DNA of 64,000 bases from Alphaproteobacteria bacterium (lineage in GTDB: Bacteria > Pseudomonadota > Alphaproteobacteria > RF32 > CAG-239). Shown piece by piece: positions 1-64,000 of this stretch. Made by a program: the position numbers and the translations under genes. Below the pieces are notes generated by a model. It ran no database searches, was not told the DNA's origin, and worked only from the letters and a program-made list of their open reading frames with translations. The stretch covers positions 3,745 through 67,744 of the forward strand of contig JBGULQ010000013.1 of assembly GCA_045116295.1 (NCBI GenBank), written 5' to 3'. How positions within the stretch are numbered: position 1 is the stretch's first letter; each line of letters starts with the position of its first letter.

Positions 1-218
1 CCTGATGTGCCGGCACCAAAATAGGCTAGTCTTCCGCCGTTGAGAAAGGCTTGAGCAATTGTTTCAACCGCATTGGCAATTTGAGGTAAAACTTTTTGGA
101 TTGCCGGTGCAACTTTTTGGTCTTCGCGGTTGATGGCGGTAACAATCTGGAGAGATGACATAAGGTCAATGTCTTTGGTGTCGGGGTTGCTTTTTTCGGT
201 TAAACTAATGCTTGACAT
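1..218 (-). CDS. murQ: N-acetylmuramic acid 6-phosphate etherase, N-terminal fragment (gene runs off the left edge)
   Basis: Not in the ORF track. Reverse translation from the ATG at 218-216 gives MSSISLTEKSNPDTKDIDLMSSLQIVTAINREDQKVAPAIQKVLPQIANAVETIAQAFLNGGRLAYFGAGTSG, which is the typical MurQ/SIS N-terminus (INxED, GGRLxYxGAGTSG). Confidence 0.7.
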   Translation of the reverse strand, partial: MSSISLTEKSNPDTKDIDLMSSLQIVTAINREDQKVAPAIQKVLPQIANAVETIAQAFLNGGRLAYFGAGTS

Positions 219-268
219 GATAAATCCTTTAAATGTTATATTGAGCATAATGCGAAAAAATTAATAAA

Positions 269-1000
269 ATGTTGCAAGGGAAATATTTATTTGAGGCAAA
301 AATGACAATTGAGGATAAAGTTTTTAGGAAATGCAAACTTGAGGTCAGCAAACTTAAAAAAGCCGGATTTGTAAAAGATGCCGAGAACTGGATATTGAAG
401 AAAAATTTTATGAACGATGATTTTTGCGCCGTTATTAAAATTGATAAAACCGGAAAAGTCAGCGGAGACGTGATTGATGTAGCAAGCGAGGAGGTTTATT
501 TGCCGCTGAGGTTGGAAAATAATACCGAGGGGTATTCGGTAAAAGTTCGGAATGAATATGAAAAGATTTTGCAGGAAATAAAAGAATTATGTTTTAGAGA
601 AAACAGCTTTGTCAGTGCGCAAACCAACCGCATGGTGGCTTTTGCAGTCGAAAAATATGGTGATAAACCTGAGTTTCCATGGGAAAAATACAGCAATTTT
701 GGCGTGTTTAAAAATAATGACAGTGGTAAATGGTATGCCTTGGTGATGAATATTGCAAAAAACAAACTTGATAAAAAATCAGATGGCAATGTCGAGATTG
801 TAAATATGAAAATTGATGAACAAAAAATTCAACAATTACTTAAACAAGAAGGCTTTTATCCGGCGTATCATATGAATAAAAAGTATTGGATTACGCTAGT
901 TTTGGATGACAGCATAAAAGATGATGTTTTATTTGAACTGTTAGATGAGAGCCACAGTTATACGGTTAGAAAAAAGAAAAATGTAAAATCGCTTAATTAA
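269..1000 (+). CDS. MmcQ/YjbR-family protein with an extra N-terminal domain of about 100 aa
   Basis: 243-aa ORF. The C-terminal half (PEFPWEKYSNFGVFKNNDSGKWYALVMNI...YPAYHMNKKYWITLVLD) resembles the YjbR/MmcQ family. A GAGG 5 nt before the ATG at 302 suggests the true start may be 302. Confidence 0.7.
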   Translation: MLQGKYLFEAKMTIEDKVFRKCKLEVSKLKKAGFVKDAENWILKKNFMNDDFCAVIKIDKTGKVSGDVIDVASEEVYLPLRLENNTEGYSVKVRNEYEKILQEIKELCFRENSFVSAQTNRMVAFAVEKYGDKPEFPWEKYSNFGVFKNNDSGKWYALVMNIAKNKLDKKSDGNVEIVNMKIDEQKIQQLLKQEGFYPAYHMNKKYWITLVLDDSIKDDVLFELLDESHSYTVRKKKNVKSLN

Positions 1001-1062
1001 AAACTAGTAATATCAAGCAACTAAATCTATTGATATATAAAAATTGACAAAGCATTTAAATA

Positions 1063-1091
1063 TTGACAAAACCACAGAAATAGAGTATCAT
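1063..1091 (+). promoter_or_regulatory. sigma70-type promoter of the SPFH unit
   Basis: TTGACA (1063-1068), a 17-nt spacer, then TATCAT (1086-1091), lying 57 nt upstream of the ATG at 1148. Confidence 0.55.
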
Positions 1092-1147
1092 ACACCTGTT
1101 TAAATCGTATTTATTAATTATTATAGTCTTATTAAAAATTTGTAACT

Positions 1148-1999
1148 ATGCTTAGAGATGGTGAAGAGAGCAATAATGCTCAAGAAACAAATGGTGCAGA
1201 AAATGCACAAGTGCCAGCCACTAAAAAATGGTACAAGAATCCTGTGCCTTGGCTTTTGCTGGGTATTGTACTCTTCTTTGTTGGGTACAATGCTTATTTC
1301 CCAGTGCCTGCAGGACATGTCGGTGTAAGGGATAGGCAAGGTCATGTTCCTGCCGCTGTTATGCTGAGCGGTCCTCATTTAAAGATCCCGTTTTGGGAGA
1401 AGGTTATTACTTTTGATACCCGTCTTCAGGTTTATAAATACCATTATAGCGGTGCGACACTGAAGACCAAAACAGGAGTCCGTATTACAAAGTTTGAAGC
1501 AAATGTCAGTTTCCATTTAGTGGGAGAAAATGCTGCTTTTTTGTATAGAAACGTTGGTCCGGGTACTGCTTTTGTAACAAAGGTGCTCGAACCCGTTCTA
1601 AACGGAGCAATTTTCCAGACTCTTGGTAAATATGATCCGAGTTATCTGATTATGAACCAAGAAACAGTACGTAATGGTATAAAACAGATTATCAAAGACG
1701 AGATTGATTCGACTTGGGTTGCAGAGATCGATGGTATGCAGTTGACCGGCTTTATGTTCGATAGCAAAATTGAGCAAGCAAATGTAGACCTTGCTGCGGC
1801 TAAGATAGAGGCAGAAAGGATTCTGACAGATGCAAGAGCAAGAGCCGCAGATTTGCATATGCAGTGTGATTCTATCGATAATCCACTCTATATCGAATAT
1901 CTGATTGCAAAGGCTCGTGGTCTGTGGAATGGCGATGTTCCGTCGACGTTGATGATGGGAAATGAGGCGTTGGCCGTGGTTCCCGGAGGCAAGAAGTAA
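1148..1999 (+). CDS. SPFH/band-7 (prohibitin-like) membrane-anchored protein
   Basis: 283-aa ORF with one N-terminal hydrophobic helix (PWLLLGIVLFFVGYNAYF). This is followed by a prohibitin-like core (VPAGHVGV...LKIPFWEKVITFDTR) and an Ala/Glu/Arg-rich coiled coil (AAAKIEAERILTDARARAA). Confidence 0.75.
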   Translation: MLRDGEESNNAQETNGAENAQVPATKKWYKNPVPWLLLGIVLFFVGYNAYFPVPAGHVGVRDRQGHVPAAVMLSGPHLKIPFWEKVITFDTRLQVYKYHYSGATLKTKTGVRITKFEANVSFHLVGENAAFLYRNVGPGTAFVTKVLEPVLNGAIFQTLGKYDPSYLIMNQETVRNGIKQIIKDEIDSTWVAEIDGMQLTGFMFDSKIEQANVDLAAAKIEAERILTDARARAADLHMQCDSIDNPLYIEYLIAKARGLWNGDVPSTLMMGNEALAVVPGGKK

Positions 2000-2024
2000 G
2001 TGTAACCTTAAGACATGAAGTATT

Positions 2025-2831
2025 ATGTTTAACGTTGAACTTCCGTCTCCATGGATCTGTTGGTCGATGGTGGCAATTTTGCTGATAGCAATAGTTTATC
2101 AGTATCGAGGCAAGCTGATGACAGTTAACAATACTGAGCATGGGACTAGGTCAAGAAGGAGAAAACGCGAGCCTTCTGACGACAATCCTATGTCGGTAAT
2201 ATGGACTGTTTCAGTATGTGTCGGGATGATTCTTTGGGGAGCTTATCTCGTATTTAAGATTCCTAATCCTCCGTACTGGCCTGCGCTGATAACTTTTGTT
2301 TGTGCTGTCATTTTCTGGGTATGTTCCATTTTTGATGATGATTGTAATGACAATAGTCTCAGAGTTACCGTCATGACGGTTGTTGCCACCGCTATTATAG
2401 TGATTATGGTAACATTGCTTTGGGCTGATGCATGGCACGATTTCGTCCTTTGGACGGCGGTACTTTCGTTGTTGGCAGGTGCCATTCCTTTGTGGAAGAT
2501 GAACCGAGGATGGTCATATGTGCTGTTTGCACTGTTGGTCGTTGTCCTTATGGCGGGTAGCTGGTATGCAATGACTGTTCAGGTCATACACTCTAGTGCA
2601 ACCTTCTGTTTTGAGCTGATAGCTATAATTGTACTAGCTATCAGTTTGGCTATATTTATTGGTGTTGGGAAGGAAACTGAAGAGAAATTGCAAGCTTTTT
2701 CAGAGGCTATGTTTTTCATGCCACTGGCTACAACAGGAATTATCTTGTTGTTCAACTCCACTGCAATCGGTCTGATATGGCTGTGTGTTGCAAGTGTGTT
2801 AATAGCCGGCCGTGCCAAAATCGTTAAATAA
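2025..2831 (+). CDS. polytopic membrane protein, unknown function
   Basis: 268-aa ORF starting 25 nt after the SPFH gene, with about 7-8 hydrophobic segments. I recognise no motif. Confidence 0.6.
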   Translation: MFNVELPSPWICWSMVAILLIAIVYQYRGKLMTVNNTEHGTRSRRRKREPSDDNPMSVIWTVSVCVGMILWGAYLVFKIPNPPYWPALITFVCAVIFWVCSIFDDDCNDNSLRVTVMTVVATAIIVIMVTLLWADAWHDFVLWTAVLSLLAGAIPLWKMNRGWSYVLFALLVVVLMAGSWYAMTVQVIHSSATFCFELIAIIVLAISLAIFIGVGKETEEKLQAFSEAMFFMPLATTGIILLFNSTAIGLIWLCVASVLIAGRAKIVK

Positions 2832-2846
2832 AATTGCTTAACTTCA

Positions 2847-2882
2847 CTTATCCCCGTCGACATTCGTGCCGACGGGGATAAG
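2847..2882. terminator. bidirectional stem-loop terminator between convergent units
   Basis: CTTATCCCCGTCG (2847-2859) and CGACGGGGATAAG (2870-2882) form a perfect 13-bp stem. It lies between the stop at 2831 (+) and the stop at 2887 (-). Confidence 0.7.
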
Positions 2883-2886
2883 GATT

Positions 2887-4080
2887 TTAAAGAGTGATTA
2901 ATGATAAAAGTTGTTTTTGGCGGTCGCTGATGTTTAGTTTGGCAACATAATCTTCGGTAATTTTTATGCCGTCGGCAAATTGAAATGTTCCGTCATCAAG
3001 CATTTTACCGGTAGTAAGGTTTTTAAACAGGCGTTCAAATTCACTTTTTGGTTTATGTTGTTTCCAATAATGCTCAATGGCGTAGTAACATTTTGGCATC
3101 TTGTTTTTGGCGTAACCGGTACATCCCCCCAAACAGGCTAGAGAAAATGGGCATTTTTTGCAATATCCAACAAGCTTTTTGAATTTTTCAATTCGATGGT
3201 TCCAAAAACAGAATTTATTATTGTGACGGATTTCTTTCAGGCTGTTTTGTCGTAAATCACCTTCTATATAACGCTCATCATAAAGAGAGAGACAACCCAA
3301 AACTTTGCCATCAGAACGAATGCCAATATTACCTTTGCCGGCGTAGCAACCGATCCAAAAACGGTTGGCGGTGTGAGGAGGGATAACTTTGGAGTAGTAT
3401 CCCATGTTATGCATTCCTAAAATGTGCATTTTTTCTCCACAAATAATACGTGTTTGAGCAGCAAAAATACCGGCAATGTAGTACTCAAAAATATCTAGAG
3501 ATAAATCTTGATTCATGCGTCCAAACATAGTGGCATGTTGCAACTGCCAAGAAGAAAAAGATTTATCACGCAAGAGCTTTCTTAATACTTTTAATTCAGT
3601 AATGTTTATTTTGTTGATGGTGGTAATGGCACCAAAACGAATGTCTTTTTGTAAGGCTATCTCAGCTACTTTGAAGACATTTTCAAAACAATTGGGAACT
3701 TGACGAATACTGTTATGAGTCTGTGGAGTTCCGCCATCAATGCTAAAACCCAAAGCCTTTATGCCGACGGATTTTAAGAAATCAAGTTTTTCATTATTGA
3801 GCAATAATCCGTTGGTTATGATGGTAGTTGGTATTTCGTTTTTTTGGATTTCGGTCAGAAGTTCACGCCAATGAGGGTATAGAAAATATTCTCCGCCAAT
3901 GAGAGATAAAAGCTGGCACTTAGCAGCAGCTAATTGTTTAACTACGGATAAAACTTCTTGCCAACTGAGGTTATTGGTTCTGTCAATGCCGGCACTAGAA
4001 CCGCAGTGGATGCAATTGGCATTGCATTTCAGTGTGAGTTCCCAGACAGCAGTTACAATATTTTTTTTACAAAAGCTCAT
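2887..4080 (-). CDS. radical SAM enzyme with C-terminal SPASM domain (peptide-modifying type)
   Basis: 397-aa ORF with a CX3CX2C motif at residues 19-26 (CNANCIHC). It also has a Gly-rich GGEYFLYP SAM motif and a C-terminal CKKCPFSLACLGGC (CX2CX5CX3C) SPASM signature. Confidence 0.85.
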   Translation of the reverse strand: MSFCKKNIVTAVWELTLKCNANCIHCGSSAGIDRTNNLSWQEVLSVVKQLAAAKCQLLSLIGGEYFLYPHWRELLTEIQKNEIPTTIITNGLLLNNEKLDFLKSVGIKALGFSIDGGTPQTHNSIRQVPNCFENVFKVAEIALQKDIRFGAITTINKINITELKVLRKLLRDKSFSSWQLQHATMFGRMNQDLSLDIFEYYIAGIFAAQTRIICGEKMHILGMHNMGYYSKVIPPHTANRFWIGCYAGKGNIGIRSDGKVLGCLSLYDERYIEGDLRQNSLKEIRHNNKFCFWNHRIEKFKKLVGYCKKCPFSLACLGGCTGYAKNKMPKCYYAIEHYWKQHKPKSEFERLFKNLTTGKMLDDGTFQFADGIKITEDYVAKLNISDRQKQLLSLITL

Positions 4081-4085
4081 GGAAT

Positions 4086-4235
4086 TTAGTATAAAGTAAA
4101 ACCATAATCAGTCATACGTTCAGCAACTGGTGGATGATTATAATTATATATTACTCTCAGGACTCCGACGACAAAAAAAACTAGGATAAATACTAAAATC
4201 GTTATAAATAGGCTTTTTTTGAACACTCTTTTCAT
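4086..4235 (-). CDS. 49-aa small protein, candidate radical-SAM substrate peptide
   Basis: MKRVFKKSLFITILVFILVFFVVGVLRVIYNYNHPPVAERMTDYGFTLY. An AAGGAG lies 9 nt upstream of the ATG at 4235. The stop is 5 nt before the rSAM ATG. The longer track ORF (start 4298) overlaps the -35 box, so it is unlikely. Confidence 0.55.
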   Translation of the reverse strand: MKRVFKKSLFITILVFILVFFVVGVLRVIYNYNHPPVAERMTDYGFTLY

Positions 4236-4269
4236 ATGAAAGCTCTCCTTGAAGTTTTGTCGCGTTGCT

Positions 4270-4298
4270 ATTGTATTTAGTTGTATGGTGTATGTCAA
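4270..4298 (-). promoter_or_regulatory. consensus sigma70-type promoter of the peptide-rSAM unit
   Basis: The minus strand reads TTGACA (4298-4293), a 17-nt spacer, then TACAAT (4275-4270). Confidence 0.6.
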
Positions 4299-4331
4299 TA
4301 TTTTTTTAAGGTTAAAATGTTGGACATTTTT

Positions 4332-4745
4332 TTATTTTTTGATAAAGTTTTTATCTTGTTCGGGAATGCCAGATGTGTCTTCAACGTAGCGTTCAACTTT
4401 CATATGTAAGTCATATTTGTTGCGGAGTTCGGCAATCTTTGACATCATCGGGGAGGCGTGGTGCTTATCAATAGCTTTTTGGTTTTGCCAACTATCAATC
4501 AAGAGCACGGTTTCGTTATCATCTTTGGGATAAAAATATTCATATCTTAAATTGCCTTCTTCAGCACGAATTGCGGCAACGGTTCCGCTTTGCTCCATTT
4601 CTTCGGCAAATTTGCGAGCATTGCCGTTTTCTCCGGTATAATAAATGTTTACGGTAATAGTCATATTCGGGTTATCCTCTCCAAAGGCTGAACTTGTTGG
4701 TAGCAAAAATAAAAATCCGGCAAAGATTAGTTTTGATAATTTCAT
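4332..4745 (-). CDS. exported ABM-domain (antibiotic-biosynthesis-monooxygenase-like) protein
   Basis: Signal peptide MKLSKLIFAGFLFLLPTSSAFG, then an ABM-like core (ITVNIYY...LLIDSWQNQKAIDKHHASP). A GAGG 6 nt before the ATG at 4745 supports that start. Confidence 0.7.
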   Translation of the reverse strand: MKLSKLIFAGFLFLLPTSSAFGEDNPNMTITVNIYYTGENGNARKFAEEMEQSGTVAAIRAEEGNLRYEYFYPKDDNETVLLIDSWQNQKAIDKHHASPMMSKIAELRNKYDLHMKVERYVEDTSGIPEQDKNFIKK

Positions 4746-4798
4746 ATTTGACCTCATCAGGCAGCATTAAATAATACAGAGTGTTTTCCTGTTAAAAG

Positions 4799-5467
4799 TT
4801 AGTTATTCATGGTGGCTAAGCGTTTGCCCATCTCGTAAGCTTTGCGCATATCAATCGGAAATTGTTTGTCACGGACTAAAGCTTTGTGTACGGGGTCAAA
4901 CAAGTCGCAATCATATTTTGCATAGTCTGTGTATTGGAATGTATCAAATGCATAGAGAGTTTCCGAGTACCCAAATACGGCATGGAGGCTCTTTTCATTA
5001 TCACTCAGGATGACATCATAATTATACATTTTGAATTGCTCGGCATTTGCGTTCATTGTGAAGATAAGTCCGGTTGGCAGGGTGCGGGGTAAAACACGTT
5101 TTAAACCACCGTTTACTTTGTCCAGCATATATGTGTGTGCGGGAAACATGAAGCGTTCCAAAAATGCACGGAACATGCCGGACGGGTAAGAGTGATAAAC
5201 CGGAGAACCGACAATTACAGCATCGGCATTCAGACATTTTTCTAACAAAGGGGTCAGTCCGTCTTTGAAAAAGCACAGGCCACTCTGAGCAACACCTTTG
5301 CGCTTGCACATCAAACAACTGATACAGCCCTTATAGTTGAGGTCGTATAGGTTGAAAAATTCAACTTCGGCTCCGCTTTCTTCGGCACCGCGGGCGGCTT
5401 CTTTTAAGAGCTTTGCGGTATTAAAGTTTTTGCGCGGGCTTCCGTTGACGATGATTACTTTTTTCAT
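4799..5467 (-). CDS. iron-sulfur flavoprotein-like / NADPH-dependent FMN reductase family
   Basis: Flavodoxin-like N-terminus MKKVIIVNGSPRKNFNT and a Cys cluster CISCLMC...C. Confidence 0.75.
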   Translation of the reverse strand: MKKVIIVNGSPRKNFNTAKLLKEAARGAEESGAEVEFFNLYDLNYKGCISCLMCKRKGVAQSGLCFFKDGLTPLLEKCLNADAVIVGSPVYHSYPSGMFRAFLERFMFPAHTYMLDKVNGGLKRVLPRTLPTGLIFTMNANAEQFKMYNYDVILSDNEKSLHAVFGYSETLYAFDTFQYTDYAKYDCDLFDPVHKALVRDKQFPIDMRKAYEMGKRLATMNN

Positions 5468-5479
5468 GGCAATTCCTTT

Positions 5480-6109
5480 CTAAAATTCAGAAACAAAATG
5501 CACGACGCCTTTTTCTTTGCGGCGGCGTTTTTTGATTGTGGGAAAATTGTTGCAAATGTAATGATAGCGAGGGCAGTCATCTCCGTGGTCGTTGATAATG
5601 CCGCAGGCCTGTAAATGTGAATATACGGTAACCGTACCGAGAAATTTGAAGCCTCTTTTTTTCAAGTCTTTGCTGATGATGTCGGACAGCTCATTGCTGG
5701 CAGGAATATAGCCTTCACCGTGGCGGTCATAAAGAATGGTTTTGCCATCAGAAAAAGCCCAGAGATAATTGCAAAAACTGCCGAATTCTCGGCGGATTTT
5801 TTGAAAACAACGGGCGTTGTTGATGATGGCGTTTATTTTGCGAGGACTTTTAATCATGCCGGCAGTGTTCATAATCCGGTTTAAGTCATGGTCGGTATAG
5901 GCGGCAATTCGGTCATAATCAAAATTATCAAAACAGCGGCGAAAAATTTCGCGCTTATTAATCATCATATTCCAGTTGAGGCCGCATTGCATGACTTCCA
6001 TCATCAAAAATTCAAACTGTTTTTGGTCGTCATGGAGAGGAACACCCCATTCACGGTCGTGATACATGGTGTTGAGTTCTGATGTTCCGCTCCAGTTGCA
6101 ATAAGCCAT
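5480..6109 (-). CDS. tag: DNA-3-methyladenine glycosylase I
   Basis: YHDREWGVP, FEFLMMEVMQCGLNW and the C-terminal His/Cys zinc-site region (HLQACGIINDHGDDCP) are typical of Tag. Confidence 0.85.
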   Translation of the reverse strand: MAYCNWSGTSELNTMYHDREWGVPLHDDQKQFEFLMMEVMQCGLNWNMMINKREIFRRCFDNFDYDRIAAYTDHDLNRIMNTAGMIKSPRKINAIINNARCFQKIRREFGSFCNYLWAFSDGKTILYDRHGEGYIPASNELSDIISKDLKKRGFKFLGTVTVYSHLQACGIINDHGDDCPRYHYICNNFPTIKKRRRKEKGVVHFVSEF

Positions 6110-6124
6110 TTGAGATATCTCTTT

Positions 6125-6685
6125 TTATAGCAATCCTTCAGCCCATGATTTCAGCTCTTCTGCAGATACGCCGGAGGAAAAACGTTTGCCTTCCAAAACT
6201 TTGGCAGAAGGGGCTAAGGCTTGTATGTTTTTGCCGGAATCACCAATACTGCTCATGCCTGATGTGGCAAACGGAATAACGGTTTTGCCGGCAAAGTCAT
6301 AGCTTGTCATAAAAGTATCAATGATTGAGGGTTCACGATACCACCAAATCGGAAAGCCGACAAATACAACATTGTATTGACTCATGTCGGCGACTTGGCC
6401 AGCAATAGCCGGGCGGCTTGATTTGTCAGCCATTTCAACCGAACTGCGGCTTTTTTTGTCGGTCCAGTCAAGGTCAGCGTTGCTGTAGGGTTGAGCCGGT
6501 TTGATCTCAAACAAATCGGCATTAATTGCCTGTGATAAACGTTCAGCAACTTTGGCAGTTGTGCCGGTGGCACTGAAATATGCTACCAATATTTTTTTAT
6601 CTGTCATATTATTCTCCTGTGCTTGTACATTAATATTGCTCAAAAAAGTGAGAACAGCAGTAATTAAATATAAAAATTTTTTCAT
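6125..6685 (-). CDS. flavodoxin-fold protein with N-terminal signal peptide
   Basis: MKKFLYLITAVLTFLSNINVQAQ, then KILVAYFSATGTTAKVAE (flavodoxin FMN loop). A GAGAGG 7 nt before the ATG at 6685 supports that start. Confidence 0.75.
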   Translation of the reverse strand: MKKFLYLITAVLTFLSNINVQAQENNMTDKKILVAYFSATGTTAKVAERLSQAINADLFEIKPAQPYSNADLDWTDKKSRSSVEMADKSSRPAIAGQVADMSQYNVVFVGFPIWWYREPSIIDTFMTSYDFAGKTVIPFATSGMSSIGDSGKNIQALAPSAKVLEGKRFSSGVSAEELKSWAEGLL

Positions 6686-6696
6686 GCTTTTACCTC

Positions 6697-8445
6697 TCAA
6701 ATGTTTTGTAAAATATCATCAACAATTTGTTTAACAGTCAAGTGATAACGATTGTAAAGGTCGGTTAAATCGGCACGGTCGGTAAACTCTTTGAATGAAC
6801 CGTAGTTCAAAACCTTCATTTCGGACGGACCGTAAAATCTGCTGACCTTTTCACCAAAACCACCATCGAGTTCGCCATCTTCAAGCGTAATAACAAGTTT
6901 GTGTTCGGCTTTGAGTTTTTCAAGACATGATTTGTCAACACCGGTCAGATAACGCGGGTTAATCAGGGTAGGTGTCAGATTGTGTTTTTTGAGTTCTTCT
7001 GCCACTTGCTGTCCAAGACCAAAGAAACTTCCGGCGGCAATAATGGCTACATCTTTGCCTTGTGCGGCTGTTTGATAGGTGTTGAGGTTGTCGTAGTTCT
7101 TGTCTACATTTGCTGTGGTATGGACAATCTCTTTAGGCATACGGATAACAACCGGATGTTTGTTTTGTTCCAATCCCCAGTCAAGCATTGCCAAATATTC
7201 TTCAACCGTGGTCGGTGCGAGATATACCAAATTAGGAATGTTTGAAATCATAGAGATATCAAACGAGCAAAGGTGTGTCATATCAGCACCGGAAATGCCG
7301 CCCCAGGCAACCAATATAACTGCGGGGTTGTTGTTTAAGGCCAAATCTTGCGAGAGTTGGTCGTATGTGCGTTGAATGAACGAGCTCATAACCATAAAGA
7401 TAGGTTTGCAGCCACCTTTGGCCAGAGCAGAAGTGAAAGCAACACCATGTTCTTCGGCAATGCCGACATCAACAAAATGTTCACCTAAAACTTTACGTCT
7501 TTCGGCATTAAGCCCGAAAACTCCGGGAGTTCCGGCGTTGACAGCTACGATGATCGGATCGTTTTTGATTTTTTTAAGCAGGTAGTCATAGGTAATGTCA
7601 TTATAGTTTTCGCCTGACATATTCCATTTGGGGCTACCGTCTTTGAGGTTGAAAGGAACACTCCAGTGCCACGGCTCTTTATCTTGTTCAGCCAACGCAT
7701 AGCCTTTGCCTTTGAGGGTGTGAATATGGATTACAGTCGGTCGGTTGGTGTCTTTGGTTTTGTTCAAAACATCGATCATTGCTTCCAAAGAATTGCCATC
7801 TGCTACATAATGATAGTCAAAACCAAGGGCTTTAAACATATTGCATTCGGCTTTGCCATTAGTTTCACGCAAAAGACGCAGGTTGGTGTATAGACCGCCG
7901 TGATTTTCGGCAATGGACATCTCGTTGTCGTTTAAGATAATTATGATGTTGCTGTTTAATACGGCAGCATTGCTAAAACCTTCTAGAGCTTCGCCACCGG
8001 AAAGCGAACCATCACCGATAACGGCGATTACGTTGTGCTTTTCTCCACGGAGGTTGCGAGCTTTGGCAAGACCACAGGCAAGACTTACGGAAGTAGAAGT
8101 ATGTCCGACTTTGAAAAAGTCGTGTTCGCTTTCATCCTGATTGGTGTAACCGGATATTTTTTGCATGCCTTCAGCAGTCAAAAAGCCTTCTTTACGTCCG
8201 GTCAACAATTTGTGCGGATAGCATTGGTGCGAAACGTCCCAGACAATTTTGTCATGCGGAGAGTTGAAAACATAATGCAGAGCAATTGCGGTTTCGACAA
8301 TTCCGAGGTTGGGGCCGACGTGGCCGCCGACAGTGCTGTCACGGTTTAAGATAGCGTCGCGGATCTCGGAAGCCAATGTCTGCATTTGCGAAATATTCAG
8401 CTTTTTGAGGTCGGAAGGCGAATTAATTTGTTCAAGATAAGACAT
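6697..8445 (-). CDS. 1-deoxy-D-xylulose-5-phosphate synthase-like thiamine-diphosphate enzyme (paralogue)
   Basis: 582 aa. GGHVGPNLGIVETAIALHYVF...WDVSHQCYPHKLLTGR and the ThDP motif GDGSLSGGEALEGFSNAA...NDN both match DXS. It is shorter than canonical DXS and sits inside a redox operon. Confidence 0.75.
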   Translation of the reverse strand: MSYLEQINSPSDLKKLNISQMQTLASEIRDAILNRDSTVGGHVGPNLGIVETAIALHYVFNSPHDKIVWDVSHQCYPHKLLTGRKEGFLTAEGMQKISGYTNQDESEHDFFKVGHTSTSVSLACGLAKARNLRGEKHNVIAVIGDGSLSGGEALEGFSNAAVLNSNIIIILNDNEMSIAENHGGLYTNLRLLRETNGKAECNMFKALGFDYHYVADGNSLEAMIDVLNKTKDTNRPTVIHIHTLKGKGYALAEQDKEPWHWSVPFNLKDGSPKWNMSGENYNDITYDYLLKKIKNDPIIVAVNAGTPGVFGLNAERRKVLGEHFVDVGIAEEHGVAFTSALAKGGCKPIFMVMSSFIQRTYDQLSQDLALNNNPAVILVAWGGISGADMTHLCSFDISMISNIPNLVYLAPTTVEEYLAMLDWGLEQNKHPVVIRMPKEIVHTTANVDKNYDNLNTYQTAAQGKDVAIIAAGSFFGLGQQVAEELKKHNLTPTLINPRYLTGVDKSCLEKLKAEHKLVITLEDGELDGGFGEKVSRFYGPSEMKVLNYGSFKEFTDRADLTDLYNRYHLTVKQIVDDILQNI

Positions 8446-8455
8446 TATTTTTTCC

Positions 8456-9001
8456 TTATTTTAAATTTTTACCAAAATTGTAAGCTTTTTGAAGCAGATC
8501 ATTGTGTTTGCTAGCTTCTTTGGGATCATTTACACCGCCGCCGGCTAAAAGTCCGGCAAAGCGTGATTGTTCAAAACAAGCGACCCATCCTTTGAGGCCG
8601 TTGGCAGCATTATCAGATGCCTCGTCCGAAGCATCATAAGAGGTGGTCAACAGATAGACGTTGCGGAATTTGTTTTCTTGTGAGAACAGCGGGTTGCAAC
8701 GGTCCAAAAAGGTTTTGAGTTGACCGCTCATTTCATAGTAATAAATCGGGGTGGCAAAGACCAAAGTGTCTGCATTTTGAACCTTTTGAATCAGCTCAGC
8801 CATGTCATCTTTGATGACGCATTTGAGAGTTTTTTGGCAGGCAAGACAGCCTTTGCAAAAGTTGATTGCTTTGTCTTTGAGGCTGATAAATTCGGTCTCA
8901 AATCCGGCATCAACGGCACCGCGTTCTACTTCATGAGCAACTATCTCGGAGTTGCTTCCGCCACGCAAGCTTGATGAGATGATTAATACTTTTTTGGTCA
9001 T
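8456..9001 (-). CDS. iron-sulfur flavoprotein-like / NADPH-dependent FMN reductase family
   Basis: MTKKVLIISSSLRGGSNS plus CKGCLACQKTLKC (CX2CX2CX5C). Confidence 0.75.
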   Translation of the reverse strand: MTKKVLIISSSLRGGSNSEIVAHEVERGAVDAGFETEFISLKDKAINFCKGCLACQKTLKCVIKDDMAELIQKVQNADTLVFATPIYYYEMSGQLKTFLDRCNPLFSQENKFRNVYLLTTSYDASDEASDNAANGLKGWVACFEQSRFAGLLAGGGVNDPKEASKHNDLLQKAYNFGKNLK

Positions 9002-9011
9002 TTTTATATCC

Positions 9012-10025
9012 TTATTTTAATTTGTTATATTCTTCATCGGCAACAGGTTCAAGCCACTCAGTCGAGCCGCCTTCACTTGGAATTTCAACAGCAATGTGGG
9101 TAAACCAGCTGTCTTTGGCAGCACCATGCCAGTGTTTGGTTTCGGGCGGAATGTTTACGACATCGCCGGGGTTAAGCTCACGAGCTTCTTCTCCCCAAGC
9201 CTGATACCAACCGCGTCCCGATACGGCAATCAAAATTTGACCGCCTTTGTGGTGAATATGCCAGTTGTTGCGGCATTTGGGCTCAAAGGTTACATTAAAC
9301 ATCGGCACACCTTCTTTATTGATAGGTTGCAGGTAGCTTTGTCCGATAAAATATTTTCCGTAAGGGTTTTTCTCGCCCATGCCGAACAGAATATTTTCGG
9401 CTCGAGCTTTTGAGGCAATCAATAAAACTTCTTTTATTTGCTCATCAGTCAGCCCGTTATGTTTGGCAATTTGAATATGAGCATTGAGTTGACTTTCTAC
9501 ACCTTCACGAGTGGCAAGCATAGCAATGGTTGCCAGTTCTCTGGTTTGCCAGTCGATATCGGAACGAGAGAAAATATCGCCGAATAAGTGAGATTTTAAA
9601 TATTCATCAATTGCCGGTGCAAAATCAAATAATTTGCCTTTAACTTCTGAGCCGACCAATTTGGTTTGGTTTTCAGCACCGGTGGCAAGTGCATTATCAA
9701 GCGGGGTTGATTTTGGGGCAGAAGTATCAAGAGATTTTTCTTCTGCCAGTTGCATTAGAGTTGCCAAGGCATTCAAACTGCGAGGAAAACCGCAGTAAGC
9801 ATAGGACTGAACCAGAACTTCACGCAGTTCGTTGACGGAAGCACCTTGGTTTATGCCCTCAGCTAAGGCTTTTTTTAAGCCCTGTTGGTCACCAAGTGCG
9901 GCATAAGCAGCACTTGCGGCAATTGATTGTTGTTTGGCAGATAAAGTATTCTGTGCCATAGTATTTTCTCCCCCAAAAATTGATACTGCTATCAGCAATA
10001 TTGGTAATATTTTTTTGATTGCCAT
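9012..10025 (-). CDS. exported carboxymuconolactone-decarboxylase-family / cupin fusion protein
   Basis: N-terminal signal (ILPILLIAVSIFGG...MAQN), a CMD-like helical domain, and a C-terminal cupin (NWHIHHKGGQILIAVSGRGWYQ...GDVVNIPPETKHWHGA). Confidence 0.7.
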   Translation of the reverse strand: MAIKKILPILLIAVSIFGGENTMAQNTLSAKQQSIAASAAYAALGDQQGLKKALAEGINQGASVNELREVLVQSYAYCGFPRSLNALATLMQLAEEKSLDTSAPKSTPLDNALATGAENQTKLVGSEVKGKLFDFAPAIDEYLKSHLFGDIFSRSDIDWQTRELATIAMLATREGVESQLNAHIQIAKHNGLTDEQIKEVLLIASKARAENILFGMGEKNPYGKYFIGQSYLQPINKEGVPMFNVTFEPKCRNNWHIHHKGGQILIAVSGRGWYQAWGEEARELNPGDVVNIPPETKHWHGAAKDSWFTHIAVEIPSEGGSTEWLEPVADEEYNKLK

Positions 10026-10034
10026 GTTTGTTCC

Positions 10035-11102
10035 TTATTTAAGATTGGTTTTGAAAAATTCTTCAATTTTATCAAACGGGATTTTTTCTAGGTTGTCATA
10101 CAAATCTACATGATTTGCATCAGGAACAATGTATAACTCTTTGTTTTCTCCGGTGAGTTTTTTGAACGCGTCTTCCGAGAAATAACGGCTGTGAGCTTTT
10201 TCACCATGAATCATTAAAACAGCACTTTTGATGGTGTCGCTATAGGCCAAAATAGGTTGGGTTATCAGTGAAAGAGCAGAAGTGGTGTTCCAGTGTCCGT
10301 TAGAGTTAATCGAACGTTTGTGGAAACCGCGCGGTGTTTTGTAATATTCGAAATATTCTTTTACAAACAGCGGTTCGTTGCCGGTCAATTTATCAGGAAG
10401 ACCAGGAGCTTCGGCATAAGTGCCTTTCATGGCATCTTCGGTGCGTTGTGCGTTCAAGCTTTGGCGTAGTTTGTAGAGGTCATCTGCAGACATTGAGTCA
10501 TTATAGCCTTTGGCACTTACTCTGGTCATGTCATACATGGTGGAAGTAACAGTTGCTTTAATACGGGTATCTTGAGCGGCAGCATTAAGCCCAAAACCAC
10601 CAAAACCGCAAATTCCGATAATTCCGATTTTGTCTTTGTCAACGTAAGACAGAGTGCTTAGGAAATCGACAGCGGCGCTAAAGTCTTCAGTATTGATATC
10701 TGGAGAAGCGACGTTACGAACATTACCTTCTGATTCTCCGGTAAATGATGGATCAAAGGCCAAAGTTACAAAGCCGCGTTCGGCCAGTGTTTGAGCATAC
10801 AGACCTGAAGCCTGTTCTTTAACAGCACCGAACGGACCGGAGACGGCAATGGCCGGAAATTGTTTGTTATCACGGTCTTTAGGAAGATAGATGTTGCCGA
10901 CCAAAACGATACCGAAACGGTTTTGGAAGGATACGCGGTGAGTTTCAACTTTATCACTTTGAGGGAACACTTTGTCCCATTGAGGAGTGTTTTCGGCGGT
11001 GTCGGTTGATTTGTTTTCTACTGCTGGGGTGTCTTTTTTCATAAAATAATAACCTCCTGCTAATACGGTTATTGCAATCAGTGATAAAATTATTTTTTTC
11101 AT
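10035..11102 (-). CDS. alpha/beta hydrolase (dienelactone-hydrolase-like, Cys elbow)
   Basis: 355 aa with an N-terminal hydrophobic anchor or signal. The nucleophile elbow is GICGFGG (G-x-C-x-G). Confidence 0.7.
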   Translation of the reverse strand: MKKIILSLIAITVLAGGYYFMKKDTPAVENKSTDTAENTPQWDKVFPQSDKVETHRVSFQNRFGIVLVGNIYLPKDRDNKQFPAIAVSGPFGAVKEQASGLYAQTLAERGFVTLAFDPSFTGESEGNVRNVASPDINTEDFSAAVDFLSTLSYVDKDKIGIIGICGFGGFGLNAAAQDTRIKATVTSTMYDMTRVSAKGYNDSMSADDLYKLRQSLNAQRTEDAMKGTYAEAPGLPDKLTGNEPLFVKEYFEYYKTPRGFHKRSINSNGHWNTTSALSLITQPILAYSDTIKSAVLMIHGEKAHSRYFSEDAFKKLTGENKELYIVPDANHVDLYDNLEKIPFDKIEEFFKTNLK

Positions 11103-11111
11103 GTATTTCTC

Positions 11112-11747
11112 CTATCGGATAAAGTTGGTAAACACAATTTGTTCTTCTGCGGGCATAGGTACGCCGGCTTTTTTACCGGCTTCCTGACATTTTAGGTGCC
11201 AAGCCATATTGCGGGCTAATATGCGCATATTTTGCAGGCCCTCAAGGTCTTGTCGGACTTCATCGGGTGTATGTCCGTGTACCATATTCCAATATCTGCC
11301 GGATATTACGGGCATTTCGGATATGGTAAAATATTTGTTGAGTTGATCAAGAGTTGCGGTAGTTCCCGAGCGACGAGCGCTGGCAACGGCGGCTCCCGGT
11401 TTGTGGCGGAAAATTGCGCCGTTACCGGACATAAATGCTGAAAAGAAAGCTCGGTCTAAAAAAGAGGTTATTGCACCGCCGGCAGAGGCATAATGTACGG
11501 GAGAGCCGAAAATAAAGGCATCAGCGTTTTTAGCAAGCTCAAGAAACTCGTTGACTTTGTCATCAATTACACAATGACCGAGTTTGCTACAACTTCCACA
11601 GCCGAGACAGCCGGATATAGGTTTGGTGCCGATGTGATAAATTTCAGAATCGATACCTTCAGTTTTAAGAGTTTGAGCGATTTCATTCAAAGCGGTAAAG
11701 GTACATCCGTTTTTGTGCGGAGAACCATTAACAAGCAAGACTTTCAT
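11112..11747 (-). CDS. iron-sulfur flavoprotein-like / NADPH-dependent FMN reductase family
   Basis: MKVLLVNGSPHKNGCT plus CLGCGSCSKLGHC (CX2CX2CX5C). Confidence 0.75.
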   Translation of the reverse strand: MKVLLVNGSPHKNGCTFTALNEIAQTLKTEGIDSEIYHIGTKPISGCLGCGSCSKLGHCVIDDKVNEFLELAKNADAFIFGSPVHYASAGGAITSFLDRAFFSAFMSGNGAIFRHKPGAAVASARRSGTTATLDQLNKYFTISEMPVISGRYWNMVHGHTPDEVRQDLEGLQNMRILARNMAWHLKCQEAGKKAGVPMPAEEQIVFTNFIR

Positions 11748-11759
11748 TATAATTTTCTC

Positions 11760-12608
11760 CTAATCTGCAGGTTTCCATTGAGTAAAACGTTGTTGTTCGG
11801 CAAGGGAGGCGGTGTAATAACGCTGTCCGTTGTCGAGTTTGGCGATTTCGCGCATTTCGTCGGCAGTCAGTTCAAAATCAAAAATATCAAAATTGTCGCG
11901 CATATGTTCAAGATTGGTAGTTTTGGGGAAGACAGAATTTCCCTCTTGAATATGCCAACGCAGAATGATTTGAACATTAGTTTTGCCATATTTTTGAGCA
12001 AGTTTTGTAAAGACAGGCTCATTAATCAGTTTGGGGTCGCCGTGACCGATCGGATACCAGCTTTCAATGATTGTGCCGTATTCGGCCATACGTTTTTTTA
12101 GTTCATGCTGAGGAAAATAAGGGTGGCATTCAACCTGAATTGCGGCGGGTTTGATGGTGGCGTGATTGAGCAAGTCGTCAAGATTTTCCTTAAAATTAGA
12201 AATTCCGATAGATTTGACTTTGCCGAGTTTGACGGCTTTTTCCATATCTTTCCATGCGCCGATATAGTCGCCGACCTGTTGGTGAAGTAGCAGAAGGTCA
12301 ATATAGTCGGTCTGCAGGCGGTCAAGCATTTTATCGATGGCTTCAAGGGTTTGACCTTCGCCGTATTCGGTCGGCCAAAGTTTGGTGGTAATCCAGACTT
12401 CACTACGTTTTAGGCCACTTTGTTTCAAAGCTGTGCCGACGCCACGCTCATTTTGGTAGGCGTGGGCGGTATCTATATGACGGTAGCCGAGTTTTATGGC
12501 GTTGAGGCAGGCGTTAACGGTTTCTTCTCCATCGGGAACCAAATATACACCCAAGCCGAATTGTGGCATTTTTTCGCCGTTATTTAAGGTTAAATAAGTT
12601 TGTGTCAT
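11760..12608 (-). CDS. aldo-keto reductase (DkgA-like)
   Basis: 282 aa. LNNGEKMPQFGLGVY, GYRHIDTAHAYQNE and IPKT-type C-terminal motifs are typical of the AKR superfamily. Confidence 0.85.
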   Translation of the reverse strand: MTQTYLTLNNGEKMPQFGLGVYLVPDGEETVNACLNAIKLGYRHIDTAHAYQNERGVGTALKQSGLKRSEVWITTKLWPTEYGEGQTLEAIDKMLDRLQTDYIDLLLLHQQVGDYIGAWKDMEKAVKLGKVKSIGISNFKENLDDLLNHATIKPAAIQVECHPYFPQHELKKRMAEYGTIIESWYPIGHGDPKLINEPVFTKLAQKYGKTNVQIILRWHIQEGNSVFPKTTNLEHMRDNFDIFDFELTADEMREIAKLDNGQRYYTASLAEQQRFTQWKPAD

Positions 12609-12623
12609 GATAATTTTCCTTTA

Positions 12624-13220
12624 TTAAAAACCTAATTCTTTGAGCCAAGCAGAAACCTTGGTTTGTGCCTTATCGGGAGAGTTTTGTGCCTCGTGTCCGT
12701 AAATTGCCAATCCGCTCAGGGTTTTAGCACCGGTGGCTTTTTTGAGGTTGGCGGGAATCTCGGATAAGCCGCTGCCTTCGTGAGTTACGAACGGAACGAC
12801 GGTTTTGCCCGACCAGTCATGTTTTTCAATAAAAGTATAGAGTGCCATAGGCATATCTGCCCACCAAACAGGGGAGCCGACGAAAACGACGTCATAGTCG
12901 TCAAAGTTTTCGACATCGCCAATGATGGCGGGGCGGGTGTTTTGAGATTTTTCCTGTTTTGCGACCTGTGTGAGTTCTGTATAACCGGCGGGGTAGGTGT
13001 CAGATTGGAGTTTGACTTCAAACAAATCGCCGTTGGTTTCACGAGCAATCATTTCAGCAACGATTGCGGTGTTGCCTTTAGTGATGTTGCCGACGCTGTA
13101 TTGTTCGCCGGTGCGTGAAAAATATACAATCAATGTTTTCATGTTTTTTTCCTCTGCTTTGACTGCCCAAGAGAGCAAGATTATGGTTAAGATGGTCAGG
13201 GCTAATATAATCTTTTTCAT
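12624..13220 (-). CDS. flavodoxin-fold protein with N-terminal signal peptide
   Basis: MKKIILALTILTIILLSWAVKAEE, then TLIVYFSRTGE. This is the first gene of the minus-strand operon. Confidence 0.75.
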   Translation of the reverse strand: MKKIILALTILTIILLSWAVKAEEKNMKTLIVYFSRTGEQYSVGNITKGNTAIVAEMIARETNGDLFEVKLQSDTYPAGYTELTQVAKQEKSQNTRPAIIGDVENFDDYDVVFVGSPVWWADMPMALYTFIEKHDWSGKTVVPFVTHEGSGLSEIPANLKKATGAKTLSGLAIYGHEAQNSPDKAQTKVSAWLKELGF

Positions 13221-13303
13221 GATTTTATCCTTTGATAGTTAAAAAGCTCCGATTTTGATGTGCGGAACGAGGTTGCGCATATATGATACGCTATTATGGG
13301 AGT

Positions 13304-13334
13304 AGTTTAAACTTTAGAGTAGGGTCTAAGTCAA
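13304..13334 (-). promoter_or_regulatory. MerR-type promoter (19-nt spacer with dyad) of the redox operon
   Basis: The minus strand reads TTGACT-TAGACCCTACTCTAAAGTT-TAAACT. The spacer is 19 nt and contains an imperfect dyad ACTTAGA/TCTAAAGT. The geometry matches that of copA/merT-type promoters. Confidence 0.45.
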
Positions 13335-13458
13335 GAATTTTTTTTGAGCATATGGGGAAAAATATAGTGGGAGGGAATTCGTTTACCTCTCGGGGGAGAT
13401 TTTTTGCTTGTCAAAATGATTTTTTTGATGATATTTTTGCCGGTAAAGGGAGAAAATT

Positions 13459-14550
13459 ATGAAAATGAGTATTATAATTTTAGCTGTTTTAACGGCGGTG
13501 TTTGTCGGGTATATCAATCTGCCAAAGTTTGGGCATTTGCCGGACAAAATCAGCATGCAAAAGATTGTTAAATCGCCAAACTATAAAAACGGGCGTTTTC
13601 AAAATCTGCATAATACGCCGGTGATGACAGGCGAGGGCAATTTTGTGGCGACAATGAGCGATTTTTATTTTGGTAATCATCCGGATACAAAACCAAACAA
13701 GCCTATTCCGACAATTAAGACAAACCTGAAATCTTTGGCTGAAAATCAAGATGTTTTGGTGTGGTTCGGGCATTCGTCGTATTATATCCAACTGGGCGGC
13801 AAAAAGTATTTGATTGATCCGGTGTTTAGCAACAATGCCTCGCCGATACCGTATAATGTTGTGCCTTTTAAGGGGACAAATGTATATAGTGCCGATGATA
13901 TGCCGGAAGTCGATTATATGGTTATTACTCACGACCATTATGACCATTTGGACTATGAAACAATTAAGAAAATTGCGCCGAAAGTCGGGCATTTTATTAC
14001 CGGACTGGGCGTGGGGTCGCATTTGCGCTACTGGGGAGTGGAAAACGAAAAAATCTCCGAACTCGATTGGGGCGAAAATCTTGCCCTCGATGGTGCAGAA
14101 ATTATGTGTTTGCCGGCAAGACATTTTTCGGGCCGGAGCTTGTGGAGAAGCCGCAGTCTGTGGGCGTCGTTTATGCTGAGTACACCGAACTATAAAGTTT
14201 ATATCGGCGGTGATTCCGGGTATGATGTTCATTATGCGCAAATCGGAGAAAAATTCGGCGGTGTCGATTTGGCAATTTTGGAGGCCGGTCAATATGATAA
14301 AAATTGGAAATATATCCACGAACAGCCGGACGAAATTGTACAGGCCGCAAGAGATTTGAAGGCAGAAAGAGTGTTGCCGGTGCATAACTCAAAATTTTCA
14401 ATCTGTAATCATGCGTGGTATGATCCGCTCGACAGAGTGGCAAAACTGAGCGAAGGCGAGGATTATCATTTGTTGACGCCGCAAATAGGCGAGGTGGTCA
14501 ATTTGCACGAAAAACAAGAGTTTTCTCATTGGTGGCAAAAAGTAAAATAA
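13459..14550 (+). CDS. membrane-anchored metallo-beta-lactamase-fold hydrolase
   Basis: 363 aa with an N-terminal helix and the HxHxDH motif (ITHDHYDHLD). Confidence 0.8.
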   Translation: MKMSIIILAVLTAVFVGYINLPKFGHLPDKISMQKIVKSPNYKNGRFQNLHNTPVMTGEGNFVATMSDFYFGNHPDTKPNKPIPTIKTNLKSLAENQDVLVWFGHSSYYIQLGGKKYLIDPVFSNNASPIPYNVVPFKGTNVYSADDMPEVDYMVITHDHYDHLDYETIKKIAPKVGHFITGLGVGSHLRYWGVENEKISELDWGENLALDGAEIMCLPARHFSGRSLWRSRSLWASFMLSTPNYKVYIGGDSGYDVHYAQIGEKFGGVDLAILEAGQYDKNWKYIHEQPDEIVQAARDLKAERVLPVHNSKFSICNHAWYDPLDRVAKLSEGEDYHLLTPQIGEVVNLHEKQEFSHWWQKVK

Positions 14551-14658
14551 AAGAGGTTTATCGTTTGGTTGCATAATATTTGGCGCCTTGTGGATACAGG
14601 GGCATAATTTGTTGCGATATCGCGAATTATGTTATAAAATCCGTGGAGGCTAAGTAGG

Positions 14659-16149
14659 GTGACCAATATGGATGTAATTGCCGGAAAAAATGGCAGCTTT
14701 TTTGTAGTTATGGGAAATATAGAGGCGAATGTTGCCAAGACACTCGCAAGTATTTCTTTTGATCAATTCAGTCGCTATAATGCGTGGTCAACTATGAAAA
14801 AAGTTTCAAAACTTACCGATTGGGAATATGCAGCACAAAATTCGTTGGATTTGAATGTATTGAATGATTTTAGCCATTATGCAAAATGTGTAGACTGGAA
14901 AGCTACACAAGATTTGGCCTTTTTTATTGAAATGGAAATCGGACGCGAACAGCTTGATGATGATGTGGAATTGAGGATTATTAATCCTAATAATTTTCAG
15001 AATGGTTTTAGATATACTGCTCCGAGAGAAGTGGCAGGGCTGCTTACTGATCCGGTGGTTTTGCATGATGATGATATACCGCAATTGCTGAAAAAAACCG
15101 GAATTTCAATCAAAAGAATGGTACTTTCAAATTTTGTAAAGTGGAATAGCGTTACTTATCGTGTTGATGTGGTACCGGCAAATACAGAAATTAAAAAAGT
15201 TATGGCAAAAGGTTCAGAAATTGCTATCGGAGAGTTTTGCTATGTTTTTAACTCTGATGATTGGACGTATATAAAAAATATTGATAACGCAATGAAACGT
15301 TGTGCCGGCAGTAAACATAAAATGTGGTTTTTGAAAAATAAGACCGATGAAGATGTTTTTAATGATGTAGTCAAAAAAATTTGTAAAGATAAAAATAAAC
15401 AAATTATGTATTCCGCGTTGTATAAAAAATATGTGGAATTGCAGGGAAGAAAAGCCGATTATCGCAGTGTGTTTGCGCATGAGTATCATCATGTCAAAAA
15501 TAGAATTTTGATTGAAAATCGCTGTCTGAAACCGGATACAAAAGCATTGTTGGCAGCAGATATCTATTATATTTTGGTTGAAGATGAGCGTTCCGCACAT
15601 TTGGCGGTGACATTGGATCGGTTGGATAGGTATTGGCATGACCATGATTGGGATAGTTTTGCTCGTAAAGAGCAATGTTTTGCCTTTTTGGCATCTCATA
15701 CCGAGGCAGAACGAAACAGGTTGTTACGAAATCTGGATTTTGTGATGAATACAAAGTTGAAGCATTGGACATATTATAGTCTTGATGCTCATTATCAAAA
15801 GCTTTCACTGCGATTGCCATGGCTGTTGAAATATAGTTCTGTTGCCAAGGGGATTGATGCGAGGCGCAAGGAGTATATATTGATGCGTTCGATGCTGTAT
15901 AGTTTCAGGGTGTATGATCCGGATGCTGATAAGTATAAGTTTGTGCAGCTTGATAAGTATATCAAAATAAATATTCCCGTATCCGGTAAAGTGATGTCTA
16001 ATGTGATTGAAAAAGCTCAGATGTTTATTGATCGTAAAAATAATGCCAAGGAGATGCTGAAAATAAAATATGGTATGACTGACAGAATGATAAAAGTTGC
16101 GGCAAATATTTATGACGATAATTTACGAATTAAAAGAGTAGGAAATTAA
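14659..16149 (+). CDS. hypothetical protein with HExxH motif (putative zinc metallopeptidase-like)
   Basis: 496-aa ORF with a GTG start at 14659 or an ATG at 14668. FAHEYHHVKN is encoded at 15478-15492. No signal peptide or TM segment, and I recognise no family. Confidence 0.6.
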   Translation: MTNMDVIAGKNGSFFVVMGNIEANVAKTLASISFDQFSRYNAWSTMKKVSKLTDWEYAAQNSLDLNVLNDFSHYAKCVDWKATQDLAFFIEMEIGREQLDDDVELRIINPNNFQNGFRYTAPREVAGLLTDPVVLHDDDIPQLLKKTGISIKRMVLSNFVKWNSVTYRVDVVPANTEIKKVMAKGSEIAIGEFCYVFNSDDWTYIKNIDNAMKRCAGSKHKMWFLKNKTDEDVFNDVVKKICKDKNKQIMYSALYKKYVELQGRKADYRSVFAHEYHHVKNRILIENRCLKPDTKALLAADIYYILVEDERSAHLAVTLDRLDRYWHDHDWDSFARKEQCFAFLASHTEAERNRLLRNLDFVMNTKLKHWTYYSLDAHYQKLSLRLPWLLKYSSVAKGIDARRKEYILMRSMLYSFRVYDPDADKYKFVQLDKYIKINIPVSGKVMSNVIEKAQMFIDRKNNAKEMLKIKYGMTDRMIKVAANIYDDNLRIKRVGN

Positions 16150-16211
16150 GCTTTTATTTATATTTTTTGATGTAAAATATACTAAACTTGGAACAATATG
16201 GAGATTATAAT

Positions 16212-16445
16212 ATGAGATTATTGCTTAGTTTGGCCGGATTGATTGCGCTGATTTGTGCAGTTGCATGGTGGGGATATGATGTTACGCCGGAAGCGTTATT
16301 TTATAAAACAGTAAATGCTGTTAAATCAATGGTTTCTACTACGGAAAAAGGTGCTTCTGATATGGGGGATGCTACATCTCGTTTTTCGGAAGTTATTAAA
16401 AATACATACAACAGTCAAGATATGACTGAGCCGGCAAAGTACTAA
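16212..16445 (+). CDS. small membrane-anchored protein
   Basis: MRLLLSLAGLIALICAVAWWGYDV... with a GGAG 8 nt upstream of the ATG at 16212. The track ORF starts earlier, at 16188. Confidence 0.5.
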   Translation: MRLLLSLAGLIALICAVAWWGYDVTPEALFYKTVNAVKSMVSTTEKGASDMGDATSRFSEVIKNTYNSQDMTEPAKY

Positions 16446-16466
16446 AGTGCTTATAGTTTATTTTAG

Positions 16467-16493
16467 AGCCCCAGAAATTGGGGCTTTAAATTT
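16467..16493 (+). terminator. rho-independent terminator
   Basis: AGCCCCA-GAAAT-TGGGGCT followed by TTAAATTT. Confidence 0.6.
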
Positions 16494-16527
16494 GACATTT
16501 GTCTGCAAATGAGATAGAAGTGACGGC

Positions 16528-17160
16528 ATGGAGGAGAAAATGCCGGATTTTGAATTTGAAAATAAATATAGCGGGATGGTGGCCGGAATTGATGAGGCAG
16601 GAAGAGGACCTTGGGCAGGTCCGGTCGTGGCCGGAGCTGTTGTTATATTGGATAAGAATCTCTCTAAGACATTACTAGATGGGCTTGATGACTCAAAAAA
16701 ACTATCTGCTAAAAAAAGAGAATTATTATATGATGAACTGTTTGCTGAACAGGCAAAAGGAAAGTTGTGCATCGGAATCGGCGAAGCCAGTTGTCAGGAA
16801 ATTGATGAACTGAATATTTTGCAGGCGACTTTTTTAGCGATGAAGCGGGCCGCTGATGAGTTGAGCGTGATTCCTGATGTGGCTTTGATTGATGGCAACA
16901 GAACTCCAAGTAATTTTAAGTGTAAGATTCAAACGATTATAAAAGGTGATGCAAAATCAATGTCTGTTGCCGCTGCTTCAATTGCTGCAAAAGTATATCG
17001 TGATCGAATAATGAAAGAAATGGCAAAAAAATATCCTTATTATGGTTTTGAAAAGAATGCCGGTTATGGGACTGCAGCACATATTGAGGGGTTGAAAAAA
17101 TACGGAATTACACCAGAGCACCGAAAAAGTTATAAGCCTATTCGTGAATTTATAAAATAA
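16528..17160 (+). CDS. rnhB: ribonuclease HII
   Basis: The GIDEAGRGPWAGPVV motif. A GGAGGAG lies before the second ATG at 16540, which may be the true start. Confidence 0.9.
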   Translation: MEEKMPDFEFENKYSGMVAGIDEAGRGPWAGPVVAGAVVILDKNLSKTLLDGLDDSKKLSAKKRELLYDELFAEQAKGKLCIGIGEASCQEIDELNILQATFLAMKRAADELSVIPDVALIDGNRTPSNFKCKIQTIIKGDAKSMSVAAASIAAKVYRDRIMKEMAKKYPYYGFEKNAGYGTAAHIEGLKKYGITPEHRKSYKPIREFIK

Positions 17161-17303
17161 ATCAATAGACTATTGACGGTAAGTTAATGTTGGCATTTTG
17201 CAAGGCTGTGGATTTTTAAATTCTTTATGGCGTTTTGTTAAGATTTTGGTAACTTATTTTTGCCATACTTTTGAACATGAGAAATGTAATTTAACCGAGA
17301 TGA

Positions 17304-18404
<1,101 letters not shown>

Positions 18405-18480
18405 TTTTTGCAAATAGTAAAAGCGTGCTCTTGCAGTGTAAATCGTTCAGAATGCTGAAGTATTTTTGAATGCAGGATGA

Positions 18481-19572
18481 ATGATGATAAAAAAGATGCA
18501 GAAGTATAATAAAATAAAAAATATTGATAATAATCTCAGAACCTATGCAGCAATAGATTTGGGGACGAACTCTTGTCGTCTGGTGATTGCAACGCCGACA
18601 CCGACTTCTTTTCGTATTATTGAAACTTTTTCCAGAATAACCAGATTGGGTGAAGGAATTATAAACGGAAACTGTTTAAGCAAAGATGCAATCAGAAGAA
18701 CAGTACGTGCGTTGAAAATATGTTCAGAAGTGATAAATGAGTATGCGCCGATATACAGGTCGCGCTTTGTGGCGACTGCAGCTTGTCGAAGAGCCGATAA
18801 TTGCAAGGAATTTATGGCAGAGGTGAAAAAACAGACTGGGCTTAATCTTGAAATTATTTCTTCGCAAGAAGAGGCAAGATTGGCCGTGGTCGGTTGTGTT
18901 CCCTTGTTGAATCGAAATTTGAAAAGGGTGTTGGTTTTTGATATTGGCGGCGGATCAACGGAAATATCATTAGCTAGAGTGACCAATACCGGAAAAACAT
19001 TTATTGAGGGATATGTATCTTTGCCGTATGGTGTGGTTACGGTATCGGAAGCGTTTCCAAACAAAGAAATGACAAACTTGGCTTATAATACAATTGTTGA
19101 ACGTACGCACAAGTTACTGGAAGATTTTGAAGAAAAACACCATATTTTTGAAGCCATACGCGATCAGGAAATTCAGATTATAGGAACATCAGGAACGGTT
19201 ACGGTGCTGGGGGCAATACAGTTAAATTTAACCCGCTATAATCGTTCGGCTGTTGATGGAATTTCAATTACAAAACAAGATTTGGATCAATCAATTTCAA
19301 AAATCAGGCGTATGGGAACAGAGGGGCGCAAAAAACATCCGTGTATAGGCCCGTTAAAAGCTGATTTGACAATAGCTGGTTGCGCTATTATTGAGGGAAT
19401 TTGTTCGTTTTGGCCGGTATCAGAAATTACGGTTGCCGATAGGGGAATTCGAGAAGGTATGTTGTTAGATATGATGCATAATCGGGATCAAAAAACTCGC
19501 CGCCATAACTTATATAACAGACGTAATAAGAGGAACTATGAACATGCAAAAAACAAGTCTGGCAGCCATTGA
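18481..19572 (+). CDS. Ppx/GppA-family phosphatase (short form), copy 1
   Basis: AAIDLGTNSCRLVIA and DIGGGSTE motifs. Confidence 0.8.
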   Translation: MMIKKMQKYNKIKNIDNNLRTYAAIDLGTNSCRLVIATPTPTSFRIIETFSRITRLGEGIINGNCLSKDAIRRTVRALKICSEVINEYAPIYRSRFVATAACRRADNCKEFMAEVKKQTGLNLEIISSQEEARLAVVGCVPLLNRNLKRVLVFDIGGGSTEISLARVTNTGKTFIEGYVSLPYGVVTVSEAFPNKEMTNLAYNTIVERTHKLLEDFEEKHHIFEAIRDQEIQIIGTSGTVTVLGAIQLNLTRYNRSAVDGISITKQDLDQSISKIRRMGTEGRKKHPCIGPLKADLTIAGCAIIEGICSFWPVSEITVADRGIREGMLLDMMHNRDQKTRRHNLYNRRNKRNYEHAKNKSGSH

Positions 19573-20485
19573 TTTGGGAACAAATTCTTGTCGTCTGCTG
19601 ATTGCTGACGAACATGGGCATGAGATGTTCAAGAATGCAGTGCCGATACGTTTGGGAGAGGGAATGACCAAAAACAATCGTTTTACCGATGATGCTATGG
19701 CACGCGGTATAGAGTGTTTTTGTATGTTTAAGATGTTTATGGATGAGTATAATGTAAGAAAATACCGTGCAGTTGCTACAGCTGCCTGCAGAATGGCTGA
19801 AAACGGAGTTGAATTTGCGCATAAGGTAAAACAACAGGCAAATATCAATTTGGAAGTGATAGACGGCTATGAAGAAGCGCGGCTGAATTTACTCGGTGCA
19901 ATGGCAAATGTAAAAGATGAAAATGTAAAATATGTTGTGGTATATGATTTAGGCGGGGGATCAACCGAAATTACATTGGCAACAAAAGAAAAAAATCCAA
20001 AAATTTTACATACAATATCTATTCCTTGGGGGGCAAGAAACAGTGCAGAAAAGTTTGAGATTGGTGATTATGACTGTAAAAAGGCAGAAAAATTGGCTTC
20101 TGTTATAAGTAGTTACAGTAGAAAATTTGTTGATGATGCCAATCTTTTACGTTATAAGAATGAAATTTGTTTTGTAGCAACGTCAAGTGTTCCGTTGAGG
20201 TTGGCACATATTGCTTATGATTGGTCGGTGTATGAACGTGAACGCGCTGACGGTGTGGTTGTTAGCACTTCAGAATTTGATAGAGCAATTGATAAGGTCT
20301 ATCTTATGGATGAAAAACAAAGATTGGCTCATCCTTGTATAGGTCAATCAAGAGCGGATATTTTTACTGCAGCTTGTGTGATTTTTTCGCAGATATACTG
20401 TGATCTCGGTGCAAATAAGATTGTGGCCTCGCTTAAAAGTGCAGTAGATGGGATGATTATGGAGTTGAAAGATGGCACAAACTAA
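19538..20485 (+). CDS. Ppx/GppA-family phosphatase (short form), copy 2
   Basis: AAIDLGTNSCRLLIA and DLGGGSTE motifs. It overlaps copy 1 by 35 nt. Confidence 0.8.
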   Translation: MNMQKTSLAAIDLGTNSCRLLIADEHGHEMFKNAVPIRLGEGMTKNNRFTDDAMARGIECFCMFKMFMDEYNVRKYRAVATAACRMAENGVEFAHKVKQQANINLEVIDGYEEARLNLLGAMANVKDENVKYVVVYDLGGGSTEITLATKEKNPKILHTISIPWGARNSAEKFEIGDYDCKKAEKLASVISSYSRKFVDDANLLRYKNEICFVATSSVPLRLAHIAYDWSVYERERADGVVVSTSEFDRAIDKVYLMDEKQRLAHPCIGQSRADIFTAACVIFSQIYCDLGANKIVASLKSAVDGMIMELKDGTN

Positions 20486-21161
20486 ATCAGCAAATTCTAT
20501 TATGGCAAAGCGAGGATTGGCGGTTAAGGTCAAGACTTCGAAATATCGTAAAAAATCGTCAAATCAGTGGTTGTTACGCCAATTAAATGATCCGTATGTT
20601 GCAGAGGCAAAGAGCAAAGGTTATCGTTCCCGTGCGGCATTCAAGTTGATACAGCTGGATGAAAAGTTCAAATTTTTAGGCAAAGGAAAAACAATTGTAG
20701 ATTTAGGATGTGCTCCGGGAGGGTGGACGCAAATTGCAGTACAGCGCAATAAGGGAACCGGACAGGTAGTGGGACTTGATATTTTGCCAACAGAACCAAT
20801 TGAGGGGGCAACATTAATACAACAGGATTTTACTGCTGATGATGCAGCGGATAAGCTGAAAGCACTTTTGAACGGCAAAGCTGATATTGTAATGAGCGAC
20901 ATGGCGGCTAATACTACAGGGCACCAACAGACAGATCATTTGCGAACGATTGCTTTGGTCGAGCTGGCATATGATTTTGCAAAAGATGTTTTAGCAGAAG
21001 GCGGGATTTTTATAGCCAAAGTATTTAAGGGGGGAGCAGAAGGAGAATTTTTGAAAGAGGTGAAGAAAAATTTTGCCAAAGTTGCACATTTTAAGCCTGA
21101 CGCTAGTCGCAAAACTTCACCGGAGGAATATTTAGTCGCAATCGGTTTTAGGGGGAAATAA
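20472..21161 (+). CDS. rlmE: 23S rRNA 2'-O-ribose methyltransferase RlmE/FtsJ
   Basis: WLLRQLNDPYV, GYRSRAAFKL and DLGCAPGGW motifs. Confidence 0.9.
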   Translation: MAQTKSANSIMAKRGLAVKVKTSKYRKKSSNQWLLRQLNDPYVAEAKSKGYRSRAAFKLIQLDEKFKFLGKGKTIVDLGCAPGGWTQIAVQRNKGTGQVVGLDILPTEPIEGATLIQQDFTADDAADKLKALLNGKADIVMSDMAANTTGHQQTDHLRTIALVELAYDFAKDVLAEGGIFIAKVFKGGAEGEFLKEVKKNFAKVAHFKPDASRKTSPEEYLVAIGFRGK

Positions 21162-22372
21162 TGCAGACTTCGGCTCGATATCAGGCAGTTGCAGAGTTGA
21201 TAGATGAAATTTTCGCAGATAAACAACCGGCGGATAATATTCTGAACTCTTATTTTAGAGAGCGGCGTTTTATAGGCTCAAAAGATCGTAAATTTATTTC
21301 GTCGGAAGTGTGGAACATAATCAGGCATCGCAGAAGGTTGGAGTTTGAAGCGCAAAGCAATGATGTACGGAGAATTTTGGCGGTATATCTGAAAGATAGT
21401 AATCTTGATGAAATTTTTGCAGGTGGGCAATATGGAATGTCACCGCTGACAGAAGAAGAAAAACAGTGGCTGCAAAATTTACAAGAAGTTCCTTATCCTG
21501 AAGATGTAGAAGCCGAATGTCCGCAGTGGTTATACGAAAAAATAAACGATATGGCTTTGCTAAAAAGTCTTAATGTGCCGGCAAGTGCAGATTTTAGAAT
21601 TAATGGCGGAAGCCGTGAAAATATTATTCAAAAGATGATAGAAGAAGGGTATGATGTTGTTAAAACCCCGTTTTCTCCCTTTGGAATACGTTGCCGAGAA
21701 AGAATTAACCTTAATAATTGCATGGTTTTTCAAGATGGACTGATTGAACCGCAAGATGAGGCCTCACAGCTGGTGTCAATTTTGTGTGATGTTAAACCGG
21801 AGCATAAAATAATAGACTATTGCTGCGGAGCAGGTGGCAAAAGTTTGGCTTTGGCGTATTTGCTGCATAATAAAGGAAAAATTGAGGCGCATGATGTTGA
21901 TATAAAACGAATGGATGCGCTTGATATCAGGATGAAACGTTTACAGGTGTCAAATATTGAAAAGGTTTTGACAGAGCAGGTAGCATATGATTATGACCGT
22001 TTTATCATAGATGCACCTTGTTCAGGGAGCGGTACATGGAGGCGCAGTCCTGATGCAAAATTCAGGTTAACAAAAAGTAATCTTGAAAATATAGTTGAGG
22101 TACAGGCAAATCTGTTGGATATCGCAGCAGAACGTGTTAAAAAAGGTGGAGTGATTATATATATTACCTGTTCGATTTTGGAAGAGGAAAATAAACATCA
22201 AGTCGATGCTTTTTTGAAAAGAAACGACAGTTTTGAGTTGACAGATATGGCTGAAATATGGAATCGTAGAATTGAAAGCGAATTTCCATTTAGGAATAAT
22301 AATTGCCTTAATTTCAATCCGTTGCTTACAGGGACCGATGGCTTTTTTGTGGCAATGTTGCGTAAAATATAG
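21161..22372 (+). CDS. RsmB/NOP-family RNA cytosine-C5 methyltransferase
   Basis: DYCCGAGGKS, DAPCSGSGTWRR and YITCS motifs. Confidence 0.8.
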   Translation: MQTSARYQAVAELIDEIFADKQPADNILNSYFRERRFIGSKDRKFISSEVWNIIRHRRRLEFEAQSNDVRRILAVYLKDSNLDEIFAGGQYGMSPLTEEEKQWLQNLQEVPYPEDVEAECPQWLYEKINDMALLKSLNVPASADFRINGGSRENIIQKMIEEGYDVVKTPFSPFGIRCRERINLNNCMVFQDGLIEPQDEASQLVSILCDVKPEHKIIDYCCGAGGKSLALAYLLHNKGKIEAHDVDIKRMDALDIRMKRLQVSNIEKVLTEQVAYDYDRFIIDAPCSGSGTWRRSPDAKFRLTKSNLENIVEVQANLLDIAAERVKKGGVIIYITCSILEEENKHQVDAFLKRNDSFELTDMAEIWNRRIESEFPFRNNNCLNFNPLLTGTDGFFVAMLRKI

Positions 22373-22382
22373 GAAAGTTGAT

Positions 22383-22739
22383 ATGAAAAAGGTGTTTTTG
22401 TTATTTGTTGTTGTCTTCTTGAGTGGCTGTGCAACTCAGGAAAAATATGCGCAAATGCTTAGTAATTATGTGGGGCTGAGTGAAGAAGATTTAATCAGCC
22501 GGATGGGACCGCCGGATAGTTTTTATGAGTTGAATCAACAAACTAAATATTTGACCTATAAACGTGAGCGCAACTATTATAATCCACCAAGTGCAACGAC
22601 ACATTTTTGGGGCAACAGCGCATACACCGATTTTTATGGCGGATATGAAGAAAAATTGTGGTGTAATACTACATTTACGCTGAAAAACAGAATTATTACA
22701 GATTATCGCTTTGAAGGTAATAACTGTCTGGCAAAATAA
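22383..22739 (+). CDS. small lipoprotein
   Basis: MKKVFLLFVVVFLSGC lipobox. The longer track ORF (start 22272) overlaps the methyltransferase gene. Confidence 0.6.
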   Translation: MKKVFLLFVVVFLSGCATQEKYAQMLSNYVGLSEEDLISRMGPPDSFYELNQQTKYLTYKRERNYYNPPSATTHFWGNSAYTDFYGGYEEKLWCNTTFTLKNRIITDYRFEGNNCLAK

Positions 22740-22817
22740 TTTAAATGTGGAAAAAATATACCTTGCATTGAGAAAGAAAATGCATTGTGCTAAACTATGA
22801 CCATGAATAATCGTTAG

Positions 22818-23048
22818 ATGAGGCGTGGTATGTCAGGTGATTTTTTGCACAATTTCTGCATGTATCAAAATGCAATGTTGAATGTTGGAACAAAAGAGGG
22901 TTGCAACAAAACACAAGTTGTTTCTGATGCAAGTATAGATCTTGATATTAATGATATGATGACAGCTGCATCAAGGGCGGAAGGAAAACTCTCCGAAGTA
23001 TTGGATGTTACTGATTCATATAATGAAATTCTAAAAATGATAATGTAA
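22818..23048 (+). CDS. hypothetical small acidic protein (weak call)
   Basis: 76-aa ORF. A possible promoter TTGAGA-17-TAAACT lies about 50 nt upstream. No homology recognised. Confidence 0.3.
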   Translation: MRRGMSGDFLHNFCMYQNAMLNVGTKEGCNKTQVVSDASIDLDINDMMTAASRAEGKLSEVLDVTDSYNEILKMIM

Positions 23049-23115
23049 CTCAAAAAATACTTGATTATTTTTTTAAACTGGTTTAAATCACTTCTATCTT
23101 TTTAGTAAAAGTTTT

Positions 23116-23201
23116 GCGGCTGTGGCGAAATTGGTAAACGCGTAACGTTGAGGTCGTTATGAGCTAAGCTCTTGGAAGTTCAAGTCTTCTCAGCCGCACC
23201 A
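23116..23201 (+). tRNA. tRNA-Leu (anticodon GAG)
   Basis: Hand-folded cloverleaf. Acceptor GCGGCTG/CAGCCGC, anticodon loop TTGAGGT, long variable arm GAGC-TAA-GCTC, T-loop TTCAAGT, encoded CCA. Confidence 0.9.
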
Positions 23202-23256
23202 ATCAAATTTTATAAGGATTGTTCCGGAATATAATTTTAGCCAAGGGAGGGATCTG

Positions 23257-24693
23257 ATGACAAAGAAAACCAACAAAAAATCTCCCGTAACGAGGCGCAA
23301 GGCAATCCGTTTTTCAAAAAAACAAAAGAAAAAGGAGCAACAGACCTATTTAGGGCTGGGGCCGAAGTTTGTCAATTCGATTATTATCGGATTGAATGAA
23401 GATGATGATATCCATGTAAAAAAGATTGTCGCAGGCTTGGATGAATATGATTTGGCTAAGTTGATTGAGGTGTTGGATATCAATCACCGTCGCAAACTTG
23501 TCAATATTTTGGGTGACAAAATTGACCCTGCGGTCTTTCCTGAGCTGAATGAAGTTGTTCAAGAGCAAGTTTTAGAGAGCTTGGATGAAAAACAAATCGT
23601 CAAGATTGTTAATGAATTGGATTCTGACGATGCGGTTGAGGTGTTGGAAAACCTCGATGATGAAGAACAAGAGCAGATTATTCAGCATTTGGATCCGGAA
23701 CTGCAATATCAGGTTCAATCATCACTCAATTATCCGGAAGATTCTGCCGGTCGTATTATGTCACGCGACTTTGTCAGCATGCCTGACAGTTGGAGTGTGA
23801 AAGAGGCAAAGCAATATTTGTTAAACAATGAAGAGTTGCCGGACGAATTTTATACGGTTTTTTTGGTAGATGAAAAAACTCTGCGACCGACCGGAGAAAT
23901 TACGCTGGATAAACTGTTGCGAGCAAAAGCAACGGAAAAACTGAATGCGATTATGGACGGTGAAATAGTTCCGCTTGATGTGCATACCGACCAAGAAGAA
24001 GTGGCTCATATGTTCCGTGAATACGGCTGGATGTCGGCTATGGTGGTCGATGCCAAAGGGCGGCTTATCGGCGTAATCAATGTTGATGACGTAATCGAAA
24101 TTATCCATGAGGAAGCCAATGAAGATATTATGGGTATTGCCGGTGCGGAAAGCGGTGACGTTTATCGTTCGGTATTTGATATCTTTAAATCACGTTCAAT
24201 ATGGTTGGTAACTAATTTATTTGCGACAATCATTGCGGCTTCGGTGGTCGGAGGTTTTCAGGATATTATTGCCGAAATGTCGGTTTTGGCGGTGTTGATG
24301 CCGATCGTGGCTTCAATGGGAGGTACAACCGGACAACAGACTCTGGCTGTGGTAGTGCGTTCACTGGCAACAAAAGAGTTGAACTCACGCAATGCGTTGC
24401 GAATGATTGGTAAAGAGTTTATGGTCGGTTTGTGTAACGGGCTTTTATTTGCGATTATGATTGGTATTGCGGTTTATATCTGGGTGCCGGACAAGATTAT
24501 GATAAGTTATATTATAGCCTTGGCAATGCTGTGTAATTTGGTGGTGGCAAGTCTTGCCGGTATCTTAATTCCGCTGACATTAAACCATCTGAAAGTTGAT
24601 CCGGCAATAAGCTCAGGCGTATTTTTGATTGCCTGCACGGATTCAGGCGGATATTTCATCTTTTTAGGTTTGGCAAAGCTCTTAATGTTCTAA
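23257..24693 (+). CDS. mgtE: magnesium transporter MgtE
   Basis: 478 aa with an acidic N-domain, a CBS pair and 5 C-terminal TM helices containing the PIVASMGGTTGQQ motif. Confidence 0.9.
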   Translation: MTKKTNKKSPVTRRKAIRFSKKQKKKEQQTYLGLGPKFVNSIIIGLNEDDDIHVKKIVAGLDEYDLAKLIEVLDINHRRKLVNILGDKIDPAVFPELNEVVQEQVLESLDEKQIVKIVNELDSDDAVEVLENLDDEEQEQIIQHLDPELQYQVQSSLNYPEDSAGRIMSRDFVSMPDSWSVKEAKQYLLNNEELPDEFYTVFLVDEKTLRPTGEITLDKLLRAKATEKLNAIMDGEIVPLDVHTDQEEVAHMFREYGWMSAMVVDAKGRLIGVINVDDVIEIIHEEANEDIMGIAGAESGDVYRSVFDIFKSRSIWLVTNLFATIIAASVVGGFQDIIAEMSVLAVLMPIVASMGGTTGQQTLAVVVRSLATKELNSRNALRMIGKEFMVGLCNGLLFAIMIGIAVYIWVPDKIMISYIIALAMLCNLVVASLAGILIPLTLNHLKVDPAISSGVFLIACTDSGGYFIFLGLAKLLMF

Positions 24694-24771
24694 ATTTTCA
24701 TTGCATAGATTGTATTTTGTGCTTTGTGTAGCGATATTTTGCCGTATAATGACTGCAAAACAAAGGAGCTT

Positions 24772-25245
24772 ATGATGTTTTCCGGTCTTATTGTTGCCGC
24801 AGTTGTGGTTGTGTTGGATCAGCTTTCCAAATATTGGGTGCTGAATTGTGTTTTAGCGACAAATTCACTCATGAAAATTACGTCATTTTTTAATGTAGTT
24901 AATGCGTGGAATACCGGTGTCAGTTTTTCGATGTTCAGTAGCAACGGTTCGTGGGGAACTATTGTGTTGTGTGTACTGGCTCTTGCAATTGTAGCTATGT
25001 TGTTGTGGTGGCTCAAAAAAGAAAAATCATTATTTATGCAAATTGCTTTAGGAATGGTTATCGGCGGAGCATTGGGAAATGTTATTGATCGTATCAGGAT
25101 CGGGGCGGTGTTTGACTTTTTAGATTTTCATATAAGCGGTTATCATTGGCCGGCGTTTAATGTGGCCGACAGCGCAATATGTGTCGGCGCAGTGTTGATT
25201 TTTATCTATAGTTTATTGCAAGGCAAAAAAGGAGAAAAAAAATGA
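24772..25245 (+). CDS. lspA: lipoprotein signal peptidase II
   Basis: VLDQLSKYWV, NTGVSFS and FNVADS motifs. An AAGGAG lies 4 nt before the ATG at 24772. The track start at 24724 is probably an extension. Confidence 0.9.
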   Translation: MMFSGLIVAAVVVVLDQLSKYWVLNCVLATNSLMKITSFFNVVNAWNTGVSFSMFSSNGSWGTIVLCVLALAIVAMLLWWLKKEKSLFMQIALGMVIGGALGNVIDRIRIGAVFDFLDFHISGYHWPAFNVADSAICVGAVLIFIYSLLQGKKGEKK

Positions 25246-25430
25246 TGAAGAAACTTGTCATGGCATTTGTGCTACTTTCAATGCTTGGTGCATGCGGGCT
25301 TACAAAAAAAGACTTGGGACTGGAGAAAACAACTCCTGATGCATCAAATGCCAAGGCTAAAGAGGCTTTGATTTTGCCTCCTAATTATAACCAGCGTCCG
25401 GTTGTTGATATGGAAAAAGCCGAGAAATAG
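25242..25430 (+). CDS. small lipoprotein (DUF3035-like position downstream of lspA)
   Basis: MMKKLVMAFVLLSMLGAC lipobox. ATGA overlap with lspA. Confidence 0.6.
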   Translation: MMKKLVMAFVLLSMLGACGLTKKDLGLEKTTPDASNAKAKEALILPPNYNQRPVVDMEKAEK

Positions 25431-25441
25431 GAGAGATTGAT

Positions 25442-26770
25442 TTGATAAGTAGACGTTTTTGGTTGGTGTTAGCGACTTTAGTGTTGATTGCTCTGCCGGC
25501 TCGGGCGGAGCTTTTCGGCTTAAAGGGGTATATGTTGAAAAACGGAATGCGTTTGGTGGTGGTTCCTAACCACAAAGCTCCTATTGCCAAACATATGGTG
25601 TGGTATAAGGTGGGGGCAGCTAATGAAGAACTTGGAAAAGGTGGTTCGGCGCATTTGTTAGAACATTTGATGTTTCGTGGTACAAGAAAAGTAAGGGGGC
25701 AGTCTTTTAACCGTATTTTGGAGGAAAACGGAGCAGACAGCAATGCCTTTACTACTCAAGATGTTACATCGTATCATCAATTTGTAGATATCAGTCGTTT
25801 GGAGTTGGCAATGGCGTTAGAGGCTGACAGAATGCAAAATTTGAAAATTGATGAGGAAAGTTTTGAGACCGAACGCAAAATTGTGTATCAAGAGCGCAAA
25901 CAGGTAGTGGAAAATAATCCCTTGTATAAGTTTAATGAGGAATTGCAACGTATTTTTTGGCAAAATCATCCTTATAGCCGACCAATTACGGGAAGCGAGG
26001 AGGAAATTTTGAATCTAAAACGGCAGGATGTATCAGATATATATCATCGTTATTATGCTCCAAACAATGCGGTTTTAGTGATAGCCGGTGATATAGAGCC
26101 GGATATGGCGTATCGTCTGGCTGAAAAATATTATGGAAATATTAAACCTGCAAAAGTGTCGGCAAAACAAAATTTGTTTGATGCAAAAGGTAAAAGCAAA
26201 ACAACATTACAGATGAAATTACCGAATATTGAATTGCCAAGACTGATTAAAAAATATCATGTTCCGGGATATAATGAAGCAAAAGACGGAATATATGCTT
26301 ATATGGTATTATCTAAATATTTGGGAGACAATGAAGTTTCAAAACTACATGTCGAGCTTGTAGATAACCGCAAAGTTGCTACCGGTGTGTCAACAGATTA
26401 TAGTTTTACATCGTTTGGTGGCGGAAGTTTCAGTATAAGCGTAATACCGGTTGAAGGTGTGAGTATAGAGGATTTGAAGTCAGCACTTGAAGATGCACTT
26501 AAGCAGGCAATGAGTGAGCTTACGGAAAGTGTGTTGCAAAAATATAAAAAGCAAATGTTATCAGGTTTGATTTATGCCAAGGATGATCCAAATGAGGCTG
26601 CACAAGTTGTCGGAATGTTGGCAATTGCCGGAATGAGTGACGATGAGATTGAAAATTATGCAGATAATATTGAAAAAGTTACTTTGGATGACGTTAAAAA
26701 CGCATTCAATGAAATGATGAATTCAACTCAAGTTGAAGCTGTAGTTGAGCCGGAAGGAGTAAAAAAATGA
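25442..26770 (+). CDS. M16-family zinc peptidase (pitrilysin-like, active subunit)
   Basis: Signal peptide plus the inverted zinc motif HLLEHLMF (HxxEH). Confidence 0.85.
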   Translation: MISRRFWLVLATLVLIALPARAELFGLKGYMLKNGMRLVVVPNHKAPIAKHMVWYKVGAANEELGKGGSAHLLEHLMFRGTRKVRGQSFNRILEENGADSNAFTTQDVTSYHQFVDISRLELAMALEADRMQNLKIDEESFETERKIVYQERKQVVENNPLYKFNEELQRIFWQNHPYSRPITGSEEEILNLKRQDVSDIYHRYYAPNNAVLVIAGDIEPDMAYRLAEKYYGNIKPAKVSAKQNLFDAKGKSKTTLQMKLPNIELPRLIKKYHVPGYNEAKDGIYAYMVLSKYLGDNEVSKLHVELVDNRKVATGVSTDYSFTSFGGGSFSISVIPVEGVSIEDLKSALEDALKQAMSELTESVLQKYKKQMLSGLIYAKDDPNEAAQVVGMLAIAGMSDDEIENYADNIEKVTLDDVKNAFNEMMNSTQVEAVVEPEGVKK

Positions 26771-28194
26771 CTCACAAACCTTTGTATGCCAAAAAACATC
26801 ACAGATATTGGCTTTTAATACTGATTATTATTGTTGCATTGAGTGTATTAGGAAAGAAGTTTTTTGTTTTTGATGCGGATAGCATTATAGAAAAATCAGA
26901 ACTGAAAAACAGATCGTTTGCTAACGAAGTGGTGGAAATAACAGCTCCCAAGAGTGGAATAAAGGCTTATTGGATGGCTGAAAAAAGTAATCCGATTGTG
27001 AGTATGAGTTTTATTTTTGCCGGTAGCGGTTCCATTCAGGACGACAAAAAAGGAACAGCCAATTTTACTGCTGCGATGATGACAGAGGGAAACGATGAGC
27101 TGAGCAGTAATGATTTTAAGGAAAAGCTGGAGGAATATGCAATATCAATTGCTTTTAGTGCAAATAAAGACGACTTCGTCGGTAGTATGGTAACGTTGAA
27201 AGAAAATTTGCCTTTGGCGGCAGATTTGTTACATAAAGCACTAGTAGCCCCGCGAATGGATGAAAATGATTTTGTAAGAACAAAAGGTCAATTGCTGCAA
27301 AGTCTTGATTATATGATGGAAAAACCTCAATACAGATTGAATAAAAGGGTCAATCAGGAAGTGTTTGGCAGTCATGCTTATGCGTATGATGTAATCGGAG
27401 TGACAAGTGATGTTAAGAGCATTTCTGTAGCGGATATGCGTTCTTTTATGGCTAACAAACTGACAAAAGACAGAGTTTATGTAGGAATTGCCGGAGATAT
27501 TACTCAGACAGAGGCTGAAGAACTGATAGACAATGTATTTGCTGATTTGCCGGAAAAGGGAAATGATAAGAAGTTGAAGGTTCCGAATATTGATTTTTCG
27601 GCACGAGTTGTTAATGTTGAAGATAATGAGTTAGCACAGGTTTTGACAACAATAATTGCGCCATCTGTTGCCAGATTGGATAGGGATTTTTATCCGTTAT
27701 ATGTTGCAAATTATGTGTTTGGCGGAGCGGGGTTGAGTTCTCGTGTTAATAAGGCAGCGCGTGAAAAAGAAGGTCTGACTTATGGTGCTTATACATCAAT
27801 GTCTTTATTGCACAAAGCACCGCTTCTGGTCGGAGGTTTTTCAACAACGCCGCAAAATTTTGAACAAATGAGCAAGATTTTTGCAGATGAATGGCAAAAA
27901 ATGGGAAATGAAGGTATAAGCAAAGATGAGTTGACGGCGGCTAAAAATTATTTGATTAATTCATACAATCTCAGGTTTGCAGATATAGGAACTCTCTCAA
28001 GTATTTTGGTAAGTATGCAAAGGGAAAATTTAGGAATAGATTTCTTGCAAAAACGCAATTTATATGTTGAGCAAGTTACGTTAGAACGTGTAAATCAAGT
28101 GGCAAAACAATATTTTGTTTCGGAAAATTTGGTTATGGTAAATATGGGTAACATTCAGCAGAAAGGGTCTAAAGATGAACAAAGCAGTAAATAA
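26767..28194 (+). CDS. M16-family peptidase, non-catalytic partner subunit
   Basis: M16 fold without HxxEH. ATGA overlap with the upstream gene. Confidence 0.8.
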   Translation: MTHKPLYAKKHHRYWLLILIIIVALSVLGKKFFVFDADSIIEKSELKNRSFANEVVEITAPKSGIKAYWMAEKSNPIVSMSFIFAGSGSIQDDKKGTANFTAAMMTEGNDELSSNDFKEKLEEYAISIAFSANKDDFVGSMVTLKENLPLAADLLHKALVAPRMDENDFVRTKGQLLQSLDYMMEKPQYRLNKRVNQEVFGSHAYAYDVIGVTSDVKSISVADMRSFMANKLTKDRVYVGIAGDITQTEAEELIDNVFADLPEKGNDKKLKVPNIDFSARVVNVEDNELAQVLTTIIAPSVARLDRDFYPLYVANYVFGGAGLSSRVNKAAREKEGLTYGAYTSMSLLHKAPLLVGGFSTTPQNFEQMSKIFADEWQKMGNEGISKDELTAAKNYLINSYNLRFADIGTLSSILVSMQRENLGIDFLQKRNLYVEQVTLERVNQVAKQYFVSENLVMVNMGNIQQKGSKDEQSSK

Positions 28195-29815
28195 AACTTT
28201 GGCGTGGAAGAAATTATCGCTCCATTATCGTCTGCATAAAAAAGATGAAATGAGAGATTTATTTGCTAAAGATAAAAATCGTGCTGAGAAGTATACGGTT
28301 AGTTTAGGCAACCTTTATCTTGATTATTCAAAAAACAGAATCAACAGCAAAACAATGCGTTATCTCATTGACTTAACAAAAGAGGTTAAGTTAAAAAGCA
28401 AAATTGAGGCAATGTTTAGCGGTGAAAAAATTAATATTACCGAAAATCGTGCGGTTTTGCACGTGGCGTTGCGTAACCGTCAAAACACACCGATTTATGT
28501 TGATGGTAAAGATGTTATGCCAGAGATTAATGAGGTGCTGGCCAAAATGAAAAAATTTACTGATGCGGTACGTTTCGGCAAGTTTAAGGGGGCTACCGGC
28601 AAAAAACTAACCAATATTGTTAATATCGGAATAGGCGGTTCAGATTTGGGGCCGTTTATGGCGACCACCACACTGAAAGAATATTGGGCTAAAGATATGA
28701 AATGCTATTTTATATCTAATATTGATGGTTCAGCGTGCGAAGATGTTTTGTCAGAAGTTGATCCCGAAACAACGCTTTTTGTTATTGTATCAAAAACGTT
28801 TACAACCATAGAAACTCTTACAAATGCAAAAACTTGTCGTAAATGGCTGGTAGATGCATTGGGAGAACCGGCAGTTGCCAAGCATTTTGTTGCTGTATCA
28901 ACCAATGCGCAAGAAGTGGCAAAATTTGGAATTAATACTGACAATATGTTTGGTTTTTGGAGCTTTGTCGGCGGAAGATATTCTATGTGGTCGGCGGTCG
29001 GGTTGTCAATTGCTCTGATGGTCGGTATGGAAAATTTTGAAAAAATGCTTGATGGGGCGAATGCAATGGATTTGCATTTTAAGAATACCGAATTTGAGCA
29101 TAATATTCCGGTAATATTGGGATTGTTGGGAGTATGGTATAATAATTTCTTTGGCTTTAGAGAGCATGGAGTTATTCCGTATGATCAGGATTTGCGTTTT
29201 TTCCCGAAATATCTGCAACAACTTGATATGGAAAGTAACGGAAAATTTGTTGATGTTAATAAACAGTTTATTAAATATGAAACCGGACCGATTGTTTTTG
29301 GTGGAGCAGGAACAGATGTGCAGCATTCATTTTTCCAGTTGCTTCATCAAGGAACGAAAATTGTGCCGTTGGATTTGATTGTGCCGGCAATTTCTCATAA
29401 TGAAATAGGTGAGCATCATGAGATTTTGGTTGCAAATGCATTGGCTCAAGGAGAAGCTATGATGCGTGGCAAAACTGTTCAAGAGGCCGCGGCAGAGCTT
29501 ACAAAAGCCGGAAAAACAAAAGAAGAAGTGGCAAGACTTAAACGCTATAAGAGTTTTAGAGGAAATCGTCCGACCAATACGATTGTGATTAAAAAACTGG
29601 ATCCATATACGTTGGGTATGTTGGTGGCTATGTATGAGCACAAAGTTTTTGTGCAAGGGGTTATTTGGAACATTGATTCGTTTGATCAGATGGGAGTGGA
29701 ACTCGGAAAACAGTTGGCGTTAGCAATATTGCCTGAGTTGCAGGGAAATACTCGCGGACAGCATGACAGTTCCACCAATAAGTTGATTGAGTTAATCAGA
29801 AAAATCAGGAAATAG
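28175..29815 (+). CDS. pgi: glucose-6-phosphate isomerase
   Basis: 546 aa. IGIGGSDLGP and the VSKTFTTIET, QLLHQG and GVIWNIDSFDQMGVELGK motifs. Confidence 0.95.
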   Translation: MNKAVNKTLAWKKLSLHYRLHKKDEMRDLFAKDKNRAEKYTVSLGNLYLDYSKNRINSKTMRYLIDLTKEVKLKSKIEAMFSGEKINITENRAVLHVALRNRQNTPIYVDGKDVMPEINEVLAKMKKFTDAVRFGKFKGATGKKLTNIVNIGIGGSDLGPFMATTTLKEYWAKDMKCYFISNIDGSACEDVLSEVDPETTLFVIVSKTFTTIETLTNAKTCRKWLVDALGEPAVAKHFVAVSTNAQEVAKFGINTDNMFGFWSFVGGRYSMWSAVGLSIALMVGMENFEKMLDGANAMDLHFKNTEFEHNIPVILGLLGVWYNNFFGFREHGVIPYDQDLRFFPKYLQQLDMESNGKFVDVNKQFIKYETGPIVFGGAGTDVQHSFFQLLHQGTKIVPLDLIVPAISHNEIGEHHEILVANALAQGEAMMRGKTVQEAAAELTKAGKTKEEVARLKRYKSFRGNRPTNTIVIKKLDPYTLGMLVAMYEHKVFVQGVIWNIDSFDQMGVELGKQLALAILPELQGNTRGQHDSSTNKLIELIRKIRK

Positions 29816-29824
29816 GCTTTAACA

Positions 29825-31645
29825 ATGGGTATTCGTATTCTTCCAAACAATCTGGTCAATCAAATAGCTGCGGGTGAGGTGATAGAACGTCCGTCATCTG
29901 TGGTTAAGGAATTGGTGGAAAATGCCATTGATGCAGGTGCGACCTCAATTGAAGTAACACTAGTTGATGGCGGAAAAAGTCTGATTGTGGTGAAAGATAA
30001 CGGAAAAGGCATGAATGCCGATGAATTGGCTTTGGCGGTCAAAAGGCATGCAACATCAAAACTACCCGATGATGATTTGTTTCATGTCAGTTATCTGGGG
30101 TTTAGGGGCGAAGCATTGCCGTCAATTGCCTCGGTTGCCAAGATGTCAATTGTGTCGCGCACAAAAGATGCCGATAACGCATGGAAGATTGAAGTAGTCG
30201 GCGGGGATGAAAAGCCGGTTGTTCCGGTGGCGGCTTCAAAAGGCACAACGATTGAGGTCAGAGATTTGTTTTTTGCAACGCCGGCAAGATTAAAATTTTT
30301 GAAAACAGGAGCCAGCGAAACAGCTCAATGCGTTGATGTGCTTAATCGCATTGCTTTGGCTAATCCGACAGTTTCTTTTTATCTATTTGATGACAAGAAA
30401 AAGCGAATTGCACTGAATGCGTGCCAAGGTGAGCTGTTTGATGCAAGGTTAAAGCGAATAAGTGATGTTATGGGTGGAGAGTTTGGTGAAAACTCATTGT
30501 TGATTGATGCGCATAAAGATGATGTGTCAATCAGCGGTTTTGTCAGCCTTCCGACTTATAACAAGGCTAATTCTTTGTCACAATATTTGTTTGTAAACAA
30601 TCGTCCGGTTAGAGATAAAACTTTGCTCGGAGCTTTGAAAGCGGCATATCAAGGTGTGTTGGAGCTGGGACGATATCCGTTGTGCGCCTTGTTTTTCGAG
30701 GTTAAACCTGAATTGGTCGATGTAAATGTGCATCCGACAAAGGCAGAGGTTAGGTTTTTTGACGCCAATGCAGTCCGCGGGTTGTTGATTAGCACAGTCA
30801 GAAATGCACTTGCTCGTGGCAGTATGCAAACAGCTCAAACAGCTGATTTTTCAAAGATTTTACACGATACTTTGCCAACAGAAGATGGTGCCGGCACAAT
30901 GTTTTTACAAGAGAACTCTGCTCGAGAGTGGAAAACATCGGGCATGAATTTTGCTCCTTATCGTCATAATCCTGTGCGCCGAATGATAGAAGAAGATGTT
31001 ATTCCACAACTGCATAGTACATTTTCGGTCAAAACCGAAGATGTGTCAGAAAATGTCGAGGAATGCGGAGTGTTGGGAATGGCAAAAGCGCAATTTCATA
31101 ACACCTATATTATCTCACAGACTGAGGACAGTGTGATTATTGTTGATCAACACGCAGCTCATGAGCGGATTGTAATGGAGAAGTTTAAGGCTGCTCAAGC
31201 TAAAAAAGAAAAAGTACCGGCGCAAATGTTACTTATTCCGGAAGTGGTGGATTTAGGGTTGGCAGAAAAAACGGCTCTTTTGGAAAATGCTGAGGAACTT
31301 GGAAAACTCGGTTTGGCGCTCGAGGAGTTTGGTCAAACGGCAGTGATTGTACGTGAAGTACCGGCTTTGATTGCGGAGTGTAATGTAAAAGAACTGATAC
31401 ATAATCTGGCGGAGCAAATCAGGGAATGGGGAAAAGATTTTGCTTTGGAAGAAAAAATCAATCATTTTTGCGCAACAATGGCTTGTCATGGTTCGGTGCG
31501 GGCAGGGCGAAGTCTGAATTTGGCTGAAATGAACAGATTGTTGCGAGATATGGAAAAAACACCGAACTCAGGGCAATGCAATCATGGACGTCCGACTTAT
31601 ATTGAATTAAAGTTAAAGGATATTGATAAATTGTTTCATCGATAA
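29825..31645 (+). CDS. mutL: DNA mismatch repair protein MutL
   Basis: NQIAAGEVIERPSSVVKELVENAIDAG, VKDNGKGM and the C-terminal CNHGRPT motif. Confidence 0.95.
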   Translation: MGIRILPNNLVNQIAAGEVIERPSSVVKELVENAIDAGATSIEVTLVDGGKSLIVVKDNGKGMNADELALAVKRHATSKLPDDDLFHVSYLGFRGEALPSIASVAKMSIVSRTKDADNAWKIEVVGGDEKPVVPVAASKGTTIEVRDLFFATPARLKFLKTGASETAQCVDVLNRIALANPTVSFYLFDDKKKRIALNACQGELFDARLKRISDVMGGEFGENSLLIDAHKDDVSISGFVSLPTYNKANSLSQYLFVNNRPVRDKTLLGALKAAYQGVLELGRYPLCALFFEVKPELVDVNVHPTKAEVRFFDANAVRGLLISTVRNALARGSMQTAQTADFSKILHDTLPTEDGAGTMFLQENSAREWKTSGMNFAPYRHNPVRRMIEEDVIPQLHSTFSVKTEDVSENVEECGVLGMAKAQFHNTYIISQTEDSVIIVDQHAAHERIVMEKFKAAQAKKEKVPAQMLLIPEVVDLGLAEKTALLENAEELGKLGLALEEFGQTAVIVREVPALIAECNVKELIHNLAEQIREWGKDFALEEKINHFCATMACHGSVRAGRSLNLAEMNRLLRDMEKTPNSGQCNHGRPTYIELKLKDIDKLFHR

Positions 31646-31698
31646 TGTTTTTTGGCTTGACAGTTGGAATTATATTTTGTAAAACCTCTTAAGTCGAT

Positions 31699-31776
31699 GG
31701 CGAAAGTAGCTCAGTTGGTTAGAGTGTCGGTTTGTGGTACCGAATGTCGTGAGTTCGAGTCTCATCTTTCGCCCCA
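31699..31776 (+). tRNA. tRNA-His (anticodon GTG) with genome-encoded G-1
   Basis: GGCGAAAG/CTTTCGCC forms an 8-bp acceptor including G-1:C73. Anticodon stem-loop TCGGT-TTGTGGT-ACCGA, T-loop TTCGAGT, encoded CCA. Confidence 0.9.
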
Positions 31777-31782
31777 ATAAAA

Positions 31783-31805
31783 AAGCCGCCCCACAAGGGC
31801 GGCTT
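31783..31805. terminator. bidirectional terminator
   Basis: AAGCCGCCC-CACAA-GGGCGGCTT flanked by an A-run and a T-run. It lies between tRNA-His (+) and the MORN gene (-). Confidence 0.7.
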
Positions 31806-31819
31806 TATACGTGGTCAGG

Positions 31820-32296
31820 TTATCGATGTCTTTGGAAACGTTGTTTTAAGATAGCCATAGATACTTCAAATACTTTTTGTTTTTTACCTTTTTTAAGTAA
31901 GGTCTTATTTTTTTTATTTCCTTTTTCTACATGTTTTCGAGCGACTGCTTTGAGGGCTCTATAAAACTCCATGCCTTTGGGGTGGTGTGTCATATTGCCG
32001 TTTTCATCAAACATCCAGACATTGTGTCCGTCTGAGAAATCCTTGCTTTTGAGAGTTCCGTCTTCGTACCATTCATGTACAATATTGTTAGGAAGAAATT
32101 CTACTTTCATATTTCCGTTTTCGTACCACAAACGCCATGTGTTGTCAGGGAGTAGTTCTTCTCGCATTTGTCCGTTTTTATACCATGAATGAAAAGTGCC
32201 GTTAGGAAGCTCTTCTGTTTTAATGTTTCCGTTGTCATAATAGGTTCGACATACATCTTCTGTTCTTTGAAGTTGATTTTGTTGGGATCCTGTCAT
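31820..32296 (-). CDS. MORN-variant (YwqK-like) repeat protein with basic C-terminal tail
   Basis: Four and a half 19-aa repeats of the form WY-x-NG-x4-E-x-LP-x-N (YYDNGNIKTEELPNGTFHS, WYKNGQMREELLPDNTWRL, WYENGNMKVEFLPNNIVHE, WYEDGTLKSKDFSDGHNVW). The tail reads KGNKKNKTLLKKGKKQK. Confidence 0.7.
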   Translation of the reverse strand: MTGSQQNQLQRTEDVCRTYYDNGNIKTEELPNGTFHSWYKNGQMREELLPDNTWRLWYENGNMKVEFLPNNIVHEWYEDGTLKSKDFSDGHNVWMFDENGNMTHHPKGMEFYRALKAVARKHVEKGNKKNKTLLKKGKKQKVFEVSMAILKQRFQRHR

Positions 32297-32327
32297 GTTT
32301 TTATTCCTACCTATTATTAATGTTTAT

Positions 32328-32356
32328 ATGCTATCATAGAATTATGTTTGGCGCAA
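32328..32356 (-). promoter_or_regulatory. sigma70-type promoter of the MORN gene
   Basis: The minus strand reads TTGCGC, a 17-nt spacer, then TAGCAT, with a TGA extended -10. Confidence 0.45.
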
Positions 32357-32414
32357 GTGTTTTTTGTCTATTATTGCGAGCCAAAATAAAAGGTTATCAA
32401 GGGGATGATAATGA

Positions 32415-32442
32415 TTGACTTGTAAAAACTTTGTGTTAGTAT
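32415..32442 (+). promoter_or_regulatory. sigma70-type promoter of the 82-aa coiled-coil gene
   Basis: TTGACT, a 16-nt spacer, then TAGTAT, with a TGT extended -10. Confidence 0.5.
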
Positions 32443-32490
32443 GCGGTCAGCAAATCATTATTATTCACTTATTTAAAAAACAATTATTTT

Positions 32491-32739
32491 ATGACAAATT
32501 TTAAGACACCTGCTCCAGCACCATCACAGGAACCGACATTATTTCCGACTTATGATCAGCTGGTGCAAGAAAATGCAGACTTGAAGCAACAAATTGCGGA
32601 TTTGGAGCAACAAATTGAAGATTTGAAGCAACAAAATGCAAAATTGGAGAAAGATGCTGCACTTTGGGAGAGCCGCTATGATGAGGAGAGTGCTGAAAAC
32701 TGTAAACTAAGGCGCGAGCTTGCTGTTTTGGAGGAGTGA
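32491..32739 (+). CDS. small coiled-coil protein
   Basis: 82 aa with a Pro-rich N-terminus, then the heptads DLKQQIA/DLEQQIE/DLKQQNA. Confidence 0.55.
   Translation: MTNFKTPAPAPSQEPTLFPTYDQLVQENADLKQQIADLEQQIEDLKQQNAKLEKDAALWESRYDEESAENCKLRRELAVLEE
32578..32640 (+). repeat. 3 x 21-bp in-frame tandem repeat
   Basis: GACTTGAAGCAACAAATTGCG / GATTTGGAGCAACAAATTGAA / GATTTGAAGCAACAAAATGCA. Confidence 0.85.
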
Positions 32740-32797
32740 TTTCATTTTCGCACAAGTTTGCTGAAATGAGAATTTGTTGCCTGAGTAACACGAGATG

Positions 32798-32833
32798 AGA
32801 AAACGGGAAAAACGCAAGTTTTTTCCGTTTTCT
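32798..32833 (+). terminator. long stem-loop terminator
   Basis: AGAAAACGGGAAAAAC-GCAA-GTTTTTTCCGTTTTCT forms a 16-bp stem with 1 mismatch. Confidence 0.55.
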
Positions 32834-32899
32834 TATGTAATAAAGATAATTTTTGTTGCTTTTAGTAAAAATAAGACTATAAAATTTATACTCGATAAT

Positions 32900-32973
32900 G
32901 CGAGTATAATTCAATGGTAGAATGAGAGCTTCCCAAGCTTTAAATGCGGGTTCGATTCCCGTTACTCGCTCCA
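32900..32973 (+). tRNA. tRNA-Gly (anticodon CCC)
   Basis: Hand-folded. Acceptor GCGAGTA/TACTCGC, anticodon stem-loop AGAGC-TTCCCAA-GCTTT, T-arm GCGGG-TTCGATT-CCCGT, encoded CCA. Confidence 0.9.
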
Positions 32974-33002
32974 TTTTTTTACTTTGACTGGGAGGACTAT
33001 AA

Positions 33003-33392
33003 ATGAAAAAGTTATTTGCATTATTGTTGGCGGCCGGTTGCTTGACAGCGTTTCAGGCTAAGGCTGATTTGGTCAGTGCGGCTACCAAAGCTCAAAATAA
33101 AATTGACAGTGCAACCGCAACTGTTGAAAATACAAAGGCTTCTGTAGCTGATGCTCAGACTGAGGCAACTCAAAAAGCCGAAGCCAAAAAACAAGCAGTA
33201 AGAGATAAGGTGGCTGCTAAAAAGGCTGAGGTGCAGGCAAAGAAGAAAGAAATAAGAAATAAAATTGAGGCCAAAAAAGCTGAAAATGAAGCTAAAAAAG
33301 CTGAAAATGAAGCTAAAAAAGCTGAGCAAAAAAAAGCCGTTGAAGATACTAAAAACAGCATAAATAATTTGAAAAACGCTTTTACAAAATAA
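33003..33392 (+). CDS. secreted Ala/Lys/Glu-rich coiled-coil protein
   Basis: Signal peptide MKKLFALLLAAGCLTAFQAKA|DL. The mature part is low-complexity helical, with AKKAENE repeated. A GGAGG lies 8 nt before the ATG. Confidence 0.65.
   Translation: MKKLFALLLAAGCLTAFQAKADLVSAATKAQNKIDSATATVENTKASVADAQTEATQKAEAKKQAVRDKVAAKKAEVQAKKKEIRNKIEAKKAENEAKKAENEAKKAEQKKAVEDTKNSINNLKNAFTK
33279..33325 (+). repeat. about 2.2 x 21-bp in-frame tandem repeat
   Basis: GCTGAAAATGAAGCTAAAAAA occurs at 33279 and 33300, and a third copy starts at 33321. Confidence 0.85.
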
Positions 33393-33413
33393 ATTTAGAT
33401 GTACTAGGACACG

Positions 33414-33442
33414 ACAGCCCCTCCGCAAGGAGAGGCTGTTTT
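33414..33442 (+). terminator. terminator, module A
   Basis: ACAGCCCCTCC-GCAA-GGAGAGGCTGT followed by TTTT. Confidence 0.65.
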
Positions 33443-33463
33443 GATGTGTGAGGATTTTTTTTG

Positions 33464-33492
33464 TTGACGTTTTGTCAAAATTGTGCTAGTAT
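33464..33492 (+). promoter_or_regulatory. promoter, module A, with -35-embedded dyad
   Basis: TTGACG, a 17-nt spacer, then TAGTAT, with a TGC extended -10. The dyad TTGACGTTTTGTCAA lies at 33464-33478. Confidence 0.6.
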
Positions 33493-33539
33493 TAGACTCG
33501 ATATTTTGAATTATTAACCTTATAATTATATGAAGCTTT

Positions 33540-33989
33540 ATGGAGATGTTAAAGAATGTTTTATGGGCAATTGGTGATGATATCCGCATCATTGCTAAAG
33601 TTCTCAAGCCACTGGCACGATGGAAGTTTGAGGTTCTGGGTATTATTGGATTATTACCGTTGTTTGGGCGAATCTTTGATATGAATCAAATACCGGAACC
33701 AATGTGGTATGCTGTTGTAATCGGCATACTTTTAGCGGTATGGTTTGTAGTCTGCTACTTCGAGGCTTGGGGAGAACTGGGTTGGGACCTTACTTTTTTA
33801 GGGTTTAAGATTGTTCCCATATTCGTCTGGGCTTATTGGCTCGGCGCGGCGGCAAAGTACTGGCTGCATGCACCGAACTGGTTGCACTATGCAATCCTAG
33901 CACTTCCGGTGTATGTTTTGGTATGGCATATGGGGAAAGCATACTGCAACCACATCAATAAAAAAATGGATGAGCTCAGAAAAAGTTAG
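33540..33989 (+). CDS. small polytopic membrane protein, array paralogue 1
   Basis: 149 aa with 3-4 hydrophobic helices. It shares the ordered motifs PMWYAV, WAYWLG and ILALPVYV with paralogues 2 and 3. Confidence 0.65.
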   Translation: MEMLKNVLWAIGDDIRIIAKVLKPLARWKFEVLGIIGLLPLFGRIFDMNQIPEPMWYAVVIGILLAVWFVVCYFEAWGELGWDLTFLGFKIVPIFVWAYWLGAAAKYWLHAPNWLHYAILALPVYVLVWHMGKAYCNHINKKMDELRKS

Positions 33990-34003
33990 TAATTTTCTTA
34001 ATA

Positions 34004-34040
34004 CCGAAACCGCCTCTCCGTAAAGAAGGGGCGGTTTTGG
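34004..34040 (+). terminator. terminator, module B (repeat copy 1)
   Basis: CCGAAACCGCCTCTCC-GTAAA-GAAGGGGCGGTTTTGG. Confidence 0.7.
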
Positions 34041-34058
34041 TTATGGAAGATTTTTTTG

Positions 34059-34087
34059 TTGACGTTTTGTCAACAAGGTGTTAGCAT
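34059..34087 (+). promoter_or_regulatory. promoter, module B, with -35-embedded dyad
   Basis: TTGACG, a 17-nt spacer, then TAGCAT. The dyad TTGACGTTTTGTCAA lies at 34059-34073. Confidence 0.6.
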
Positions 34088-34116
34088 GACGGTAAAATTT
34101 AATTATTCTTAAAATT

Positions 34117-34467
34117 ATGGAAAGATTCTTACATTATTTATCTCGGAATAAGAACGGAATTGTGTACGTTCTTTTGGTTGTTGCACTAGTAGGCATGGCA
34201 GTAATGTCGTACAGACAACGTGCCGGATTGGAGTGGTACGCAGTGGCTATAATCGTGATGTATCTGGTGGCAGGCATCATGATGGAGTTCCATAAGAAAT
34301 TGGCAAATGTTCTTATGGTAATTGCGTTGAGCAGTGTTTATGCGTATTGGCTGACAATTGCCTGCAGTAGCGTGAATGTTGCGGCTGTTACCTATGTTAT
34401 ATCAGCTCTGCCGTTTGTTGTGGCGGCTGTGTACTGGTATCTGAGTGAGCGTAAAGTTTGCACATAA
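34117..34467 (+). CDS. small polytopic membrane protein, array paralogue 2
   Basis: 116 aa with motifs LEWYAV, YAYWLT and ISALPFVV. Confidence 0.65.
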   Translation: MERFLHYLSRNKNGIVYVLLVVALVGMAVMSYRQRAGLEWYAVAIIVMYLVAGIMMEFHKKLANVLMVIALSSVYAYWLTIACSSVNVAAVTYVISALPFVVAAVYWYLSERKVCT

Positions 34468-34478
34468 AGAGACTTGAA

Positions 34479-34515
34479 CCGAAACCGCCTCTCCGTAAAG
34501 GAGGGGCGGTTTTGG
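34479..34515 (+). terminator. terminator, module C (repeat copy 2)
   Basis: CCGAAACCGCCTCTCC-GTAAA-GGAGGGGCGGTTTTGG. Confidence 0.7.
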
Positions 34516-34531
34516 TTATGATAAAAAAATG

Positions 34532-34560
34532 TTGACATTTTGTCAATATTGCGATAGTAT
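34532..34560 (+). promoter_or_regulatory. promoter, module C, with perfect -35-embedded dyad
   Basis: TTGACA, a 17-nt spacer, then TAGTAT. The dyad TTGACA-TTT-TGTCAA lies at 34532-34546. Confidence 0.6.
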
Positions 34561-34595
34561 AAGAACAAATAACATTATTAACTAATTATTGTAAT

Positions 34596-34994
34596 ATGGA
34601 AACGAAAAAAGTTTTAAAAATCGTTTGGAAGGACATTTGCAATGTTGCAAAATTTGTAGGTAATCTTCTCGTCGCTGTATTTGTTTATGGCGGGATATTA
34701 ATTGCAATAATGTCATTGATACTGTGCATGGCCAAAGGTTTACCATCACCGGAATGGTATGGTGCGATTAGCTCATTCCTAGTTGTCGTATGTTTGCTAC
34801 TAGAATTGACAGAGGTAATATCGGATAAAAACTATTGGTCAGGTATAGAAATGGTTTTGCTATCGGCCATATGGTCGTATTGGATTGCTATGATCAGTGA
34901 ATGGTATGTCATTCTGGCAATTCCAATTCTCGTTGCTTTGTATTATGTGGGAAATGCATATATAAAGCACGTGAAGAAGGAGCTAGAAAAATAA
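34596..34994 (+). CDS. small polytopic membrane protein, array paralogue 3
   Basis: 132 aa with motifs PEWYGA, WSYWIA and ILAIPILV. The N- and C-termini resemble paralogue 1 (AYIKHVKKELEK versus AYCNHINKKMDELRKS). Confidence 0.65.
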   Translation: METKKVLKIVWKDICNVAKFVGNLLVAVFVYGGILIAIMSLILCMAKGLPSPEWYGAISSFLVVVCLLLELTEVISDKNYWSGIEMVLLSAIWSYWIAMISEWYVILAIPILVALYYVGNAYIKHVKKELEK

Positions 34995-35003
34995 CTATTA
35001 ATA

Positions 35004-35040
35004 CCGAAACCGCCTCTCCGTAAAGGAGGGGCGGTTTTGG
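35004..35040 (+). terminator. terminator, module D (repeat copy 3)
   Basis: Identical to copy 2, and the flanking ATA...GTTATGG is identical to copy 1. Confidence 0.7.
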
Positions 35041-35059
35041 TTATGGTAAATATCGAGTC

Positions 35060-35089
35060 TTGACATAAAAGGATTTTTGATGATAGATT
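35060..35089 (+). promoter_or_regulatory. promoter, module D (no dyad)
   Basis: TTGACA, an 18-nt spacer, then TAGATT, with a TGA extended -10. Confidence 0.45.
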
Positions 35090-35124
35090 CTGCGTATCAG
35101 TTTGATTATTATCAATATTATTTT

Positions 35125-35532
35125 ATGAAAACAAAGAAAATTTTACCCAAAGATGTTCGTGCTGCTCTTAGTATTGAGCGTGCAACAATGCAAAGAATGG
35201 GAATATCTCCACGGATGAACGAGACATTTATTTACATCTTTGAAGATACTTATTGGAAGCCGACTGTTAAAGGGCTTTATAGGGATTATCTGTTAAACTG
35301 GTGTAAAGATATCCTCACGAAACAAGTAGTGAAGGCAATGCCTCAAGACAAGCAACAAAAACTGCAAACACTTTGGCATGACAATGTTAATGAAAGTTTT
35401 GTTGCCTCCTCGGATATGGTATATGCCGGATTGTGGGCGCAAGTGGTTTATGCTTGCGATAGTGAGCCAGAGTTGCTGTTTGTAATACCTGAGTTTGTGT
35501 CCGGATATGTTTCAATGGCGGAGATTAAGTGA
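35125..35532 (+). CDS. hypothetical cytoplasmic protein (fourth cassette)
   Basis: 135 aa from the first ATG downstream of the predicted promoter. The track ORF start at 35077 (TTG) lies inside the promoter. No TM segment and no recognised motif. Confidence 0.5.
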   Translation: MKTKKILPKDVRAALSIERATMQRMGISPRMNETFIYIFEDTYWKPTVKGLYRDYLLNWCKDILTKQVVKAMPQDKQQKLQTLWHDNVNESFVASSDMVYAGLWAQVVYACDSEPELLFVIPEFVSGYVSMAEIK

Positions 35533-35546
35533 TTATGCTAAGTATA

Positions 35547-35576
35547 AAAGCGGCTGTCCTTTCGGGCAACCGCTTT
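35547..35576. terminator. bidirectional stem-loop between the cassette and ppiD
   Basis: AAAAGCGGCTGTCC-TTTC-GGGCAACCGCTTTT. The stem is imperfect and is flanked by an A-run and a T-run. Confidence 0.5.
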
Positions 35577-35599
35577 TATGGTTAGTTATTTGAAGATAT

Positions 35600-37438
35600 C
35601 TAGTCTTCAAGCCCGAGTTGACGATATTTTACTCGGACGTCGTATTTGTTGCCATAACTGTTGATTAAGTTAGAAGCAGCCTCTTGTCTAAGGTCAAGGC
35701 TCAGACGACGGTTGATAATATCCATATCTTGTTCGGATAACTCACGCGGAGAAGCGTCGCTGTCAACAACAGCGATAATCGTCTTGTCTGATACAGAAAA
35801 CTGCTTTCCGGTATTGCTTTTGTCATTAAACAACTCAATCATTTGAGATTGTTTGAGGTCTGCAAAATTTTGGCTTCTGGTCAGAGCAGGAGTGGTGTTA
35901 ACTCTGAGATGATAACGGCGGGCGATCTCATCTAATTTATCACCGTTTTCAAGATCTGTCATAACGTCATTGATGATTTCCTGCGCGATGGCCGATTTTT
36001 CGTTTTCTTCCCACAATTTTTTGATTTTCGGAGTTGATGCAGCCAGATCGAGCTGGTGAGAATCAACAACATTATCAATACGGATAAAGACAAAACCATG
36101 ATCACTTTCTGTGGCTTGTGATATTTCTCCCAAATTGTAGGAATATGCGGTTTCTGTATATGGGGATTCGGTATCTTCTCCAGAGAGACCTTTTATGGTC
36201 TTTAGTGGAACGCCAAGCTCTTTAGAAATATCTTCAAGTGAAGAGCCAGAGCCGATTTTGTCATCGATTTCTTTGGTGATTTCATAAGCATCATCATAAG
36301 CTTTTTCAATGCTCAAGGCTTCGATGATTTGGCGACGTGCAACCTGTGAGTCAACTTTTGAGCCTGATTTAATGTTTTGTACTTTCATAATATGCCAACC
36401 GAGATCAGATTGTGTCGGTCCGACAATTGAGCCAATTTTGGCATCAAAAATATCATCAGCCATTTCTTCAACCAAATTGTCTTTTGATACAAAGCCTAGG
36501 TCGGTATCTTCCTTGGTTTGTTCGGCAAATTTTTGAGCAGTAGCATAAAAATCTGCACCGTTGCTCAGTTCTTTTGAGGCTTTGCGGGCGGTTTCTTCGT
36601 CAGCAAAAATCATTTGTAAAATTTGACGTGTTTCAGGAGTTTCAAAGCGATCAATATTGTTTTTGTAATATTCATCAATGTCGTCATCGCTGATTTTAAC
36701 ATGTTTTGCAATGTCTTCAAATGAAAGTTCTAAAACGGTGATATCACGGGTTTCGGGAGCGATGAATTCAGCTCCGAAATCGTTATAGTACTGTTCTACC
36801 TCTTCAGGTGTGATGGTGCGATCGATTTTGGTTGTTGCCGGATCTATTTCAATGTATTTGAAAATTTTACGCTGACTTTCAGCCTTAGCGGTAAGTTGAG
36901 CCAGTGTTTTAGAAACATTGATATCACTTACCGGGTTGGTAATTAAGAAACTTCTGATTAAATCGTTGCGTAGTGTTTCAACATATTTTTGTTCGGTGAG
37001 ATTGGTGGCGGACAAAAAGTTTTTGAAAAGGTACATATCAAATTGCTGTTTGTCGTTATAAAATTGCGGTTGGGATCTTATAATGTTACCTATAAGATTA
37101 TTGCCAACGAAAATGTGCTGTTTTGATGCAATTTCTTTTGTAATTAGCTCGCTGAGGTCTTTTTGAACCAGTTCAGATGCCATGGCTGTGCGCATTTCAT
37201 CAGTGATTTCGATGTTGTCACCAAATAATTTGCGGGCGGTGCGAATCTGTTCCTCAATTTGCATATTAAATTCAGCCAGACTTATTTTATTGTTATTGAC
37301 CCTGATGACGGCAGGGTTGGAAGCAGCACGATTTAGGTAGCCGGAGATTCCGAATAATGACATAAAGCTCAGCGCGGTAAGTGCAAATATGAGCTTTGCA
37401 ATCCATGAATCCTGGGCTTGGCGTAATCTAGTAATCAT
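35600..37438 (-). CDS. ppiD: membrane-anchored periplasmic chaperone / peptidyl-prolyl isomerase (PpiD/SurA-like)
   Basis: 612 aa with an N-terminal TM helix (AKLIFALTALSFMSLFGISG), a SurA-N-like region and a parvulin-like segment (GWHIMKV). Confidence 0.75.
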   Translation of the reverse strand: MITRLRQAQDSWIAKLIFALTALSFMSLFGISGYLNRAASNPAVIRVNNNKISLAEFNMQIEEQIRTARKLFGDNIEITDEMRTAMASELVQKDLSELITKEIASKQHIFVGNNLIGNIIRSQPQFYNDKQQFDMYLFKNFLSATNLTEQKYVETLRNDLIRSFLITNPVSDINVSKTLAQLTAKAESQRKIFKYIEIDPATTKIDRTITPEEVEQYYNDFGAEFIAPETRDITVLELSFEDIAKHVKISDDDIDEYYKNNIDRFETPETRQILQMIFADEETARKASKELSNGADFYATAQKFAEQTKEDTDLGFVSKDNLVEEMADDIFDAKIGSIVGPTQSDLGWHIMKVQNIKSGSKVDSQVARRQIIEALSIEKAYDDAYEITKEIDDKIGSGSSLEDISKELGVPLKTIKGLSGEDTESPYTETAYSYNLGEISQATESDHGFVFIRIDNVVDSHQLDLAASTPKIKKLWEENEKSAIAQEIINDVMTDLENGDKLDEIARRYHLRVNTTPALTRSQNFADLKQSQMIELFNDKSNTGKQFSVSDKTIIAVVDSDASPRELSEQDMDIINRRLSLDLRQEAASNLINSYGNKYDVRVKYRQLGLED

Positions 37439-37596
37439 TTTTTATTGTCCTTAAAATTGTATAACTGGGTGTCAATATAATAGATTTGTCGTTTTATGCA
37501 ATTACAAAATATTGGTGTTGAAAAGTTTTTTAAACTGGAAAATATATTTTTAGTATGTTAAAAGGGTGACAATGTTAAATGATTGAGGATTTTATA

Positions 37597-38355
37597 ATGA
37601 CCAGAAAAATCATGATTGCCGGTAACTGGAAAATGAACGGCTTGTTGGAAGATGGTGTAAAATTAGCAAAAGATGTTGCCGCTGAGGTGAAGAAAATCGG
37701 ACGTCCACAGTGTGAATTTTTGGTTTGTCCGCCTTTTACACTTCTGTATTCAGTAAAAAAAGCTTTGCGTGGTGCTAAGGTAGCACTCGGGGCTCAGGAT
37801 GCACATTTTACAGCCAAAGGAGCTCACACCGGTGATATCAGTCCGGAGATGCTTAAGGATTTGGGATGCGGATATGTAATTCTCGGGCATTCGGAAAGAC
37901 GTGCCGATCATGGTGAAAGCAATGAATTGGTGGCTAAAAAAGCTGCTGCGGCTTATGAGAACGGATTGAAAACAATTATCTGTATCGGGGAAACCGAAAA
38001 ACAACGTGATGAGGGCAAAACTATCGATGTTTGCACAAAGCAAATTATGGGTTCTGTGCCTGAAAATGCAAGTGCTGCAAATACAGTTATTGCGTATGAG
38101 CCGGTATGGGCGATCGGTACCGGTAAAACTCCGACAGCTAAAGATGTTGAAGAAGTGCATGCAGCGGTGCGTAATGTGTTAGCTAAAAAACTCGGAAAAG
38201 CAACCGCTAATAAAATGCGTATTTTATATGGCGGTTCTGTAAAGCCGGCAAATGCTAAGGAATTTTTATCTTTGCCAGATGTCGATGGTGCGTTGATTGG
38301 CGGAGCCAGTCTGAAAGCTCAGGATTTTATGGCAATTGCAAAAACAGTTTGTTAA
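37597..38355 (+). CDS. tpiA: triosephosphate isomerase
   Basis: AGNWKMNG, GHSERR and YEPVWAIGTG motifs. A GAGGA precedes the ATG at 37597. The track start at 37579 is probably an extension. Confidence 0.95.
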   Translation: MTRKIMIAGNWKMNGLLEDGVKLAKDVAAEVKKIGRPQCEFLVCPPFTLLYSVKKALRGAKVALGAQDAHFTAKGAHTGDISPEMLKDLGCGYVILGHSERRADHGESNELVAKKAAAAYENGLKTIICIGETEKQRDEGKTIDVCTKQIMGSVPENASAANTVIAYEPVWAIGTGKTPTAKDVEEVHAAVRNVLAKKLGKATANKMRILYGGSVKPANAKEFLSLPDVDGALIGGASLKAQDFMAIAKTVC

Positions 38356-38372
38356 TTGAAAGAGGATAGAAA

Positions 38373-38687
38373 ATGAACACAGTTTTGTTAGTATTACATT
38401 TGATGATTGCAATCTTTTTAGTTGCTTTTATTTTGTTGCAACGTTCTTCAGGCGGTGCTTTGGACGGATTGGGCGGCGGTAACGGCGCGTCTAGCTTTTT
38501 GACAGCAAGAGGAACAGGTAATTTCCTGACCAGAGCAACAGCAATTTTGGCAACACTATTTTTTATTACAAGTATGTCGTTGTCCTTGTATTATAAAGGA
38601 CATTCCGGTCGTACAGTAGCAAAATCAGTTGTTGAACAGGTGCCTGTACAACAGAACATTCCGGTTGCACCAGTTGCCGAGAAATAA
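38373..38687 (+). CDS. secG: preprotein translocase subunit SecG
   Basis: 104 aa with two TM helices and a Gly-rich loop (LLQRSSGGALDGLGGG). It occupies the conserved tpiA-secG-pyrG position. Confidence 0.85.
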   Translation: MNTVLLVLHLMIAIFLVAFILLQRSSGGALDGLGGGNGASSFLTARGTGNFLTRATAILATLFFITSMSLSLYYKGHSGRTVAKSVVEQVPVQQNIPVAPVAEK

Positions 38688-38768
38688 AATATGGGTTGTT
38701 TGGTTGACATAGGACACCTTAATTCATAAGGTGTCCTGTCGCTTTTAAAAGAACAGTGGTATTAAAAA

Positions 38769-40415
38769 ATGTCTGAGAAAACAAATAGTAAAACAAAATT
38801 TATCTTTATCACAGGGGGCGTGGTTTCGTCTTTGGGTAAAGGGTTGGCATCAGCTTCGTTAGCAGCATTATTGCAGGCTAGAGGTTTTAAGGTTCGGCTA
38901 CGCAAACTTGATCCGTATCTTAATGTCGATCCGGGAACAATGAATCCCTGTCAGCATGGTGAAGTTTATGTGACAGATGACGGAACGGAAGCTGATTTGG
39001 ATTTGGGACATTATGAGCGTTTTTCAGGCATTCCGGCAACCAAACATGATAGTGTTACCAGTGGAAAAATATATCAAAGGGTACTGGATAAAGAGCGTCA
39101 TGGTGACTATTTGGGAGCAACAATTCAGGTTATTCCTCACGTTACTAATGAAATTAAGAGTTTTATTCTTAATGATATTACTGATGAGGATTTTGTTTTG
39201 TGTGAAATCGGCGGTACGGTCGGAGATATTGAGGGACAGCCATATTTGGAGTCGATTCGTCAGTTGGCATATGAGTTGGGGCGCGAACGTACAATGTTTG
39301 TACATTTGACCTTGTTGCCATATATTCCGACGGCCGGAGAGCTAAAAACAAAGCCGACACAACATTCAGTAAAGCAGTTGCAGGAATATGGAATTCAGCC
39401 AGATATCTTGTTGTGTCGTTCGCAAATAGAAATTCCGCAAAATGAAAGAAGAAAAATAGCACAATTTTGTAATGTAAAAGAAGAATGTGTTATTGCAGCT
39501 TTAGATGCAAAATCTATTTATCATGTGCCTTTGGCGTATTCTAAAGAAGGGTTGGATTATCAGGTTTGTAAATATTTTAATCTGAATACCGATAAAAAGC
39601 CGGATCTTGCAAAATGGCAACATATTGAAGATGTTATGCAAAATACGGAAGGTGAAGTCAAAATTGCCATTGTCGGAAAATATCAACTGCAAGAGGCGTA
39701 TAAATCTTTGGCAGAAGCTCTCACTCACGGAGGATTAGCAAACAGGTTCAAGGTGAAAATCAAGTGGCTTGATGCCGAAGATGTTGAAAAACAGGGCGCA
39801 GATGAGCTTCTTAATGATGTCAGCGGAATTTTGGTTCCCGGTGGATTTGGTAATAGAGGAACTGAGGGAAAAATTGCTGCTGCAAAATATGCGCGTGAAC
39901 ATAATATTCCGTATTTGGGGATTTGTTTTGGTATGCAGATGGCGGTTATTGAAACAATGCGTAATGTCGCAGGGATTAAAAATGCTAACAGTAGCGAGCT
40001 TTCTGATAATTGTGAAGCCGTCGTCGGTTTGATGACAGAGTGGGATAAAGACGGAGCAAAAGAAATTCGTCACAAAGGCGGTGATTTGGGCGGAACAATG
40101 AGACTTGGTGCTTATCCGACGGTCTTGGATGAAAAATCAAAAGTCTATCAGATTTATGGCGAAAAAAATATTAGTGAACGCCATCGCCATCGCTATGAAG
40201 TTAATATTAAATATGAGCCGGTACTGAAAAAGGCAGGAATGATTATTGTAGGCAAATCTCCAGATGGCAAGTTGCCGGAAATTGTTGAAAGACCAGATCA
40301 TCCGTGGTTTATAGGCGTACAATTTCATCCGGAGCTGAAATCAAAACCATTTGCTCCTCATCCGTTATTTGTGGCTTTTGTTAAGGCCGCTATTGATAAC
40401 AGTCGTTTGATCTAA
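38769..40415 (+). CDS. pyrG: CTP synthase
   Basis: [16 protein letters not shown], the GICFGMQ glutaminase Cys motif and the HRHRYE motif. Confidence 0.95.
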
Positions 40416-40432
40416 AATAATAAAGGAAGGCT

Positions 40433-40978
40433 ATGAAGTTTAAGTATATTTTTATATTTGCATTATTAACCGTATTTCCGCTGAAATCACAGGCTTTTGA
40501 ATGGAGTAAGTGGTACAACAATCTAAAGGATAATGTAGCTGATACATGGAGTTGCGGTAGATTGGAGGCTTATGCTCCGTTTTATGCATGGCATAACCGG
40601 CTGGCATATGACAAACGACATGTTAGAAAATATAATGAGGAAGCCTGGGGTTTCGGACTTGGCAAAGGTTTGTGGGACGGAAATGAATGGCATGGACTGT
40701 ATGCTATAGCATTTAAGGATTCAAATTTTTATCTGGAAACAATTTTCGGTTATGCTTATCAGTATCATTGGAGCCTTTCAGATGATGGTTTATGGAAAGT
40801 GGGAGCAGGGTATACTTTGAGCCTGACGCAGCGACATGAATACAGTTATGTTCCGGTGCCACTGCCGTTGCCGATTGCCAGTATAAGTTATGATCGTTTT
40901 TCGTTGCAGGCGGCTTATGTGCCGGGCGTCAAAAATGATGGCAATGTGTTGTTTATGTGGATGAAATTTTCATTCTAA
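40433..40978 (+). CDS. pagP: lipid A palmitoyltransferase PagP-like outer-membrane enzyme
   Basis: Signal peptide, then colinear similarity to E. coli PagP. Matching segments are FYAWHNRLAYDK, WHGLYAIAFKDS, PLPLPIASISY and GNVLFMWMKFSF. Equivalents of His33, Asp76 and Ser77 are present. Confidence 0.8.
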   Translation: MKFKYIFIFALLTVFPLKSQAFEWSKWYNNLKDNVADTWSCGRLEAYAPFYAWHNRLAYDKRHVRKYNEEAWGFGLGKGLWDGNEWHGLYAIAFKDSNFYLETIFGYAYQYHWSLSDDGLWKVGAGYTLSLTQRHEYSYVPVPLPLPIASISYDRFSLQAAYVPGVKNDGNVLFMWMKFSF

Positions 40979-40992
40979 CAAGGAGTTAAAAG

Positions 40993-41829
40993 ATGGAACA
41001 GAAAAAAATAAAAATAGGTAATTTTGAAATTGGTAATGAGTTGCCGATAGCAATTATTGCCGGACCATGTCAGATTGAGAGTAGGCAGCATGCTATTGAT
41101 ATTGCCGGACACATGGTAGAAATTACTAAAGAACTCGGAATTAACTATATTTTTAAGGCATCGTTTGACAAGGCTAACCGCACTTCGCTCAATTCTCCAA
41201 GAGGAGTTGGAATAGAGGAGGGAATGCGCACTTTTGAGGAAATTAAAAGACTCTATGGGTGTCCGATTTTGACAGATATTCACGAACGAGAGCAATGTCC
41301 GATTGTTGCGCAATATGTTGATATATTGCAAATTCCGGCGTTTTTGTGCCGACAGACCGATTTGGTAGTGGCTGCGGCTAAGACAGGAAAAGTCGTCAAT
41401 ATAAAGAAAGGGCAGTTTTTGGCTCCGTGGGATATGAAACACTTGGTTATGAAGGCAGTGGATTCCGGTAATGACAAAGTTTGTTTGACGGAACGAGGTA
41501 CATCTTTCGGGTACAATACACTGGTGACGGATATGAGGGCTTTTCCGCAGATGGCAAATGATACAGGATGCCCGATAATATTTGATGCTACTCACTCGGT
41601 GCAACAACCGGGTGGTTTGGGCGGAAAGTCGGGTGGAAACCGTGAGATGGCTCCGGTGTTGGCCAGAGCTGCGGTAGCAGTCGGAGTCGCAGCCGTGTTT
41701 ATGGAAACTCATGACAATCCGGATAAAGCGTTGTCAGATGGTCCGAACAGTATTTATCTGAGTGATATGAAACGGGTTATCTCGGAACTTATGGCTTTTG
41801 ATAAGGTCAGAAAGTCGATTATTAAGTAA
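40993..41829 (+). CDS. kdsA: 3-deoxy-8-phosphooctulonate synthase
   Basis: IAGPCQIES, FKASFDKANR, ILQIPAFLCRQTDL and FDATHSVQ motifs. Confidence 0.95.
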   Translation: MEQKKIKIGNFEIGNELPIAIIAGPCQIESRQHAIDIAGHMVEITKELGINYIFKASFDKANRTSLNSPRGVGIEEGMRTFEEIKRLYGCPILTDIHEREQCPIVAQYVDILQIPAFLCRQTDLVVAAAKTGKVVNIKKGQFLAPWDMKHLVMKAVDSGNDKVCLTERGTSFGYNTLVTDMRAFPQMANDTGCPIIFDATHSVQQPGGLGGKSGGNREMAPVLARAAVAVGVAAVFMETHDNPDKALSDGPNSIYLSDMKRVISELMAFDKVRKSIIK

Positions 41830-41852
41830 TTGACAGAAGTTTTTTTGATAAT

Positions 41853-41878
41853 AAAAGGGCTTTTTTAGCCCTTTTTTA
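41853..41878 (+). terminator. rho-independent terminator of kdsA
   Basis: AAAGGGC-TTTTTTA-GCCCTTT followed by a T-run. Confidence 0.7.
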
Positions 41879-41897
41879 TTTTTTTATAAAAAATATG

Positions 41898-41926
41898 TTG
41901 ACAAAATTACCAAAAAATGGTAGTTT
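41898..41926 (+). promoter_or_regulatory. sigma70-type promoter of an orphan cassette
   Basis: TTGACA, a 17-nt spacer, then TAGTTT, with a TGG extended -10. Confidence 0.5.
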
Positions 41927-41975
41927 GATATCTGAGAAGAAATTTTTAATTAATTATTTATTTAAAAGACATACT

Positions 41976-42536
41976 ATGTATTTTTTGTTAGAAAATCAAC
42001 AACCATGTGTGCTTGCAAGACATATCGGAGTTGCAGGTAAGTTGCCAGACCTTAATAACTGGAATCACCCCTATATTGAAGCGGCAATTCCTGCTATTAG
42101 GGTTAAGCGCGGGGATGGTAAGTCCTTTTGGTATATGGATGCCCGAACCCTTGAAACACTTCAGGTAGAAAAGGTGATAGAGGGAGAGGGTGAACATAAA
42201 CGAGAGTGCTACTACCGGCGCTTTAGTGGTGAGGAAGTTCCCTATGTTGAATTTTCCTGGCCTGCAGGTGAAGCTTGGAAATATTCAGAAGGAGATATTC
42301 TGATGCCCTCCAAGTTCATTGCTGGAGCGCACAAAGGGAAGATGGCCATCCTCATCAGTGGGGAGCGTAAGAAGGACGAAGACGGAAATCCCGGAGAGCC
42401 CTTCTGGACGTATGATCCTCAGAGAGAAGGAAGCAGTGTGACTCTGCGTACGGTCTTTGACCATCACTTTAGTGATGAAGAGCGCAATGCAGCGAAGTAT
42501 GGGCAGCCTGTCCATGCCTTCCGTGAGCAAGACTAA
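41976..42536 (+). CDS. hypothetical protein
   Basis: 186 aa from the first ATG after the promoter (MYFLLENQQP...). The track start at 41895 overlaps the -35 box. No recognised motif. Confidence 0.55.
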   Translation: MYFLLENQQPCVLARHIGVAGKLPDLNNWNHPYIEAAIPAIRVKRGDGKSFWYMDARTLETLQVEKVIEGEGEHKRECYYRRFSGEEVPYVEFSWPAGEAWKYSEGDILMPSKFIAGAHKGKMAILISGERKKDEDGNPGEPFWTYDPQREGSSVTLRTVFDHHFSDEERNAAKYGQPVHAFREQD

Positions 42537-42547
42537 CTTCAGTCGGA

Positions 42548-42573
42548 CCCTATCTCCTCGTGAGATAGGGTTT
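42548..42573 (+). terminator. stem-loop terminator fused to the next promoter
   Basis: CCCTATCTC-CTCGT-GAGATAGGG followed by TTT. The T-run continues directly into the TTGACG -35 box. Confidence 0.6.
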
Positions 42574-42600
42574 GACGTTTGTAAAACATCTAATTATTAT
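42572..42600 (+). promoter_or_regulatory. sigma70-type promoter related to the array modules
   Basis: TTGACG, a 17-nt spacer, then TATTAT. The first 15 nt, TTGACGTTTGTAAAA, resemble TTGACGTTTTGTCAA of modules A and B. Confidence 0.45.
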
Positions 42601-42958
42601 GTTAAGAATTTCAAAACAACAAAAGTTTGTGCTTGTTGTCACATTGGCTGCTGGATACAAAAGCAGTGATGTCAAACGGTATGATGACAAAAGAATCGTC
42701 CTCTATGTTCGCGTCGGAATCAAAGATGAGAAGACAAAACTGGTTACTGATCTGAAATCAGGCGTGTTCATACAGATGACTGGTCGCGATTTTATCTTTC
42801 CGGTGTATGTCGGCGATGTATTTGCGTATCCTGATGGTCATAAGTATATGATTACACAGGAAGTCGTCTATGGTGGGGCAGAGGTTGTGGCTCTGTCAGA
42901 TGAAGATCGCAACTTCAGGTTTCTGCCCTCAACCTTGGGAGAAATCAGAGTTCAATAA
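42599..42958 (+). CDS. hypothetical protein (start uncertain)
   Basis: The ORF is clear, but the first ATG (42599) overlaps the predicted -10 hexamer. An in-frame GTG at 42629 is an alternative start. No recognised motif. Confidence 0.5.
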   Translation: MLRISKQQKFVLVVTLAAGYKSSDVKRYDDKRIVLYVRVGIKDEKTKLVTDLKSGVFIQMTGRDFIFPVYVGDVFAYPDGHKYMITQEVVYGGAEVVALSDEDRNFRFLPSTLGEIRVQ

Positions 42959-42961
42959 GCA

Positions 42962-42993
42962 AAAGTCCGGTTTCTGTTGTGGAGCCGGACTTT
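42962..42993 (+). terminator. stem-loop terminator
   Basis: AAAGTCCGG...CCGGACTTT with a 14-nt loop. Confidence 0.5.
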
Positions 42994-43039
42994 GCAATTT
43001 TAAACTTGCTAAACAGTGTATTTGTATTATCAATAAGAT

Positions 43040-43756
43040 ATGCAGTTTAAAGATGAAGGATATATTGTAGCTTTACGCAAACATGGAGAAAACTCACTGA
43101 TTGTGACGTTGGTTACTAAGCAGCATGGTTTGTTGTGCGGTTTTGTACGCGGAGCATTGAGCAAAAAAAAATTGGGAGTATACCAGATAGGTAATTTACT
43201 CAGCATTGATTGTTATGCTCGAGTTGAAGAAAATATGCTATCCATGAGATGTGAATTGATGATGCCAACCGCTATAAATTTTATGAATGACGGTGCAAAA
43301 CTGGCGGCTCTGTCGGGGTTATGTTCTTTGGTGGTAGCATGTTTGCCGGAAAATGAAAATCTGGAAAGGTTTTATTATTATATCGACAGTTTTTTTCAGC
43401 TTGTAAATGAGCCTAATTGGCGTGTTCATTATGCTTTTTTTGAATTTTATCTGTTAGAATATCTGGGAATCGGATTGGATTTAACAGAATGTGCAGATAC
43501 CGGAACCACCGAAAATTTGGCTTATGTATCACCAAAAAGCGGAAAGGCAGTATGTGCTGAATCGGGAGAACCATTTAAGAATAAGTTGTTTAGGTATCCG
43601 CATTTTATTGTGGATAAAAACTATAATCCGGTGCCATCAGAAGTGGCGGATTTGTTGAAGATGACGGAATTTTTCCTCAATAAAAACTTTTTTCAAATCC
43701 ATAACTTGAAATTTCCGATAAACCGTGCTAGCTTGCTAGAAAATCTAGCATTATAA
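43040..43756 (+). CDS. recO: DNA repair protein RecO
   Basis: 238 aa with a RecO-like OB-fold N-terminus ([26 protein letters not shown]). It lies immediately upstream of parC. Confidence 0.75.
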
Positions 43757-43764
43757 GAGAAATT

Positions 43765-45984
43765 ATGTCGGAAACTGAATTAAAAATAAAAGATGTGCAA
43801 TTAGCTGAAGAACTCAGCAAACGCTACTTGTCGTATGCAATGTCAACCATTGTATCGCGCTCTTTGCCAGATGTAAGAGATGGTTTGAAACCGGTACACA
43901 GGCGTCTGATGTATGCAATGCGTCAACTACACCTTGATCCTAGATCCGGTTTTAAGAAATGCGCACGTGTGGTCGGTGATGTTATCGGTAAATATCACCC
44001 GCACGGAGATAGTGCTGTTTATGGAGCAATGGCGCGTTTGGCACAGGACTTTTCAGTTCGCTATCCGCTGGTGGACGGGCAGGGCAATTTTGGTAATATT
44101 GATGGCGACGGTCCGGCCGCTATGCGTTATACAGAAGCCAGACTGACTGATTTTGCTATGGCCTTGATGGAAGGGCTGAATGATAATGCTGTCGATTTTA
44201 TGGATACGTATGACGGAGAGGAAAGTGAGCCTCTGGTCATGCCGGCGGCTGTTCCGAATTTGTTGTGCAACGGAACATCAGGTATTGCCGTTGGCATGGC
44301 GACCAATATTCCGCCACATAATTTGAGCGAAATCAGCGATGCCTTATTGTATATGATTGATAATCCGCAATGTGAGATAGAACCGCTGGTCAAAAAATTA
44401 AAAGGACCTGATTTTCCGACCGGCGGAGTGATTGTTGATAAGTTTCAGACCATTTTGGATAATTATACAAGCGGGAAGGGCGTTTTTAGAATCAGAGCCA
44501 AGTGGGAGAAAGAAGATCTCGGTCATGGGCAATATCAAATTGTGGTCACCGAAATTCCATATATGGTGCAAAAAGCTAAGCTTGTCGAAAAAATTGCCGA
44601 GTTGCTGATTAATAAGAAAGTTCCGTTGCTTAATGATATCCGCGATGAATCTGCGCAAGATGTTCGGATTGTATTGGAGCCTAAGAGCCGGACCGTTGAT
44701 GCTAATTTGTTGATGGAACATTTATTTAAGCAGACTGATTTGGAAAGCCGTTTCAACATGAATATGAATGTGCTTGATTCTGACGGTGTTCCAAGAGTGA
44801 TGAGCATAAAAGAAGTTTTGCGCGAATATTTAAATCATCGTCATAATGTGCTGTTAAGGCGTACAAATTATCGTTTGGATAAGATAAATTATCGATTGGA
44901 AATTTTGACCGGATATTTGACGGCATATCTTAATCTTGACCGAATTATTGAAATAATTCGCAGTGAAGATGACGCAAAAGCTGTTATGATGAAGGAATTT
45001 AAGCTGACCGATAATCAGGCTGAAGCGATTTTGAATATGAAATTGCGTTCTCTGCGCAAATTGGAAGAAAGTCAAATTCGTGATGAATATGATGAACTGA
45101 GCGGAGAAAAAGCCGGACTTGAAGAACTGCTTGGTAGCGAGAGTAAACAATGGCAAGCAATTGCCGAAGAAATCAAACAAACTAAAGAACGTTTTGGTAA
45201 AAAAACAGCTTTAGGACGGCGCAGAACCGAGTTTTCTGAGGTTACTGATGTTGTAGAAGTTCCGATAGAGGCATTGATTGAAAAAGAACCAATAACTGTA
45301 ATTTTGTCGCAAAAAGGCTGGATTAGAGGACTTAAGGGACATGTTGATTTAAGTACTGACTTTAAGTTTAAGGACGATGATGAGCTGGCGTTTGTGATAC
45401 ATGCACAAACTACTGATAAATTAGTGGTTTTGGATAGTTCGGGTAAGTTCTTTAATATATCAGCAAATGATGTGCCGACCGGACGCGGCTTTGGTCAGCC
45501 GTTGCGTTTGATGATTGATATTGCTAATAATGACAGTATTACTGCAATGTTTGTATTTGAACCTAAAGCTTCCTATTTGTTGGCAACCAATAGTGGCAGA
45601 GGTTTTATTGTTGATGAAAATCATATTTTGGCGCAAACTCGCAGTGGACGTAAGATTATGAATGTTGCAGCCGGAGAAAAATCGGTATTCTGCGTAAAGG
45701 TAACCGGTAATATGGTAGCAACGGTTGGTGAAAATCGCAAATTGTTGATATTTAAGACGGAAGAAATACCAACAATGGCTCGTGGGCATGGCGTTTTGTT
45801 GCAAAAATATAAAGATGGCGGTTTATCAGATATTCAATTCTTTAATGAAACAGACGGATTTAGTTTTAGTCGTTCAGGTGGTGTCGGGGTGGAAACAGAG
45901 CTTATGACATGGCTGGGACATCGCGGGCAGGTCGGTAAGCTTGTGCCGTTTGGTTTTCCTAAAAACAACAAATTTTTTAGTTAA
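43765..45984 (+). CDS. parC: DNA topoisomerase IV subunit A
   Basis: 739 aa. [23 protein letters not shown] and the AAMRYTE active-site Tyr motif. The length fits ParC rather than GyrA. Confidence 0.85.
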
Positions 45985-45995
45985 GTTGAGCAAAA

Positions 45996-46682
45996 ATGGC
46001 AAAATTTAAATATAAATGTTACGGCAATACGGTAAATCCCCAAAAAATTGTCGTTTTTATTCACGGGTATAAAAGTTCTATTGACGATTTGGCCGCGGAT
46101 ATGGGGCTGTTATCTTCGCTGTTACCTGAATATTTAGTTGTAACCCCTCAGTCAGATAAACATCACAAAAACAGTGAGATGCTCGAGTGGTATGATGTAT
46201 CAGTTTATGATACTGAACGTAAAAGACGTAATCCTGAAACTCCTGTTGAAGAAATAATTGAAATATACAATTGTGCCGGAGAGCAACTGTCTATTAATGC
46301 TCGCGATATGAATGAGTTTATTGATGAAATGCGTGATCTTTATGGAATTGAAGACAATTGTATATATATATCAGGTTTTTCACAAGGTGCAATGATGGCG
46401 CTATATACTGCATTGAGCAGAAAAAAACGGGTAGGCGGGTGTTTTATGTTGTCAGGAGTTGTTGCCGGTAAAGACTATTTAGAAAAAGAAATTAATTCAA
46501 AGCCTGAGGTATATATGTTGCACGGAAAGTCGGATGTGACTGTACAATATAAAACTTTAAAATTCTCAGTTGGTTGGCTGAAAAATCATGGCATTGATGT
46601 CAATGTTCAAGAATATGAAAATCTGGCTCATAAAATTATCGGTAATGAGTTAGAATATATTGCTGAGATTGTAAAAAAGTAA
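45996..46682 (+). CDS. phospholipase/carboxylesterase-family serine hydrolase
   Basis: 228 aa with the GFSQG nucleophile elbow, and a downstream His in the LAHKI segment. Confidence 0.75.
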   Translation: MAKFKYKCYGNTVNPQKIVVFIHGYKSSIDDLAADMGLLSSLLPEYLVVTPQSDKHHKNSEMLEWYDVSVYDTERKRRNPETPVEEIIEIYNCAGEQLSINARDMNEFIDEMRDLYGIEDNCIYISGFSQGAMMALYTALSRKKRVGGCFMLSGVVAGKDYLEKEINSKPEVYMLHGKSDVTVQYKTLKFSVGWLKNHGIDVNVQEYENLAHKIIGNELEYIAEIVKK

Positions 46683-46844
46683 AAAAAATAATCATTTTTA
46701 AGAATGTTGTGGCATATATTATAATGTAATAACAACTAGATATGTGTCTTGGTTAAACTATACATAATATAAATTATGCGACAAATATATACAGTTTTTT
46801 TCAGATTCCCCTAAGGTCTTACGAACATTTGAACCTATCATTTT

Positions 46845-48398
46845 CTAGCAAGCGGCCCTTATAAGGTTTTTAGTGTATTCTTTTTGCGGATTGTTAAAGA
46901 TTTGATCCGTTGATCCATGTTCAATGATTTTTCCATCTTTCATGACAATTATATTGTCGGACATAGCACGGACAGCTTTCATGTCGTGAGATATAAAAAT
47001 GTAACTTATGTCGCGTTTTTTTTGAATTTGCTGTAATAATTTAATAATCTGAGCCTGTATGGTAACATCAAGCGCAGATGTCGGCTCGTCAAGTACGACC
47101 AGTTCGGGATTTAGGATTAAAGCTCGTGCAATAGCAATGCGTTGTCTTTGTCCACCGGAAAACTGATGAGGATATTTTTTGAGGTCAGCGGCTGTTAAAC
47201 CAACCTCCTCTATTGCTTTAATAACATGGTTTTTAAGTTCATCTTTTGACAGTTCCGGGTAATTAACAATAAGTCCTTCACTGACAATTTGTTCAACATT
47301 CATTCGTGGATTCAGCGAGTTATAAGGATCTTGAAACACCATTTGAATTTGGTTACAGAAATTGTGTCGGTTAGATGCGGTTATACGTTGATTTTTATAA
47401 ATAAAATCCCCGTTGTATTTATTAATTCCAACCAAAGAAAGTCCGAGAGTGCTTTTCCCAGAGCCTGATTCTCCAACGATTCCAAGTGTTTGTCCGCTTG
47501 TGAGCGTAAAGGATATGTCATTTACGGCATTTATCGATGATGTCACCCTGCCCCAAAAATTTTTTTTGAGTGGAAAAGTGACTTTGATATGTTGTGCATC
47601 GAGAATTATGTTATTTTTAATATTTGCGATATTTTTCCGAATATTAGTTGAACTAATTAATGTTTTAGTATAACTATTTTGCGGGTGGTTAAATATGTCT
47701 TCAGTAAATCCTTGTTCAACTATCTTTCCATCTTTCATAACCAGCACCCTGTCGGCAATTTTATGAATGACCGAAAGATCATGACTGATAAAGATTATAG
47801 CCATATTCATTTTTTTGCGTAATTTCAATAATAAATCAAGTATTTGCTCTTGAACAGTAACGTCAAGTGCTGTTGTCGGTTCATCAGCAATCAAAATCTC
47901 AGGTTGATTAGCGATTGCTATTGCAATCATTACTCTTTGCCGTTGTCCGCCGGAAAGCTCAAACGGATATGCTTTTAGTCGTTGTTCGGCGTTTGGAATA
48001 CCAACTGTCTCCAAGAGTTCTAATGCTTTTTGGCGGGCTGATGCGCTAGAAATGTGATGATGAACGAGAATAGCTTCGGCTATTTGATTGCCTATTGTGT
48101 GTAGCGGATTTAGTGATGACATCGGTTCTTGAAAAATAAAACCGATTTTTTGCCCACGAATAGATTGCCATTTTTCATTATTTATACCGGAAAGCTCTTG
48201 ATTGTTAAGCATAATCGAACTTCCCTTGCAACATGGAAACAAGCCTAATATTGATTGTGCGGTTAATGATTTGCCGGAGCCGGATTCCCCGACGATACCC
48301 AGAATTTCTCCGGCATTGAGTTCAAAACTTACGTTGTCTACAACTTTTCGACCGTTATCGACTGTGATGTTTAGTTTATTTACTGTAAGTAAGCTCAT
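46845..48398 (-). CDS. yejF: ABC transporter ATPase with duplicated ATP-binding domains (YejF-like)
   Basis: Two Walker A motifs (GESGSGKS twice) and two LSGGQRQR signatures. Confidence 0.85.
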   Translation of the reverse strand: MSLLTVNKLNITVDNGRKVVDNVSFELNAGEILGIVGESGSGKSLTAQSILGLFPCCKGSSIMLNNQELSGINNEKWQSIRGQKIGFIFQEPMSSLNPLHTIGNQIAEAILVHHHISSASARQKALELLETVGIPNAEQRLKAYPFELSGGQRQRVMIAIAIANQPEILIADEPTTALDVTVQEQILDLLLKLRKKMNMAIIFISHDLSVIHKIADRVLVMKDGKIVEQGFTEDIFNHPQNSYTKTLISSTNIRKNIANIKNNIILDAQHIKVTFPLKKNFWGRVTSSINAVNDISFTLTSGQTLGIVGESGSGKSTLGLSLVGINKYNGDFIYKNQRITASNRHNFCNQIQMVFQDPYNSLNPRMNVEQIVSEGLIVNYPELSKDELKNHVIKAIEEVGLTAADLKKYPHQFSGGQRQRIAIARALILNPELVVLDEPTSALDVTIQAQIIKLLQQIQKKRDISYIFISHDMKAVRAMSDNIIVMKDGKIIEHGSTDQIFNNPQKEYTKNLIRAAC

Positions 48399-49411
48399 TT
48401 TTGTACCTTTCTGGTATCAAGAGCATCACGTACTCCTTCGCCGATAAAAATTAGCAAGGTGAGAAGCGTGGATAGAACTATAAAAATTGAAATTCCTATC
48501 CAGGGGGCTTGTAAATTATCTTTGCCCTGTCTGACTAAATCTCCCAATGACGGATAATTTTGAGATAAACCAAGTCCAAGAAAATCAAGAGCAGTTAATG
48601 CTACAATAGCTTCAGAAATTAAAAAAGGAATAAAAGTTATGGTGGCAACCAATGCGTTAGGCAAAATATGGCGATAGATTATACGCCAGTTGCTTACCCC
48701 TAAAACACGAGCGGCTTTAACAAATTCAAAGTTACGAGTGCGCATAAACTCAGCACGAACCATGCCGGTGAGCGATGTCCACGAAAACAACAGCATAATA
48801 ATCAGCAGTGTCCAGAATGTCGGAATAAAAAGGCTGGCAACAATTATGAGAATGAATAACTGTGGTAAGGAATCCCATATCTCAATAAAACGCTGCATTA
48901 TGATGTCGGTTTTCCCTCCAAGATAGCCTTGGATCGCTCCGGCCAAAATGCCAATTATAGATGAAATTAATGTGAGCGCAAAAGCAAATGCAACAGAAAG
49001 CCTTATGCCATAAAGAATTCGTGCCAGAATATCCCTGCCCTCATCATCTGTGCCAAGCCAGTGCTTGGAACTTGGAGCTGATGGAGTGGGAGTCTTTAAT
49101 TTAAAATCAACAGTATTAAATGAAAACGGAATGATTGGCATAACCATCCAACCATTTTGGTTTATGTTATTAACAATAAATTCGTCTTTATAATCAGCAG
49201 GTGTAGGAAAATCTCCGCCAAATTCTAAATCAGTATAGGTTTTGAAAATCGGAAAATAAAGCCGGTCGTTGTATGACATAATCAGCGGTTTGTCATTTGC
49301 TATAAACTCAGAAACTAGGCTGATAAACAGCAACAACAGAAAAATTATCGCGGACCAATAGGCGCGTTTATTGCGTTTAAAAAGCTGTATGGCGTTATAA
49401 ATTTTCACCAC
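48395..49411 (-). CDS. yejE: ABC transporter permease (YejE-like, Opp/Dpp class)
   Basis: 338 aa. HWLGTDDEGRDILARILYG and the EAA-type loop FVKAARVLGVSNWRIIYRHILPN. GTG start, overlapping the upstream gene by 14-17 nt. Confidence 0.8.
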   Translation of the reverse strand: MVKIYNAIQLFKRNKRAYWSAIIFLLLLFISLVSEFIANDKPLIMSYNDRLYFPIFKTYTDLEFGGDFPTPADYKDEFIVNNINQNGWMVMPIIPFSFNTVDFKLKTPTPSAPSSKHWLGTDDEGRDILARILYGIRLSVAFAFALTLISSIIGILAGAIQGYLGGKTDIIMQRFIEIWDSLPQLFILIIVASLFIPTFWTLLIIMLLFSWTSLTGMVRAEFMRTRNFEFVKAARVLGVSNWRIIYRHILPNALVATITFIPFLISEAIVALTALDFLGLGLSQNYPSLGDLVRQGKDNLQAPWIGISIFIVLSTLLTLLIFIGEGVRDALDTRKVQK

Positions 49412-51491
49412 CGACCTCTTCTATGGGTTCACGACTCATTTCAGATAATGATTCTACTTTTGCTTCCGGAGTATCTTTAATTTGTCCGCTCATAACTTTG
49501 TTTTTGCTAATGGTCTTTTCTTCAAGAGGCATCATTTTGGGCTGTTTGTGAACAATAGGTTCATTCTCATTCAGGGTAATCGGACGAGAAGCCTCAATAC
49601 TGTCAGGAGCTACGTTTTCAGGATTATTTTTCTTCCATGTTTTGAACCATTCAGTATATATTTGGTATGATGCTTGTGCAACATCGTTGTCGTAAACTAC
49701 AGCATCAAGCTTGTCTTTTATGGTACGCTTGGTGGTCTTTGATGAGGTATCGCCATCAAAATCAATGCATTTTTGCTGAGTAATCGTCTGTTTTACTATG
49801 TCAGGAGCTGCACATATAGATTTGTTGATTGTAAAAGTATGATTGTCCGGTGTACTGATGGCCACGTTTGTAGTTTGGCCATTCAAAAATGAAGTATAGA
49901 GAGCTATGTCTTTTGTTCCAATCATATCATCCATACTGCTTATACCTTGAATGATAACAGTGGAATGATTTAATATGCCGGATTCTTGTAGCTTGTGCAT
50001 GAATTGACTGAGCTTTCCATATAAACACATGGTTTGACGGAAATAGGCACTGCGTTTTTCTGTTAATCTGTTGTTTTTTACCCATGGTTGATGATATTTT
50101 ACATTCCATTCATCAGGAGATTTAAGTTTGCACATATCATCGTAGACATAAGTATCTGCTGGCAAATCAAGAATTATAAAATATGCTTGATTGCCTTTGT
50201 CATTTTTGATGTCATTTAATGCAATGTCAAGTGTGTTAAGTGAGTTTATGACGTATAATCCCTTGTATGATGTGCCAATCACCGGAATTTTATCTGCATT
50301 AAAGAACTTGCTTAGACGATTGTATATAAATTCAGCTGAATAATTAAACCAATTGGCACTCTCAATCCATTGAGATATAATAATAATGGCTTTGTCAAAT
50401 GGGGTATAGTCAACATTTGCAATATTCATAGGGTTAACAATTCTGGTTACACAGCGTGATACATTATTGCTTTGTCCTTTGTCACAAAGTTTTAAGCCTT
50501 GTGATTGATAAGCATTTATGTTGTATCCCTTGGATTTTAGGGTATCAAAGAGTTGGCTATTTTTTAATGTGGCAATAAATGAATTACGTTTTTTGAATTG
50601 CCAATGCTTGCTTTGGGCGGGTTGAGATGTAATGTTGGAATATCGGTCATCAGGTACATTCAAATTGAGGCTGTTTGAAGCGTTGACCGTCGGAGACGGA
50701 TCGGCGACATATGCGTTGGGAAATAATTTGAAACCATATTGTGCGTGAAAACCGAGCATGATTGAGCGAAGCTGATCGCGATAGATTTTGTTGGCTTCCA
50801 TATCAGTTAATCTAGATATGTAGCCGTATGATGGTAAGCTAGGAATCATTATGTTTATGTATTTGCTTTGTCCGGTGTTATCAGACGAGTTTGACACAAG
50901 GTTTTCGACTTCAAACTCTTCTAATGGCTTGCCTTGGTGCATAAATACGAATATAAAAGCCCCAACAGACATGGTGGCAAGAAGAAAATATGTTTTTTTG
51001 CCGAAGAAAAACAGTACAATGAATACGGTAACGGCTATCAGACCGGATATGTAAGTTGATGAGTGACTACCAATCACATTACCAAGCTCAAAATCTGAAA
51101 AATGAGTGAACATAGCTGTGGAGAATAAGTATACTATCCAAGCTGTAAATAGGCATATAATCGGTTTGAAACCGGATAAAAGAAAATAAAATATGCCGGT
51201 AACCAAAGCTATGATTATCATGGCAAGCAGAATATCAGGACGAAGTACGGGGAATGCACTGAATATGCTGCCGGCACCTGACGAGGCATAAAGCATAAAT
51301 TCTGTTTCAAGTAAAGAGATGCCTATTAAAGTCAAGAATATGAAAGTAAGCCAGTAGTTTATTATAGGGTGCTTGTCGGCTCTAAAAAAGATCCTTTTTT
51401 TAGACTTAACTTGGTAGTTTGTTTTTGGAAATGGATTGGTTTCTCCTGAAGATGAGCCAAATGTAGGTTCTTTTTTTTCAAATGTTTTCAT
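49395..51491 (-). CDS. large polytopic membrane protein with C-terminal extracytoplasmic domain (function unknown)
   Basis: 698 aa with about 6 N-terminal TM helices, then about 470 aa of soluble domain. The architecture only weakly resembles LtaS/EptA-type sulfatase-fold enzymes, and the metal and nucleophile motifs are not evident. Confidence 0.6.
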   Translation of the reverse strand: MKTFEKKEPTFGSSSGETNPFPKTNYQVKSKKRIFFRADKHPIINYWLTFIFLTLIGISLLETEFMLYASSGAGSIFSAFPVLRPDILLAMIIIALVTGIFYFLLSGFKPIICLFTAWIVYLFSTAMFTHFSDFELGNVIGSHSSTYISGLIAVTVFIVLFFFGKKTYFLLATMSVGAFIFVFMHQGKPLEEFEVENLVSNSSDNTGQSKYINIMIPSLPSYGYISRLTDMEANKIYRDQLRSIMLGFHAQYGFKLFPNAYVADPSPTVNASNSLNLNVPDDRYSNITSQPAQSKHWQFKKRNSFIATLKNSQLFDTLKSKGYNINAYQSQGLKLCDKGQSNNVSRCVTRIVNPMNIANVDYTPFDKAIIIISQWIESANWFNYSAEFIYNRLSKFFNADKIPVIGTSYKGLYVINSLNTLDIALNDIKNDKGNQAYFIILDLPADTYVYDDMCKLKSPDEWNVKYHQPWVKNNRLTEKRSAYFRQTMCLYGKLSQFMHKLQESGILNHSTVIIQGISSMDDMIGTKDIALYTSFLNGQTTNVAISTPDNHTFTINKSICAAPDIVKQTITQQKCIDFDGDTSSKTTKRTIKDKLDAVVYDNDVAQASYQIYTEWFKTWKKNNPENVAPDSIEASRPITLNENEPIVHKQPKMMPLEEKTISKNKVMSGQIKDTPEAKVESLSEMSREPIEEVGGENL

Positions 51492-51551
51492 CTTTATACC
51501 TCTTTATAATACTTGCCAGGCAGTATAGCAAATATGAGAATCTTTTAAAGC

Positions 51552-51585
51552 AAAAACCCTCAAGATTGCACATAATCTTGAGGGT
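51552..51585 (-). terminator. rho-independent terminator of rpsD
   Basis: ACCCTCAAGAT-TGCACATA-ATCTTGAGGGT forms an 11-bp stem, followed by a T-run on the minus strand. Confidence 0.7.
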
Positions 51586-51610
51586 TCTATTTTGTGAGCA
51601 AAAATGCTGA

Positions 51611-52225
51611 TTATCTTGAGTAAAACTCGATAACCATGTTCGGTTCCATAACAGAAGCATAAGGTACATCTTCAAATTTAGGAACAAAGGTATATTTTGC
51701 TTCCATCTTTTTAGTGTCTACTTCCAAATAGGCAGGAGCTTCGTGGAGGTTAGATTCCAAAGCGGCAACTACCATAGCCATTTGCTTAGCACTTTCTTTA
51801 ACAGAGATAACATCTCCAACCTTAACCATGTAAGAAGGAATGTTTACTCTTTTGCCGTTAACCAAGATATGTCCGTGGTTAACAAATTGACGAGAAGCAA
51901 AAATGGTGGGAACAAATTTTGCTTTATATACCAAGTTATCCAAGCGAGATTCTAAAATGCCGATCAAGTTCTCAGCGGCATCACCGCGACGACGGATAGC
52001 TTCGGCATAATATTTGGCAAATTGTTTCTCGGAAACGTTACCATAATATGTTTTCAATCTTTGTTTTGCTTGCAATTGTGCACCATAGTCGGTCAATTTT
52101 TTCTTTCTGGCACCGTGTTGTCCGGGACCGTATGCACGTTTGAGCAATGGGCTTTTGGGATCACCCCACAAATTTGCATTAAGACTGCGATTAGTCTTTT
52201 TCTTTGCTGTAACAATACTTTTCAT
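51611..52225 (-). CDS. rpsD: 30S ribosomal protein S4
   Basis: 204 aa with typical S4 segments ([27 protein letters not shown]). Confidence 0.95.
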
Positions 52226-52358
52226 TGATTTTCCTTTATTTTATTTACGTTATTGTCCCGGTAGTTTTCATTTCAGAAACGGGGTGTTTGCCACCCTCTT
52301 TCCCGGAAGTGGGTGTAATGTATTATAAATAAAAACAAAATGCAAGTGTTTTTTGAGG

Positions 52359-53084
52359 TTATTTTTTTTGTATTTCTTCCGGAGCAACAATTCCGCCTGA
52401 AATTATGAATTTTAGAGCCTCTTCAACACTCATATCAAGATAAACCAAATCACTCTTGGGCATAAAGATAAGGAAGCCAGAAGTCGGGTTTGGGGTCGTA
52501 GGCACAAAAACATTGACCATCTCTTGTCGCAAGACGTCTTTTACTTCTCCCTCAGTATCAGTGCTTACAAGTCCTAAAATCCATATTCCTTTGCGAGGAT
52601 ATTCAAGTAAAACGACTTTTGAAAATGCTGCGGTTTTATCAGATAAAAATGTTTCAAATACCTTTTTTAGTAATGAATATACTGTTGAAATAAGAGGTAT
52701 TCTTTTTACTATCCAATCGCCAAGACGAATGAAAAATTTGCCAACAAAGCCGGCAGCAAACATACCTACTAAAGTCATGACCACAATCAAAACTATGATG
52801 CCCAGTCCGGGAATCGTAAAAGGTAGTGTATCGTAATAGGTGCGTAGTTGTGGCGGAAGAAGTTTGCTGACACCGGTATCAATCCACAAAATGATTTTGT
52901 AGGCTACATAAAAAGTCATAGCAACCGGTGCAGTTACTAAGACGCCGGTAAAAAAGTAGGCGCGGAGTTTAGAACCGAGTTTCATAAATGCGCGGTTTTC
53001 TTTCTGACGTTTGATTTCAGCAGTACGAATATCTTGAATTCTCCCTGCTCTTTTATGTACGTTTTTAGAATGCTTTTTTACCAT
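52359..53084 (-). CDS. DUF502-family membrane protein
   Basis: 241 aa. IPGLGIIVLIVVMTLVG and VPTTPNPTSGFLIFMP are typical of DUF502. Confidence 0.75.
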   Translation of the reverse strand: MVKKHSKNVHKRAGRIQDIRTAEIKRQKENRAFMKLGSKLRAYFFTGVLVTAPVAMTFYVAYKIILWIDTGVSKLLPPQLRTYYDTLPFTIPGLGIIVLIVVMTLVGMFAAGFVGKFFIRLGDWIVKRIPLISTVYSLLKKVFETFLSDKTAAFSKVVLLEYPRKGIWILGLVSTDTEGEVKDVLRQEMVNVFVPTTPNPTSGFLIFMPKSDLVYLDMSVEEALKFIISGGIVAPEEIQKK

Positions 53085-53085
53085 T

Positions 53086-54852
53086 TTATATCCTCATTGC
53101 ATCGTCAATTATGAATTGTGTTTGATTGCGCCCTTGCCAGTTATCACGTCTAAGGTTACCTACCAGATTGAAACTTTGTCCCGCACCATTAAGCAGCGCT
53201 TTTCCCATTTCGTTATCAGCGCAGCGAAACGCCATGGCTTTCAAGCTTCCTCCATTGAGTGAGGTTAGGTAACAACGGATATGACCTGCTCCCACTATCT
53301 CAGATTTAGTAACAAGAGCATTAGAAAGCATTAACAATGGTTCGGGGTTGCCTGATCCATATGGAGCCAAGGTTTCGAGCTTGTCAATAAAATCTATACT
53401 GACTGCCGATACGTCAATACTGCCGTCAATATCTAAAACCGGAGTTAAAGTTTGGTTTTGCATTATGTTTTGAATATATTCACCGGCAAATTTTCGAAAA
53501 TCTTCTATTCGATCTTGTTCTAATGAGAAACCGGCCGCCATAATATGTCCTCCGCCTTTGGTCAGAATGCCCTGCTCTTTGGCTTTCATAATCAGAGCTC
53601 CTATATCCAATCCCGGAACAGAACGAGCTGACCCCTTGACTTCATCAGGTTCTACCGACATTACAAATGAGGGGAGATTGTAGCGTTCACGAAGCTTGCC
53701 GGCAACAATACCGATAACTCCCTGATGCCAGTCATTGCCATAGACAAAGGCCATAGGAAAATTTTGAGGTGTGCCTTCCAGAATTTCTATGGCTTGCAGT
53801 AATACATAGGCTTCTATCTCTTTGCGTTGCGTATTGAAGTTATCTAACTTTTCTGCAATTGAAGCAGCTTCAAATTCATTTTTGCTGCACAAAAGCTTGT
53901 TGCCTAATGAAGAATCACCTACTCGACCGCCGGCATTAATGCGCGGACCTAGAATATAGCCAAGATGGTAGCTGGTTGGTGCTTCATTGATAGATGATTT
54001 GTCAATTAATGCTTTTATTCCTACATTTTGGCGGTGTGACATAACGGTTAGTCCTTGTCGTACAAAAGCACGGTTGAGACCCAGCAGCGGGACAACATCA
54101 CAGACGGTTCCTAATGCAACCAAATCAAGCCATTGTTTTAAATCAGGTTCCTTGTGGTTGTTATAAAAACCCTGGTTGCGCAAATGACGATTGATTGCTA
54201 CAATCGTCATAAACGCGACTCCGACAGCGGCCATGTATTTAAGGTAGGGATAGGTGTTTTCTTCATCTAGGCGTTTGGGGTTGACGACAGCGTATACATT
54301 TGGAAGTTTTTCTTCTGCCTGATGGTGGTCGAGAACAATGGTAGTAAGGTTATGCTGAGTAGCATATTCTAGTACGTCAAATGCCGTGGTGCCACAATCT
54401 ACCGTAATTAGCAGTTCAGTACCACAAGCTATAAAGTCATCAACAGCTTTGATACTCGGACCGTATCCTTCATCGCGTTCCGGTATGTGTATTAATGGAG
54501 AAATTCCAACGCTTTCTAAAAACAAGCGCAATACCGATGATGATGTAGCACCATCGACATCATAATCCCCGATAATGGCAATTTTTTGAGAGTTAATAAT
54601 GGCGTTACTGATACATATCGTCGCTTTTTCCATATCTTTTAAGACGTATGGATCAGGCATCAGTTTTTGAAGTTTAGGGTTCAAAAAATCAGGGATATTG
54701 TCATCAGTAATATCACGTCCGGCGAGTATTTTGGCAATAAGAAACGGAATATTGTATTTTTGCGCCGCCATTTCGACATAGTGATCATCCGGAGATAAAA
54801 ATCTCCATATATTGCCGTTTAGCGATTTTTGAGATGCAAAATCAATATTCAA
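53086..54852 (-). CDS. recJ: single-stranded-DNA-specific exonuclease RecJ
   Basis: DHH-family motifs (IIGDYDVDGATS, VDCGT, VLDHHQ) and the GGGHIMAAG motif. Confidence 0.9.
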   Translation of the reverse strand: MNIDFASQKSLNGNIWRFLSPDDHYVEMAAQKYNIPFLIAKILAGRDITDDNIPDFLNPKLQKLMPDPYVLKDMEKATICISNAIINSQKIAIIGDYDVDGATSSSVLRLFLESVGISPLIHIPERDEGYGPSIKAVDDFIACGTELLITVDCGTTAFDVLEYATQHNLTTIVLDHHQAEEKLPNVYAVVNPKRLDEENTYPYLKYMAAVGVAFMTIVAINRHLRNQGFYNNHKEPDLKQWLDLVALGTVCDVVPLLGLNRAFVRQGLTVMSHRQNVGIKALIDKSSINEAPTSYHLGYILGPRINAGGRVGDSSLGNKLLCSKNEFEAASIAEKLDNFNTQRKEIEAYVLLQAIEILEGTPQNFPMAFVYGNDWHQGVIGIVAGKLRERYNLPSFVMSVEPDEVKGSARSVPGLDIGALIMKAKEQGILTKGGGHIMAAGFSLEQDRIEDFRKFAGEYIQNIMQNQTLTPVLDIDGSIDVSAVSIDFIDKLETLAPYGSGNPEPLLMLSNALVTKSEIVGAGHIRCYLTSLNGGSLKAMAFRCADNEMGKALLNGAGQSFNLVGNLRRDNWQGRNQTQFIIDDAMRI

Positions 54853-54863
54853 TTTAAACTCTT

Positions 54864-55502
54864 TTAGTATGTAATATAAACTTCAGCACGACGATTTAAG
54901 CGCTCTCCCTCAGGCATGGCTTCACTATAAAGAGGTCTGCTGTCGGATAAAGCCTCTATGGTTATATTTTGTTTGTTAACCCCAGCTCTGCGCAATGCCG
55001 TCGCAACACTCTGGGCGCGGCGGAGCGAGGTTTTGAAATTAATCATCTTATGAGTTTGCGGGTCGGTGTTACGTGTGCGACTTGAAGAAAAGCCATAAAC
55101 ACGTATCTGGGCATTGTGCTGTTTAGCCAATTTGGCAATTTTTGCAATTTGCCCTCTATAAGATGAATCGACAGTAGAACTGCCGTTAGCAAACAAAATA
55201 TTGGCAATTTGATAATTGATGCTTGGAGCCGTATTTTGAGGCTGTACGCGTACAATTGGAATAGTCTTTTTGACAACCAAAGGTGTTTTTTCTTTTGGGG
55301 TGACAGTCGCTGTTTGTGTCGGTGCATCGCTGTAGTTAGTGTGTTTGGTATCTGATGCGATACTTTTATTAGCAGAAATATGTATGGGTTGATAGTGAGC
55401 CTCTTCTTCATATGAAGGTTTTTCACTGTCTTGTGAAGTTGCACAAGCCCCAATAAGTGCAAGTACCGATAATAAAGAAATGAATTTTAATGAATGCGAC
55501 AT
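54864..55502 (-). CDS. OmpA-domain lipoprotein
   Basis: Lipobox LALIGAC from the ATG at 55502 (AAGGGG upstream). The C-terminal OmpA/MotB peptidoglycan-binding domain contains LSLRRAQSVATAL-like and NRRAEVYI segments. Confidence 0.8.
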   Translation of the reverse strand: MSHSLKFISLLSVLALIGACATSQDSEKPSYEEEAHYQPIHISANKSIASDTKHTNYSDAPTQTATVTPKEKTPLVVKKTIPIVRVQPQNTAPSINYQIANILFANGSSTVDSSYRGQIAKIAKLAKQHNAQIRVYGFSSSRTRNTDPQTHKMINFKTSLRRAQSVATALRRAGVNKQNITIEALSDSRPLYSEAMPEGERLNRRAEVYITY

Positions 55503-55658
55503 ATAATAACCCCTTATCCGATTATGTTTATTTATTGATATCCTAAATCTCAAATCTTGACAAGAATAAAATAATAAAGTTGAAAAAATATTAAAAAAAG
55601 TTGAATTTCAATAATAATTATAATACGATTTCGGTAGTTGTGATAAAAGGAGGTAAAA

Positions 55659-56153
55659 ATGCGGAAAATTGTGAAACTTTTGTTGATGTTGTTAGTACTT
55701 ACTTCTTGCTCTAAAGAAAAAAAACAAGTCAAGCTCGAGGATTTGTCAATTGTTGATGCAGACAATGTAAAGGCTGAATATAAAATTGAGGTAGCTCAAA
55801 CTCGTGATGAGATGAGAACAGGTCTGATGAACCGCGAGAGTCTTGCGGCAAATTCGGGTATGTTGTTTGCTCTTGGAACAGTTGATGAGCTGACTGCAAT
55901 GTGGATGAAGGATACAAAAATTCCGCTTGATATGATCTTTATTGATAAAGATGGTGATGTATTTTGGATTTATGAAAATGCAGAGCCATTCTCTGAAAAA
56001 TTGATTGTTCCACCCTATCAGGCATTTGCTGTTCTGGAAGTTAATGCAGGAGATGTTAAAAAATATGGTATTACGATAGGAAACCATATTAACCATTCTT
56101 GGTTTAAGACCAAAAATCCTTTTCAGGTGGTTAAAGATGCTTCTCTTGACTAA
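55659..56153 (+). CDS. DUF192-family lipoprotein
   Basis: Lipobox LVLTSC. GLMNRESLAANSGMLF and MWMKDTKIPLDMIFID are typical of DUF192. Confidence 0.75.
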   Translation: MRKIVKLLLMLLVLTSCSKEKKQVKLEDLSIVDADNVKAEYKIEVAQTRDEMRTGLMNRESLAANSGMLFALGTVDELTAMWMKDTKIPLDMIFIDKDGDVFWIYENAEPFSEKLIVPPYQAFAVLEVNAGDVKKYGITIGNHINHSWFKTKNPFQVVKDASLD

Positions 56154-56156
56154 AAA

Positions 56157-56187
56157 TTGAAAAAGGGTGGATATTCCACCTTTTTTT
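56157..56187. terminator. bidirectional terminator
   Basis: An A-run, then GGTGGA-TAT-TCCACC, then a T-run. It lies between the DUF192 gene (+) and mfd (-). Confidence 0.75.
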
Positions 56188-59100
56188 ATAAGTTATTGAG
56201 TTTGACTATAAAGTTTCGTATGTTTTCCAAACGCTGGGAATAACTGTCCAAATCACGAGCTATAAAGATTTTTTGGTCAGGTCTTACTTTTATGCTTCCG
56301 CCGGAACGGGTAATCAGATCTACAAGTTTATCCGGTGATTTGAAGTTGTTATTGTGAAAACCGATTACAAAGCCTTTGGCTCCGGCATCAATACGCTCAA
56401 TATTGGTCTGACGGCATAGTTGTTTTATTTCAACTGTTTTGAGTAGATTTTCAACTTCCTGAGGGATAGGACCAAAACGATCAACCAATTCTTCACGCAT
56501 GTCAAGAAGTTCTTCCGGAGTTTCAAGAGAACCGATACGTTTGTATAATCCCAGTCTTACACCTAGATCACGGACATAAGTTTCGGAGATCATAATCGGA
56601 ACTCCGGTTACAATTTGCGGGCTCCATTCAGCAGAGGCTTTTTCTTCAAGCTTTTCACCATTTTTGATGCGCATGATTTCTTCCTCAAGCATATGATGAT
56701 AAAGAGCTATACCTACATCTTTGATATGTCCGGACTGTTCTTCTCCAAGGACATTGCCGGAACCGCGAATATCCATATCATGGCTGGCCAGCGAGAAACC
56801 TGCTCCCAGGCTGTCCAGTGCCTGTAAAATACTGAGCCGACGTTCGGCAATGGGTTTTAAGTTTTTATGCTGAGGAACCGTAAAATAGCAATAACCACGG
56901 ACTTTAGAACGCCCGATACGTCCACGGAGTTGATATAACTGAGCAAGACCGAACATATCGGCACGATAAACAATCATAGTGTTAACCGATGGCATATCAA
57001 TACCTGATTCAATAATGGTGGTAGAAAGAAGAATATCGCCTTTTTTATCAACAAACGAGTTCATAACGTCTTCCAGCTGTTTGACCGGCATTTGTCCGTG
57101 AGCAACCAGAATTTCGACATCAGGAGCGATTTCTTTTAGAATTTTTTGGATCTCGGGAATGTCAGAAACCCGTGGGCAAACAACAAATGTCTGGCCGCCG
57201 CGGAATTTTTCACGGTAAATTGCCTCTTTGATCATTACACGGTCAAAAGGCATTACAAATGTACGAGCGGCAAGTCTGTCAACCGGAGGTGTGGCAATTA
57301 TGCTCAGTTGTTTTACACCGGTAAGTGACAGTTGCAATGTACGAGGTATAGGGGTTGCCGTTAAGGTCAAAACATGAACATCGTCTTTTAAGGCTTTGAG
57401 CTTTTCTTTGTGGGCAACACCAAAGTGTTGTTCTTCATCAATAATCAGAAGTCCGAGGTTGTTGAACTCAATGTTGTCAGACAACAGAGCATGAGTACCG
57501 ATAACTATATCAACCGAGCCGTCTTTCATACCGGCTTTTATTTTACGTGCCTCTGTTATGGTGGTTAGGCGAGATAACATAGCAACATTCAAAGGAAAAC
57601 CGTTCATTCGTTGCTTAAAATTCATATAGTGTTGGCGAGCCAGCAAGGTGGTAGGCACAATGAGTGCAACTTGTCCTCCGGACATAGCGACGGTAAAAGC
57701 TGCACGCAGTGCAACTTCGGTCTTGCCAAACCCGACATCACCGCAAATCAGTCTGTCCATCGGAATTCCTGCAGAAAGATCACCCATCACATCGCTGATA
57801 GCATTTAGTTGATCATCGGTTTCATTATACGGGAAGCCGGAACAAAACTCGTCATACATGCCGTCAGAGGCAATATAGGTTTCGGCTTTTTTAAGTTGAC
57901 GACGGGCAGCAATGGCAATAAGTTTTTCGGCCAATTCATGTATGCGTTTTTTGACTTTGGCTTTTTTAGCCTCCCAAGCCATACCGCCCAGGGTATCAAG
58001 CTGAATGTTTTCATCATCGGCACCATAGCGTGATACCATCTCAATGTTTTCGACCGGAACAAAAAGTTTGTCGTCGTTGGCATAAATTATCTTTAGGCAA
58101 TCATGGTCAGCACCGCCGGCAGAAATATTTTCAAGTCCCATAAAACGACCAATACCGTGTTCAAGGTGTACGACAAGTTCTCCGATATTGAGTGATGAGA
58201 CGTCGGCAATAAAATCCTTTGATGAAACTTTGCGAGGAGAACGATGATTTTGTTTGGGACCTAAAATATCTTGTTCAGAAACAAAATAGAACTCATCATT
58301 ACGAAAGCCATGTTGCATGCCGACGACAATTAAAACAATGCTGTCTCTGGCTTTAAGACAAGCATCTTTCCAGTTGTCGGCAAGTGTAAGGTTGACTTTG
58401 AAATTGTTGTTTGAAATAGCTTCGTTGAGTAATGTAAACAAGCGTTCTCTTGAACCGGCAGTATAACAACAAATAAATCGCAACAACTTGCCGTATTCAA
58501 CAAAAGAATTGAGCAACTCAACATAGACCTGTGACGGGGTAATGTTTTTGGCTGATGAAAAATCACGAGAAGGTATGGTTGCCACGTCGATATTATCATT
58601 TCCGTCAGGCATATTGAGTGAGGTCATATGCAAATTGATCTTTGATAATATCTCTTGTGGGGACAAAAACATTTGTTCGGGCGGTACAGGACGGTAGGTA
58701 TCAACCTCGGTTTGTTGAGATTTTAAGGACAAATTTTCAAGACGTGCCTGATAGTGATCAATAATACTGTCATTTTTGGCCTCAGTTGCGGCTTCGGCAT
58801 TGCGTCCGAAAATAACGGTTGCCTGAGGAAGATAGTCAAATAATGTCGGCAAGTTTTCTTCATAGAAAAAAGGCAACCAGTTTTCCATGCCCATATATTT
58901 TTTGGAGTTGGAAATTGCCTCATAAATCTCATCATCTTTACAGGCGACACCAAAAGTTTCACGGTAACGGGAGCGAAAGTTCTTAACCGTGTTTTCGTCT
59001 AGTATGACCTCTCCGGCAGCTTGAAAAGTGTAGTGATTTTGCTCGCCGGTAGTACGTTGGGTCAGTACATCAAAGGTGCGGATTTTTTCGACTTCATCGC

Positions 59101-59659
59101 CGAATAAGTCTATGCGCAAGGGATGTTCGCTGCCTGCCGGAAAAATGTCCAGTATATCACCACGAACAGCATATTCACCGGGTTCCATGACCTGCTCTAC
59201 TCGTGTATAGCCATTCAAGGATACATAGTGCAAAAAGTCAGTAAGGCTGAGTTGAGAGCCGATTTGAATTGATTTTACCGAATTTAGAAAAACCTTTTTA
59301 GGCGGAAGTTTTTGCATGACTGCGCCGACACTGGTAATGATAATTCGAGGTTTGGCTGCGGTCGGGTTTAGTGATAGATGAGCTAAAACATCTACTCTTT
59401 CAGCGATAATGCCGGTGTTTGGCGATATGCGATCATAAGGCACTGTATCCCATGCAGGAAAAGTCAGAACTTCTGTCGTCGGGGCAATGTAGCGTAACAA
59501 TGATGCGGTTTGAGCTAAAGATGTACCATCGGAGGCTATGAAAAGTATGTCATTTTTTGAAACTTGCGACAGTTTATGCAAGATAAAAGCTTCGGAGCCG
59601 TCGGCAACCGAAGATATGTTTTGAGTTTCAGGTTTTATATTTTTCAACTGTTCAAACAT
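56186..59659 (-). CDS. mfd: transcription-repair coupling factor
   Basis: GDVGFGKTEVA, IIDEEQHFGV and TATPIPRT helicase motifs, plus a TRG-region. I take the start as MFEQLKN at 59659. The track start at 59743 would abut recG. Confidence 0.95.
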   Translation of the reverse strand: MFEQLKNIKPETQNISSVADGSEAFILHKLSQVSKNDILFIASDGTSLAQTASLLRYIAPTTEVLTFPAWDTVPYDRISPNTGIIAERVDVLAHLSLNPTAAKPRIIITSVGAVMQKLPPKKVFLNSVKSIQIGSQLSLTDFLHYVSLNGYTRVEQVMEPGEYAVRGDILDIFPAGSEHPLRIDLFGDEVEKIRTFDVLTQRTTGEQNHYTFQAAGEVILDENTVKNFRSRYRETFGVACKDDEIYEAISNSKKYMGMENWLPFFYEENLPTLFDYLPQATVIFGRNAEAATEAKNDSIIDHYQARLENLSLKSQQTEVDTYRPVPPEQMFLSPQEILSKINLHMTSLNMPDGNDNIDVATIPSRDFSSAKNITPSQVYVELLNSFVEYGKLLRFICCYTAGSRERLFTLLNEAISNNNFKVNLTLADNWKDACLKARDSIVLIVVGMQHGFRNDEFYFVSEQDILGPKQNHRSPRKVSSKDFIADVSSLNIGELVVHLEHGIGRFMGLENISAGGADHDCLKIIYANDDKLFVPVENIEMVSRYGADDENIQLDTLGGMAWEAKKAKVKKRIHELAEKLIAIAARRQLKKAETYIASDGMYDEFCSGFPYNETDDQLNAISDVMGDLSAGIPMDRLICGDVGFGKTEVALRAAFTVAMSGGQVALIVPTTLLARQHYMNFKQRMNGFPLNVAMLSRLTTITEARKIKAGMKDGSVDIVIGTHALLSDNIEFNNLGLLIIDEEQHFGVAHKEKLKALKDDVHVLTLTATPIPRTLQLSLTGVKQLSIIATPPVDRLAARTFVMPFDRVMIKEAIYREKFRGGQTFVVCPRVSDIPEIQKILKEIAPDVEILVAHGQMPVKQLEDVMNSFVDKKGDILLSTTIIESGIDMPSVNTMIVYRADMFGLAQLYQLRGRIGRSKVRGYCYFTVPQHKNLKPIAERRLSILQALDSLGAGFSLASHDMDIRGSGNVLGEEQSGHIKDVGIALYHHMLEEEIMRIKNGEKLEEKASAEWSPQIVTGVPIMISETYVRDLGVRLGLYKRIGSLETPEELLDMREELVDRFGPIPQEVENLLKTVEIKQLCRQTNIERIDAGAKGFVIGFHNNNFKSPDKLVDLITRSGGSIKVRPDQKIFIARDLDSYSQRLENIRNFIVKLNNL

Positions 59660-59742
59660 GGTTTTTATCTTGTTGTTTACATCTTTTTCAAAAATATATA
59701 CAATTGTGCAAGAATAGCAATCAATTTTTGAGGTTTTGAGCA

Positions 59743-61821
59743 ATGCGTCCGGCGATTTTGTATCCTCTGTTTAGTGATATTACCACACTTTCGGGAATTG
59801 GCGAAAAATATGCCAAGCTGTTGGGAAATCTGGATATTAAAAAAATCTGTGATGTATTGTGGCATTTGCCCTACTCTTTGGTTAATCGTAATATTATTAA
59901 ATCATTAAGAAGTGCAAAAGTCGGAGATATCAACACAATCGAAATTACGGTTATTGAACATGAGGCACCACACCGAAAAAGCCAGCCATACCGAGTTATG
60001 TGTGAAGATAATGCCGGAGAGCAGTTGTTATTGTGTTTTTTTAAGGCCTATCCGAGTTCTATTGAAAAAAATCTGCCGGTCGGGGAAAAGCGTTTTGTGA
60101 GCGGAAAAATTGAGAGCTTTAATAATATGTTGCAGATGAGCCACCCTGATTACATTGTTAAAGATGTGGCAGATATTCCGCAATTTGAACCGGTGTACGG
60201 TTTGACCGCAGGAATTACCAATAAGTTTATGAATAAATTGGTGGAACAAGCCTTGCAAAGGTTGCCTCGGTTTGCGGAGTGGCAGGAAGAAAATTTTTTG
60301 AAACAACACGGTTTTGCTAGTTTTAATCAGGCGATTGTTACGGCTCATCATCCGCACAGTCTTGATGATTTGTTGCCGACAAATCCGATCAGGACACGGT
60401 TGGCATATGACGAGCTGTTGGCTAACCAATTGGCATTGGCTATTGTAAGACAAAAGGTAAAAAAACAAAAAGGTCGCAAGATTGCCGGCAATGGTCTGCT
60501 CCGTAGAAAAGTGTTGGATATGTTGCCGTTTAAGCTGACAAATGCACAAGATAAAGTTTTACAGGAAATTTTTGAGGATCAGGCAAGTGATAATCGGATG
60601 TTGCGATTGTTGCAAGGCGATGTCGGAAGCGGTAAAACAATTGTTGCATTGCTGACGATGCTTAATGCCGTGGAATGCGGAACGCAAGCTGCTATAATGG
60701 CTCCGACAGAGATTTTGGCAAAACAACATATGGAAACTATTGCACCGCTTTGTGAGGCGATAGGTTTGCGAGCGGAGTTGTTGATTGGTAAAGTAAAGGG
60801 AAAGGCTCGCAGTAAAATTATTGAGGATTTAGCCGAGGGAAAAATTGATATTTTAATCGGAACGCACGCTTTGTTTGTTGAAGATGTTGAGTTTAAGGAT
60901 TTGGCGTGTGTCATTATTGATGAACAACACCGTTTCGGAGTACATCAGCGGCTTAATCTGTCAAACAAAGGAAACAAGGCCGATATATTAGTTATGACGG
61001 CTACCCCAATACCACGGAGTTTGATACTGACAGCGTTCGGAGATATGGAATATTCAAAAATTGATCAATTGCCGGAGGGACGAAAACCGGTTGATACCAG
61101 AGTTATGCCATTGACCAAGGCTGATGATATTGTCGAGGCACTTAAAAACAAATTAAAACAAGGGGCGCGGGCTTATTGGGTATGTCCGTTGGTTGAAGAG
61201 TCTGAAAAACTCGATTTGGCGGCGGCAGAACAAAGATTTGAGTTGTTGCAGAAAGTGTTTGGCAATAAGGTCGGACTTATTCATGGCAAGATGAAAGAAA
61301 AACAAAAAGATGAAATTATGGAGCAATTTAAAACCGGTAAAATCAGTCTTTTGGTAGCAACAACAGTTATTGAAGTCGGGGTCAATGTGCCGGAAGCAAC
61401 AATTATGATTATTGAACACGCTGAACGTTTTGGGTTGGCTCAGCTTCATCAATTGCGCGGTAGGGTTAAGAGAGGAAATAATGCAGCAACTTGTTTGTTG
61501 CTTTATGGATATCCAATCAGCTCAACAGCTCGTTCTCGTCTACAAGTTATGAAAGAAACAGAGGACGGTTTTTTGATTGCGGAAGAAGATTTGAAATTGC
61601 GTGGCGGCGGAGAAATTTTGGGCACAAGGCAATCCGGTTTTACTAATTTCAGGTTGGCAGACATGAGTGTCAATCAAGGGTTGTTAATGACAGCCTCCCA
61701 AGACGCAAAGATGATTGTTAACAGTGATCCGGATTTGAAAAGTCCGAGAGGAGAAGCATTGCGTACCCTACTCTATTTGTTTGAGCGAGATGATGCAGTT
61801 AAAACTTATTTGGCTGGATAA
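59743..61821 (+). CDS. recG: ATP-dependent DNA helicase RecG
   Basis: GDVGSGKT, IIDEQHRFGV, TATPIPRS and QLHQLRGRVKRG motifs. Confidence 0.95.
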   Translation: MRPAILYPLFSDITTLSGIGEKYAKLLGNLDIKKICDVLWHLPYSLVNRNIIKSLRSAKVGDINTIEITVIEHEAPHRKSQPYRVMCEDNAGEQLLLCFFKAYPSSIEKNLPVGEKRFVSGKIESFNNMLQMSHPDYIVKDVADIPQFEPVYGLTAGITNKFMNKLVEQALQRLPRFAEWQEENFLKQHGFASFNQAIVTAHHPHSLDDLLPTNPIRTRLAYDELLANQLALAIVRQKVKKQKGRKIAGNGLLRRKVLDMLPFKLTNAQDKVLQEIFEDQASDNRMLRLLQGDVGSGKTIVALLTMLNAVECGTQAAIMAPTEILAKQHMETIAPLCEAIGLRAELLIGKVKGKARSKIIEDLAEGKIDILIGTHALFVEDVEFKDLACVIIDEQHRFGVHQRLNLSNKGNKADILVMTATPIPRSLILTAFGDMEYSKIDQLPEGRKPVDTRVMPLTKADDIVEALKNKLKQGARAYWVCPLVEESEKLDLAAAEQRFELLQKVFGNKVGLIHGKMKEKQKDEIMEQFKTGKISLLVATTVIEVGVNVPEATIMIIEHAERFGLAQLHQLRGRVKRGNNAATCLLLYGYPISSTARSRLQVMKETEDGFLIAEEDLKLRGGGEILGTRQSGFTNFRLADMSVNQGLLMTASQDAKMIVNSDPDLKSPRGEALRTLLYLFERDDAVKTYLAG

Positions 61822-61824
61822 TTA

Positions 61825-62238
61825 TTATCTGTCGGCAAAACTGACATATTTGTGCATCAGATATGTAAATATGGTAATAGAAATGGTGTATATAGCTTGA
61901 GCAATAAGTTCATTTATTTTGCAGATATCTACCATGATATACATCGTAATGTAGTTTATAAGCAGTATTGATAAGTATACTCCCAGTGCTTTGGAATATT
62001 CATGCAATAACCTCTTAGATGAACGAAAGACATAGTGGCGCATTGTAAAAATTGAGATATTGATTGTAATTATATAGCATATTATCAAGGCTGCTTTATA
62101 TGACAGAGCAATTATTGTAACCATAAATACAAACAATAAATATGAAAATGCAGTATTGAAGCCACCTACCAGCAGAAAACGGAGCTTTTGGGGAAGTCTA
62201 AACCAAATATCCTCAACTTTTTTGTATAAATGCAACAT
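61825..62238 (-). CDS. GtrA-family membrane protein
   Basis: 137 aa with 4 TM helices. RFLLVGGFNTAFSYLLF is the typical GtrA N-terminus. Confidence 0.7.
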   Translation of the reverse strand: MLHLYKKVEDIWFRLPQKLRFLLVGGFNTAFSYLLFVFMVTIIALSYKAALIICYIITINISIFTMRHYVFRSSKRLLHEYSKALGVYLSILLINYITMYIMVDICKINELIAQAIYTISITIFTYLMHKYVSFADR

Positions 62239-62242
62239 GAAC

Positions 62243-63910
62243 CTATTCCAAGTAATATAATGTATAAACTCTGTTTTCGTAGGAAATTACGGCATTAGAG
62301 ACCGGATTATAATCAGGATGATGAAGTTTATTAACCAATATATAATCTCCTCTTATGGGATCCTGGTCGCTAACTCGTACAGGGATAATATGATTATAGT
62401 ACCATATATTCATTACGTCAGGCTTTAGTTTGAAATAAATATTGATATCCGGATAACTATAAAGTAAAGCGTTTGCCCAAGCTTTTGACTTCCACCATCT
62501 AGTGTCGATATTTGGTGCATTTACATCGATATGAATGGTCATGAGCATGAATTTTGCATGAGAAATTATGTGCTCAGCCATGTCACGGCGTTCTTTTCCC
62601 TGTTGAGCTGATGAGATGGTTATGTTGGTATAACAAGCGACTCCGATGATTAAAGCTAGTATTGCATACAATATCTTATTGGAAGCAATATTTGTGAAAA
62701 TATATGCAGTGCAGAACACGGCCGGTAGATATAAGTAATATGGAATACTGTAGTCGGCTGATGGAATAATTTTTAAATATAATGCAATTATAAAGGTGAT
62801 GAGTGTACAACCGATTACACTCCCCTCTTCAAAAAGATGTAATTTTTTCCCTCGCAAGACAATGAGTTTGATGGTCATAATTAAAAGGGCAACAAAATTT
62901 ATAAGTAGTTCTGTTTGATATATTTGAACTGTTTTTGCGATATCTGTTTCGTGTGTCATTAAATAACGATTGTTTATGCCATAGTCGGTAAGAATCATCC
63001 AGCCGGTAGCATACATAAATAGACTCCAGAACATTAAATATTCTACCGGAAATACTGTTATACATTTTATCGGGTGTAAAAAAGAGTTTATACCGATTTT
63101 TTCGTTAACAACGGCGGATAGCAACAAATACAGCCCCAGACCAGCATAAAACAGTGTTGTTGTTTCTTTGCTATATAGTGCGCAATTCATAAAAATCATA
63201 AAATACAGTAAGTATCGTGATTTATTGCTTTGTTGAAAACTACGCAGGAAAATCAAGCTTAAAATGACAAATATGATAGTATTTTGTTCCGGATATATAG
63301 CGCTGTTAATCCATAATACAGAGGGAAGAATATTGATTATGGCAATCATGGTCAGGCGTTTGACAATAGGCATGAAAACAAATAATTTGTACAAAAGCCA
63401 AAGGATAAAAAACTGTTTTATAAAAATATAAACATAAATAAAATATGGGTTGTTTGAGATACCGAAGATAAGATTCAGGTCTATTGCTTGTAGCGGTGTA
63501 TATCTAAAATGTCCATCGAGTGCAGGAATAATACCTTGGGTAAAAGATAGGGTATAATACCATGACATGCTGTCAAAGTTGTTATAGATGGATGTTTCTT
63601 GCCATAGAGTGTTGCCGCAATAGATTAAAAAAGATACTATTACAAGGAAAAGGCAAAACAAGTTACTTTTGCATTTTTTGGAAAAGCTGAAATTTTCAGT
63701 AGAGGTGAATGCAACATAGTTACCTTGAAAATAAAATTTTGTAACCACCCAATTCAGCAGCAAAAAGGCTATTACGGTAATCATCCAGATATAGAGATTG
63801 CCATTTATGAAGTACTTAAAGTAGAATGCAAAATTATTATAAATATTGCTTAAAATATTATCTCTTAAAAGTGGTTCGGTTATCATATTTTTATCCATTT
63901 CAAAAGCCAT
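62243..63910 (-). CDS. GT-C-type (ArnT/PMT-like) polytopic glycosyltransferase, tentative
   Basis: 555 aa with at least 11 TM helices, lying 4 nt upstream of the GtrA gene. The family assignment comes from architecture and context only. Confidence 0.5.
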   Translation of the reverse strand: MAFEMDKNMITEPLLRDNILSNIYNNFAFYFKYFINGNLYIWMITVIAFLLLNWVVTKFYFQGNYVAFTSTENFSFSKKCKSNLFCLFLVIVSFLIYCGNTLWQETSIYNNFDSMSWYYTLSFTQGIIPALDGHFRYTPLQAIDLNLIFGISNNPYFIYVYIFIKQFFILWLLYKLFVFMPIVKRLTMIAIINILPSVLWINSAIYPEQNTIIFVILSLIFLRSFQQSNKSRYLLYFMIFMNCALYSKETTTLFYAGLGLYLLLSAVVNEKIGINSFLHPIKCITVFPVEYLMFWSLFMYATGWMILTDYGINNRYLMTHETDIAKTVQIYQTELLINFVALLIMTIKLIVLRGKKLHLFEEGSVIGCTLITFIIALYLKIIPSADYSIPYYLYLPAVFCTAYIFTNIASNKILYAILALIIGVACYTNITISSAQQGKERRDMAEHIISHAKFMLMTIHIDVNAPNIDTRWWKSKAWANALLYSYPDINIYFKLKPDVMNIWYYNHIIPVRVSDQDPIRGDYILVNKLHHPDYNPVSNAVISYENRVYTLYYLE

Positions 63911-64000
63911 TTGAGGCGAAGTTTACGGGCAATTATCAGCCAGTACGGATAACGGTGATAATTGGTTATGTTTAGATATTTACAAATATCGGCCTTAACT
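63883..64000 (-). CDS. C-terminal fragment of an upstream gene (runs off the right edge)
   Basis: Not in the ORF track. The minus-strand frame reads ...VKADICKYLNITNYHRYPYWLIIARKLRLKWLLKWIKI* and overlaps the next ATG by 28 nt. Context suggests a polyprenyl-phosphate glycosyltransferase, but this is not demonstrable here. Confidence 0.3.
   Translation of the reverse strand, partial: VKADICKYLNITNYHRYPYWLIIARKLRLKWLLKWIKI

What the first reader, a model, noticed from the sequence alone, without database searches (positions are those of the whole stretch)
2847..4298. Self-contained small-peptide + radical SAM/SPASM unit (RiPP-like) with an unusual hydrophobic precursor
A consensus promoter on the minus strand (TTGACA-17-TACAAT, 4298-4270) drives two genes. 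The first is a 49-aa ORF preceded by AAGGAG: MKRVFKKSLFITILVFILVFFVVGVLRVIYNYNHPPVAERMTDYGFTLY. Its stop lies 5 nt before the ATG of a 397-aa radical SAM enzyme. That enzyme carries CX3CX2C (CNANCIHC) and a C-terminal SPASM motif (CKKCPFSLACLGGC). The unit ends at a perfect 13-bp bidirectional terminator (2847-2882).

SPASM-domain rSAM enzymes typically modify a peptide encoded next to them, as with PqqE/PqqA, MftC/MftA, sactipeptide and ranthipeptide synthases, and cyclophane-forming enzymes. This peptide has no Cys. Its C-terminal 20 residues are rich in aromatic residues and Asn/His (YNYNH...DYGFTLY) and end in Tyr. That would fit C-C cross-linking or a C-terminal Tyr modification rather than thioether chemistry.

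The N-terminal two thirds is a transmembrane-like helix rather than a typical soluble leader. The substrate might therefore be membrane-anchored or secreted. Alternatively the ORF could be an unrelated small membrane protein.
Basis: partly seen in the sequence, partly recalled or inferred. Interest (0 to 1): 0.65.

Follow-up and report, generated by a model that had tools for sequence, protein, structure and literature searches.

The report
Likely peptide-splicing enzyme with anchored substrate
A 49-residue membrane-anchored peptide and the radical SAM enzyme encoded right after it form a conserved two-gene unit that most likely cuts a tyrosine out of the peptide backbone at a Tyr-Gly site to leave a reactive keto-amide; the chemistry is known but rare, and here it appears in an unusual secreted or anchored form in gut bacteria.

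Summary
On the minus strand there are a near-consensus promoter, a 49-aa ORF with a Shine-Dalgarno site, a 397-aa radical SAM/SPASM gene 5 nt downstream, and a strong 13-bp hairpin.

In 29 orthologous loci (gut and rumen Alphaproteobacteria, Melainabacteria, Elusimicrobia) the only conserved neighbour of the enzyme is the upstream ORF.
- These ORFs differ widely, from 49 to 412 aa. Most carry a signal peptide or TM anchors.
- 25 of 29 share an X-Tyr-Gly motif, usually [T/S]-[K/D]-Y-G-[V/F/L]. The window has TDYGF. Three others have K-Y-M-G.
- The C-terminal Tyr and the YNYNH stretch are not conserved.

The enzyme's best curated match is TIGR04103, the PlpX "splicease" family. The score is far below its cut-off. 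The enzyme groups with other rSAMs whose partner peptides all carry XYG.

Best explanation (confidence about 0.6): this is a binary spliceotide-type cassette. [quoted passage not shown] The product is then displayed outside the cytoplasm.

It is a new variant of a known kind. I could not check whether it is among the 939 spliceotide systems predicted in a paper I could not read.

The parts
4270..4298 (-). Sigma-70-like promoter: TTGACA, 17 nt, TACAAT
   Evidence: 11/12 match, best in region; 7 such sites in the window against about 2.6 expected.
4245..4250 (-). Shine-Dalgarno AAGGAG, 9 nt before the ATG of the peptide ORF
   Evidence: Read directly.
4086..4235 (-). Precursor ORF, 49 aa: MKRVFKKSLFITILVFILVFFVVGVLRVIYNYNHPPVAERMTDYGFTLY
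   Evidence: Called as a gene in public assemblies. A 91% variant exists.
4158..4214 (-). Predicted transmembrane helix (residues about 8-26) after a basic N-terminus (MKRVFKK). The predicted topology is N-in, C-out.
   Evidence: Hydropathy scan. The topology is inferred from the positive-inside rule.
4098..4112 (-). Conserved core motif T42-D43-Y44-G45-F46 (X-Y-G); predicted site of modification at Tyr44
2887..4080 (-). 397-aa radical SAM/SPASM maturase, predicted splicease-like. It starts 5 nt after the peptide stop and has no Shine-Dalgarno site of its own, so translational coupling is likely.
   Evidence: AF2 model pLDDT 94.5. Foldseek best matches are SkfB, SuiB, PqqE and anSME.
4003..4026 (-). 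CX3CX2C (C19, C23, C26), the radical SAM [4Fe-4S] motif
   Evidence: invariant.
3088..3348 (-). SPASM region with eight invariant Cys (C245 to C331), the auxiliary cluster ligands
   Evidence: PF13186, residues 245-311.
2890..3087 (-). Family-specific C-terminal extension (residues 332-397: two helices, a beta-hairpin, two helices), confidently folded
   Evidence: Full-length matches are rare in 1.84 billion representatives. No similarity to a PlpY-like ORF or to any Pfam family.
2847..2882 (.). 13-bp perfect inverted repeat between convergent genes; probable terminator
   Evidence: dG -31.3 kcal/mol, z -7.1.

Best explanation
The unit is a two-gene (binary) spliceotide-type RiPP cassette. The steps below are marked as shown or inferred.

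1. **Expression (sequence shown, function inferred).** One promoter drives the 49-aa precursor and, by translational coupling, the rSAM/SPASM enzyme.
2. **Recognition (inferred).** In the cytoplasm the enzyme recognises the short core motif T-D-Y-G-F near the peptide's C-terminus.
3. **Chemistry (inferred).** Like the PlpX, RhaX and RcsX spliceases, the enzyme uses a 5'-deoxyadenosyl radical to excise a tyramine equivalent (C8H9NO, -135.06 Da) from Tyr44. [quoted passage not shown]
4. **Export (inferred).** The precursor has no soluble leader, and the cassette encodes no protease or transporter. The N-terminal basic and hydrophobic segment routes the modified peptide into the inner membrane after translation, N-in and C-out. 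The ketoamide tail ends up tethered on the periplasmic side. In relatives with cleavable signal peptides the modified protein is released.
5. **Function (inferred).** The electrophilic ketoamide most likely acts as a protease inhibitor. In most family members X is Lys (31 of 47 sites). That would give a Lys-type ketoamide suited to trypsin-like proteases of the gut. In the window's clade X is Asp.

Shown here: the genes, the motifs, the conserved pairing, the motif conservation and the homology. Inferred: the chemistry, the order of modification and export, the topology and the inhibitor function.
For: **The pairing is conserved.**
- In 25 loci (24 orthologous loci plus the window) spanning 3-4 phyla, the only conserved neighbour of the rSAM is the ORF immediately upstream on the same strand, with a gap of -1 to 41 nt.
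- Those ORFs are otherwise unrelated. Yet 25 of 29 inspected carry X-Y-G, often repeated up to 5 times, and 3 more carry K-Y-M-G.
- YG is about 5 times denser than in neighbouring ORFs, and no shuffle reaches the observed count.
- In L043 the rSAM is a pseudogene and the homologous tail has lost the Tyr-Gly. This is a single case.

**The enzyme's closest relatives are spliceases.**
- The best curated family for the window enzyme and for its orthologue in Elusimicrobium posterum is TIGR04103, 'nif11-class peptide radical SAM maturase 3'. The window scores 184 bits (E 3.7e-54), nearly full length. TIGR03913 and TIGR04133 come next.
- A bona fide TIGR04103 member on a Nostoc plasmid is 30% identical (E 8e-48). 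It sits beside a Nif11 precursor ending ...GGRGSIALYGLPPELF and a 71-aa Y-like ORF.
- PlpX-type enzymes excise tyramine at XYG (PMC11414181, PMC11002830, PMC10533398, PMC11626197).

**Every related rSAM clade examined also has XYG partners.**
- An NHLP-leader peptide with ...AEYGV (L032).
- A GG-leader peptide with three xYGIVRP repeats (L035).
- An Agathobacter peptide with ...VMYGT.
- DUF1843 'GDL' peptides with LYGG, PYGV and MYMA.
- TIGR04133-associated lipoproteins with C-YG and CEYG.
- In an NJ tree the window family is monophyletic (99% bootstrap). The XYG-associated rSAMs separate from three non-XYG outgroups in 85 of 100 bootstraps.

**Other points.**
- Core contexts resemble tested splice tags. 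TKYGVVFPDD (L015) can be compared with GAVAAGYGVVFPG, a PlpA2-derived core carrying an engineered GYG motif (PMC10533398).
- Binary systems without a Y protein are the rule outside cyanobacteria (PMC11414181).
- Spliceotide ketoamides inhibit proteases, while the unspliced peptides do not (PMC11626197).
Against: - The enzyme scores far below the TIGR04103 cut-off (184 against 725 bits). It forms its own clade, so the chemistry is extrapolated across about 30% identity.
- No product mass is available.
- Three orthologous loci, and one extra ORF in L019, have Y-M-G or Y-M instead of Y-G. This departs from the strict XYG rule.
- In Rheinheimera RcsA a DYG site was not spliced by RcsX (PMC11626197). 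Asp at position X is therefore not generally accepted, yet it is the residue in this window.
- A cytoplasmic, oxygen-sensitive enzyme must act before membrane insertion or export. That is plausible for a 49-aa peptide but not shown.
- One family member (L087) has no recognisable YG ORF nearby.
- An AlphaFold complex model could not be run.
Confidence: 0.6

Rival explanations
1. The enzyme and substrate pair is the same, but the chemistry at the conserved Tyr is different. Examples are a C-C or C-O cross-link of Tyr44 to a neighbouring residue (a three-residue cyclophane over Y-G-F/V, as in triceptides), or hydroxylation or another backbone edit, rather than tyramine excision.
For: - The family is a separate clade with only about 30% identity to a TIGR04103 member, and it is far below all curated cut-offs.
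- The conserved motif is longer than XYG: [T/S]-[K/D]-Y-G-[V/F/L], with a hydrophobic residue two positions after Tyr.
- Y-M-G variants exist.
- DYG was not spliced by RcsX (PMC11626197).
- SPASM enzymes are known to diverge in chemistry within related clades.
Against: - None of the cyclophane, ether or thioether maturase families ranks near the top. DynA scores 53 bits and WgkB 68 bits, against 184 for TIGR04103.
- All neighbouring clades share the Tyr-Gly hallmark, for which the only chemistry I found described in the papers read here is tyramine excision (PMC11414181).
- Gly directly after Tyr is the most conserved feature.
Confidence: 0.25
2. The enzyme modifies the aromatic-rich C-terminus, either by oxidative decarboxylation of the C-terminal Tyr49 (MftC-like, -46 Da) or by C-C cross-links among YNYNH...Y.
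For: The window peptide ends in Tyr and is rich in Tyr, Asn and His. The MftC and PqqE models give weak hits (66 and 60 bits).
Against: - The C-terminal Tyr is absent from a 91%-identical variant (...TDYGFFTLHEIP) and from every other orthologue seen.
- YNYNH is not conserved beyond the closest variant.
- The MftC and PqqE scores are far below their cut-offs and below the splicease-type hits.
- There are no mft or pqq genes nearby.
Confidence: 0.03
3. The small ORF is an unrelated small membrane protein. The rSAM acts on another substrate encoded elsewhere, for example a cofactor or tetrapyrrole (AhbD- or NirJ-like) or a protein.
For: - AhbC, AhbD and NirJ-type models give moderate hits (77-98 bits).
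- The N-terminal two thirds of the peptide is a TM helix, not a typical leader.
- One family member (L087) lacks a YG ORF.
Against: - The pairing and the motif are conserved across phyla while everything else in the neighbourhood differs.
- No haem or cofactor genes are linked.
- The window holds only one small ORF with the motif, and it is the adjacent one.
Confidence: 0.05

Closest known systems
Type I spliceotide systems PlpA/PlpX/PlpY and PcpAXY (Pleurocapsa); rSAM family IPR026482, NCBIfam TIGR04103
   Same: - An rSAM/SPASM maturase with no N-terminal RRE domain.
- It is the best curated HMM match, aligned almost full length.
- The precursor is encoded directly upstream and has an X-Tyr-Gly core.
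- Similar core contexts (YGVVFP, YGLP).
- A C-terminal extension beyond the SPASM domain.
   Different: - Only about 30% identity, and 184 bits against a 725-bit cut-off.
- No Nif11 or NHLP leader.
- No Y protein and no other conserved gene.
- The precursors carry signal peptides or TM anchors.
- X is mostly Lys or Asp rather than Met or Leu.
- The hosts are uncultured gut lineages rather than cyanobacteria.
Binary (type II) spliceotide systems RhaX/RhaA, RcsX/RcsA and RasX/RasA of Rheinheimera (PMC11414181, PMC11626197)
   Same: A two-component X plus A architecture without a Y protein, splicing at XYG, and products that are protease inhibitors.
   Different: - Those precursors have a soluble helical leader that activates the enzyme, and they are linked to other RiPP genes and exporters.
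- Here no soluble leader is conserved, and export would use the general Sec or YidC machinery.
- RcsX left a DYG site unmodified, whereas DYG is the only candidate site in this window.
TIGR04133 radical SAM/SPASM protein with 'radical SAM-associated putative lipoprotein' (Bacteroidales, Treponema)
   Same: A related rSAM (third-best curated hit). Its partner protein carries a signal peptide and a YG at or just after the lipobox Cys. This shows that exported YG proteins paired with an rSAM exist elsewhere.
   Different: - 123 bits against a 425-bit cut-off.
- The window peptide has no Cys or lipobox.
- The motif sits at the C-terminal tail, not at the mature N-terminus.
- The chemistry of that family was not found described in the papers I could read.
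TIGR03913 'GDL motif peptide-associated radical SAM/SPASM maturase' with DUF1843 peptides (Azospirillum, Burkholderia)
   Same: It is the second-best curated hit. Its peptides carry xYG, or xYM, near the N-terminus. The Y-M variants parallel the K-Y-M-G subgroup seen here.
   Different: 159 bits against a 592-bit cut-off. Its precursors are soluble 60-aa helical peptides with a GDL motif, and none of that is present here.
Signal-peptide RiPPs made by MNIO enzymes (bufferins, DAG-RiPPs; PMC13056109)
   Same: The logic is shared. A cytoplasmic maturase modifies a precursor whose N-terminal 'leader' is a general-secretion signal peptide, and the product is secreted or membrane-bound without a dedicated protease or transporter.
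   Different: The enzyme family and chemistry are unrelated. This is an analogy in export logic only.
Mycofactocin MftC/MftA and PqqE/PqqA
   Same: SPASM rSAM enzymes acting on a Tyr of a small adjacent peptide.
   Different: The HMM scores are far below their cut-offs (66/265 and 60/381). The C-terminal Tyr is not conserved. There is no PqqD- or MftB-type RRE gene and there are no pathway genes.

Membership tests
Spliceotide / splicease system (PlpX-type, TIGR04103) | Radical SAM core CX3CX2C plus a full SPASM domain | tested here: met
   AF2 model pLDDT 94.5 with SPASM-enzyme structural neighbours.
Spliceotide / splicease system (PlpX-type, TIGR04103) | Score at or above the curated TIGR04103 cut-off (725 bits) | tested here: not met
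   184 bits; the Elusimicrobium posterum orthologue scores 228 bits. It is the best-scoring family, but the enzyme is not an equivalog member.
Spliceotide / splicease system (PlpX-type, TIGR04103) | Adjacent precursor with an X-Tyr-Gly splice motif | tested here: met
   TDYGF in the window. XYG in 25 of 29 orthologous loci, significance; further loci.
Spliceotide / splicease system (PlpX-type, TIGR04103) | Nif11 or NHLP leader on the precursor (type I) | tested here: not met
   No NCBIfam or Pfam leader hit for the window peptide or for orthologous precursors. An outgroup peptide (L032) does pass the NHLP model.
Spliceotide / splicease system (PlpX-type, TIGR04103) | Separate Y (RRE-like) activator protein (type I only; absent from binary types according to PMC11414181) | tested here: not met
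   No further conserved gene. The C-terminal extension shows no similarity to a Y-like ORF.
Spliceotide / splicease system (PlpX-type, TIGR04103) | [quoted passage not shown] | not testable with these tools
   Needs co-expression and HR-MS/MS.
Spliceotide / splicease system (PlpX-type, TIGR04103) | Phylogenetic grouping with rSAMs whose partners carry XYG | tested here: met
   NJ tree: 85 of 100 bootstraps for XYG-associated rSAMs against three outgroups. Sampling was small and the method simple.
TIGR03913 GDL-motif peptide system | Score at or above 591.75 bits, and a DUF1843 / GDL-motif precursor | tested here: not met
   159 bits. The peptide has no GDL motif.
TIGR04133 rSAM with associated lipoprotein | Score at or above 425 bits, and a partner with a lipobox | tested here: not met
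   122.7 bits. The window peptide contains no Cys.
Mycofactocin (MftC/MftA) | MftC model at or above 265 bits, a conserved C-terminal Val-Tyr on the peptide, and the mftB/D/E/F genes | tested here: not met
   65.8 bits. The terminal Tyr is absent from the close variant. No mft genes are present.
PQQ (PqqE/PqqA) | PqqE model at or above 381 bits, an E-x3-Y motif in the peptide, and the pqqB/C/D genes | tested here: not met
   60.1 bits. No pqq genes in the neighbourhood.
Anaerobic sulfatase maturase | anSME model above its cut-off and a sulfatase with a C/S-x-P-x-R motif nearby | tested here: not met
   Not among the 25 best families. PDB anSME gives only E 2.9e-10 with the family profile. No sulfatase gene nearby.
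Three-residue cyclophane (triceptide) or darobactin/dynobactin-type maturases | Membership of the XyeB, GrrM, FxsB, DarE or DynA families, and an aromatic-x-x motif in the precursor | tested here: inconclusive
   DynA scores 52.6 bits against a 450-bit cut-off, and none of the others is in the top 25. A Y-G-[V/F/L] triplet would formally fit an aromatic-x-x motif, so the chemistry cannot be excluded from sequence alone.

The most novel reading that the evidence does not exclude
This would be a leaderless, export-coupled spliceotide. The enzyme recognises only a short [T/S]-[K/D]-Y-G-[V/F/L] tag, perhaps helped by its own C-terminal extension acting like the engineered X-Y fusions of PMC11414181. 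It splices the tag in otherwise unrelated signal-peptide or membrane proteins. These proteins are then inserted or secreted by the general Sec or YidC machinery. The cell would thereby display or release Lys- or Asp-type ketoamide warheads that inhibit host or competitor proteases in the gut. That would be a natural single-enzyme protein-splicing tag system, and a RiPP class without a leader, protease or transporter.
Probability: 0.3. Interest if true: 0.7.

Novelty: new variant of a known kind. Interest (0 to 1): 0.5.

Why it matters
- **Scope of the chemistry.** If the prediction holds, backbone tyramine excision extends to membrane-anchored and Sec-secreted proteins. The hosts would be uncultured gut and rumen lineages: Alphaproteobacteria, Melainabacteria, Elusimicrobia and Endomicrobia.
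- **A simpler RiPP logic.** No leader, protease or transporter would be needed.
- **A possible host-interaction function.** The usual X residue, Lys, predicts a Lys-type alpha-ketoamide. That is the kind of warhead that blocks trypsin-like serine proteases, which are abundant in the gut. This suggests a defence or host-interaction role.
- **A practical tool.** A compact enzyme that recognises a 5-10 residue tag in very different proteins would be useful for installing beta-amino-acid or ketoamide handles in proteins. That is the aim of the engineered PlpXY and RhaX-leader fusions.
- **A route to native detection.** One family member is in a cultured organism with a complete genome, Elusimicrobium posterum Dip510.
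- **If the chemistry differs.** If it is not splicing, the family would define a new Tyr-Gly-directed rSAM reaction.

Tried and rejected
1. **AlphaFold of an enzyme-linker-peptide fusion.** No complex model was obtained.
2. **The C-terminal extension as a fused Y/RRE domain.** hhalign against a Nostoc Y-like ORF gave probability 0.1. A Pfam scan of 18 extensions gave nothing. The idea is not supported by sequence. Because RREs diverge strongly, it remains open.
3. **Homologues of the 49-aa peptide.** The search found only the 91%-identical variant. Precursors of this family are not alignable as a family; only the motif is shared.
4. **Solved structures.** No splicease structure exists. The nearest are SkfB, SuiB, PqqE and anSME. 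These confirm the fold class but not the chemistry.
5. **The key survey paper.** Scott et al. 2022 (Chem) reports 27 characterised and 939 predicted systems, but it is not in the library. I could not check whether this clade is already listed.
6. **Extra substrates.** A scan of the 64-kb window for further [TS]x[DK]YG ORFs found only one other hit, inside a 559-aa ORF, taken as chance.
7. **Other conserved genes.** A search for protease, transporter or RRE genes around 24 orthologues found none.
8. **Rejected readings.** The MftC-like, PqqE-like, sulfatase-maturase and haem-type (AhbD/NirJ) readings were rejected on HMM scores, gene context and lack of conservation of the proposed target residues.
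Full report
**1. Observation**

- The promoter is TTGACA-17-TACAAT at 4298-4270. It is an 11/12 match and the best promoter-like site in 2000-5500. Sites this good occur 7 times in the whole window, against about 2.6 in first-order Markov shuffles.
- AAGGAG lies at 4250-4245 and the ATG at 4235. The 49-aa ORF ends with TAA at 4088-4086.
- Five nucleotides later, at 4080, the 397-aa ORF begins. It has no Shine-Dalgarno site of its own, so translational coupling is likely.
- The enzyme carries C19-x3-C23-x2-C26 and gives Pfam Radical_SAM and SPASM hits.
- The 13-bp inverted repeat at 2847-2882 folds at -31.3 kcal/mol with z = -7.1. It lies between convergent genes. The U-run follows it only on the plus-strand transcript.
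- The same peptide ORF is present and called in independent public assemblies.

**2. What the enzyme is**

- Against NCBIfam the enzyme reaches no curated cut-off. Its best hit is TIGR04103, 'nif11-class peptide radical SAM maturase 3', at 184 bits (E 3.7e-54, aligned 8-368 to 4-376 of 412). TIGR03913 (159 bits) and TIGR04133 (123 bits) follow. Haem-type, mycofactocin, PQQ, sactipeptide and dynobactin models score much lower.
- A protein search found a sharply bounded orthologous group of about 67 clusters. These are 43-65% identical and about 400 aa long. The score then falls from 354 to 243 bits.
- The named members come from gut, rumen and termite-gut MAGs of Alphaproteobacteria, Melainabacteria/Gastranaerophilales, Elusimicrobia and Endomicrobia, plus the cultured Elusimicrobium posterum.
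- In 1.84 billion 50%-identity representatives, only a handful match the profile over its full length including the C-terminal extension.
- AlphaFold2 gives a confident model (pLDDT 94.5, pTM 0.92). The C-terminal extension at residues 332-397 is well folded. The structural neighbours are the RiPP maturases SkfB, SuiB and PqqE, and anSME. No splicease structure has been solved.

**3. What the peptide is**

- I fetched 79 loci for relatives of the enzyme and read the upstream regions.
- In the orthologous loci, an ORF on the same strand ends -1 to 41 nt before the rSAM start.
- An all-against-all comparison of neighbourhood ORFs shows that this is the only conserved neighbour. No protease, transporter or RRE gene recurs.
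- The upstream ORFs are not alignable as a family. They range from 49 to 412 aa.
  - In Alphaproteobacteria close to the window they are membrane proteins with 1-5 TM helices and a short C-terminal tail.
  - In Melainabacteria, Elusimicrobia and Endomicrobia they have Sec-type signal peptides or N-terminal anchors.
  - In one alphaproteobacterial subgroup they are long soluble proteins.
- What they share is a short motif, usually [T/S]-[K/D]-Y-G-[V/F/L].

| Locus | Motif |
|---|---|
| Window, L007 | TDYGF |
| L008 | SDYGL |
| L010 | EKYGV and TDYGV |
| Melainabacteria | TKYGV(Y/V)FPDD |
| Elusimicrobia | one to five xKYGVxP repeats |
| L089 | ...SWYGVVIDDSGDS at the C-terminus |
| L086 | AASYGVDF |

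- In the first 24 loci, 23 upstream ORFs contain YG. The shuffle mean is 6.8 and the maximum 15 in 5000 shuffles. There are 47 YG sites against 8.1 +/- 2.7 expected. The density is 1.42 per 100 aa, against 0.30 in the other ORFs of the same loci.
- Over all 29 loci inspected, 25 have XYG and three (L024, L025, L088) have [S/T]-K-Y-M-G-A-R-G. One (L087) has none that I could find.
- X is Lys in 31 of the 47 sites and Asp in 5. The Asp sites are in the window's clade.
- In multi-TM precursors the motif falls on the side predicted to be extracytoplasmic (topology inferred from the positive-inside rule).
- A 91%-identical variant of the window peptide ends ...AERVTDYGFFTLHEIP.
- In L043 the rSAM is a pseudogene, with a premature stop and residues 153-347 deleted. 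The homologous upstream tail there reads ...CGTSGFTLESG, without Tyr-Gly. This is a single but suggestive case of joint decay.

**4. Link to known chemistry**

- X-Tyr-Gly is the recognition motif of the spliceases. These are rSAM/SPASM enzymes (PlpX, PcpX, RhaX, RcsX, RasX) that excise a tyramine equivalent (C8H9NO, -135.06 Da). [quoted passage not shown]
- PlpX belongs to IPR026482 and acts on Nif11/NHLP-type precursors (PMC11002830). That IPR026482 corresponds to TIGR04103 is from my memory. It is consistent with the family name and with what I found on a Nostoc plasmid.
- On that plasmid a protein annotated with the TIGR04103 name sits between a Nif11 precursor ending ...GGRGSIALYGLPPELF and a 71-aa Y-like ORF. 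It is 30% identical to the window enzyme (E 8e-48).
- Every related rSAM clade I looked at also has an XYG partner.
  - An NHLP-leader peptide with AEYGV, which passes the NHLP model.
  - A GG-leader peptide with three xYGIVRP repeats.
  - An unannotated Agathobacter rectalis peptide with VMYGT next to an MFS transporter.
  - The DUF1843 'GDL' peptides of the TIGR03913 system, with LYGG, PYGV and MYMA.
  - The lipoproteins of the TIGR04133 system, with C-YGMP and CEYGSP.
- In a neighbour-joining tree the window family is monophyletic (99% bootstrap). The XYG-associated enzymes separate from three non-XYG relatives in 85 of 100 bootstraps.
- Outside cyanobacteria, splicease systems are binary and lack a Y protein (PMC11414181). 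That matches the two-gene layout here.
- Spliced peptides inhibit serine and cysteine proteases, whereas the unspliced ones do not (PMC11626197).

**5. Most likely mechanism**

- The promoter drives the peptide and, by coupling, the enzyme.
- The enzyme binds the TDYGF tail in the cytoplasm and excises tyramine from Tyr44. This leaves an Asp-derived ketoamide joined to Gly45.
- The 49-aa peptide is too short for co-translational targeting. It would insert after translation, N-in and C-out, and present the modified tail on the periplasmic face.
- Relatives with cleavable signal peptides would release the modified protein.
- The pairing and the motif are shown. The chemistry, the order of events, the topology and the inhibitor role are inferred.
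- I put about 0.85 on 'the enzyme modifies the XYG motif of the upstream product'. I put about 0.6 on the full statement including tyramine excision.

**6. What argues against it**

- The family is distant from verified spliceases, and there are no mass data.
- Y-M-G variants exist.
- A DYG site was left unspliced by RcsX (PMC11626197).
- The main rival is a different Tyr-directed reaction on the same motif, for example a Y-G-[V/F/L] cyclophane. It cannot be excluded from sequence.
- The 'unrelated membrane protein' reading is contradicted by the conserved pairing.

**7. Novelty**

- Spliceotides are a known class. A 2022 survey that I could not read reports 27 characterised and 939 predicted systems in 189 genera (PMC10533398, PMC10849128). 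This clade may therefore already be listed.
- No curated model covers the enzyme. None of the orthologous precursors scanned, nor the window peptide, matches a curated family.
- The combination seen here is not described in the papers available to me. It consists of signal-peptide or TM-anchored precursors, no leader, no protease, no transporter, a short tag that is often repeated, X mostly Lys or Asp, and gut-associated uncultured hosts.
- The nearest parallels in logic are the TIGR04133 lipoprotein pairs and the MNIO-made signal-peptide RiPPs (PMC13056109).
- I rate it a new variant of a known kind, with interest 0.5.

**8. What led nowhere**

- The C-terminal extension shows no similarity to a Y-like protein or to any Pfam family.
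- The peptide has no detectable homologues beyond one close variant.
- No further motif-bearing small ORF exists in the window.
- The cassette has a slightly lower G+C content than its flanks (0.35-0.39 against 0.43-0.45). Together with the patchy phyletic spread, this hints at horizontal transfer, but it proves nothing.

Noticed in passing
L043:3547-4600 (UMGS241, human-gut alphaproteobacterium): The rSAM orthologue is a pseudogene, with a premature stop and residues 153-347 deleted. The upstream multi-TM ORF ends ...CGTSGFTLESGDKSAYF, a homologous tail that has lost the Tyr-Gly. Enzyme and motif appear to have decayed together.
   Followed up: partly
L024:3190-3978, L025:3285-3977, L088:234-1472: In one alphaproteobacterial subgroup the precursors are long soluble proteins (230-412 aa) with a conserved [S/T]-K-Y-M-G-A-R-G in place of K-Y-G. 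An extra ORF in L019 (VQTKYMVG) and one Azospirillum DUF1843 peptide (PMYMAT) show the same Y-M substitution.
   Followed up: partly
L014:377-3649, L015, L016, L018 (Melainabacteria/Gastranaerophilales): These loci are larger. They hold a second, shorter rSAM (about 356 aa; Radical_SAM but no SPASM Pfam hit) and two ORFs of about 200 aa without Pfam hits. Some also have a second precursor with xTLYGV.
   Followed up: partly
L092:2704-2910 (Agathobacter rectalis NZ_CP143948.1): An unannotated small ORF (...MFNLEELSLEFVKISELKTSKNLFGPVMYGTGVRM) lies directly upstream of a 'radical SAM protein' (34% identical to the window enzyme) and an MFS transporter. It looks like an unannotated spliceotide-type cassette in a common human gut Firmicute.
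   Followed up: partly
L091:2055-2770 (Azospirillum oryzae); L093:1563-2405 (Parabacteroides distasonis); L094:2041-2430 (Treponema saccharophilum): The partner peptides and proteins of two curated but apparently uncharacterised rSAM families also carry Tyr-Gly. The DUF1843 'GDL' peptides have LYGG, PYGV and MYMA. The 'radical SAM-associated putative lipoproteins' have YG at or just after the lipobox Cys.
   Followed up: partly
P0128 and P0139: These are proteins of about 730 aa whose C-terminal half is a close relative of this rSAM (486 and 304 bits). The N-terminal half of about 390 aa is of unknown nature.
   Followed up: no
L087:653-3457: This family member has no recognisable YG ORF. A 274-aa DUF4013 multi-TM protein lies upstream and a second radical SAM gene (253 aa) directly downstream.
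   Followed up: partly
L010:1870-2430, L011:3426-3962, L013:3457-3999, L089:1049-1501: Several alphaproteobacterial precursors share a conserved cytoplasmic segment between TM helices (K-[VI]-KITFMD...ISFEDK...YEC-P-x-x-IK). It has no Pfam hit, and its function is unknown.
   Followed up: no
window 4332-4757 (-), 4799-9001 (-), 2025-2831 (+): The cassette is flanked by three features. Upstream is an ABM-domain protein with a signal-peptide-like N-terminus. Beyond it is a run of flavodoxin and FMN-reductase-type genes, a DNA-3-methyladenine glycosylase and a DXP-synthase-like gene. On the other side is a convergent 268-aa multi-TM ORF with no Pfam hit. None of these is conserved next to the orthologues.
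   Followed up: partly
window 2800-4600: The cassette has a lower G+C content (0.35-0.39) than the flanking genes (0.43-0.45). This is compatible with horizontal acquisition. The family's distribution across unrelated gut phyla points the same way.
   Followed up: no
window 23116-23201, 31700-31776, 32900-32973 (+): tRNA-Leu(GAG), tRNA-His(GTG) and tRNA-Gly(CCC). There are no other Rfam matches in the window.
   Followed up: no

Follow-up and report, generated by a model that had tools for sequence, protein, structure and literature searches.

Composite promoter/terminator motifs mediate the shuffling of gene cassettes by homologous recombination in T4-type phages, where they are known as promoter-early stem-loop (PeSL) cassettes (Arbiol et al. 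2010, PMC2839356; Comeau et al. 2014, PMC4122927). PeSL motifs number about 50 per T4-like phage genome, their stem-loop varies in sequence and takes five positions, the genes between them are unrelated ORFans, and mini-circles as well as promoter and terminator activity have been shown experimentally. In chromosomal integrons, conserved hairpin repeats such as the Vibrio repeats lie between divergent ORFs, the attC core site has the consensus GTTRRRY, and the cassettes are mostly promoterless and driven by Pc. The rAID-1 arrays of gut Bacteroidales are defined by a 5' XerD-like recombinase (>44% identity to BF9343_RS08045) and carry up to 31 unrelated genes with skewed GC and homology to known immunity families, separated by repetitive intergenic sequences that have been called reminiscent of integrons (Ross et al., 10.1101/471110).

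Here, a small gene array was analyzed in the chromosome of an uncultured rumen alphaproteobacterium (cattle), within a 64-kb stretch of DNA referred to as the window. With a probability of about 0.62, this locus is a lineage-specific, hypervariable array of self-contained cassettes that are shuffled via shared terminator-promoter modules, and in mechanism it is closer to the PeSL cassettes of T4-type phages, with their promoter and terminator, than to integrons, rAID-1 or any other known system.

The array is an islet within an otherwise housekeeping stretch, with mutL, tRNA-His (31700-31776) and tRNA-Gly(CCC) (32900..32973, + strand, found with ARAGORN and Rfam) to its left and ppiD (35600-37438, - strand), tpiA, secG and pyrG to its right. 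The tRNA-Gly(CCC) gene, the left landmark of the variable islet, was 100% conserved across all related loci, and an att-like duplication was not seen, since no partial copy of its 3' end was found downstream. The array itself is anchored on the left by a gene (33003..33392, + strand) present in every allele, which encodes an Ala/Lys-rich protein with an N-terminal signal peptide and a coiled coil (129 aa in the window, 122 aa at other loci) and contains a 21-nt repeat of varying copy number (family D5, 33262-33324). Family matches of this protein were rejected as driven by composition only. The islet also contains a gene encoding a MORN-repeat protein whose presence varies between strains. On the right, the array is anchored by gene D (35125..35532, + strand), encoding a soluble orphan protein of 135 aa and likewise present in every allele, and a convergent terminator hairpin (35537..35586, strand unassigned, fold of -28.8 kcal/mol) lies between D and ppiD. 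The GC content of the array (0.36-0.44) showed no distinct composition relative to the flanks (0.35-0.45). The statement in the first-pass annotation that the array lacks an adjacent recombinase, toxin or phage gene holds for the scanned ORFs of the 64-kb window, in which none was found; the Pfam scan, direct or via the syntenic locus L006, covered nearly every ORF of at least 150 aa, about five ORFs of the window had no Pfam match, and the inspection for recombinases took in the 64 kb and about 20 kb of flanks.

The array consists of cassette genes A (33540..33989), B (34117..34467) and C (34596..34994), all on the + strand and encoding proteins of 149, 116 and 132 aa; these coordinates and lengths, and the position of D, were exactly as first annotated. 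Hydropathy predicted four membrane helices for each protein, and four helices were likewise given by a low-confidence AlphaFold model (pLDDT 64). The proposed paralogy of the three genes was borne out by BLASTP for A and C (E 2e-8, 26% identity, full length) and by profile alignment for B, which showed weak pairwise similarity to other members and matched their profile in hhalign with an E value of 1.8e-6 (probability 90%, 98 collinear columns). Among the cassette types from related loci, B' was similar to A (E 3e-9) and C (E 1e-6), and A* to A (E 1e-23). The motifs P-x-W-Y, W-[AS]-Y-W-[LI] and Y-x-I-x-x-[LI]-P-x-x-V were collinear in A, A*, B, B' and C, each of which has four hydrophobic helices and ends in a basic C-terminal tail, and these proteins, about 115-155 aa long, are assigned by sequence comparison to a new orphan family of four-helix membrane proteins. 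Protein C' has only the last family motif, and its hhalign match to the family was not significant (E 0.058-0.074).

Members of the family formed 5 clusters among 1.84 billion representative proteins, all at this locus, and in word-indexed searches of 5.8 billion sequences the only matches were the queries themselves and sequences near-identical to them. No match to the family was found in Pfam, PHROGs, PADLOC, NCBIfam or PDB, and neither the family nor D had relatives among 2.9 million viral contigs. Searches for a family or structure match to D also returned none. Gene D is under purifying selection (pN/pS about 0.25-0.3), and its region ~35175-35425 was near-identical to that of lineage 2 (2 differences) with both ends diverged, so that D itself is a mosaic between lineages. 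For A, B and C, pN/pS estimates were based on 2-12 substitutions.

The intercassette module of ~75 nt consists of a hairpin followed about 13-18 nt on by a sigma70-type promoter. The hairpin unit, a predicted bidirectional intrinsic terminator, occurs on the + strand at 34004..34045 (unit 1), 34479..34520 (unit 2) and 35004..35045 (unit 3) with 1, 0 and 0 mismatches, respectively; the three positions and the single substitution claimed earlier are correct, and the unit as typed comprises 42 nt rather than the stated 43. In a repeat search the unit was widened to family D2, with a length of 54 nt. The hairpins formed by the three units have stems of 17-18 bp and folding energies between -28.5 and -34.8 kcal/mol (z -4.9 to -8.0), and they were not flagged by a generic terminator scan because the T-run lies partly inside the stem. 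The related hairpin previously noted at 33414 corresponds to hp0 (33413..33446, + strand, -21.3 kcal/mol), which aligned with the units and keeps their layout in diverged form, with a compensatory substitution of C-G by A-T in the stem, and is predicted to be the terminator of the upstream gene. In alleles without A (L002, L006-L008, L014, L019-L025), hp0 is replaced by an unrelated hairpin, hpX. Across the loci, the 25 copies of the hairpin core fell into 7 variants with no more than 3 differences, and the D/ppiD terminator, used as a control in an alignment with L005, had diverged between lineages, whereas the adjacent unit had not.

The unit was restricted to this locus. No further copy was present in the 64 kb, the part of the window's own genome to which this count applies, all 3 copies lay within the array, and 0 copies were expected in shuffled sequence. 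Among the 185,579 species-representative genomes of GTDB, the unit occurred at one locus on one contig, a JGI metagenome scan recovered it only on that same 46,748-nt contig, and it was in no viral contig. A generic REP or terminator element, which the first-pass annotation had considered, therefore does not describe the unit, and a dispersed repeat of the REP, BIME or MITE type was rejected because dispersed copies behind unrelated genes were not found.

Promoter-like sites on the + strand matched the sigma70-like consensus at 9-10 of 12 positions with correct spacing, namely P_A (33464..33492, TTGACG-17-TG-n-TAGTAT), P_B (34059..34087, TTGACG-17-TG-n-TAGCAT), P_C (34532..34560, TTGACA-17-TAGTAT) and P_D (35060..35089, TTGACA-18-TG-n-TAGATT). 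The -35 boxes of the first three are embedded in a palindrome that had escaped the earlier annotation, TTGACnTTTTGTCAA (TTGAC-N5-GTCAA), located at 33464-33478 (TTGACGTTTTGTCAA), 34059-34073 and 34532-34546, and P_D is without it. This pattern was seen 3 times in the window, where 0.09 occurrences would be expected, and the P_B copy extends to 8-nt arms (TTGTTGAC/GTCAACAA). Instead of being an operator, the palindrome may have been inherited as part of the promoter. The P_A site was conserved upstream of A in L004 and L010-L012, the hairpin-promoter layout was kept in 10 modules, and the promoters of the cassettes were related to each other. The description of near-identical terminator-promoter modules between the genes was upheld computationally, by folds and consensus matches, and promoter and terminator activity is predicted on this basis. 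Since every gene has a hairpin and its own promoter, each is predicted to be insulated and separately transcribed, giving one transcript per gene.

The same chromosomal site was compared in about 20 rumen or bovine metagenome contigs (all alleles were metagenome assemblies, about 20 of them independent), which contained six cassette types joined in ten different ways, with every cassette-to-cassette junction running through the hairpin unit. The arrays seen were A-B-C, A-B'-C' (one assembly), A-B', B-C, B alone and B-A*. Cassette A was absent from the L006-L008, L014 and L019-L025 alleles and C from the L002, L008 and L014 alleles; B was followed by C, D or A* depending on the contig, and cassette order varied, with A before B in one allele and B before A* in another. 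The orthologous loci thus show extensive turnover and not a fixed single-copy gene, as the proposed cassette-like arrangement implied. At the junctions, the left flank of the unit tracked the upstream ORF and the right flank tracked the downstream promoter. Chimeric unit-2/unit-3 junctions were present in L002, L008, L014 and L018, all without C, and the loss of C and the loss of C' each left a chimeric unit. Three junction comparisons broke at or inside the unit, and the A>B and A>B' junctions diverged only past the promoter palindrome, ~30 nt beyond the unit. Between A and A*, identity was 100% in the unit, 86% in the upstream region (including P_A), 53% in the coding sequence and 41% at third positions, which appear saturated. 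The hairpin unit was also shared by C' and D, although neither has detectable homology to the family (for C', by hhalign only).

Cassette A was 99.3% identical, with 0/94 synonymous differences, in a lineage in which ppiD and tpiA differ at pS 0.67, which shows a recent exchange of this cassette between lineages. In the comparison of the window with L010, identity was 66-92% over mutL, the MORN gene, the coiled-coil gene and most of the signal-peptide gene, and 96-100% from about 33351 to 34075, placing the left boundary of the exchanged segment inside the upstream gene.

Near-identity among the modules, together with a length above the RecA-type minimum, could allow them to serve as portable homology. 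A crossover anywhere in a module would delete, insert, reorder or replace whole cassettes, and its product would always be a chimeric yet intact terminator-promoter junction, so that new cassette combinations would be expressed at once. Module homology would also allow single cassettes to pass between related species. The recombination is probably homologous rather than site-specific, and gene conversion would keep the modules alike.

This scheme resembles PeSL shuffling in several respects. Both combine a strong sigma70-like promoter with a stable stem-loop terminator in a conserved span of roughly 75-100 nt, both place these repeats between small orphan ORFs in a hyperplastic region bounded by conserved core genes, and in both, indels or replacements between close relatives break within the motifs, so that one chimeric motif remains. 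Promoter and terminator travel with each shuffled gene, and the mechanism proposed for PeSL is homologous recombination without a dedicated recombinase. In contrast to PeSL, the present locus is one small array in a bacterial chromosome with housekeeping neighbors, its stem-loop is almost invariant and always upstream of the -35 box, its genes are mostly paralogues of one membrane-protein family, and its promoters and terminators are predicted.

Chromosomal integrons share with this locus the co-directional small genes, the highly conserved imperfect-palindrome repeats and the whole-cassette gain, loss and reordering among strains, and rAID-1 shares the gut or rumen habitat, the two or more small, fast-diverging co-directional genes with repetitive intergenic sequence, the strain-variable content and the lack of an adjacent cognate toxin. 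A site-specific system of this kind, in which the hairpin would be the site of a recombinase encoded elsewhere that moves ORF-plus-hairpin cassettes, would fit the highly conserved hairpins between divergent ORFs, comparable to Vibrio repeats and to the integron-like repeats of rAID-1 (10.1101/471110), as well as a conservation of the hairpin core that far exceeds pairing needs and the three breaks at or within the unit. However, a recombinase was found in neither the 64-kb window nor the flanks of related loci, which were covered over up to 10 kb, and no intI, attI or Pc was found in the scanned ORFs of the window and related flanks. The hairpin lacks attC architecture and core sites, its stem being a perfect helix with no extrahelical bases and its 3' flank, GGTTATGG or GGTATGTG, not fitting the attC core consensus. 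Every cassette has its own promoter-like site, unlike integron cassettes, and crossover points are spread over the module instead of lying at one fixed position, as seen at the A>B and A>B' junctions and at the left boundary of the exchanged A segment within the upstream gene. The XerD-like recombinase that defines rAID-1 was not found here (10.1101/471110), nor were its GC skew and homology to known immunity families, and the array holds 1-3 paralogues in another host phylum. The likeness to integrons and rAID-1 drawn in the first-pass annotation is therefore kept as an analogy for the co-directional genes and repeats and given up as membership, and a site-specific origin of the array is considered quite improbable.

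An ordinary tandem family, arising by duplication of a gene along with its promoter and terminator, with regulatory DNA under purifying selection, differential loss and recombination between strains, is a somewhat better candidate but still unlikely. It agrees with the true paralogy of A, A*, B, B' and C and their related promoters, and every allele could be explained by differential deletion from a longer ancestral array plus ordinary strain exchange with no special property of the module: all observed arrays are derivable from a longer ancestor by direct-repeat deletions, and direct repeats of 42-76 nt suffice for RecA-mediated deletion. It is harder to reconcile with saturated third positions beside an identical unit in A and A*, with the differing cassette order, with the sharing of the unit by C' and D, and with the absence of synonymous differences in cassette A; moreover, terminators under selection can normally accept compensatory changes, as in hp0 and the D/ppiD terminator. 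The main difference from shuffling via shared modules is whether the recombination role of the module is incidental or selected. Holins are small multi-helix membrane proteins with charged C-termini, which the cassette proteins resemble, and the islet could also be read as a prophage or lysis-exclusion remnant at tRNA-Gly with holin-like or superinfection-exclusion four-helix proteins and spanin-like coiled-coil neighbors. The position between tRNA genes and ppiD, the variable presence of the MORN gene and weak PHROG matches of two coiled-coil proteins to Rz-like spanins (E 5.6e-4 and 2.7e-3) would be in line with such an origin, which is nevertheless very improbable: no integrase, endolysin, capsid, tail or other phage gene was found, the tRNA 3' end has no att-like duplicate, the family and D have no relatives among the viral contigs, GC is like that of the surroundings, and the coiled-coil matches are composition-driven, with dozens of unrelated coiled-coil families matched too.

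For the shuffled cassettes themselves, envelope-level protection, as immunity to membrane-targeting toxins or as phage exclusion, is tentatively suggested as the function of the proteins. Immunity proteins against pore-forming colicins have about 110-180 aa, 3-4 membrane helices and no catalytic motifs, and the cassette proteins are similar in small size, helix number and the absence of a catalytic motif, with specificity plausibly residing in the helices; this resemblance is topological only, without sequence or profile similarity or an adjacent toxin, and no toxin, secretion system or phage link was found in support of immunity. A broader proposal, and a doubtful one, is that the locus might be a counterpart of PeSL in a bacterial chromosome, with self-expressing cassettes moved by their own module without a dedicated recombinase, possibly via circles, and with diversifying immunity or exclusion membrane proteins as a cargo co-regulated through the palindrome.

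The scope of these findings is narrow, namely one uncultured rumen lineage, in which the locus offers a compact natural example of a cassette that crossed lineages only about 80% identical and of flanking non-coding DNA far more conserved than the genes it carries, with a protein family new to every database searched. If shuffling is real, terminator-promoter motifs would act as 'plug-and-play' recombination adaptors in cellular genomes too, and not in T4-type phages alone, and would let variation arise at the cassette level without a recombinase, by a route that differs from those of integrons and rAID arrays. Strain-variable small membrane proteins, each predicted to be separately expressed, are the signature expected of toxin or phage defence in a dense gut community, and the locus therefore offers concrete candidates for such a role.

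On the forward strand, the array consists of cassette genes A (33540-33989), B (34117-34467) and C (34596-34994), which encode small membrane proteins, followed by a fourth ORF, gene D (35125-35532), and all four lie where the first-pass annotation had placed them. A hairpin unit was found at 34004, 34479 and 35004 with 1, 0 and 0 mismatches in a search of the whole 64-kb window; these positions and the single substitution agree with that annotation, while the sequence typed there is 42 nt long, not 43 nt. No further copy of the 42-nt unit was found elsewhere in the 64 kb, and shuffled sequence expects none. In a repeat search of the window, the unit with its flanks was recovered as a 54-nt repeat family (D2) and the promoter regions as a second family (D4). 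Folding gave each unit a hairpin of 17-18 bp (-28.5 to -34.8 kcal/mol) with an A-run on the upstream side and a T-run on the downstream side, the layout of a predicted bidirectional intrinsic terminator; on this basis the units would have terminator activity. The hairpin at about 33413-33446, previously noted as a related hairpin near 33414, is a diverged copy of the unit with a compensatory stem change.

Promoter-like sites are located 13-18 nt 3' of each unit: TTGACG-17-TAGTAT before A, TTGACG-17-TAGCAT before B, TTGACA-17-TAGTAT before C and TTGACA-18-TAGATT before D. The promoter proposed after each hairpin thus has a matching promoter-like site at all four positions, but the TG extension is present in only three of the four, and the site before D has an 18-nt spacer and TAGATT. 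The -35 boxes before A, B and C each lie inside a palindrome, TTGAC-N5-GTCAA, which was absent from the earlier annotation and has three copies in the window where chance would give 0.09. In related loci, the palindrome was also observed before A, B, C and the relatives A* and B', and was not found before D or the extra cassette C'. The modules, each a unit with its promoter-like site, are predicted to have promoter activity, and the palindrome is a candidate operator. The strongest consensus match of the region (11/12) is an antisense one, TTGACA-17-TATCAT at 34518-34546 (minus) in module 2, which uses the opposite arm of the palindrome; its counterparts in modules 1 and 3 match poorly, and since only copy 2 has a good match, it was treated as chance and not as a module feature.

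The paralogy proposed for the three cassette genes was borne out. A and C match over their full length with 26% identity (E 2e-8), and B, whose pairwise similarity to A and to C is weak, matches a profile of A, A*, C and B' with E 1.8e-6, a probability of 90% and 98 collinear columns. These pairwise and profile comparisons support the placement of A, A*, B, B' and C in one protein family; the homology of C' to this family is not significant. Four helices were obtained both from hydropathy and from a low-confidence AlphaFold model of A (pLDDT 64), and the Lys-rich N-terminus and basic C-terminal tail suggest that both ends are cytoplasmic. No meaningful match to the cassette proteins was found in Pfam, PHROGs, PADLOC or NCBIfam, no match to the family among PDB sequences, and nothing below E 6.7 in a Foldseek search of the A model (pLDDT 64) against the PDB. 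When 1.84 billion representative proteins were scanned exhaustively with an HMM, only five clusters emerged, which are A, B, C, B' and A*, and word-indexed searches returned those five plus near-identical variants, so the cassette proteins are regarded as a new orphan family. The dN/dS values among cassette alleles are based on very few substitutions. At the 3' end of B', small indels including a poly-A run of 8 versus 7 A distinguish L004 (1714-1760, minus) from L010 (6370-6400), giving products of 133 and 144 aa with different C-terminal tails, and this poly-A region may be slippage-prone.

By exact-protein look-ups and cluster listings, 25 loci from about 20 assemblies at the same chromosomal site (L001-L025, several on contigs labelled bovine metagenome) were collected, and the arrays, flanked by the conserved secreted-protein gene on one side and D on the other, were mapped by BLAST. 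Six array types were observed, with no fixed single-copy gene at the orthologous loci: A-B-C (the window, with parts confirmed by L001 and L003), B-C (L006, L007), B only (L002, L008, L014), B-A* (L024, L025 and the overlapping L009, which carries A*-D), and in a second lineage A-B' (L010-L012, with L013 covering B'-D only) and A-B'-C' (the identical L004 and L005). Ten junction types were found in the 25 unit copies, namely A>B, A>B', B>C, B>A*, B'>C' and, into D, B>D, B'>D, C>D, C'>D and A*>D; D, which lies outside the family, thus does use the unit module, as had been noted. In 25/25 copies the 12-nt left flank of the unit goes with the upstream ORF and the right flank with the downstream promoter. 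For the unit itself, only seven variants were recorded, none of them with more than three differences. A single chimeric unit stands in the place of a missing C or C'. Divergence between the A>B and A>B' junctions starts only past the promoter palindrome, indicating that crossover points are spread over the module and not fixed.

Assembly artefacts were considered for two of these junctions. A chimeric assembly placing A beside B' was excluded by four further independent assemblies with A>B' (five in all), and a repeat collapse producing B>D was excluded because the assembly k-mers (87-141) exceed the repeat in length (at most 54 nt) and because the junction occurs in five assemblies with differing backgrounds. 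Eight independent contigs end (L019-L023) or begin (L015-L017) in the 42-nt unit or beside it, often paired by sample (ERZ930493, ERZ27279893, ERZ922505). Such breaks exactly at the unit are expected if several alleles share one sample, which suggests that coexisting array alleles break the assembly graph there.

Divergence was discordant along the array. Between A and A*, the unit is 100% and the promoter with 5' UTR 86% identical, while identity falls to 53% in the coding sequences and to a saturated 41% at their third positions. In ppiD and tpiA, the window differs from the second lineage (L010) with pS 0.67 and about 80% nucleotide identity, whereas cassette A differs at 3 of 450 nt, with 0/94 synonymous differences. 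At about 33301-33351, the 50-nt identity profile rises from 66-92% to a level of 96-100%, which it keeps until 34075, over a stretch covering the end of the upstream gene, the diverged hairpin, the promoter-like site, A and unit 1 up to the next -35 box. By this comparison, two deeply diverged lineages have recently exchanged a single module-bounded cassette. The ordinary D/ppiD terminator served as a control: it has diverged from one lineage to the other, while the unit 500 nt from it shows a single difference.

Gene D likewise encodes an orphan, with no meaningful match in Pfam, PHROGs, PADLOC or NCBIfam, an insignificant McrBC match (E 0.011) as the only one among PDB sequences, and an AlphaFold model whose pLDDT of 50 is too low for a structure search, but its pN/pS of about 0.25-0.3 indicates purifying selection. 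It is a mosaic between lineages, with only 2 differences from lineage 2 at about 35175-35425 and 75-85% identity at both ends. The D of L008 has a window-like N-terminus and a lineage-2-like C-terminus.

A small islet between tRNA-His (31700-31776), tRNA-Gly (32900-32973) and ppiD contains the array and also holds a MORN-repeat gene, whose product matches MORN_2, and genes for two coiled-coil proteins, one of 82 aa and the other secreted and Ala/Lys-rich, both with composition-driven matches only in Pfam, PHROGs, PADLOC and NCBIfam. Rfam identified three tRNAs only, the remaining scanned genes of the 64 kb are housekeeping, and the GC content of the array is not distinct from its surroundings. 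A search for an att-like second copy of the 3' end of tRNA-Gly found none. Among strains of one lineage, the window, L014 and L019-L022 carry the MORN gene (31820-32296, minus; segment 31807-32384) and L006 and L008 lack it, with only a short GGTTATC microhomology at the junction. Both coiled-coil genes carry 21-nt (heptad) tandem repeats (32561-32665 and 33262-33324) of strain-variable copy number, the 82-aa protein being 68, 90 or 115 aa elsewhere and the 129-aa secreted protein 122 aa. Further away, an unusually dense run of five flavodoxin/FMN-reductase-like genes (4799-13220, minus) is interleaved with DXP synthase, aldo/keto reductase, CMD-cupin protein and hydrolase genes, and two adjacent overlapping Ppx/GppA phosphatase paralogues (18481-19572 and 19538-20485) have a common N-terminal nucleotide motif (repeat D7). 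An N6/N4 DNA methyltransferase gene without an adjacent restriction gene (17310-18404) encodes a C-terminal RAMA domain, an architecture known from CcrM, the cell-cycle methylase of alphaproteobacteria.

The cassette-like character proposed earlier was upheld, as none of the three outcomes named beforehand as refuting it occurred, and its nearest precedent lies in phages and not in integrons. As had been noted, no recombinase, toxin or phage gene is adjacent, and none was found among the genes scanned in the 64-kb window. An integron was rejected because there is no recombinase among the scanned genes, there are no attC features and each cassette has its own predicted promoter; a Bacteroidales orphan-immunity array (rAID-1) was rejected because the scanned genes include no recombinase, the GC is unskewed and none of the genes has a homologue in a known immunity family. 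A generic genome-wide element is also not indicated, since the unit, with its three copies in the window, was found in one representative genome (MAG "Alphaproteobacteria bacterium Tb.RUG.69"), in one metagenome contig, which had already been found, and in no viral contig; viral contigs also held no relatives of A/A* or D. The promoter-early stem-loop cassettes (PeSLs) of T4-type phages are motifs of a sigma70 promoter plus a stem-loop that flank ORFans, a chimeric motif remains after excision, and homologous recombination has been proposed for their movement, a scheme described and partly demonstrated in these phages (PMC2839356, PMC4122927). The present array, known from metagenome assemblies, appears to work alike, but it is chromosomal and without phage genes and is therefore not a member of the PeSL class.

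The evidence best supports a cassette array that works independently of a recombinase and whose modules double as homology. The terminator-promoter modules would insulate and express each cassette gene and would also provide the homology through which whole cassettes are deleted, inserted, reordered or replaced between lineages, with gene conversion as the putative force homogenising the modules. The reach of this finding is limited by a narrow host range and by evidence from metagenome assemblies only. For the cassette proteins, membrane-level immunity or exclusion is a tentative role, held at roughly one chance in three, which would fit the strain-variable content, the independent strong promoter-like sites, the small non-catalytic helix bundles, the concentration of variation in the N-terminal half and the dense gut habitat.
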